From positions 528,115-560,114 of the forward strand of contig JBFWUX010000003.1 of the NCBI GenBank assembly GCA_050247055.1: a stretch of 32,000 nt of DNA, in the 5' to 3' direction. Below the pieces are notes generated by a model, which was not told the DNA's origin, searched no databases, and saw nothing but the letters and a program-made list of their open reading frames with translations. The position numbers and the translations under genes were made by a program. Below are positions 1-32,000 of this stretch, one piece after another. Position 1 is the stretch's first letter. Every line of letters starts with the position of its first letter. The DNA is from Dehalococcoidia bacterium. GTDB taxonomy: Bacteria; Chloroflexota; Dehalococcoidia; Tepidiformales; Tepidiformaceae.

Positions 1-39
1 TGCATATTGCATGGCTCTCTTTGTGCATGCATACTGCAT
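1..39. promoter_or_regulatory. Direct repeat of the 12-mer TGCATA(T/C)TGCAT (1-12 and 28-39), plus the overlapping palindrome TGCATGCA (24-31), immediately upstream of the HTH-serA ORF. Candidate operator.
   Basis: Read directly: tgcatattgcat at 1-12 and tgcatactgcat at 28-39 differ by one base. The site lies 6 bp before the ATG at 45. The window edge may truncate the site. Confidence 0.4.
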
Positions 40-44
40 AGCAC

Positions 45-1817
45 ATGGACGCCACCCAGTTCAGCGCCGCCCGCACATCCCTCGGCCTTTCGCAAACCGC
101 AATCGCCTCCGCCCTCGGTGTCGATCAGGCCACCATCAGCCGCTGGGAATCGGGCCGCGTCCGCATCCCTGCCACCGTTGAAATCGCGCTCGCCACCCTC
201 CAGGAGAAGAAGCCCGTCATGCCCGAAACTCGCCGACCACGAATCCTTATTGCCGACCCAGTTGCTCCGGAAGGTATCGAAATGCTCCGCGCCATCGGCG
301 ACGTTGAGGTGAAAACGGGCCAGGCCCAGGACTCGCTCATCGCCACGATCGAGAATTACGACGCGCTGGTGGTCCGCAGCGAGACCAAGGTCACTCGCCC
401 CATCATCGAGGCGGGAACCCGTCTGCAGGTCATCGGCCGCGCCGGCGTTGGCGTCGACAACATCGACCTCCAGGCGGCCACGGAGCGCGGTGTGATCGTC
501 GTTAATGCACCTCAGGGCAACACCATCGCTGCCGCTGAGCACACTGTGGCGCTGCTCCTCGCTCTCGCTCGCCACATCCCCCAGGCCGATGCATCCATGC
601 GCGCCGGCAAATGGGATCGCAAGACCTACATCGGCACCGAAGTGCGCGGGAAGACGCTCGGCGTCATCGGCCTTGGCCCTATCGGTTCCGAAGTTGCCCG
701 CCGTGGTCTTGGTCTCGACATGCGGGTTCTCGCCCACGACCCGTACGTCGCCGAAGAGCGCACCCGAAGCCTCGGCGCCGAACCGGTGGACTTCGAGACG
801 CTCATCTCCATCTCCGATTTCATCACGGTTCACGTCCCGATGACGGCGGCAACCAAAGGCATGATCTCGACCGAACAATTCGCCCGCATGAAGGACGGCG
901 TACGCCTCCTCAACGTCGCTCGTGGCGGCATCATCGATGAAGCGGCCCTCGCGGCGGCGGTCCAGTCCGGGAAGGTCATCGGCGCCGCCATCGACGTCTA
1001 CACCGCCGAGCCAATCGATCCGAACAACCCGCTCCTCGGCGATCCGCGCATCATCACCACGCCCCACCTCGGCGCCTCCACCGCGGAAGCGCAGGAGCGC
1101 GTCGCCGTCGATGTCGCCGAACAGATCGTCGATATTCTCGGCGGCCGGCCCGCCCGCTACGCCGTCAACGCTCCAATGCTTGCTCCGGAGACGCTCAAGG
1201 TCGTCGGCCCGTACATGTCCGCCGCCGAAGTCATGGGCACGGTCGCCACCCAGCTTGTAACGGGCAAGCTCATGTCCATCGAGCTCGAGTACCTCGGGGA
1301 CATCGCCGAATACGACACCACGCCCCTCAAGGCCTCGGTGATCCGCGGGCTGCTCAGGCCCATCAGCGACGAGACCGTGAACATCGTCAACGCCAACATC
1401 ATTGCCCAGTCCCGTGGTTGGGATATCGCCGAGAGCAAGCGCACTTCGCACGAAGTCTTCAACAACCTCATCCACCTTAAGCTTGTTACCAGCGATGAAG
1501 AGGTCACCGTCGGTGCGACGATCGAACACGGTCAGGCCCACATCGTCATCCTTAAGGACCTCGATGTTGACCTCGCGCCCGAGCCGGGGACTTTCCTCCT
1601 CGCCTGCGACAACGAAGACCGCCCCGGCATGATTGGCCGCGTCGGCTCACTCCTGGGCGAGTTCGACATCAACATCCAATCGATGCAGGTCGGCCGTCGC
1701 GGCCGTCGCGGCCGGGCCATCATGCTCATCTCGGTCGATGAAGCTCCGACCGAGGACCAACTCGCCGCGATCGAGGCCATCGACGGCATCCATCATGTGA
1801 AGCTGGTGCGGTTCTAG
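45..1817 (+). CDS. serA: D-3-phosphoglycerate dehydrogenase (long type with ASB and ACT domains) with an in-frame 58-aa N-terminal XRE-type HTH extension. An alternative internal start is ATG 219.
   Basis: Rossmann motif [13 protein letters not shown], the 2-hydroxyacid dehydrogenase signature region '[15 protein letters not shown]', and a C-terminal ACT-like segment '[18 protein letters not shown]'. The N-terminus '[30 protein letters not shown]' is a classic HTH_3 pattern. There is no stop codon between the HTH and the dehydrogenase. Confidence 0.9.
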
Positions 1818-2314
1818 GCCTGCGGTAGCTGCCGCTCGTAGTACTCCTGCTGTGATGGGTAGTAGTCGTCGAAGTTCGGCAGCGGTGTTCCGTCGCGAGA
1901 AGCCACGAGCATGTCCAGGTAGTACTCCCACCCCGGCCCCACAGCACCGGCCTGCTCCGCGGGAAGCTGGTGCTGAACGAAGCGCAACTCGGTTACGCCG
2001 TCGCGATGAGTAAGGTTGACTTCGAGGCGCCACTGCTCGCCCCCGCCCATCTGCGTGATGGCCAGGCGCTTTGGAGGCTCACACGCGTCAATCCGCGCTT
2101 CGAACCAGGGTTGGCCCTCTTCGAAGGCCATCTGCAGTTCGATGATGGCGCCTGGCCGCGCCGCTCCTCTCCACGCGCCGAACCATCGCACCGAGCGTTC
2201 GGGGTTGGTGATGCTGTCCCACACATCTTCGATCGGCGCCGAAAATTGCCGAGTAATCACCAGGTCGAGCCCGTCGGTCGTGCGCAGGATGACGCCGTTC
2301 GGTTGTGGGTTCAT
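1814..2314 (-). CDS. SRPBCC / AHSA1-like (Activator of Hsp90 ATPase homolog 1-like) domain protein
   Basis: The 'ITRQFSAPIEDVWDSITNPERSVRWFG' N-terminus is typical of the AHSA1/SRPBCC family. Its ATG at 2314 overlaps the ArsR stop (ATGA at 2311-2314). ArsR-SRPBCC is a common pairing. Confidence 0.8.
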   Translation of the reverse strand: MNPQPNGVILRTTDGLDLVITRQFSAPIEDVWDSITNPERSVRWFGAWRGAARPGAIIELQMAFEEGQPWFEARIDACEPPKRLAITQMGGGEQWRLEVNLTHRDGVTELRFVQHQLPAEQAGAVGPGWEYYLDMLVASRDGTPLPNFDDYYPSQQEYYERQLPQA

Positions 2315-2655
2315 GCGGTGTGCTCCTTGCTCGCGACGCGACCGTCTCTGGCAGTGCGCCGGACTTCTGTTTCGAGCGCGTCGAGACGGGTCTCCCAGCT
2401 GTCCGCACGCAGGAATTGCCGAATCCAAGCCGCGAGTTCGCGGAGTGGCCCGGTCTCCAGCGTGTAATGGCGCTCGCGCCCGATGACTTCGTCCCGCACG
2501 AGACCAGCTTCACGAAGGACCCTGAGGTGGCGGCTGATCGCCGGTCGCGAAATGTTGAACCGCCCGGCAATCGCTCCCGCGGTTAATGGACCTCTTCGGA
2601 GAAGCGCAAGGATTTCGACTCTTACCGGGTCCGCGATCGCTGCGGCGGTGGACAT
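2311..2655 (-). CDS. ArsR/SmtB family transcriptional regulator
   Basis: Winged-HTH pattern 'RVEILALLRRGPLTAGAIAGRFNISRPAISRHLRVLREAGLV'. Confidence 0.9.
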   Translation of the reverse strand: MSTAAAIADPVRVEILALLRRGPLTAGAIAGRFNISRPAISRHLRVLREAGLVRDEVIGRERHYTLETGPLRELAAWIRQFLRADSWETRLDALETEVRRTARDGRVASKEHTA

Positions 2656-2664
2656 TGGGAAAGC

Positions 2665-2680
2665 GTAACCGATAAGTTAC
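2665..2680. promoter_or_regulatory. Short inverted repeat GTAAC-N6-GTTAC, 10 bp upstream of the ArsR start. Possible ArsR operator.
   Basis: Read directly: gtaac at 2665-2669 and gttac at 2676-2680. The arms are only 5 bp, so chance occurrence is possible. Confidence 0.25.
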
Positions 2681-2708
2681 ATATTAGCCACTCATCCACA
2701 CCAATCAA

Positions 2709-2733
2709 CTCATCTGGTCCCGAAGCTGATGAG
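2709..2733 (-). terminator. Weak hairpin (CTCATC ... GATGAG) just downstream of the 2737 stop
   Basis: A 6-bp stem at 2709-2714 / 2728-2733 with a 13-nt loop. On the minus strand it is followed by TTGATTGG. The loop is long and there is no clean U-tract. Confidence 0.2.
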
Positions 2734-2736
2734 GTT

Positions 2737-3081
2737 CTAAGCCGAAAGCAGCCACTCACGGGCGGCATCAAGAGCGGTGAACACGCTCGCCGCCGAGCCC
2801 TCTTCTACGTTGCCAAGCTGCAACGCCTGGCGGCTCACACCGAAGAGCGCCGGCCGCGGCGCGTAGAACGCGAGCCGGTAGCCCTTTAAGACGATCTCCT
2901 GCAGGTGGCCGGCCAGCGCGTAAGTGTCTCCGTTCACCGAAGTGACATGCTCCAGGTTCAGGAGCACGTTCTTGCTCTTCGCCCGGGTCGAAAGCTCGCG
3001 GATGCACATGCTGACCGAATCGAGCACGCCGTCGACTTCAACTTCGACGTAGTCCCGTCGCTCATGCAACTGGTACGGCAA
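2737..3081 (-). CDS. Hypothetical protein, STAS-like (anti-sigma-antagonist-like) fold suspected
   Basis: A 114-aa ORF with a TTG start preceded by GGGGGAG. The alternating beta/alpha pattern ending in '...VFTALDAAREWLLSA' resembles STAS/SpoIIAA-like proteins. The family was not verified. Confidence 0.5.
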   Translation of the reverse strand: MPYQLHERRDYVEVEVDGVLDSVSMCIRELSTRAKSKNVLLNLEHVTSVNGDTYALAGHLQEIVLKGYRLAFYAPRPALFGVSRQALQLGNVEEGSAASVFTALDAAREWLLSA

Positions 3082-3154
3082 TCACTCCCCCACTTCTGCG
3101 TCAGACGCCGTAGCCTGATGCTAACACGCCGCAGAACGCCCGTGTGTGCGTGGG

Positions 3155-4405
3155 TTACCGCTTCGGCCGGCCATAGCCAAACATCACCTGCGCAACCCGT
3201 CGAATCTGGATCTCCTCGGAGCCTTCGGTGATCCGGTAGCGCCGGTGATGCCGGTAGATGTGCTCGAACGGCATGTGCCGCGTGTAGCCGATGCCGCCAT
3301 GCACCTGAATCGCCTGGTCCGCTGCATCGCACACCAGCCGGTTGGCACGGTAGTTGCACATCGCGACCTTGTCGCTGATCTCCATGTGATGCTTCGAATC
3401 CAGCTCCCAGGCGGTTTTGTAGACGAGATTGCGGACCATCTCGCACTCCGTCTGTAACTCCGCGAGCGGCCACTGGATGGCCTGGCGCGTGGAAAGCGGT
3501 TGCCCGAAGGTCACGCGTTGGTTCGCATACTTCACCGATTCGTTGATGCAATACTGCGCGGCGCCCACTCCCGAGGCGGCCTGGCGGATGCGGTTCTCAT
3601 GAGTGAACGTGTTCGCCAGGGCCAGCCCGTCTCCCTCTTCGCCGAGCATCGCATCGGCTGGCACGCGTACATCCTTGAGGGTCACTTCCGCGTGGTCGGT
3701 CGGCATATTGAAGGTCCACCACATGAAGTCCACGGAAAAGCCTTCCGACTTCACCGGCACAACAAAACAGCTGATGCCTTTGGGCTTCCCCTCTTCGCCC
3801 GACGTCCGCGCGAAGATGAGGTCGTGAGTGGCGTTGTGGAGTCCGCTGTTGAAGCGCTTCTGCCCGTTGATCACCCAGTCATCGCCGTCGCGGATGGCGC
3901 GCGTTTCGAGCCAGCTGGCGTCGCTCCCGTGGTCCGGTTCCGTCAGCCCGAACGCGACGCGAGTCTCCCCGGTAAACATCCCCGCGAGGAACTGTTTCTT
4001 TTGGGCTTCGCTGCCGTAGTCCTCCCACATCTTCACCGTCGGAAAGTTCCCCACGATCGAGGACTCGTTCTGAAGGTCGTTGTGGAGCCCCAGTCCCTTG
4101 GCCGCGAGGTGTTCCCGAATGATCGCCATCGCCAGGTTCGAACCGCCCTTGCCACCGTACCGCTCCGGCAGGGCATAGCGCAGGAAGCCCGCGCGGTCGG
4201 CGCGGCGCCGCATCTCTGCGAGCAGTTCCTCCCAGTCTTTCCGCGGCACACCGCCGTTCTCGTAGTCGGTGCGGGCGTATTCGCGCCGGTGGTCGAAGAA
4301 CCGGATGTTGTCGTCCTGCTGTTCGAGCGGCTTGATTTCGTCTTCGATGAACTGGTCGAGTTGCCGAAGTAGCTCTGTGATGTCGTCGGGAATGCTGAAG
4401 TCCAC
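3155..4405 (-). CDS. Acyl-CoA dehydrogenase family protein
   Basis: ACAD hallmarks: 'FGLTEPDHGSDA', 'WVINGQKRFNSG', and the C-terminal 'HGGIGYTRHMPFEHIYRHHRRYRITEGSEEIQ'. Confidence 0.9.
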   Translation of the reverse strand: MDFSIPDDITELLRQLDQFIEDEIKPLEQQDDNIRFFDHRREYARTDYENGGVPRKDWEELLAEMRRRADRAGFLRYALPERYGGKGGSNLAMAIIREHLAAKGLGLHNDLQNESSIVGNFPTVKMWEDYGSEAQKKQFLAGMFTGETRVAFGLTEPDHGSDASWLETRAIRDGDDWVINGQKRFNSGLHNATHDLIFARTSGEEGKPKGISCFVVPVKSEGFSVDFMWWTFNMPTDHAEVTLKDVRVPADAMLGEEGDGLALANTFTHENRIRQAASGVGAAQYCINESVKYANQRVTFGQPLSTRQAIQWPLAELQTECEMVRNLVYKTAWELDSKHHMEISDKVAMCNYRANRLVCDAADQAIQVHGGIGYTRHMPFEHIYRHHRRYRITEGSEEIQIRRVAQVMFGYGRPKR

Positions 4406-4468
4406 GCGTCCACCCCGAAGGTGTTGAGTGTTGCTTTCGTACGCGGATCGCCTTCCGAACGCAAGCCG

Positions 4469-5746
4469 CTACACCGGCACCTCGAACGACGACCCGGTGA
4501 GGTACTCGGCGGAAAGCCTGCCACCGGCGGCGTTCTTGAGGTCTTCCACGAGTGCTTCGACCTTCTTCATGTGCGCCGCGCCGTCGCTGCGTTCGGAGAC
4601 GGAACTGTGGCAGTTGAACCAGAACTTGAATGGCTTGGAATCTGCACCGGCCAGGCGGCGCTCGACGATGAGCCGCACAACCGCGAGGTCCGGGTTTTCA
4701 TGCTGCCCGTTGCCACAGAAGATGTACTGGTCCGCGGTGATTGCATCGCAGAACGCCTGGTCGATGTTGTTCTCCGATCCGTGGTGCTGGACCTTCAAGA
4801 CATCGACGTGCAGCTTGCCGTTCGCATCGAACTTCCCACGCTTTTCCAGCCCTTTGACGATGTCGTCGCCATGCCCGTCGCCGGTGAGCAAAACTCGCTT
4901 CTTGCCCTCGGTCGCGAGCAACATGATCGAAGCAAGATTCGGCGTCGTGACCTTCGAGCGCATCCCGAGCGCGTTTCCGAGTGCCACGAAGTGGCTCGCC
5001 GGCCACGCAAGTTCGCTCGTGCTCAGCATCGCCTCGTCTTCCTCAGCCTGGTGTTCGATACCGGCGATTGCCGAACCGTGCGAATCAAGCCAGGTGTTCC
5101 ACTCGGACCGCAGCTTCGTGAGGTCCGCCCCGAAAGGTCCAATCACGTCGAGCTTCGTCGAACCGAGCGACACCGCCTTCTCTACGCCTTCGACGGTGAC
5201 AAGCTTGCCGCCGACCTGCTTGTTGAGCGGGATGTTCAACTGCCTGCCGCCGATTCGACGCGACACCTTGATCGCTTCCGGGATGCTCTGGGTCAGTTCT
5301 GCCTGCGCCGCACCCAGTGCCTGCAACTCCGGCGCATCCGCGGAGGAAAGCAACGATGCGGAAGCCGCCAGCGCGCTCTCAATCGCGCCCGAGTTCTTGC
5401 CGACTTGCTCGTGGAAGGCGTTGTGCCAGATGCTGCCAACCTGAGGTGGGCGCGGGTTTTCCGGCGGCGGATGGTTCGGGTTGCCGTTGGCCAACTGGTA
5501 CTCGTGAACCCGCCAGGCAGCCTCGTCGTCGAGCAGCTGGAGAACACCGGAGATGTGGTCCTGGTCGATGTGGGAAACGTAGATCAGGTCCAGCTTCTTC
5601 TTTGCCTGTCGCAGCGCACCAAGCTCCGGCGCCACGTGCTTCGAATACGATGCGCTCATCCCCCCGTCGATGAGCATGCGGCGGTTCGTCCGGCTCGTAA
5701 GCAGCAGGCAATCGCCCTTCTCCGAACGGAACACCTGGAGCTTCAT
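4469..5746 (-). CDS. MBL-fold metallo-hydrolase, ComEC/Rec2-like subtype, with a ~220-aa helical insertion
   Basis: Motifs 'RRMLIDGG', 'YVSHIDQDHISG' (an HxHxDH variant), 'VLLTGDGHGDD', 'LKVQHHGSENN' and 'FCGNGQHENPDLAVV'. Its ATG overlaps the upstream S8 stop (ATGA at 5743-5746). No signal peptide. Confidence 0.85.
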   Translation of the reverse strand: MKLQVFRSEKGDCLLLTSRTNRRMLIDGGMSASYSKHVAPELGALRQAKKKLDLIYVSHIDQDHISGVLQLLDDEAAWRVHEYQLANGNPNHPPPENPRPPQVGSIWHNAFHEQVGKNSGAIESALAASASLLSSADAPELQALGAAQAELTQSIPEAIKVSRRIGGRQLNIPLNKQVGGKLVTVEGVEKAVSLGSTKLDVIGPFGADLTKLRSEWNTWLDSHGSAIAGIEHQAEEDEAMLSTSELAWPASHFVALGNALGMRSKVTTPNLASIMLLATEGKKRVLLTGDGHGDDIVKGLEKRGKFDANGKLHVDVLKVQHHGSENNIDQAFCDAITADQYIFCGNGQHENPDLAVVRLIVERRLAGADSKPFKFWFNCHSSVSERSDGAAHMKKVEALVEDLKNAAGGRLSAEYLTGSSFEVPV

Positions 5747-7788
5747 CCGGTGCGGTCCTTCCGCTTAAACAGCATGTCCACTTCGTTCAGGCATGCCTTC
5801 GGGTCTATCTGACCGTAGCCGGCATCGTTCACCCAGTTGAAGTCGGCGCCCGGCAACGGGCGCGCCGTCCGCCGGATGATGCCTTCAACCTGGGCGGCGG
5901 TCAGACGCGGCTGCTGACCTAGCATCAAACCGACCACACCGGTGACATGCGGGCTCGCCATGCTCGTGCCGCTCATCGAAACCCATTGCTTATCCGGCTC
6001 CCGGCTGAATCCGCGTGCCGCAACGATGTTCGTCCCGGGCGCGGCTACGTCGGGCTTCGACCGACCGTCGCGGGTCGGTCCCTGGCTGCTGGTGATGTTG
6101 ATTCGGGCACGTTCCGAATCGAGATTGCCGACTGAGATGATGCGCTGCCCACACGCCAGCGAGGTCACCGACGACGAGTCGACGTTCGAACGCTCGGAGA
6201 AGAATGAAGGAAAGCGCCACGCCTCGCGGTTCCCCATGACGCCCATGCGCACCGGGTCATCGCGCTCGATCCACGCGTGGAATCTCCCATCGCGAACCTC
6301 CACGCCGTGAAGCCGCACGGTCCACTCGCCCGAGCGCACGCCAACGATGCCCTGCGTGCTGAGGAGCGGGCTGAGAAAGATGGAGATGTAGTTCGAGCCG
6401 TTTGCGGGGTGATAGAGCTCGTTGTAGATGCTAAGAAACGACCCGTCCTTGAGTTGCCGGTTCTCGATGAACTCGCGCGGATGAATGACCTCCGTCCAGT
6501 CCTCGCCTGGCGGTCGTACGGAGACTGCGAAACGGTCCTGCGGGCCATACCAGATCTCAAGCTCGTTTTCGGAGATGTCCATAAGGCCGTTGCCCGCGAC
6601 CACCCAGTCGATGTCTGTTACGAGGTCGCGCGCCGGGATTCTGCCGCTAGTGTGAATCCTTCCGACGATGAAGCCGATGTCATCGGGGGTTTCCGCGCGC
6701 TCCTGTCCGGCGTTGCCCGCGGCCACACAGACGGCCCGCCCCGGCGTTGTCATGGCAGCATCGATCCAGCGCGAAACGGGCGCGCTGCCATCGTGCGCAT
6801 GGCCGTTGGTCCCGAGGCTCACGTTGATGGCGACCGGAAGCTTCAGCTCCTGGCCCAGCTCGAGCAGGTAGTCCACCGCGTGTGCGAGCCGCGTCGAGTC
6901 ATAGAAGCTCTTGCGCCGGTCCTCGTCGCCCGGAGCAAGCCCAATGAGTACCCCCGCAAGCACCGCATTCCGGCACACCCCGAGGTTGCCCGCCGCGATG
7001 CTCGCCACGTGCGTCCCATGCGATCCCTCCGCTGTCTGCGACTGGCGCTCGACCTCCCACGCGCTCACGCCGAGCCCGGGGCCCGCCTTGATCGCCGCAT
7101 TGAGGTGCTCGCGCCGGAATTCGGCGCCGTAGGCATGCGCCGGGTTCCGTGCCGGCGCCGGCCGCGCGTTGCCGGCCTGATCCCAGATAGCCGCCCAGCG
7201 CGTGTTTCCGTCCGCGTCGAGAAAGTCCGAATGCGAGAAGTCAAAGCCTTCGACATCGATGATGCCGATCAGCACATTCGGCGTTTTTGTTGCCGGCCCA
7301 AATCGTCGCTCGGCCGGAGACGGCGAGCGGACGCTCGCTGCCCCCACTTTCGGCGCAGGCTGCTTCAACGATTCGCCAACTTCCACCCACGATACGTCCG
7401 GGTGGTCGAGCAGCCTCGGAATCTCTCGCGGGTTCACAGTGGCGATGACGAGGTCCCGCCGCTGCGCATCCTCTTCCGAAACGAAATCGCCGGGCCGGGC
7501 TGCCGGGTCTTCGAGTTGGACAAACACGTTGACCGAAACCTGGTGCGGCAATTCCGGTAGTGATCCGCGCTTCACCGATTTCGGCATCTGCTTCCGTTCG
7601 ATCGGGACGGCTCCTGCCCCTCGACACTGACCGGTCTCTCTTAGCAGTTCGTCACTCTCCACGCGCAGCGCCGCCGAGAGTTCGGCGCGCACCGCGTTCA
7701 CCTGGTCGCTTCCGTTCGCGATCATCCGCAGCTTTGGTTGCAACTTGTCGAGGTTGCCGCGGAACAGTTCTTCACTCTTCGATGCCAT
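5743..7788 (-). CDS. Intracellular S8 (subtilisin-like) serine peptidase with an N-terminal propeptide-like region and a large beta-rich insertion. The maximal ORF extends to a TTG at 7998.
   Basis: Catalytic motifs: Asp in 'LIGIIDVEGFD', His in 'GSHGTHVASIAAGN', oxyanion Asn in 'VAAGNAG', Ser in 'SGTSMASPHVTG'. ATG 7788 is preceded by GGCGGAGGA (a strong SD). TTG 7998 has no SD and would overlap the divergent MFS gene by 56 bp. There is no signal peptide or TM segment with either start. Confidence 0.85.
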   Translation of the reverse strand: MASKSEELFRGNLDKLQPKLRMIANGSDQVNAVRAELSAALRVESDELLRETGQCRGAGAVPIERKQMPKSVKRGSLPELPHQVSVNVFVQLEDPAARPGDFVSEEDAQRRDLVIATVNPREIPRLLDHPDVSWVEVGESLKQPAPKVGAASVRSPSPAERRFGPATKTPNVLIGIIDVEGFDFSHSDFLDADGNTRWAAIWDQAGNARPAPARNPAHAYGAEFRREHLNAAIKAGPGLGVSAWEVERQSQTAEGSHGTHVASIAAGNLGVCRNAVLAGVLIGLAPGDEDRRKSFYDSTRLAHAVDYLLELGQELKLPVAINVSLGTNGHAHDGSAPVSRWIDAAMTTPGRAVCVAAGNAGQERAETPDDIGFIVGRIHTSGRIPARDLVTDIDWVVAGNGLMDISENELEIWYGPQDRFAVSVRPPGEDWTEVIHPREFIENRQLKDGSFLSIYNELYHPANGSNYISIFLSPLLSTQGIVGVRSGEWTVRLHGVEVRDGRFHAWIERDDPVRMGVMGNREAWRFPSFFSERSNVDSSSVTSLACGQRIISVGNLDSERARINITSSQGPTRDGRSKPDVAAPGTNIVAARGFSREPDKQWVSMSGTSMASPHVTGVVGLMLGQQPRLTAAQVEGIIRRTARPLPGADFNWVNDAGYGQIDPKACLNEVDMLFKRKDRTG

Positions 7789-7942
7789 CGCATCCTCCGC
7801 CACGGGATAGTAAACACGCTTCTCGGCGGCATTATCGCCGGTCGCGTCAACGGCCGGAGTTGGCTCCCAGGGTGTGGCTTGAGCGTAGAATCCAGCCGGT
7901 GACTCGACCTGCAGATGTTTCGCTTCGTGACGGCGCTCGTCG

Positions 7943-9421
7943 ATGAGTGCTCCGGCGGCACCGGCTTTGCCAGCAGCGGAAGAGCGAGAGTACGACAACT
8001 CTCACAAGTGGCTCGCATTCAGCGCCATCGGCGTTTCCTTCGTGACGATGGTCATGAGTCAGTCGATGGTTTTCGTGGCGCTCTCCGCCATCGCGGACGA
8101 CTTCGGTATCACGCTGCGGGCGGTTTCCTGGGTGGTCATCGCTCAGGCGCTCACCATCAGCGCATTGATGATGCCGATGGGCCGCCTCGCCGACATGGTC
8201 GGCTGGAAACGAATACACCTGCTCGGCCTTGCGCTCTTCGCAATCGGCTGCATCTTCATTGCCGTCTCGCCGGTTTTCTGGATCCTGATTGCCGCCCGAG
8301 TGGTAATGGCCGCCGGGAACGCGATGGGCCAGTCCGTTGGCACAGCCATGGTGGTCTCGGTCTTCCCGCCCGAGGAGCGCGGCATGGCCATCGGCAGCCA
8401 GACCAGTGCCGTCGCCATCGGCGGCGTCTCCGGACCGATCGTTGGCGGACTGGTTCTTCAGGTCCTCCCGTGGGAGGCGCTCTTCCTCATCCTTGTGGTG
8501 CCGATCGTCATCGCGTTCATTGCGGGCTACCTCATCCTCGATGAGAACCGGATGCGCAAGGACCGCGGCAAGGAACGCCTCCCGTTCGACTGGGGCGGGG
8601 CGATCATCTCATCCATCGCCATCAGCCTGCTCGTCATAACCATCAACAATCCGTTGCGATTCGGTTGGACCTCGCCCGCCCAGGCCGGCAGCCTGCTGGC
8701 CGTTGTCCTTCTCGGCGCGGTCTTCGTCTATTGGGAACTCCGCTACGCGAACCCGATGCTCGAACTCCGCCTCTTTCGCGACCGTGTCTTCAGCCTCGCG
8801 GTCCTCACCCGCATGTTCGGGTTCATGGGTACCACTGCCACCCTCTTCATGATGCCGATCTACCTCATCAGCTTTCGCGGAATCGCCGAGGGCGCGGCGG
8901 GCGGCGTCCTCTTCCTCACTTCCCTCGGCATGGGCATTTCGGCCCAGGCCGCCGGCCGCCTCTCCGATCGTTTCGGCCCCCGCCGTTTCACGATGCTTGG
9001 GCTCACGATGGTGCTCATCACCGCGGTGCCAATGTCGTTCCTCGGTCACGACACACCCATCCCGCTCGTCATGTGCCTGTTGCTTGTCGCCGGGCTTGGG
9101 TCCGGGTTCTTCAATGTTCCGAACAACAGCATGATCCTCGGAGCCTCGCCCGCGTCCGCCCTGGGTGTGGTCGCCGCGCTCACGAACCTCACCCGAAACG
9201 TTGGCAACGTTTTCGGCCAGGCGATCGCCTCCGGCGTCGTCGTGGCCGTGATGGTCGCCAAGGGCTTTGACATCCCCCTGGGCGACGTCGGCGACAATCC
9301 CGAGGCAGGCGGTGCTTTCCTCGATGGCTGGCGGATCGCCTTCACCCTTGTCTCCGCCTACGCCGCAATAGGCCTCGCCTGCACGTTCGGCACCAAAGAC
9401 CCAAAGCCAGTTCCGGCCTAG
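7943..9421 (+). CDS. MFS transporter, DHA2 (EmrB/QacA-like, ~14 TMS) drug:H+ antiporter family
   Basis: Multiple hydrophobic helices. MFS motif A-like 'GRLADMVGWKR' and motif C-like 'AIGGVSGPIVGG'. At 492 aa, the length fits the 14-TMS subfamily. Confidence 0.85.
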   Translation: MSAPAAPALPAAEEREYDNSHKWLAFSAIGVSFVTMVMSQSMVFVALSAIADDFGITLRAVSWVVIAQALTISALMMPMGRLADMVGWKRIHLLGLALFAIGCIFIAVSPVFWILIAARVVMAAGNAMGQSVGTAMVVSVFPPEERGMAIGSQTSAVAIGGVSGPIVGGLVLQVLPWEALFLILVVPIVIAFIAGYLILDENRMRKDRGKERLPFDWGGAIISSIAISLLVITINNPLRFGWTSPAQAGSLLAVVLLGAVFVYWELRYANPMLELRLFRDRVFSLAVLTRMFGFMGTTATLFMMPIYLISFRGIAEGAAGGVLFLTSLGMGISAQAAGRLSDRFGPRRFTMLGLTMVLITAVPMSFLGHDTPIPLVMCLLLVAGLGSGFFNVPNNSMILGASPASALGVVAALTNLTRNVGNVFGQAIASGVVVAVMVAKGFDIPLGDVGDNPEAGGAFLDGWRIAFTLVSAYAAIGLACTFGTKDPKPVPA

Positions 9422-9430
9422 TCCTGGGTT

Positions 9431-10534
9431 TCAGGCGAGGACGTTCCCCGCAGCCCGCCGCGCGCGGGTTTCCGCATCCAGCGTTGGGTCTTCGCTCACT
9501 GCCACGATGGTCTTGCCGAAGTTGCCGCCCGCGAGCATTGCCTTGAACGCTTCCGGTGCCCGTTCCAGCCCGTCCCAGATGTCTTCCCGGTACTTCACCA
9601 GGCCCTCGCGAATCCATCCGGCCATCAAATCGAGAAACCGGTCCTGGTAATCCGCGACGAATTGTCCAACTGCGAGGTCCTTGTACTGGACATCCTGCTT
9701 CTCGAATACCGGCCTGCCGGTCGCGCGCCATGCCTCGCGGATGTCCACGCCGTCCGTTCGCCCCATCTGTGAGACCAGCCCGCAGACCGTGATCCGTGAC
9801 TTCCGATTGAGCAACGGCAGCACTGCCTCGAAGACAGCCCCGCCCACGTTTTCGTAGTACACGTCGATACCGTCGGGACACGCCTCTTTCAGGTCATCCG
9901 CGAACGTCGGTGAGACATGGGAAACGCAGGCTTCGAAGCCAAGGACATTGGTTACGAAATCGCACTTCTCTGGTTTCCCGGCGATACCGACCACGCGACA
10001 GCCGAGGATCTTCGCGATCTGCCCAGCCACCTGTCCCACCCCACCCGAGGCGGCGGAAACCACCATCGTGTCGCCGGGTTGCGGATTGCACTGCACCACC
10101 AGTCCGGAATATGCGGTCAGCCCAAGCATTCCCAACACTCCGACGGCGGTCGAAATTGGTGCGTCCGCGGGGTTAAGCCGCCGCGTGAACATGTATCCGA
10201 ATTCCGAGATGCCCTCACCATCGAGCCCGTACCGCTGCCAACCGTTTGTGTTGAACACAAAGTCGCCGGCCTGGTAGCCGTCGAGGTTGCTTTCGATCAC
10301 CTGTGACACCGTCCGGCCGTGGCAGACATCACCGACAGCTTCCGCCCCGCTTCGGCGCCGCCCCCACTGATACGGATCGAGCGAAAGATAGATCGTCCGC
10401 GTGAGCATCTGGTTCTTGCCCGGTGTCGGAATCGGCGATTCGCCCCAGGCGAAGTCCCCATCGGTTGGCCAGCCTTCCGGAGGCCTTCGCGCCAGTGTCC
10501 AGTGCTGGTTCATCCCATCATTCATTCTTCCCAC
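9431..10534 (-). CDS. NADP-dependent oxidoreductase, medium-chain dehydrogenase/reductase superfamily (YncB / alkenal-one reductase-like). Alternative starts are ATG 10525 and ATG 10513.
   Basis: Nucleotide-binding 'VVSAASGGVGQVAGQIAKILG' and the C-terminal 'GKTIV' are typical of the zinc-free MDR enoate/alkenal reductases. Confidence 0.85.
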   Translation of the reverse strand: MGRMNDGMNQHWTLARRPPEGWPTDGDFAWGESPIPTPGKNQMLTRTIYLSLDPYQWGRRRSGAEAVGDVCHGRTVSQVIESNLDGYQAGDFVFNTNGWQRYGLDGEGISEFGYMFTRRLNPADAPISTAVGVLGMLGLTAYSGLVVQCNPQPGDTMVVSAASGGVGQVAGQIAKILGCRVVGIAGKPEKCDFVTNVLGFEACVSHVSPTFADDLKEACPDGIDVYYENVGGAVFEAVLPLLNRKSRITVCGLVSQMGRTDGVDIREAWRATGRPVFEKQDVQYKDLAVGQFVADYQDRFLDLMAGWIREGLVKYREDIWDGLERAPEAFKAMLAGGNFGKTIVAVSEDPTLDAETRARRAAGNVLA

Positions 10535-10693
10535 CAGAGGGCGATCAATGCGCCGAATCGTTATTCGCCGTCAGTCTAACGGTGGTTCGTTCGCATAGCC
10601 GAAATTTCCGGAGGACTCCGACGAAGACTCCGTCTGTCAGTCGCAGATTCGGTCTGCTATGTTCGAAGCCCACTCTTCGTACGAGGATTTCGC

Positions 10694-11884
10694 GTGACCC
10701 AACCTCATGATCGCCTGCTCGCCGGCCTGCGCATCATCGATGCCGGCCAGGTCCTTGCCGGCCCGTTCGTCAGCTCGCTCCTGGCCGATATGGGCGCCGA
10801 CGTCATTCGCGTCGAAATGCCGTCGCTCAAGGGCAACGTCGCCGCTCACACAAATTCGAGCCGGGCGGGCGAACAGCGAAACAAGAAGTCGGTCACCCTC
10901 GACCTCCACCGTCGCGAAGCCGTCCCGGTCATGAAGCGGCTGGTCGCCTCTGCCGATGCCATCGTCGAGAACTTCTCGCCCGGGACGGTTGAACGCTGGG
11001 GTATCGGCCCGGATGACCTCAACGAAGCGAACCCGCGCCTCATCTACGTCCGTATCTCAGGCTTCGGCCAGACCGGCCCCTACCGCGACCGAACTTCGTA
11101 CGACCGTATCGGCCAGGCCATCGGCGGTCTCATCTATGTCACCGGCGAGCCCGATCAGCCGCCCGTTCACCCCGGGTATATGCTCGGAGACTATGTCAGC
11201 GGCACGTTCGGCGCGCTGGCAATCCTTGCCGCCGTCTACCATCGCGACAACGCCAACTGCGATGAGCCCCAGGTCGTCGATCTTTCGCTTTACGAATCGA
11301 TATTCCGTTACTCAGGCCCGATGGCCGCCGAATACAGCCGCGAAGGCATCATTCGTGAGCGCCGCGGCAACGTCCGCTCGTGGTCCATCCCCGGCGAACA
11401 GTTCCTGACGAAGGACGGGCACTGGGTCCTCATCCTCGCCCTCAACCCCCAGATTTTTCAGCGCCTCTGCGACGCCATGGGCATGCCGGATCTCCCGAAG
11501 GACCCGAAGTTCTGCGATCACGAGGCGCGCCTGGCCAACGAAGTCGAACTCCACGAAATGATTCGCCAGTGGGTGAAAGGGTTCGATGCGAAACCGCTTT
11601 ACGAAATCCTGGATACGTGCCGCGTGCCCTACGGACCCGTGAACAGCATCGCCGACATCTTTGCCGATCCGCACTTCGAGGCCCGCGAGGACCTCGTCAC
11701 CATCGACGACCCCCACGTTGGGCCTGTCATCACGCCTGCCCCATACCCGCGCCTCTCTCACGCCCCGGGCCGGGTCTACAACCCCGCGCCAACCATCGGC
11801 GAACACAACGAGGAGGTCTACCGTGGCCTCCTCGGTATGTCCGCCGCGGAAGTTGGAGTTCTCGAAGCAGCCGGCATCATCTAG
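10694..11884 (+). CDS. Family III CoA-transferase (CaiB/BaiF family)
   Basis: N-terminal 'LAGLRIIDAGQVLAGPFVSSLLADMGADVIRVE' and 'ADAIVENFSPGTVERWGIG' are signature regions of family III CoA-transferases. GTG start. Confidence 0.9.
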   Translation: MTQPHDRLLAGLRIIDAGQVLAGPFVSSLLADMGADVIRVEMPSLKGNVAAHTNSSRAGEQRNKKSVTLDLHRREAVPVMKRLVASADAIVENFSPGTVERWGIGPDDLNEANPRLIYVRISGFGQTGPYRDRTSYDRIGQAIGGLIYVTGEPDQPPVHPGYMLGDYVSGTFGALAILAAVYHRDNANCDEPQVVDLSLYESIFRYSGPMAAEYSREGIIRERRGNVRSWSIPGEQFLTKDGHWVLILALNPQIFQRLCDAMGMPDLPKDPKFCDHEARLANEVELHEMIRQWVKGFDAKPLYEILDTCRVPYGPVNSIADIFADPHFEAREDLVTIDDPHVGPVITPAPYPRLSHAPGRVYNPAPTIGEHNEEVYRGLLGMSAAEVGVLEAAGII

Positions 11885-11908
11885 GGATACCGGCCGCGTC
11901 GATCACCG

Positions 11909-12445
11909 CTAGCAGCGCTCAAACGCCGGCAGGTGATTCTCCTGAGAAACCTTCCGCTGCTGCTGCATCACCGCGAGGATGTCCGGCTCCGAAACCGTAG
12001 CCATCAGCCGGTCGTAGAGCGCGACATCTTCTTTCTCCGCCGCGACTCCGGCCGTGCACGCCTCCGCCTTGGTCGCCGGTGCAGTTACCTTCCCAAGGAA
12101 GGGATCGTCGGGGATCGCTATCTCGTACTTCGTGAGCAGCGTCTTCCACGCGTCGATGTGGCTCTGTTCCGAGACAACGATATTGGAGAACGGGGCCACG
12201 TTCCCCAGCTTGTCGATCACCGCCTGGTAGGTGGCGTGCGCCTTGTACTCTTCGTTGATGCTTTCGAGGAGAGCGCTCTTCACCGCATCTGTCGAAGAGC
12301 TAGTCGCCGACGGGGTCGTCGCGGAAGTAGCGGTTGCCGATGGCTGGACATTGCCACCGTCATCGTCATCGTCGCCGCATGCAACCATCCCGAACATCAA
12401 CGCGACCGCGCCGCCGAGCAGCAGGGCAATGTTTCGAATTTTCAC
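11909..12445 (-). CDS. Ferritin-like (DUF2202-like) lipoprotein
   Basis: GTG start at 12445 preceded by AAGGAG. The signal peptide 'KIRNIALLLGGAVALMFGMVAC' has a lipobox-type Cys, followed by an Asp/Ser/Thr-rich linker. 'INEEYKAHATYQAV' and 'SEQSHIDAW' resemble diiron ferritin-like helices. The longer 222-aa ORF was rejected. Confidence 0.7.
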   Translation of the reverse strand: MKIRNIALLLGGAVALMFGMVACGDDDDDGGNVQPSATATSATTPSATSSSTDAVKSALLESINEEYKAHATYQAVIDKLGNVAPFSNIVVSEQSHIDAWKTLLTKYEIAIPDDPFLGKVTAPATKAEACTAGVAAEKEDVALYDRLMATVSEPDILAVMQQQRKVSQENHLPAFERC

Positions 12446-12782
12446 AGCCAGGAACTCCTTTTTAAGTTGTGGCCAGCGCGTTTCCAAAACTTCGCCGGCG
12501 TGTCTTCGAATAGAGCAGCGAGCTGTCATCCTGCGGCGAGATTCGAGCCAGCGCCCTGCAATCCACCGTAGAGCCACAACTCACACGAAACGCGGTCCGG
12601 TAGGCCATCGAACTGGCGACCATTTGGGCCAGGACTGGCCCCGGTGAAGGCCGTTGCCGAATCCCTTTACGGATTGCGCACGTTCGGCCCACGTTGCGCG
12701 GCCACCTGGCCGTTCGCGCGGTTTGGTCCGGGGTATAGCCTTGATGCGGATTTTCGAAGGCCTTTCTGAAGGAGGAACCACC

Positions 12783-13361
12783 ATGGCCGTCTACAAGCTC
12801 ACCGCCTATCCCAGGCAGATTGCCCTGTCATCGGGGACGAGCGTCGCCGTTCGGCCCATGGTTCGCGATGATGCCGACGCCCTGCGCACCTTCTTCCTCA
12901 CCATCCCCGATAACGAGCGTTACTTTCTCAAGGACGACGTGGCCTCTGAAACCGTCATCAACCGCTGGGCCGAAGACCTGGATTACGACCGGGCACTGCC
13001 ACTTCTGGCCCTCGACGGTGACCGCATCTGCGCGGACGGTTTGCTCATTCGCCACCGCGGCGACGCTCGCAGCCACTACGCCGAGATCCGCATCGTCGTT
13101 GACCCGGCATATCGCGAACGCGGCCTTGGCACTGCGCTCATGCGCGAGCTCATCGACATCGCCTGGGATGCCGAAATCGAATCCGTCCAGGGCGAATTCA
13201 TCCGCGGCATCCAGGACGAAGCGCTCGAAGCCGTCAAAGCCCTCGGCGGTCTCGAATGCGCCACCATCAGCGATGCCGTCAGAGACCAGCAGAACACCCC
13301 GCACGACATCGTCATCCTGCGCATCCCGCTGGGCCGTTACTGGCAGTGGAGCCGGTTCTAG
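12783..13361 (+). CDS. GNAT family N-acetyltransferase
   Basis: ATG 12783 follows GAAGGAGGA. Acetyl-CoA-binding motif A is 'RIVVDPAYRERGLGTALMRELI'. Confidence 0.75.
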   Translation: MAVYKLTAYPRQIALSSGTSVAVRPMVRDDADALRTFFLTIPDNERYFLKDDVASETVINRWAEDLDYDRALPLLALDGDRICADGLLIRHRGDARSHYAEIRIVVDPAYRERGLGTALMRELIDIAWDAEIESVQGEFIRGIQDEALEAVKALGGLECATISDAVRDQQNTPHDIVILRIPLGRYWQWSRF

Positions 13362-13518
13362 ACGCGCTCGATGCGAGGTGCCGCTCGGCTTGAGCGCCGC
13401 CGCTGCGGTTGTTCCGCCCATTTGGTCAAGAATCTGCCACCGTTCGTCCGCTGTTTGAGGTTTCGGTGGGCCCCAAAGTTAGGGCGCGTCCGGTCTTCCG
13501 GTCGGTTGAGGATTGCCC

Positions 13519-14719
13519 ATGACGTCGCTGGCTCCCGCACAAACCATCGATCTCAGCGTCGAGTTGGAACGGCGCGGCGTGTCTCGTCGAAGTTTCCTGA
13601 AATTCTGCGCGACGATGGCCGGGGTCCTTGCGCTGCCACCGAGATACGCTCACCTGATCGCTGCCTCGCTGCAGAGTTCGTCGCGAGTTCCCGTCATCTG
13701 GCTAAACGGTCAGGACTGCGCGGGAAACACCGAAGCCCTCCTTCGAGCGAACAAGCCGACAGTGGCCGAGGTCATCCTCGATACCCTCTCCCTTGACTAC
13801 CAAGAAGTGCTGATGGCGGCGGCCGGCAAGCAGGCCGAGGAGGCGCGTGCCGCGACGATGGCCGCCTTCCCGAACGGGTACATCGCCGTCGTGGAAGGCT
13901 CTATCCCGCTCGCCGACGGCGGGGTGTACTGCACCATCGGCGGACGAGCGTTCGCCGAAATCGTGCGGGAAGTGTGCGCGGGCGCGCTTGGGGTCATTGC
14001 TGTCGGCAGCTGTGCCTTCGATGGCGGCATCCCTGCGGCGCGAGGTGGGATAACCGGGGCTGTCGGCGTCTCCGCGTTCGTCAAAGACAAGAAGATTATC
14101 AACCTCTCCGGCTGCCCCATGAACCCGGAAAATCTGACCGCAACAATCGTTCAATACCTGACGTTGAAGGAGTTCCCGGCGACGGACGAACTCGGTCGGC
14201 CGCTCTTCGCCTACGGAGACACGGTGCACGAACACTGCGAGTCGCTGGCGCACTATCGTCGCAAAGAGTTGGTTCAGGAATGGGGCGACGAAGGCCATCG
14301 CGCCGGTTGGTGCCTCTACCAGATGGGTTGCAAGGGCCCGGCCACGGTCGCGAACTGTTCGACCGTTCGATTCAACGCCGGCACCAGTTGGCCGGTCGCT
14401 TCTGGGCATGGCTGCGTCGGCTGCACCACCCCGCGATTCTGGGACACCATGGTTCCCTTCTACGAAGAAGGCGGGCCGAAAGCTGTGGCAACGCCTACTG
14501 CGGTTGCGTACCAGACTCCTGTTCCCGGCTCGAGCCCCTCGCCGAGCGACTCCGGCGACGGAGGCGTCGATGGTGGAGATAGCGGCGGTGGCGGTGGGTT
14601 TGGTGGTGCGGAAGTCGCGGGCGTCGCTGTCGGTGCCGCGACACTCGTAGGACTCGGCGGCTTTCTCTACGCGCGCAAGCGACAGGGCGACGCGCCGGGT
14701 CCGGGCGAAGGAGGAGAGC

Positions 14720-14739
<20 letters not shown>
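13519..14739 (+). CDS. [NiFe]-hydrogenase small subunit (group 1 uptake type) with a Tat signal and a C-terminal TM anchor
   Basis: Tat motif 'SRRSFLKF'. Fe-S ligand regions are 'VGSCAFDGG', 'SGCPMNPEN', 'HEHCES', 'GWCLYQMGCKGPATVANC' and 'GHGCVGCTTPRFWD'. The C-terminus has a Gly-rich linker, then 'VAGVAVGAATLVGLGGFLYA' followed by RKRQ. ATG 13519 follows GAGGA; a TTG at 13513 is also in frame. Confidence 0.95.
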
Positions 14740-16426
<1,687 letters not shown>

Positions 16427-16440
16427 GAAGGAGGATATCC

Positions 16441-16719
16441 ATGCCTCGTGGAGGATTTGGAGGAGGAGGATTCGGGCGAGGCGGCCTGGGCGGCCCGCCA
16501 GTTTTTCGCGGCGGCGGCCTTCGGCTCGGGTGCTTCGGTGGCTTATTCGGACCACTGCTCGCTGGGCTCTTCGGGTTCCTGCTCGGGCGCAATGTTTCGG
16601 CAAATCCGCAAACCGCCGGCACAGCAAGAGAGGACGAACTTCGACGTCGCGAGGAGGATGTGCGACGTCGCGAGGAAGCCGTGCGAAGGGCTGAAGAAGA
16701 GCGGGGAAATCGGTCGTGA
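16441..16719 (+). CDS. Small (92 aa) Gly/Phe-rich membrane protein with a charged Arg/Glu heptad-repeat tail. Function unknown.
   Basis: ATG 16441 is preceded by GGAAGGAGGA. 'GGFGGGGFGRGG' is followed by the hydrophobic 'LGCFGGLFGPLLAGLFGFLLG' and then 'RRREEDVRRREEAVRRAEEER'. The stop overlaps the GTG of the next gene (GTGA at 16716-16719). Confidence 0.6.
   Translation: MPRGGFGGGGFGRGGLGGPPVFRGGGLRLGCFGGLFGPLLAGLFGFLLGRNVSANPQTAGTAREDELRRREEDVRRREEAVRRAEEERGNRS
16642..16704 (+). repeat. Three tandem 21-bp units encoding the heptads RRREEDV / RRREEAV / RRAEEER
   Basis: Read directly: cgacgtcgcgaggaggatgtg, cgacgtcgcgaggaagccgtg, cgaagggctgaagaagagcgg. Confidence 0.8.
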
Positions 16720-17204
16720 CAGTGGCTCACGCGCCTCACGTTGTCCTCGGGATCGGCAACATCCTCATGCGAGACGAAGGGCTCGGCGTTCACGCGGCGA
16801 AAGCGCTCACCCACCGCGCAGTGCCATCAGGCGTCCGCATAATCGATGGCGGGACTCTTGGCATTGAATTGCTTCCCGTTATCGAGGACTGCGAGTCGCT
16901 CGTGTTGATTGATGCCGCTCGGTTCGGCGGCGAACCGGGCGAACTCCGGAGCTTTCGGGGAGCCGAGCTTACGGGCAGCTATAGCGGTCACCTTTCTCCT
17001 CATCAGGCAGGTGCATCAGACCTGATCGCCGTCGCGCGCCTCATGGGGGCCCTTCCTGAACGCTGCACGCTGTTCGCTATCGAACCGGCAGAAGTTGGCT
17101 TTGGCCTGGATCTGAGCGCCACGGTCCGAGGAGCGATGCCGCAACTCATCGATGCAATCCTCGCCGAGGTGAGGACGTTCGCGCAGGAGCCGGCGAATGC
17201 ATGA
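16716..17204 (+). CDS. hupD: Hydrogenase maturation endopeptidase (HyaD/HupD/HoxM family)
   Basis: 'VLGIGNILMRDEGLGVHA' and 'LIDAA' with a downstream His ('HLSPHQ') are the family's metal-binding pattern. It is positioned after the large subunit. Confidence 0.9.
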   Translation: MTVAHAPHVVLGIGNILMRDEGLGVHAAKALTHRAVPSGVRIIDGGTLGIELLPVIEDCESLVLIDAARFGGEPGELRSFRGAELTGSYSGHLSPHQAGASDLIAVARLMGALPERCTLFAIEPAEVGFGLDLSATVRGAMPQLIDAILAEVRTFAQEPANA

Positions 17205-17529
17205 ATCGAGCCTGGCAAATGCTATCGCTGCGACGATTCGCTCTCGCGGCTGGGAGGGTCGCAACATTCGCATTCGCGTCGCCGGCGGACACACCGATCT
17301 GGACGCGTTCGAACGCTCGCTGATTACGCACCTTCGAATAAGCGCCCCCGCGCTCGATTCGTGCGCTTTTACTGTGGTGCATGAGCCGCTCTTCCTGACT
17401 TGCAGCAGGTGCGCCTCAACGTTCAGGGGGCTCCCCTCCGCTTCATGTCCCATGTGCGGAGGCCCACCCCTACCCACGCTCGAGCCCGAGGGCATCGAAC
17501 TCGAAGTAGATGACGGGGAGTCCGGTTAA
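17197..17529 (+). CDS. hypA: Hydrogenase nickel-insertion protein HypA
   Basis: N-terminal MHE motif, and a zinc site of 'CSRC' ... 'CPMC'. 110 aa. RBS is CAGGAG. Confidence 0.85.
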   Translation: MHESSLANAIAATIRSRGWEGRNIRIRVAGGHTDLDAFERSLITHLRISAPALDSCAFTVVHEPLFLTCSRCASTFRGLPSASCPMCGGPPLPTLEPEGIELEVDDGESG

Positions 17530-17792
17530 TGTGCCTCACGACTCCCGCCACCGTCGTTCGCACCGTCGAACGTGGAGGAATCTGCGTTGTCACCGTGCTC
17601 TGGCCCGGAGAAGGCGAGCGCGACTGCATCACCTATGTCGACGGTGTGCAACCTGGCGAGCGTGTACGCGTTGCAGGCGGCGCCATCATCGAACGCGTCG
17701 CGGACCACGTCGATGACCAGCAGTCACTTACGGACTTGCTTATCGAGGCCTTCGATCAGACTCACGCAAATGGAGGAGGAACCACATCATGA
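17529..17792 (+). CDS. hypC: HypC/HupF family hydrogenase assembly chaperone
   Basis: Starts with MCL (the essential N-terminal Cys). 'PGERVRVAGGAIIERV' sits at the position of the HypC 'GDWVLVHVGFA' segment. TAATG overlap with hypA. Confidence 0.8.
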   Translation: MCLTTPATVVRTVERGGICVVTVLWPGEGERDCITYVDGVQPGERVRVAGGAIIERVADHVDDQQSLTDLLIEAFDQTHANGGGTTS

Positions 17793-18748
17793 CAACACTC
17801 ACCCCGGGACGGACGAGAACAGTACCGCAATGGTGGCGGGTGCCAACGACGATCCGTTGGGGCATCGGGTTGGCCTTCGCTGCCGCCATAGTCAGTGGGT
17901 TCTCCGTCTGGGTGAACTCCTATGCCGTGAAAGAAGTTCGAGACCCCGCCGTCTTCACCACGGCTAAGAACCTCACCGTGGGGTTGGTGCTCGTCGCCGC
18001 CCTCTTGAGTTCGTCCAGCAAACAAAGCCCACGTCCGCGCACGAAGACCCATTGGACAATGCTGCTGTCCCTCGGAATCGTCGGAGGAAGCGTTCCCTTC
18101 GTCCTCTTCTTCGAAGGCCTTTCTCAATCGGGACCTGGCAACGCTGCCTTCATTCAAAAGACGCTCTTCATCTGGGTTGCGATTCTCGCCGTTCCCTTGC
18201 TCGGCGAACGCGTTGGACGGTGGCAGGTCGCAGCGCTCGGATTGCTACTTTGCGCACAACTCCTAATCGGCCGACCGAGCTCGTGGGCACCTGGCCGCGG
18301 AGAACTGATGGTTCTCGCTGCAACCGCGTTTTGGACCGTCGAAACCGTCATCGCCCGGCGGTTGCTTCCCGAAGTCGGCGTACTCCTCGGCGCCACGACT
18401 CGCATGGGCCTGGGAGGAATCGCATTGTTCGCATACCTCACCGTCCAGGGAAAACTGGGCGCCTTCTTCGGACTTGATGCCGAACAGTGGCGCTGGGTCG
18501 TTTCCACCAGCGCAATCCTCCTGGTCTATGTGACCGTCTGGTACGCGGCGCTCAGACGGGCCCCTGCCACCGTTGTCACCAGCATCCTCACCCTCGGCGC
18601 CCCCATCACGGCGCTGCTCGCCACCTGGTCAGGCAAGCCCTCGCCGAGCGGCGAACAGATGCTCGGCTACGCGATTCTGGCAGTGGGATTGGCCGTTGTG
18701 GCCGTGGCAACCAGACCCGCGCACACCAGCCAGGCCGCCCTCGCATGA
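17789..18748 (+). CDS. EamA/DMT superfamily transporter (~10 TMS)
   Basis: Two repeated 5-helix halves of hydrophobic segments. RBS is GGAGGAGGA. ATGA overlap with hypC. Confidence 0.8.
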   Translation: MTTLTPGRTRTVPQWWRVPTTIRWGIGLAFAAAIVSGFSVWVNSYAVKEVRDPAVFTTAKNLTVGLVLVAALLSSSSKQSPRPRTKTHWTMLLSLGIVGGSVPFVLFFEGLSQSGPGNAAFIQKTLFIWVAILAVPLLGERVGRWQVAALGLLLCAQLLIGRPSSWAPGRGELMVLAATAFWTVETVIARRLLPEVGVLLGATTRMGLGGIALFAYLTVQGKLGAFFGLDAEQWRWVVSTSAILLVYVTVWYAALRRAPATVVTSILTLGAPITALLATWSGKPSPSGEQMLGYAILAVGLAVVAVATRPAHTSQAALA

Positions 18749-19485
18749 GTAACGACGGGCCCCTGCTCTTCGCTCGCTACGCGTTCAAGCCGAACGCACT
18801 GGGCTTTTGCGGAGGCGACGACGACCGGGCACTGTTTTCCTACGCGACGGAAAACACGATTGATCCGGGTCTCACGCAGCTCGAACAGCAATTCGAAGGC
18901 GCATACCCATACCTTCGATTGATAGCGCACGCGAATGGTCTTGCCGATCCCTTCGACCGCCGCGTTGTCGAGGCCTACTGGGTGGGCAACGAGTTGCTCG
19001 ACCGGATCGACATGGGATTACTTCACGGCTCGCTCGAGGAACGGTTCCGGGCCAGGACAACCAGACCAATGTGGGCCTGGCTGGCGTCGAAGGTCCCTGC
19101 CGGCGCACGACCCCACCACAGCTTCCACGTCTTCGAGGTCTATCCGCGCGCGGGAATGATGAAGTCCGGCGCCGTGGAGCATGCATTCGAGACCATGGAG
19201 CAGTGCCGCATCCGCTGGGGACGAGTCACCGACGTCCTGGGCCCAGATCTCATCGTCGAAGTCGAACCGCTTCGAGTGGTCGATGGCAACCTCACCCTTT
19301 GCCCGGCGGAAAGAGAAACCGTCAGGCGATGGGTGGACGGCAAAGGATTCGTCGATGACATCCAGCCGGGTCAGTGGGTTTCAATTCACTGGGGCTGGGC
19401 GTGCGACCGGCTTTCGTTGGCCCAGCGGCGACGGCTCGAGCGCTACACCAGGTGGCACATCACCCTCTGCAACCAAACGCTGTAA
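18745..19485 (+). CDS. Hypothetical protein with a C-terminal HypC-like OB-fold segment
   Basis: ATG 18745 overlaps the EamA stop (ATGA). The C-terminal 'EQCRIRWGRVTDVLGPDLIVEV ... QPGQWVSIHWGWACDRLSLAQ' parallels HypC 'MCIGVPGQI...A.V ... GQWVLVHVGFA' (recalled from memory). The N-terminal ~150 aa are unassigned. The longer 332-aa ORF was rejected. Confidence 0.7.
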   Translation: MSNDGPLLFARYAFKPNALGFCGGDDDRALFSYATENTIDPGLTQLEQQFEGAYPYLRLIAHANGLADPFDRRVVEAYWVGNELLDRIDMGLLHGSLEERFRARTTRPMWAWLASKVPAGARPHHSFHVFEVYPRAGMMKSGAVEHAFETMEQCRIRWGRVTDVLGPDLIVEVEPLRVVDGNLTLCPAERETVRRWVDGKGFVDDIQPGQWVSIHWGWACDRLSLAQRRRLERYTRWHITLCNQTL

Positions 19486-19489
19486 AGCC

Positions 19490-19564
19490 TGGTACCCCCG
19501 GCAGGAATCGAACCTGCGCACATGGTTTAGGAAACCACTGCTCTATCCGCTGAGCTACGGGGGC
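19490..19564 (-). tRNA. tRNA-Arg (anticodon CCT), CCA-encoded
   Basis: Manual fold of the reverse complement: acceptor GCCCCCG/CGGGGGT, D arm GCTC/GAGC, anticodon stem GTGGT/ACCAT with loop TTCCTAA, T arm GCAGG-TTCGATT-CCTGC, then ACCA. Confidence 0.9.
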
Positions 19565-19763
19565 ACGAAAAAGATGCTAGACTGAATCTAGATACAGCAG
19601 AGTACTGTTACGCCACGGATTTGCAACGGTCCGCACAGCGTTCATACAGCTGATAATTACGCGGAGGGCTAGCCGCCTGGCAAACTCGTCTTCGACCAAG
19701 AATTCTTCCCTTGCAAACACCTGGTCAGTCTACCAGACGCTGTTCACCGATCACCTCGAATCG

Positions 19764-20624
19764 GTGAACGCAGCCCCGGCGACCATCCGGACCTATCGTT
19801 TCGCCGTCGAACAGCTCGGGGCGTTCCTGCGGGAGCAGGGGCTACCAACAGACCCAAGGAAGGTGAAGCGCGAGCACCTCTCAGCCTGGATGCTTCATCT
19901 TCAGCGGCCACCCGACGCTGGCGGTCGGGGACTGGCCGCTCAGACCGCGCTCCAGCGCTTTCAAAGCACGCGTCAGTTCTTCAAGTTCCTGGAGGAGGCC
20001 GGCGATATCAAGGAGTCGCCGATGCTTAGGCTCAAACCGCCACGTGTCCCGGAAAAGTTGGTGCCGGTCATTGCCGACGACGACCTCAGGAAACTCTTCA
20101 AAGTGGTGTCGGGCACGGACTTCGAATCTCGCCGCGACAAGGCCATCATCTCGATTTTCGTCGACACCGGGATCCGCGTGTCGGAAATGGCCGGGCTCAT
20201 GCTCAAGGACCTCGACGTGGAGCAACGCGAGATCGAGGTCCTCGGAAAGGGGCGCCGTCCCCGGATCCTCCGCATCGTCAGAGAGACGCGCACCGACCTC
20301 TTGCGCTACCTCCAGGCGCGGAGCCTGCATCCGCACACGGACTCACCGGTTCTCTGGCTGGGAAAGCGTGAGCGGCTGACCGACAACGGCATCCGTCAGC
20401 TGGTCCGCCGACGCCAGGAACAGGCCGGCATCCCGAGGATTCATCCGCACGTCTTCAGGCACACCTTCGCCCACAACTACCTGAAGGGTGGAGGTTCTGA
20501 AGGCGACCTCGTGCGGATCACGGGGTGGAAGGACCGCCAGATGCTCGACCGATATGGGGCGAGCGTAGCCTCGGAGCGCGCCCGGGATGCGCATGACACC
20601 TACTCGCCCCGCAGAGGTTTGTAG
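19764..20624 (+). CDS. Tyrosine recombinase/integrase (XerC/XerD-like); the 5' end is uncertain
   Basis: Catalytic residues in context: 'DTGIRVSE' (Arg), 'GKGRR' (Lys), 'HVFRHTFA' (His-x-x-Arg), 'ITGWKD' and 'LDRYGAS' (Tyr). The frame is open upstream back to 19581. Confidence 0.85.
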   Translation: MNAAPATIRTYRFAVEQLGAFLREQGLPTDPRKVKREHLSAWMLHLQRPPDAGGRGLAAQTALQRFQSTRQFFKFLEEAGDIKESPMLRLKPPRVPEKLVPVIADDDLRKLFKVVSGTDFESRRDKAIISIFVDTGIRVSEMAGLMLKDLDVEQREIEVLGKGRRPRILRIVRETRTDLLRYLQARSLHPHTDSPVLWLGKRERLTDNGIRQLVRRRQEQAGIPRIHPHVFRHTFAHNYLKGGGSEGDLVRITGWKDRQMLDRYGASVASERARDAHDTYSPRRGL

Positions 20625-20761
20625 TTCGTCTCCACAAACGAACCTTCTGAGTTGCGGGCGAACCGTCCGCGACCGTTTGCGGACCGACGCGACAGGAGCC
20701 GTCGCGGCTGCGATCCACGATGTATCGACACTCGTGTCGGCCTAGTTGGCAGGAGAACTGG

Positions 20762-22549
20762 ATGAGCGATCTCAATGCAACCATCTGCACCGTCCCCACC
20801 TGGCCGGACTGGGTGTCCGCTAGCGCCACGCGTAACTGGTGCCTCAAGAACACCCTCCAGGATTGGTTGGCCCTCTATGGCGAATCCGCGGGCTTTGAGT
20901 CGGACCCCGAACCGTTGGTTGGGGCGGACTTCCGCTCCTTCATCTTCGAGAAGGGCCGGCAATTCGAGGCGCGCGTCGTGGAGTTGCTGTCGCAACGAAC
21001 TGAGGTCTTTCGGCCTCATGATCTCGCCGAGCCCTCTCGTTCCATAGAGGCTCGGGACGCGACGGTCGATGCAATGCGGCGCGGAGCGTCCGTGATTGCG
21101 CAGGGTGTGCTTTGGGAATCGGAATCGCAGACCTACGGCACACCCGACCTGCTGATCCGCAGCGATGTGCTCGAGTCGCTATTTCCGGATGCGATCCGGA
21201 AGGAAGAAGTTCTGATTGGGGCGCCAGCGCTCGGTCTCGACGCCTACCACTATCGAGTCGTCGATATCAAATTCACCACCCTCCAACTCGACCGCAATGG
21301 GCACGCTGCACGGGGCCACATGCCGTATCTCGTCCAGGTGTCCATCTATAACAACGCCCTGGGCAAAACCCAGGGCTTTCTCCCACCGCGGTCTTACCTC
21401 CTTGGCCGCAGTTGGTCGGGTGCAGGAAACACAGAAGGACGAGGATGCTTCGACCGTCTGGCACCAATCCCCACGAACCTCAGCTGGGACGACGGCACCC
21501 TGACTGAGTTCGTGACGTCGGCAACGTCATGGGTACGCCGTGTTCGTGCGGAAGGCGCGACCTGGCACCCTTCCGACGGACCGAGAGTACCAGAGTTGCG
21601 ACCGAATCCGGCAGAGGCCGACTATCCTTGGAGGAGCGCGACGAGGCTCATCGCCGAGCAGAATCGTGACCCGATCCTCGCCTGGCAGGTCGGGTGCGCG
21701 GCGCGCGATCTCGCTACCGGCCGCGGCGTTTCGGACTGGACAGACCCCAGGTTCAACGCGCGGATAGCAGGACTGGACGGCAGCCGCGCAGCCCGGCTCG
21801 ACCTGATCCTCGACCATAACCGCGCCGCGGATGGGCCAGTGGTTATCCCGGAGCGCATTCAATCCGAGCGCGAGCAGTGGATTCAGCCTGCGGAGGTAGA
21901 ATTCTACGTCGACTTCGAGACGGTTTCCGACGTCAATGATGACTTTGTCGGCCTGCCGGCCCGCGGTGGCCAGGCGATGATCTTCATGATCGGCTGCGGA
22001 CACTTAGAGGGTGGCGAGTGGACATACTCCTGCTTCACAGTGGACCGCCTCGATCCCCAAAGCGAGGTTGAAGTCATCGAGGCGTGGCTCGAACACATGC
22101 GAGTCGTCCAAGATCGGCTCGCACCGAATCTTGCCAAGCCCCTTGTCTTCCACTGGTCGCCGGCAGAGTCGAGCGGTCTGTCCACCGGCCTCAAATCGGC
22201 CAGAGCCAGGCACCCGGAACGTTCTCGCCATTGGGAAGAGCCGAACTGGTACGACTTCCTGAGCCGCGTCGTTCGTGCCGAGCCCGTAGTCGTCCGCGGG
22301 CCGATGGGCTTCGGACTCAAAGCTTTTGCCGGGTCTCTGCGTAGGCATGGACTGATTCAATCCGAATGGCCCGACAACGTATCGGACGGCCTTGGGGCGA
22401 TGGTTTGTGCGTGGACTGCCTACGCCGAGAGCGGTCGATGTGGTCGTCGAGTGTCGGAGCACGAACTCATGAAGTCGGTGCAGCAATACAACGAGGTCGA
22501 TTGCCGAGTGATGATGGAGGCAATTCGATATTTGCGAAGATGCCACTAG
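20762..22549 (+). CDS. RecB-like PD-(D/E)XK nuclease fused to a C-terminal RNase H-like (DEDD-type) domain, TM0106-family architecture
   Basis: 'GTPDLLIRSD' ... 'YRVVDIKFT' gives the PD...(D/E)xK motif. The C-terminal 'FYVDFET', 'VFHWSPAES' and 'YNEVDCRVMMEAI' give RNase H-like acidic motifs. ATG 20762 follows AGGAGA. Confidence 0.8.
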   Translation: MSDLNATICTVPTWPDWVSASATRNWCLKNTLQDWLALYGESAGFESDPEPLVGADFRSFIFEKGRQFEARVVELLSQRTEVFRPHDLAEPSRSIEARDATVDAMRRGASVIAQGVLWESESQTYGTPDLLIRSDVLESLFPDAIRKEEVLIGAPALGLDAYHYRVVDIKFTTLQLDRNGHAARGHMPYLVQVSIYNNALGKTQGFLPPRSYLLGRSWSGAGNTEGRGCFDRLAPIPTNLSWDDGTLTEFVTSATSWVRRVRAEGATWHPSDGPRVPELRPNPAEADYPWRSATRLIAEQNRDPILAWQVGCAARDLATGRGVSDWTDPRFNARIAGLDGSRAARLDLILDHNRAADGPVVIPERIQSEREQWIQPAEVEFYVDFETVSDVNDDFVGLPARGGQAMIFMIGCGHLEGGEWTYSCFTVDRLDPQSEVEVIEAWLEHMRVVQDRLAPNLAKPLVFHWSPAESSGLSTGLKSARARHPERSRHWEEPNWYDFLSRVVRAEPVVVRGPMGFGLKAFAGSLRRHGLIQSEWPDNVSDGLGAMVCAWTAYAESGRCGRRVSEHELMKSVQQYNEVDCRVMMEAIRYLRRCH

Positions 22550-22578
22550 CCCGGGTGGAGCGCGGTTTGCGAAGTTCC

Positions 22579-23256
22579 CTAAATTCCCGGTGCCAACCTC
22601 GTTCTTGTCGATCTTTCGTTATCCAAGACGCCTTGCAGCAGCATCGCCGGTATTTCTCGTTCAAAGGCCTCGGGCGTAATTTCGCCGTCCGGTCGAGCCC
22701 AGCGGAAGATTGAATGAACGGCGTTAATCAACGTGAGCCCGACCAGGCGTGGGTTCCTGCGACTGAACTCTCCGGACTCCATGCCACGGGCGACAATGCT
22801 CGTGAAAAGGTGGTCGTATTCCCTGTCGAGGGAGCGCAGGTACAGACGGTCCTCTTCCGGGATAGAAGCGGGTCGCCGAATTCGAATCGCCGCGTAGTCC
22901 ATCGGCTGCCAGCCTGCCCTCACCAGGTCCGCCAAAGCCTTGTGTAGCTGGCGGGCGGGTGCCTCGTCACTAGACGCGATTGCGTTCAGGCGATCCAGTG
23001 CGGCTCGATTTACCTGGTCGACCATCGCAACGTAGATCTCAGCCTTGCTTCGAAACTGGTAGTAAATGACACCCTTGGTGCAACCCATCTCGTCGGCGAC
23101 GTCATCCAACGTCGTCGCGTCATAGCCTCGTCGGGCGACCACCGACGCCATGGCAAGGAGGATCTGCTGTCTCTGAGCAAGCCGTTTCGCCGGGTTGAGG
23201 ACGCGATTGCCACGCAGGCCAGTCTGATGATGTGTGCGGACTTTGCCTCCGGGCAT
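22579..23256 (-). CDS. TetR/AcrR family transcriptional regulator
   Basis: The HTH is 'GYDATTLDDVADEMGCTKGVIYYQFRSKAEIY'. ATG 23256 is preceded by GGGAGG. A TTG at 23325 is the maximal ORF start. Confidence 0.85.
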   Translation of the reverse strand: MPGGKVRTHHQTGLRGNRVLNPAKRLAQRQQILLAMASVVARRGYDATTLDDVADEMGCTKGVIYYQFRSKAEIYVAMVDQVNRAALDRLNAIASSDEAPARQLHKALADLVRAGWQPMDYAAIRIRRPASIPEEDRLYLRSLDREYDHLFTSIVARGMESGEFSRRNPRLVGLTLINAVHSIFRWARPDGEITPEAFEREIPAMLLQGVLDNERSTRTRLAPGI

Positions 23257-23321
23257 CCAACCTCCCGACCGTTCGTTCTGGACTATTTTATCCCGCTCAA
23301 CTTGATTCACGCTAGGAAATC

Positions 23322-24347
23322 TCAAGCTGAATGAGACTGTCCGGAGTGCGCGCCAACCAGGTCTGGATGGCGTTTTGGGAATTCCTGGCTGAGACGGTAG
23401 GAATTAGCCAGGTAGCGCGGGTAGTTCTTGCGAAGGTGGTAGTTCAGCCGCCCATCGAGCTCGTTGAACACCATCTGGAACGAGGCATAGAGCCCCTGCG
23501 GGTTGCGTCGCAGCTTGCCCCGGTCGAGCGAGCTTAGCAGGTCGTCTGCGGCTTCTTCGGCCTCCATGCCTTTGTCGTGGCGGCGCTTCGCTTCCTCCAT
23601 CAGCCAGTGACAGGAGTCAAGCTGGTCTCGGACATCCGCCAGGTCCATCACGGGGCCGTGACCGGCAACGTACGCCTGGGCCTCCCACGAGGCTGCTTCT
23701 TCGAGGACGGCGATCACGTTCCCGAGTCCCGGGTACTGCAGGCTCTGGTAAGTACCCGCGCCGGTGATATCGCCGTAGTGCACCACCCCCACGTCCGGAA
23801 GATAAACCACCGTGTCGCTGGCGGTGTGACAGGGTCCGGCCTCGATGAGCTGGACCCGCTGGTTCCCGAACTTGAATTCGGTCCTGCCATTGAAGCTCTC
23901 GCTTGGCACCACCGGTTCCAGCCCGGAGAAGTCGAAGAAGTCCTGGAGGTTCCGCTCCATGGCCAGCTTGGCGTCACCGGTAAGCGACTCGATCTGTCCG
24001 AGCCATGCCTTCGGCGGCAGGTTCGCCATATAGTCTTCGACCGTCTCCGTGCAGATGATGCGCGTCTCGGTGAAGTTGTCCATGCAGGCGCCGTGGACAT
24101 GGTCGACGTGCCAGTGGGTCAATGCGAGAACGTCGATGTTCCCGGCATCCGGGTCGGCAGCCGCGAACGAGTCGAGCATGCGCCGTGTCATCGGGATGTC
24201 GCTCGTCGTGTCGATGAGCAGCGTCTCGCCTTCGGAGACCACGAGGGCCATGTTGTTGAATCCCCAGCCCCCGACCTGCGTATAGACATAAGCCCGGTCG
24301 CCGATTCGGCTGACGTGATTTGGCTTGAAATTGTCCCAATCTGCCAT
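23322..24347 (-). CDS. MBL-fold metallo-hydrolase
   Basis: 'LALTHWHVDHVHG' (HxHxDH) with downstream 'CHTASD' and 'AGHGP'. ATG 24347 is preceded by GAGGAG. Confidence 0.8.
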   Translation of the reverse strand: MADWDNFKPNHVSRIGDRAYVYTQVGGWGFNNMALVVSEGETLLIDTTSDIPMTRRMLDSFAAADPDAGNIDVLALTHWHVDHVHGACMDNFTETRIICTETVEDYMANLPPKAWLGQIESLTGDAKLAMERNLQDFFDFSGLEPVVPSESFNGRTEFKFGNQRVQLIEAGPCHTASDTVVYLPDVGVVHYGDITGAGTYQSLQYPGLGNVIAVLEEAASWEAQAYVAGHGPVMDLADVRDQLDSCHWLMEEAKRRHDKGMEAEEAADDLLSSLDRGKLRRNPQGLYASFQMVFNELDGRLNYHLRKNYPRYLANSYRLSQEFPKRHPDLVGAHSGQSHSA

Positions 24348-24381
24348 GGTGACGTCTCCTCGGTGTTGAATGGTGCTGTCC

Positions 24382-24939
24382 CTACTTTGTTGGTGGAGGG
24401 AACCCGGCACGGCCGGCCGGCAACTCCATCGCATTCGCGAAGAGCGTGCAGGCCAGCATCAGGTAGAACCCGACAAGGGCGGTGATATCGGTCAGACCTC
24501 GTTCGCCAAACTCGGCGCGAACGGCCTCGAGCGTGGCTTGCGAGACCCGGTGAACGTTCACCATCTCGCGGGTGAACTGTGCGACTGTTCGGTACCGCGA
24601 CGGGAACGCTTCGACATCTCCGCGCACCCCGATTGCGTCCACCAGCTCTTGTGGCACGCCCTCGCGTATCGCGGTCTCTGCGTGCGCGGCCCAGACAAAC
24701 TCACAGTCAAACTCGCGTGCCGCCGTGATGACGGCCAGCTCGAAGATGTCGTTGGAGAGTCCGGATTCGAACCTCAGGTAGGCGCCGAGGTTCGCGGCAT
24801 GGCGCGCGGTCTCCGGGGCGTGCATGAGGAGCCCCACCGGCGTCGTCACCGCGCCGCGGTTCTCCATGATCGCGTCGAAGACAGGCTGCACCTCGGGCGA
24901 AACGAGGTCTCGTTTGTTCAGGACTGGCAATCTAGGCAT
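24382..24939 (-). CDS. Carboxymuconolactone decarboxylase (CMD) / AhpD-like family protein
   Basis: 'ELAVITAAREFDCEFVWAAHAETA' is typical of the CMD-family helical core. 185 aa. Confidence 0.8.
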   Translation of the reverse strand: MPRLPVLNKRDLVSPEVQPVFDAIMENRGAVTTPVGLLMHAPETARHAANLGAYLRFESGLSNDIFELAVITAAREFDCEFVWAAHAETAIREGVPQELVDAIGVRGDVEAFPSRYRTVAQFTREMVNVHRVSQATLEAVRAEFGERGLTDITALVGFYLMLACTLFANAMELPAGRAGFPPPTK

Positions 24940-24948
24940 TTGGCCGAC

Positions 24949-25743
24949 TCACCATGTGCCGCGTGCGACCATGCCACCGTCCACGACCAGGTCATGTGCG
25001 TTAATGTATCCCGCTTCTTCACTGGCAAGGTAGAGAACCGCCTGTGCGCAGTCCTCGACAGTTCCTGCCCGGCCGACTGGTGTTGCATGCCCGAGATTCT
25101 CCGTGAGCTTCCTCATCTTCGCCCGTTCATGTTCAGGGTCGAGTCCCCTCGCCTGCGCCGAGCCTCCGTAGAAGATTGGAGTCGCTACTGCTCCAGGGGA
25201 AATCGCGTTGACGGTGATGCCGTCGGCGGCAAGTCGGATTGCCGCAGTCTTCGTAACGTGAGTTACCGCTGCCTTCGCTGCGCCGTACAGCCAGTCGCCA
25301 CTCGAAACGCGGATTCCATTAACGCTCGAGTTGTTGATGATTCTGCCCCACCTCTGTTGGCGCATGATTGGCACAGCGTGCTTGATTCCAAACAAAACGC
25401 TTCCGAGCAGGAGATCCATTCCGTAGTGGAACTGCTCGGCGGTCACGGACTCCATGGAGCCTGGGGTGCTGCCGCCGGCGTTGTTGAAAAGGATGTCGAC
25501 TCGACCGAAGTTGTCCCGCGCGTCACCAATGGTCCTGGCAATGTCACCCTCTCGAGTCACGTCCGCCGTGACGAACCGCACTCTCTGTCCCAGCGAGTTT
25601 GCGATCGCCTTTCCGACTTCGGTTCCCCGTCCGCAGAAGACTACGCTGGCACCCTCGTCGGCGAACAGCCGAACAGTGGCTTCCCCAATTCCGCTCGTAC
25701 CTCCCGTAATGACCGCAACCTTGCCTTCGAGCTTCGCCATCAT
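24949..25743 (-). CDS. SDR family oxidoreductase
   Basis: 'KVAVITGGTSGIGEA' (TGxxxGxG), 'NNAG', and a 'YGAAK' catalytic Tyr-x3-Lys. Confidence 0.9.
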   Translation of the reverse strand: MMAKLEGKVAVITGGTSGIGEATVRLFADEGASVVFCGRGTEVGKAIANSLGQRVRFVTADVTREGDIARTIGDARDNFGRVDILFNNAGGSTPGSMESVTAEQFHYGMDLLLGSVLFGIKHAVPIMRQQRWGRIINNSSVNGIRVSSGDWLYGAAKAAVTHVTKTAAIRLAADGITVNAISPGAVATPIFYGGSAQARGLDPEHERAKMRKLTENLGHATPVGRAGTVEDCAQAVLYLASEEAGYINAHDLVVDGGMVARGTW

Positions 25744-25786
25744 GTCCTCCTCGTAGTGATCGTGTCGTCCGTCGCCCCAGGTTCAG

Positions 25787-28700
25787 TCACCAGGTATCGA
25801 CCCAGCCGTGCTTCTTGCCTGCGCGAGGAATCGGCGGAGGGACAGAATCAAGTCCCATCGCCAGCCAGTTTCTCGTTTCCGCCGGGTCAATTACGTCGTC
25901 TACTTCCATCACTGTGGCGGCGTTCAACGCTCGTGACCATGCATAGGCTTCGGCAACGTACTTCTCATAGAGCGCTTTGCGTTCGGGGATGTCGGTGATC
26001 GCCGCTAGTTCAGCGCGGCGGCCGAGTTTGACGGAACCTTCCAGTCCCATGCCCGCGAACTCGCCGGTCGGCCAGGAGATGGAGAAGAAGGTCTCATCGA
26101 AGCTCCCGGTCGACATCGCTAGGGCTCCGAGACCGTACGACTTTCGAAGCACGACGACGAAGTACGGCACCGTGATGTTGGCTCCAGCAACGTACATTCG
26201 CCCACAGTGTCTAATCAGGGCCGTCTTTTCAGCTTCTGGACCGACCATGTTGCCCGGGGTATCGATCAGGGACACTATCGGGATGTCAAACGCGTCGCAC
26301 AGCTGCATAAATCGCGCGGCCTTATCTGCGCCGTCGGAATCGATGGCTCCGCCCGTCGGAGAGTTGGAGTTGTTTGCGACAACTCCCACCGGACGCCCTT
26401 CCACTCGAATAAACGATGTGACCATGGAGAGCCCAAACTTCGGGCGAAGTTCAAGCACAGAACCGACGTCCGCGAGTGTCTCAATCACCTTCCGAATGTC
26501 ATAAACCGCGCGGCGATTCTCGGGAACGATGTGACGAAGAATCCGTTGGTCGCCGGCTTCCCATTGGGTCAGCCGACCCTGGAAGTAAGAAAGATACTTC
26601 TTCGCCATCGCCGTGGCTTCGGCTTCGTCTTCAACAAGGATATCGATGACGCCATTCGGTTGCTGAATGCTGACCGGCCCGACTTCGCTTGCTGCATAGG
26701 CACCGAGGCCGCCACCCTCGATGACGGCCGGACCGCCTATGCCCAGACTCGAGTCTTTCGTTGCGATGATGACATCGCATGCGCCGAGCAGCACGACGTT
26801 GCCCGCGAAACAGTAGCCGGAGTTCACGCCGACGATAGGCACCAAACCGGACAGCTTGCCGAGTTCTCGCCACGTCCGCACACTGAGCCCGCCAACGCTT
26901 CCAGCAGCCTGACGACTTGAGTTGACGTTGGCACCACCGCCCGTGCGCCCGCCGCCACCCTCCGTGTACAGCACCACCGGTAGTCGATACTTCTCCGCAA
27001 CACCGAACATGCGGTCCTGTTTCTGGTGATTCTTCCCGCCCTGCGTACCAGCGAGGACGGTGTAGTCGTACGACATCACGACACAACGTGCGTTTTCGCG
27101 ACCGACAAGATCGCCGTTCACCCGAGCCACTCCCATTACCATGCCATCCGCGGTCGTTTTCGTGACCCGTTGTTCGAGCTCTTCAATGGTGTCTTGTCTG
27201 AACCGCGTCGCTGTGACAATTGGGCCGTATTCGTAGAACGATCCGGGATCAACGAGGTCCGCTATGTTTTCTCGTACCGTGCGTTTGCCGGCATCGTGCC
27301 GCTTGGCCCTGGCCTCAATGCGGACATCGTCCTTCGTGAGGCTATGGAAGTGCAGAACCTCGGCGATATCGGGACGAATGCTGTCGAGGTCGGGAGCGGC
27401 TTCGGCGTTGTATTCCCCGTCAACGTCCCGTGGCTCCAAGAACATGATCGGAGTGTCTTCATAAATTGTGTCACCGAGCTCAAGCGTGATCTCCCGAACC
27501 ATTCCTGACACCTCAGCGCGAATGATGTGCTCCATCTTCAACGCTTCCATGACCGCGACGGGCTGGCCCTTTTGAACGGAGTCACCCAGGGAGACGTGCA
27601 GCGCGATAATCATGCCCTGCAACGGAGCTGCCACGGCTACGGTGCCTTCGGGCCCGTGTACGTGAGGCACAGCGATGTTCACCTCAGGTGCCGAAATTGC
27701 AGAAGCACCCTTTAGCGAGAGAACTGCGAGAGGATCGTTCGGGTCCACGCGCGTGCCCGCCTTCCGGACTTCGCGCTCCTGCGGTTCGAAATACCGGGGG
27801 CGAGCACCTTCCGCCGCAAGAATCTCAGCAGCGTGGTCTTCTACGTACCGCGTGTAGATCGCGCTATCAGCTAGCGGTGCCAGGCTCAAGAGTCCGGAGA
27901 GGAATCCTGCATTGTGACGGACCCCGGCCAGTTTGAACTCCGAAAGCGCTCGCCGAGCCTTACGAACAGTTGCATCGAGATTGTCGGCATGCACGATCAG
28001 CTTCGCCAGGAGCGAATCGTAGCGAGAGCTGGTCGCGTATCCCGCGTAGCCGAATCCGTCCACACGAATGCCCGGGCCCGCGGGCGGCTCGTAAGCGGTC
28101 AGCAGCCCACCACCAGGCCGGCTCGCCCCGTCCGACATCATCGTTTCAAGGTTGATTCGAGTCTGCAGGGCAAAGCCTCTCGGAGGCGGCACCTGGTCTT
28201 GAAGCAGCCCGAGTTCGGCGACCGTACTCCCGCTCGCAATCTTGAGCTGAATGGCGACGAGATCCAGTCCCGTAACCTCTTCCGTGACTGTGTGCTCCAC
28301 CTGAAGCCGCGCGTTGGCTTCGATGAAGACGAATCGGTCGTTAGCCCCCGGACGAGCATCCACGAGAAATTCGATGGTGCCCACGCCTCGATACTCGGCC
28401 ATCGACGCGATTTCAGTCGCCGCCTTGAGCATCCGGTCGCGCATGGGCGCTGAAATACCGAACGCCGGGGCAATCTCGATCAGCTTCTGACGTTGGCGCT
28501 GAAGGCTGCACTCGCGGTCCCACAAGTGTGAAACGGCACCTGAACCGTCGCCCACGATCTGAACTTCTACGTGTCGTGCGCGCGGGAGCAACTCCTCGAT
28601 ATAGAGTTCTCCAGACCCAAAAGACGCCTGCGCCTCTGATGTCGCCCGATCAAAAGACTCACGCAGGTCACCAACCTCGTGTACGGGCCGCATGCCACGA

Positions 28701-29194
28701 CCGCCGCCTCCGGCGACCGCCTTCAACATCACTGCCCCGCCTGGACCTAAGTTTTCGAGAAACTCGCATGCTTCTTCGAAAGTAACCGGACGGCTGATCC
28801 CATTCACGACCGGAATGCCGCATGACTCCGCCAGTCGTCGAGCCTGAGCTTTGTCGCCAAAGCTCTCGAGGGTGTTGGGACGGGGCCCGACGTATGTAAG
28901 ACCGGCACTTTCACAGGCTGCCGCGAAGTCAGCTTTCTCACTTAGAAATCCATAGCCCGGATGGATCGCGTCGCAGCCTTCCTCTTTCGCGATGGCAATA
29001 ATCGCCGCCACATCGAGGTAGGCTGCAACACCGGTCGCGCCAAGATTGACGGCCCGGTCAGCGTGCCGGATGTGCAGCGATTCGCCATCGTCTTCGGAGT
29101 AGATCGCCGTCGTCACGATGCCGAGATCCGACGCGGTTCTCGCGATCCGAATTGCAATCTCCCCACGATTCGCGATGAGCAAACGCTTGATCAT
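25787..29194 (-). CDS. Single-chain multidomain acyl-CoA carboxylase (biotin carboxylase + BCCP + carboxyltransferase)
   Basis: The N-terminal BC domain has 'IKRLLIANRGEIAIRIART' and 'GGGGRGMR'. The biotinyl domain is 'VAVMEALKMEHIIRAEVSG'. The C-terminal ~520 aa are AccD/PccB-like carboxyltransferase ('VVMSYDYTVLAGTQGG', 'IVSLIDTPG'). ATG 29194 is preceded by GAGGAGG. Confidence 0.9.
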   Translation of the reverse strand: MIKRLLIANRGEIAIRIARTASDLGIVTTAIYSEDDGESLHIRHADRAVNLGATGVAAYLDVAAIIAIAKEEGCDAIHPGYGFLSEKADFAAACESAGLTYVGPRPNTLESFGDKAQARRLAESCGIPVVNGISRPVTFEEACEFLENLGPGGAVMLKAVAGGGGRGMRPVHEVGDLRESFDRATSEAQASFGSGELYIEELLPRARHVEVQIVGDGSGAVSHLWDRECSLQRQRQKLIEIAPAFGISAPMRDRMLKAATEIASMAEYRGVGTIEFLVDARPGANDRFVFIEANARLQVEHTVTEEVTGLDLVAIQLKIASGSTVAELGLLQDQVPPPRGFALQTRINLETMMSDGASRPGGGLLTAYEPPAGPGIRVDGFGYAGYATSSRYDSLLAKLIVHADNLDATVRKARRALSEFKLAGVRHNAGFLSGLLSLAPLADSAIYTRYVEDHAAEILAAEGARPRYFEPQEREVRKAGTRVDPNDPLAVLSLKGASAISAPEVNIAVPHVHGPEGTVAVAAPLQGMIIALHVSLGDSVQKGQPVAVMEALKMEHIIRAEVSGMVREITLELGDTIYEDTPIMFLEPRDVDGEYNAEAAPDLDSIRPDIAEVLHFHSLTKDDVRIEARAKRHDAGKRTVRENIADLVDPGSFYEYGPIVTATRFRQDTIEELEQRVTKTTADGMVMGVARVNGDLVGRENARCVVMSYDYTVLAGTQGGKNHQKQDRMFGVAEKYRLPVVLYTEGGGGRTGGGANVNSSRQAAGSVGGLSVRTWRELGKLSGLVPIVGVNSGYCFAGNVVLLGACDVIIATKDSSLGIGGPAVIEGGGLGAYAASEVGPVSIQQPNGVIDILVEDEAEATAMAKKYLSYFQGRLTQWEAGDQRILRHIVPENRRAVYDIRKVIETLADVGSVLELRPKFGLSMVTSFIRVEGRPVGVVANNSNSPTGGAIDSDGADKAARFMQLCDAFDIPIVSLIDTPGNMVGPEAEKTALIRHCGRMYVAGANITVPYFVVVLRKSYGLGALAMSTGSFDETFFSISWPTGEFAGMGLEGSVKLGRRAELAAITDIPERKALYEKYVAEAYAWSRALNAATVMEVDDVIDPAETRNWLAMGLDSVPPPIPRAGKKHGWVDTW

Positions 29195-29250
29195 CGGTGT
29201 TGCCTCCTCAGTTAAATTCAAAATGTTCGAGCTTGATGGATTACGGATGG

Positions 29251-30456
29251 TTAGGAGATGACACCTTCCGCAGCCAATTCGGCGAGGTCGTCTTCGCTGA
29301 GTCCAAGCAGCTCTCGGTAAACGGTTTCGGTGTCTTCGCCGAGGAAGGGCGCCCGCCGAATGGGTAGACGCTCGCCGTTCCAGGTAATGGGTTCGTGCTG
29401 GAGTAACATCGAAACTCCTGCCGGGTGCTGGATCTCCTGAAAGAAGCCTTCGCGCATTGGGTCTCGCTTCACGAGGTCCTCAACGTTTTCAACGGGAGAC
29501 GCACAGACACCGGCCGCCTGCAAAGACTCCGCAAGGAGCCAATCGTCCGCATCCCGAGTCTTGGCGCTAACGGCCGAGTCAAGCTCCAACACGTCCGCCA
29601 GCCTCCCCGCGAGAGTCATCAAGTCGGCTCGTCGACCGAGTTCGTCGAGGCCGAGCACGGTTGTCAGCGAATTCCATTCCCGCTCGTCTCGGACCGAGAT
29701 TGCGATCCACCGGTCCTCACCGGCGCACTGGTAGACCCCATGTGGCGCATACTGACGCGAGAAATTGCCCCGCCGTTCCGGAGACTTGCCGTTCACGATG
29801 TATTCGAGCAATTCAGTGTCGAGCAAATGGATTGTTGCCTCGTACTGGGCCAGCTCGATGAACTGACCCTCTCCAGTCCGTTCGCGGTGGTGTATCGCAG
29901 CCATGATTTGCAAGGCACCGAGATATGGGGACGTGAAGTCGGAGTGAAGCGTGCCGAGCCCAAATGGCTCTCGGTTGGGAAAACCTGTATGGGCGTTTAG
30001 GCCGGCCATGGCAATGACTCCGTTGCCAACGGCACGCCAGTGGCTATGTGGTCCCTCCGTCCCCATCACCGGGAGGCTTGCGACGATGATGTCGGGCTTA
30101 ACGGGCTTGAGGTGCTGATACCCGAGTCCCCAGCGGTCCATGCGGTCGGGCGTGAAGTTCGAGGTGACCACGTCCGACCTGGCGACGAGCGACTTCGCGA
30201 GTTCGACACCTTTGGGGCTGCCGAGGTTGAGGAGGATGCTCTTCTTGTTGACGTTGCAGTCGTTGAAGACCCCATTGGTCTCCCCATGAGGAGTGGGCGG
30301 CTGGACGCCTACCTCCCGGATCCGATCCACACGCGCTATGGATTCGACTTTGATGACCTCCGCGCCGAGGTCGGCAAGGAGCCGAGTTGTAAGCGGGCCA
30401 GCGATCATCCAGCAGAAGTCGAGAACACGAATGCCCGCCAGTGGCTGCGGCGTCAT
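29251..30456 (-). CDS. Family III CoA-transferase (CaiB/BaiF family)
   Basis: 'LAGIRVLDFCWMIAGPLTTRLLADLGAEVIKVE' and 'SDVVTSNFTPDRMDRWGLG'. ATGA overlap with the upstream paralog at 30453-30456. Confidence 0.9.
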   Translation of the reverse strand: MTPQPLAGIRVLDFCWMIAGPLTTRLLADLGAEVIKVESIARVDRIREVGVQPPTPHGETNGVFNDCNVNKKSILLNLGSPKGVELAKSLVARSDVVTSNFTPDRMDRWGLGYQHLKPVKPDIIVASLPVMGTEGPHSHWRAVGNGVIAMAGLNAHTGFPNREPFGLGTLHSDFTSPYLGALQIMAAIHHRERTGEGQFIELAQYEATIHLLDTELLEYIVNGKSPERRGNFSRQYAPHGVYQCAGEDRWIAISVRDEREWNSLTTVLGLDELGRRADLMTLAGRLADVLELDSAVSAKTRDADDWLLAESLQAAGVCASPVENVEDLVKRDPMREGFFQEIQHPAGVSMLLQHEPITWNGERLPIRRAPFLGEDTETVYRELLGLSEDDLAELAAEGVIS

Positions 30457-31628
30457 CGTTGCATCGCCTCGGGCAAGTTCAAACCGCACCATTCGCGAAG
30501 GACTTCGTTCGTATGCTCCCCTAGCGCGGGTGCCGGCCGCGAGTTCGATCGGTATGTCGAAGAGATGAACGGTGGACGGACAATTTCGAGCTCCTCACCA
30601 AGGGAGTCGAACCGGACCTTCTGATAGAACTCGCGTTCTCTCAGATGCGAATCCTGCGCGATCGCTTCAACATTCTGGACTGGAACGCAAAGGATGCCCC
30701 GCTTTTGCGCTTCAGCGACGAGTGCCTTGCGGTCCATTGAAGCGCAAACCGTGACGGTGATCCCGACAATTTCCTTAGCGTTTTGAAAGCGGTAATAGCC
30801 ATCGGTCCACGGGGCTTTGGTGTATTGTCCATCGCCATAGAGTTCCTCGTACCAGCGGGCGAACGCCGCGAAAGCAGGTGGATGGTGATACAGGGATACG
30901 TATAGCCCGTCTGCAGTCGAGAAGATTGTCTGACCTCCCACATTGCCGAGGCCACGACGAGAGGGAGGGGGAAGACCCCAATGAGCGTAGTTTTCGTTCG
31001 CCGATTGGATAGTCGTCCACATGACTGCTTCCTGCATCGAAACCTCGATCCGGCCCGGAGTCCTGCCGCCTGACGACTCGATCACCATCGACATTGCGGC
31101 GAGCGCGGTGGCAAGTGAGAGCTGCTTGTAAGCCAGGTTGCCGGCGGGGTGATTCGGCGGATCCTGCGCGTCTCCATTCAGGAAGAGTTGGCCGCCGGCC
31201 GCGATCGCGGTGAGGTCGGTGGCGTACGCCTCCCGGTTACGGCGGAAGACGGGCAGCACGAGACCGGTGTTAGGCGCTAACTCAGAAATAGAATCCTCTG
31301 TTAACAAATCTTTGAGCCGCGCGATGGGCTCCAGAGGCGCGATGACAACGGAGGCTTGTTTAAGCAATTCTGAGAGTGTTTCGATCCCGCTTGCGGTCTC
31401 AAGGTCGAGTGCCACACTCCGCTTCCCGGCGTTATAGAGAATGTGAGCGAGGCTGCGTTCGAGGCCTGGCTTTTCATGGACGAAGGGTTCTCGCCGGCGA
31501 ATCGAATCACCCGCCGGCGATTCGACGCGGACGACGTCGGCACCGAGGTCGCAAAGCAGCTTCGCCGCGAGAACAACCGGTTCATCCGCCAGATCGATGA
31601 TGGGGACCCCTGCCAACGGAAGAATCAA
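30453..31628 (-). CDS. Family III CoA-transferase (CaiB/BaiF family), divergent paralog. The maximal ORF starts at GTG 31664.
   Basis: 'LPLAGVPIIDLADEPVVLAAKLLCDLGADVVRVE'. A TTG at 31628 lies 8 nt after GGGAGGG and gives the usual short N-terminus. Confidence 0.8.
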   Translation of the reverse strand: MILPLAGVPIIDLADEPVVLAAKLLCDLGADVVRVESPAGDSIRRREPFVHEKPGLERSLAHILYNAGKRSVALDLETASGIETLSELLKQASVVIAPLEPIARLKDLLTEDSISELAPNTGLVLPVFRRNREAYATDLTAIAAGGQLFLNGDAQDPPNHPAGNLAYKQLSLATALAAMSMVIESSGGRTPGRIEVSMQEAVMWTTIQSANENYAHWGLPPPSRRGLGNVGGQTIFSTADGLYVSLYHHPPAFAAFARWYEELYGDGQYTKAPWTDGYYRFQNAKEIVGITVTVCASMDRKALVAEAQKRGILCVPVQNVEAIAQDSHLREREFYQKVRFDSLGEELEIVRPPFISSTYRSNSRPAPALGEHTNEVLREWCGLNLPEAMQR

Positions 31629-31714
31629 GATTGGGTCCCTCCCTCTCGGCGCATTGGGTACCACGGAGCCGTGGCGGTCACGGCCTGATTCTGTCCACTG
31701 ATCACTGTTCTGCG

Positions 31715-31753
31715 GGGAGGAGAGAGACGGAGGGAAGGTGTCTCTCCCCTCCC
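31715..31753 (-). terminator. GC-rich hairpin in the 160-bp gap between the ABC permease and the CoA-transferase gene
   Basis: gggaggagagagac (31715-31728) pairs with gtctctcccctccc (31740-31753), with one mismatch and an 11-nt loop. No U-tract follows on the minus strand. Confidence 0.25.
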
Positions 31754-31825
31754 TGCTTGTGCAGGGGGCACCTCGAACGTGGATGGGCGTGCTGCCATAA
31801 GGACATAAGTAATTGCGTTCATCTG

Positions 31826-32000
31826 TTAGCTCCTGCCCCTTCTTACGGGGTCAAGGAGTTCGCCCAGAACGTCGCTGAGGAAGTTCAGAGCCAGCATGAG
31901 CATCGCGAGAATCGTTGCGGGCGCGACGAGGTACCACCAGGCAAGACGCATGAACCGTCGGCCATCATTTAGGAGCCCTCCGAGGGTAGGGTTCGGCGGC
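31826..32000 (-). CDS. ABC transporter permease, C-terminal fragment (DppC/OppC-like). The gene continues beyond the window.
   Basis: Manual translation of the minus strand from 31999 gives 'PPNPTLGGLLNDGRRFMRLAWWYLVAPATILAMLMLALNFLSDVLGELLDPVRRGRS*', which matches the typical permease tail '...FLGD.L.D.LDPR'. It is absent from the ORF track because it has no start in the window. Confidence 0.7.
   Translation of the reverse strand, partial: PPNPTLGGLLNDGRRFMRLAWWYLVAPATILAMLMLALNFLSDVLGELLDPVRRGRS

Follow-up and report, generated by a model that had tools for sequence, protein, structure and literature searches.

Two adjacent genes on the minus strand of the window, the whole stretch of 32,000 nucleotides of Dehalococcoidia DNA analysed here, encode an S8 subtilase and a ComEC-type MBL-fold putative pro-nuclease, and judged from their sequences the pair is a member of the subtilase-associated clade among the protease-linked MBL nucleases. 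The pair fits the published description of this clade as far as the accessible parts of the sources give it, the comparison being with the definition of the clade. Protease/MBL pro-nuclease pairs are a kind already known from two papers of 2025, in which Tuck et al. (PMC12799240) and Evans et al. (PMC12642450) reported protease-linked MBL nucleases as immune effectors; the subtilase branch had previously only been listed, as far as the accessible parts of these papers go. Subtilase-associated MBLs form a clade on the tree of Tuck et al., marked by the ‘subtilase’ track of Fig. S2 (PMC12799240), and correspond to ‘Clade 3’ of Evans et al., a clade that the accessible parts of that paper draw on trees only (PMC12642450). 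A preliminary description of this DNA had been unable to place the pair in any named system, a statement that the clade assignment replaces, and had read it as a degradative MBL effector under the control of a cytoplasmic protease, probably with a part in conflict or defence; the latter view is supported by homology and by the 2025 literature. We lean towards reading the pair as a protease/pro-nuclease cassette, in which S8 would cut loops of the MBL protein and free a DNase, giving a defence of the abortive-infection type. The literature yielded no experiment on any S8-linked member, which counts against this reading.

The S8 gene occupies positions 5743–7788 (minus strand; 681 aa plus stop; Pfam Peptidase_S8, 1.2e-30) and the MBL gene positions 4469–5746 (minus strand; 425 aa). 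The TGA stop of the former and the ATG start of the latter share, as had been described, the tetranucleotide ATGA at 5743–5746, which reads 5746–5743 on the minus strand, and this overlap is, on the evidence of the letters, translational coupling. The S8 reading frame can be extended 5′ to a TTG at 7998, the start adopted in the preliminary description, but the sequence makes the ATG at 7788 the likelier one. A Shine-Dalgarno-like GGAGG (GCGGAGGATGCGATG; 7794–7798, minus strand) lies 5 nt 5′ of this ATG, and the resulting 681 aa agree with the public annotation of the protein and with the lengths of its homologues (676–694 aa), all of which favours it; TTG 7998 is disfavoured because a frame opened there would run into the divergent MFS gene. 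CoA-transferase, ACAD and hydrogenase genes surround the pair, and no STAND gene was found near it.

The catalytic residues of S8 span positions 5962–7257 (minus strand) and comprise D178 (7255–7257) in IIDVEG, H260 (7009–7011) in GSHGTHVAS, N359 (6712–6714) in AAGNAG, and S609 (5962–5964) in SGTSMASPH. The complete catalytic set noted earlier is thus found at checked coordinates, and the four residues are invariant in 120 homologues; by its intact Asp-His-Ser triad and oxyanion Asn, S8 is a protease of the active type. Most characterised subtilases are secreted. The earlier remark that S8 carries neither signal peptide nor transmembrane helix holds with either start: no signal-peptide-like or TM-like hydrophobic stretch and no cryptic export signal was found in it, nor such a stretch in the MBL protein (maximum Kyte-Doolittle-19 values of 1.58 and 0.90), and signal peptides and TM segments are likewise absent from 68 S8 homologues. 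The cytoplasm is the predicted location of both proteins. S8 evolves under strong constraint, with a dN/dS of 0.036 against L001 and a median identity of 52% across phyla.

Residues 1–83 of S8 (7540–7788, minus strand) form an N-terminal extension with a motif, QPKLRMIANGS..VN.VRAE, that is conserved in the 120 homologues; it has a pLDDT of 70–93 in the AF2 model and no Pfam match. Remoter Csp-like S8 relatives align to the family profile only from position ~86–110 on, and the extension is a candidate family-specific regulatory or docking element. It is followed by a prodomain-like β-α-β unit (aa 84–142; 7363–7539, minus strand), seen in the secondary structure of the AF2 model. An I9-type propeptide had been suspected at the N-terminus; the prodomain fold of this proposal is borne out by the model, but Pfam matched neither I9 nor CspB_prodomain in this region. 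The β-rich insertion of ~230 aa that had been pointed out is real and corresponds to the jelly-roll domain that characterises Csp-type subtilases; it lies between the oxyanion Asn359 and Ser609, and its residues 379–525 (6214–6654, minus strand) are all-β in the AF2 model.

The AF2 model of S8 is close to the prodomain-bearing structures of the germination subtilases CspA, CspC and CspB (Foldseek E 8.6e-35 to 9e-31, TMt 0.77–0.81), with the next best subtilase fold at 1e-11, and a sequence match to Csp is found by phmmer (6.7e-23). The retained prodomain, the subtilase core and the central jelly-roll insertion are the same in S8 and Csp (PDB 4I0W, 6MW4, 9PR8, 9PR9), and among solved structures S8 shares the jelly-roll architecture only with the Csp germination subtilases. 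Identity is nevertheless only ~20%, Csp proteins do not have the ~83-aa N-terminal extension, the Csp partner is a cortex lytic enzyme where the partner and presumed substrate of S8 is an MBL nuclease, and the hosts of S8 are not spore formers, unlike those of Csp. Membership in the NCBIfam families CspBA and CspC was considered and rejected (127 bits against a cutoff of 1250, and 90 against 675; no CspB_prodomain match). S8 is, according to the model, a Csp-type subtilase by architecture, and by sequence it stands outside the Csp families. The task of CspB is to activate the zymogen pro-SleC, and the family is under the control of its ligand sensors, such as CspC and CspA; S8 thereby resembles a zymogen activator.

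The MBL protein is, by sequence comparison, a homologue of the characterised gated pro-nucleases HamM, Avs1a and LmuA-H. Its ComEC/Rec2-type motif set, recorded earlier, is present at 4691–5572 (minus strand) as HIDQDH (5555–5572), TGDGHGDD (4862–4885), VQHHGS (4775–4792) and GNGQHENP (4691–4714), and no variation is seen among 121 homologues at the metal ligands H59, D61, D63, H64, D290, H321 and H322. H322 aligns with H289 of HamM, mutation of which kills defence (PMC12799240). The PADLOC models matched are LmuA (1.5e-47), Avs1a (1.5e-34) and the DRT-associated MBL RTasMBL (4e-32); NCBIfam Avs1a is matched at 1.4e-42, and the family profile aligns to PflHamM over 305 columns at 30% identity (hhalign probability 99.6%, E 3e-24). 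The AF2 model (pLDDT 82.5) finds its best solved fold in the MBL domain of ComEC (9ic4, E 1.6e-8). Pfam covers only the N-terminal part of the protein, as generic Lactamase_B, and no curated metabolic MBL family is matched above cutoff; the protein groups with nucleases and not with a metabolic hydrolase family. It is not an equivalog of Avs1a of AVAST type 1 (NCBIfam NF041809), because its 146 bits lie far under the 420-bit cutoff; its partner, moreover, is S8, with no STAND gene nearby.

The DNases HamM, Avs1a, VcMBL and CanC stay inactive until a partner protease has cut two loops (PMC12799240, PMC12642450). In place of the single helical insertion of ~220 aa described before, the MBL model contains exactly two low-confidence, indel-rich insertions separated by core MBL strands, both candidates for such gating: aa 112–165 (5252–5413, minus strand; pLDDT 52–70) and aa 206–271 (4934–5131, minus strand; pLDDT below 50 at 237–268). 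The HamM cleavage sites I118 and I218 align near L141/Q142 and at M240/L241, both within the low-confidence part of one alignment. Position 141 is mostly hydrophobic (L in 89, V in 16 and I in 7 of the 121 homologues), and the loop around it, 135–150, varies in length. In the second insertion the indels are concentrated at 243–257 and the motif D237-x3-[LMFI]241-[GS]242 is conserved. The Ile used by trypsin-type partners is not conserved in the family, which speaks against the gating model that we favour.

The two genes travel as one unit. Among 80 loci examined, one was cut by a contig end and is uninformative; in all the others (79/79, from more than 10 phyla) S8 lies directly upstream of MBL on the same strand, so that the synteny holds in every informative genome. 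The genes overlap by 4 nt in 51 of these 79 loci and by 1 nt in 13, and the remainder lie within 26 nt of each other. Pairwise distances of the two proteins are correlated (mirror-tree r = 0.78, Mantel p = 0.001), and both genes are under purifying selection (dN/dS of MBL, 0.074), yet evolve faster than the flanking housekeeping genes. No third conserved gene was found, the best neighbour cluster occurring in 8 of the 80 loci, nor does the S8/MBL family conserve a gene or domain for sensing. The absence of any sensor, fused or adjacent (STAND, Hachiman, reverse transcriptase etc.), sets the pair apart from the characterised trypsin- and caspase-linked systems and weighs against the reading that we favour.

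The pair occurs in 309 of ~185,600 species genomes, scattered over phyla; its carriers are mostly soil and sediment bacteria, and rhizobial conjugative plasmids also hold it. Thirty plasmids carry the pair, 24 of them conjugative. On plasmid pRRI128_5 of S. meliloti IS66 and IS21 elements flank it and a Tiamat defence gene is close by, and in Edaphobacter modestus it lies within an integrase-bearing island with an Xre/MbcA-type antitoxin gene nearby. An island setting is clear in these two cases, but most neighbourhoods are not defence islands: immediate and second neighbours in the 80 genomes are mostly housekeeping genes, which does not help the defence reading, and among 271 neighbour ORFs each PADLOC family has just one or two matches, as raw counts. 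Most occurrences are chromosomal, without adjoining mobile-element genes. In about eight Acidobacteriota species the pair lies within the yebC-ruvC operon for DNA recombination and shares its strand. Viral contigs do not contain the pair, and phage records gave one weak, partial match only; this, too, argues against defence. In the lineage of the window, at least four Chloroflexota genomes keep the pair by stable vertical descent among metabolic genes, beside the ACAD gene, again a point against, and the locus of the window is nothing out of the ordinary for the family, passed on vertically like the others of its lineage. The defence context as a whole is mixed, with islands and conjugative plasmids in some genomes and housekeeping neighbours in most.

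In the mechanism that we propose, the MBL protein would be made as an inactive zymogen, its two flexible insertions (~aa 112–165 and 206–271) masking the ComEC-like di-metal active site, and the cytoplasmic Csp-type S8 would be kept latent until an infection or stress cue switches it on. S8 would then cut one or both insertions, probably beside the conserved hydrophobic L141 and L241, and the cut protein, a metal-dependent and non-specific DNase, would degrade the DNA of phage and host, leading to abortive infection or growth arrest. The analysis establishes the structure, conservation and synteny of the genes and the homology, fold and intact catalytic residues of the proteins; cleavage of MBL by S8, the cleavage sites, the DNase activity, the trigger and the anti-phage role are what we infer. 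In favour of the proposal we count the homology of MBL to experimentally tested pro-nucleases and its matching pair of insertions, the constant partnership with S8 and the correlated distances, the active-type protease, the predicted location of both proteins, the rare, scattered and partly mobile occurrence, the selection on both genes and the listing of the subtilase clade in both papers of 2025. With no conserved sensor present as a gene or domain of its own, S8 itself, by its jelly-roll and/or N-terminal extension, would be the likeliest receiver of the signal. A more specific form of this idea, possible though rather doubtful, makes S8 both sensor and executioner: a phage product or small molecule would be bound through the jelly-roll and/or the N-terminal extension, as CspC and CspA bind germinants, the prodomain would be released, and cleavage of MBL would be licensed.

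The mostly housekeeping neighbourhoods, the stable vertical inheritance beside the ACAD gene in the four Chloroflexota genomes, the yebC-ruvC location, the strong conservation of S8, the strong purifying selection and the absence of a phage-protein sensor would all suit a protease-activated DNase with a non-immune task, that is, a module for regulated self-DNA degradation or for cell death and dormancy, or a function linked to DNA turnover or repair, answering a physiological signal such as starvation or DNA damage. We nevertheless hold this to be unlikely, given the rare and patchy distribution, the carriage on conjugative plasmids and on islands flanked by IS elements or integrases, and the fact that all characterised MBL relatives are anti-phage effectors. 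The same mobile carriage, with conjugative plasmids making up most of the plasmid occurrences and IS elements on either side on pRRI128_5, would suit a toxin/antitoxin-like addiction or plasmid-stabilisation system, in which the nuclease would be freed on loss of the cassette or of a regulator and would mainly serve the mobile element; the tight coupling of the two genes and the antitoxin gene near the pair in E. modestus point the same way. Chromosomal occurrences without adjacent mobile-element genes dominate, however, neither product is small, labile and antitoxin-like, and the protease would be an activator and not an inhibitor, so that this explanation appears distinctly improbable.

Smaller still is the credence that we give to non-DNA substrates, with, for instance, S8 maturing a peptide or protein and MBL hydrolysing phosphodiesters or small molecules, both within one metabolic or signalling pathway. 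The catalytic versatility of the MBL fold, the generic Lactamase_B match and the CoA-transferase, ACAD and hydrogenase genes around the pair of the window are compatible with it, but the best relatives in sequence and fold are the nucleases HamM, Avs1a, LmuA-H and ComEC, all curated metabolic MBL families fall below cutoff, and no metabolic neighbour is conserved over the 80 loci. That S8 is secreted or exposed at the cell surface through a cryptic export route, its adjacency to MBL being incidental operon packing, can hardly be credited: characterised subtilases are mostly secreted and the nearest solved relatives, the Csp proteins, work outside the spore core, but S8 and its 68 homologues have no signal peptide or TM segment, the synteny and start/stop overlap are invariant over phyla, and S8 and MBL co-vary.

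Since 2025, protease-activated MBL pro-nucleases have been established as an effector module that recurs in bacterial immunity. The branches studied are the trypsin- and caspase-linked ones only, both of which need an attached sensor or accessory protein; the S8-linked family is a compact, highly conserved version with no recognisable sensor. If the proposed protease/pro-nuclease mechanism is true, the pair offers a simple system for how a cytoplasmic subtilase stays latent and gets switched on, and the Csp-type design of a zymogen-activating subtilase reaches beyond spore germination. Should S8 be sensor and executioner at once, the pair would represent minimal, ATPase-free, two-gene protease–nuclease immunity and an evolutionary link from spore-germination proteases to immune zymogen activation. 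A pair without an immune role would instead exemplify a regulated self-DNase serving another physiological purpose.

Among known systems, Clade 3 and the clade of Fig. S2, in the accessible parts of the papers, combine a HamM/Avs1a-like MBL with an adjoining S8 subtilisin-like protease, as at the locus of the window; Evans et al. ascribe to Clade 3 ‘distinct sensor associations’ (PMC12642450), whereas the S8/MBL family described here has no sensor gene or domain. The nuclease–protease Hachiman HamM-HamA-HamB and the AVAST systems Avs1a/Avs1b and Avs2-trypsin-MBL likewise contain a homologous MBL beside a protease gene, and their MBLs share with that of the window the active-site residues and two insertions at the gating-loop positions. 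Their protease, in contrast, takes the form of a trypsin-like domain joined to a sensor or effector (HamA, STAND ATPase) and activated by oligomerisation, in place of a stand-alone Csp-type S8; their nuclease gene lies upstream of the protease gene, not downstream; and cleavage occurs after a conserved Ile that the MBL family described here does not have. The C-terminal MBL domain of ComEC/Rec2 has the HxDxDH...D...HHGS motif pattern in common with the MBL of the window, but ComEC is a membrane protein for DNA uptake that also carries Competence and OB domains, and its MBL domain, of ~266 aa, is without the two insertions, the soluble MBL of the window being ~160 aa longer. CanABC (canu) pairs a non-trypsin protease with a homologous gated MBL nuclease encoded downstream, as here, and both lie outside the previously named sensor systems; its protease, a MALT1-like caspase, has an Ig-like fold and requires CanB, and its loci are variable, multi-gene and often in defence islands, where the present family has an S8 subtilase in a strict two-gene cassette.

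The subtilase gene of the pair (S8; Pfam Peptidase_S8, 1.2e-30) occupies 5743-7998 on the minus strand when read from a TTG start, and is followed on the same strand by a gene of 425 aa for the MBL-fold protein at 4469-5746 (Pfam Lactamase_B, 5.5e-8, N-terminal part only). The ATGA at 5746-5743 joins the S8 stop with the overlapping MBL start, as the preliminary description had it, and all the S8 and MBL motifs quoted there were found and their coordinates verified. Its upper S8 coordinate of 7998 is corrected, since with the TTG the ORF would extend into the beginning of the MFS transporter gene, which is divergent and starts at 7943 or 7967 on the plus strand. The start is most likely ATG 7788, which is preceded by GGAGG at a 5-nt spacing and yields a protein of 681 aa, the length of S8 in ~120 close homologues and in the public annotation (GCA_050245895.1 JBFWXA010000002.1). 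With this start, the divergent S8/MFS intergenic region measures ~155-180 bp. Apart from the start codon, the observation of the gene pair is confirmed.

Both enzymes are catalytically competent, as judged from intact residues. The catalytic Asp178, His260 and Ser609 and the oxyanion Asn359 of S8 are invariant across 120 homologues, and H59, D61, D63, H64, D290, H321 and H322 of MBL across 121. Hydropathy reveals no signal-peptide-like or transmembrane-like segment in S8, MBL or 68 homologue pairs, which bears out the earlier statement that S8 carries neither a signal peptide nor a TM helix.

An alignment of MBL homologues was used to scan one genome per GTDB species and identified the family in 309 genomes of ~185,600 species. 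Synteny was analyzed in the best 80 loci of these 309 genomes, which cover Chloroflexota, Acidobacteriota, Actinomycetota, Planctomycetota, Verrucomicrobiota, Bacteroidota, Alpha-, Beta- and Deltaproteobacteria, Gemmatimonadota, Armatimonadota, Rokubacteria and others. A full-length S8 homologue (47-96% identity) is situated immediately upstream of MBL on the same strand in 79 of the 80 loci, as the predicted synteny demanded, and the remaining locus has only 7 nt of contig in front of it. Between the S8 stop and the MBL start, 51 loci show a 4-nt overlap and 13 a 1-nt overlap, and no gap exceeds 26 nt. Across genomes, the pairwise identities of S8 rise and fall with those of MBL (Pearson 0.78, Mantel p = 0.001). 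A three-gene system with a conserved sensor gene was considered and rejected by all-against-all clustering of the flanking ORFs, in which the commonest cluster occurs in 8 of 80 loci. The pairing is obligate, and the unit is a strict two-gene, translationally coupled cassette. Second copies near the pair were also dismissed; the extra MBL and S8 matches are a genuine ComEC and unrelated weak matches. The ComEC gene (Competence and Lactamase_B domains), seen once, lies directly upstream of the pair in an Acidobacteriota locus (L041, 6054-7841), probably by coincidence. We also note that the S8 homologue of Candidatus Amarobacter glycogenicus (locus L050, 7963-10001) is broken into two frames near 8680, either as a frameshift pseudogene or through an error of long-read assembly, and is followed by an intact MBL (67% identity).

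MBL matches over its whole length the PADLOC models of LmuA (1.5e-47), Avs1a (1.5e-34) and the DRT-associated MBL (4e-32). It also matches the NCBIfam Avs1a model (1.4e-42); because the score of 146 bits lies below the 420-bit cutoff, the profile comparison places MBL as a relative and not an equivalog. These models represent the nuclease partners in the nuclease-protease pairs that were characterised in 2025. In the NCBIfam comparison no metabolic MBL family is near the window MBL. Its relatives are nucleases, and it does not group with a metabolic hydrolase family, which would have counted against the preliminary reading. The nearest solved structure, by sequence profile and by fold, is the MBL nuclease domain of ComEC; sequence and profile searches of the PDB for a solved gated MBL detected ComEC only.

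HamM and Avs1a are gated pro-nucleases, in which the ComEC-like active site is blocked by two disordered insertions; HamA or Avs1b carries a fused trypsin-like domain that cuts after a conserved Ile in each loop, and the cut protein is an indiscriminate DNase (Tuck et al., Science 2025, PMC12799240). Gating was likewise concluded for the MBLs linked to Avs2 and Avs4, dsDNA nucleases that depend on Zn and have two cut sites (Evans et al., bioRxiv 2025, PMC12642450). The MBL family profile is homologous to PflHamM, whose sequence was taken from Table S1 of Tuck et al. (PMC12799240), with 99.6% probability (E 3e-24, 30% identity over 305 columns). The invariant H322 of MBL corresponds to HamM H289, mutation of which abolishes defence (PMC12799240).

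The MBL core is confident in the AF2 model (pLDDT 82.5, pTM 0.84); just two segments, ~aa 112-165 and 206-271, are modelled poorly, and these are also the variable, indel-rich stretches of the family alignment. The HamM cleavage sites I118 and I218 align into both of these insertions, at ~Q142 and M240. Position 141 is L, V or I in 112 of 121 homologues; position 241 is L, M, F or I in all 121 and is followed by G or S, and D237 is conserved. Hydrophobic residues are typical P1 residues for subtilases. Positions 141 and 241 are candidate S8 cleavage sites in a weakly aligned region.

Clostridial germination subtilases, namely CspA, CspC and CspB, are the only structures on which the confident AF2 model of S8 (pLDDT 85.4, pTM 0.91) superposes (Foldseek E 8.6e-35 to 9e-31, target-normalised TM 0.77-0.81); ordinary pro-subtilisins come next at ~1e-11. 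The kinship is echoed by phmmer; by sequence, S8 falls outside the Csp families. The layout is that of Csp, with a prodomain, a subtilase core and a jelly-roll domain. The beta-rich insertion reported earlier between the oxyanion Asn and the catalytic Ser is real and corresponds to this jelly-roll domain (aa ~379-525). Of the proposed I9-type propeptide, a beta-alpha-beta prodomain at aa 84-142 stands, as suggested by the fold of the model; neither I9 nor a CspB prodomain is recognized by sequence, as aa 1-171 are without a Pfam match. CspB activates the pro-SleC zymogen, whereas CspC and CspA are pseudoproteases that act as germinant sensors; signal-controlled activation of zymogens is thus part of the history of the Csp fold. 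The S8 of the window, in contrast to CspC and CspA, retains an intact triad.

The 83-aa N-terminal extension of S8 is conserved and specific to the MBL-paired family. More distant Csp-like S8 proteins, from a search of 1.84 billion representatives, match the S8 profile only from position ~86-110, and where they are long, the added parts are unrelated (VanY/M15, patatin, OmpA). The one that was checked (P0343) has no MBL neighbour. Such sensor-fused relatives were set aside as a guide to the pair, as they appear to be other lineages. In two giant proteins of 1577-1897 aa (P0376 and P0380), the Csp-like S8 domain is N-terminal to VanY/M15 D-Ala-D-Ala carboxypeptidase and patatin phospholipase domains, a multi-effector layout with no connection to MBL nucleases.

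Both genes are under purifying selection, with dN/dS of 0.036 for S8 and 0.074 for MBL, compared with 0.005 for the adjacent acyl-CoA dehydrogenase (ACAD). Identities between the window and a related locus (L001) are 99.5% for ACAD, 96% for MFS, 95.6% for S8 and 90.4% for MBL; against the Amarobacter locus they are 90% for ACAD and 67% for MBL. Within the same syntenic block (window, L001, L002 and L050), MBL diverges at ~2x the rate of S8, and its lead over the housekeeping genes on either side is far larger.

Genomic context gives mixed evidence on a role in defence. The faster evolution of MBL than of its neighbours counts in favour, as does the distribution of the cassette, which is rare and patchy (309 of ~185,600 species) yet reaches many phyla at 45-60% identity. 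So does its presence on plasmids of Rhizobium, Sinorhizobium and Agrobacterium, 30 in all, of which 24 are predicted to be conjugative. On the conjugative S. meliloti plasmid pRRI128_5 (L088, 1874-23163), the pair lies amid hypothetical genes between IS66 and IS21 transposases, with a homologue of the Tiamat protein TmtA (E 4.5e-102) 4-5 kb downstream. The annotation divides this homologue into two ORFs (17443-18504 and 18494-20773), which may mean a split or disrupted gene. In Edaphobacter modestus (L085, 5213-19858), the pair is found among many small unannotated ORFs and two tyrosine integrases, together with an endonuclease VII gene, a gene with an Xre/MbcA/ParS-type antitoxin domain, a PDC-S52-like gene and SRAP genes, and the stretch looks like a genomic island.

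Against defence, PADLOC and Pfam scans of the first and second neighbours of the pair in 80 genomes (271 ORFs, raw counts) returned overwhelmingly housekeeping genes (RuvC, YebC, MFS, patatin, ACAD etc.), and PADLOC matched only one or two proteins per family. The well-annotated loci L082, L086 and L087 and R. leguminosarum pRle248d have surroundings that look metabolic, and in the lineage of the window four Chloroflexota genomes share the gene order S8-MBL-ACAD-p114-PGDH. IMG/VR viral contigs hold no relatives of the pair, and phage records yielded one weak partial match; a phage origin was rejected. In an empty-site comparison, 80 metagenome loci with ACAD homologues (61-89% identity) were without the pair, but also without the other flanking genes, and so speak neither for insertion nor for deletion. 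A serious alternative is that the same biochemistry, a protease-activated DNase, serves a non-immune role. One finding agrees with this alternative. The yebC-ruvC(AB) recombination operon is usually contiguous, but in ~8 Acidobacteriota species, among them loci L008, L009 (6798-11951), L011, L013, L020, L024 and L025, the pair separates yebC from ruvC and has the same strand as both; the L009 neighbours match YebC (4f3q, 1.9e-73) and RuvC (1hjr, 3e-35). The pair may share regulation with DNA repair there, or the operon may offer a lineage-specific site of insertion.

Elsewhere in the window, a tRNA-Arg(CCT) (19490-19564, minus strand) is followed by a phage-integrase-family gene (19764-20621, plus) and a 609-aa ORF without a Pfam or PADLOC match (20720-22546, plus), and GC content falls from ~0.63 to ~0.59-0.60 beyond 22 kb. 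The region 19490-22546 may be an element integrated at the tRNA; it lies ~12 kb from the pair and is not adjacent to it. Further along are a TetR regulator (22582-23325, minus), an adjoining second, unrelated MBL-fold gene (23325-24434, minus; Lactamase_B 2.5e-14, no PADLOC match) and a 542-aa ORF without a family match (24370-25995, plus).

The protease-gated MBL pro-nuclease is a known kind, with a mechanism characterised for its trypsin- and caspase-linked members, and the pairing of S8 with MBL is in itself unsurprising to a specialist. The earlier inference of a protease-gated nuclease module was essentially right, MBL being homologous to gated pro-nucleases. The pair, then thought unplaceable in any named system, now fits the S8-linked branch recorded by Tuck et al. 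(PMC12799240) and Evans et al. (PMC12642450), neither of which studies this branch; no experiments on it were found in the literature. The sensor-less two-gene organisation, the Csp-type protease architecture, the family-specific N-terminal extension and the predicted Leu-type cleavage positions may be new, and the activation mechanism of the branch is a tractable question. In the best-supported reading of the combined results, S8 would be a latent cytoplasmic protease that, upon a cue, cleaves the MBL pro-nuclease in one of its two insertions or in both, and the released DNase would lead to cell arrest or death, as in HamMAB, AVAST and CanABC. In the characterised systems the protease is fused to Hachiman, STAND, Lamassu or reverse-transcriptase modules, or CanB is needed. 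The S8-MBL cassette, in contrast, is without a comparable sensor, and the signal would therefore be read by an unlinked factor or by S8 itself, possibly via its jelly-roll domain, its N-terminal extension or release of the prodomain.
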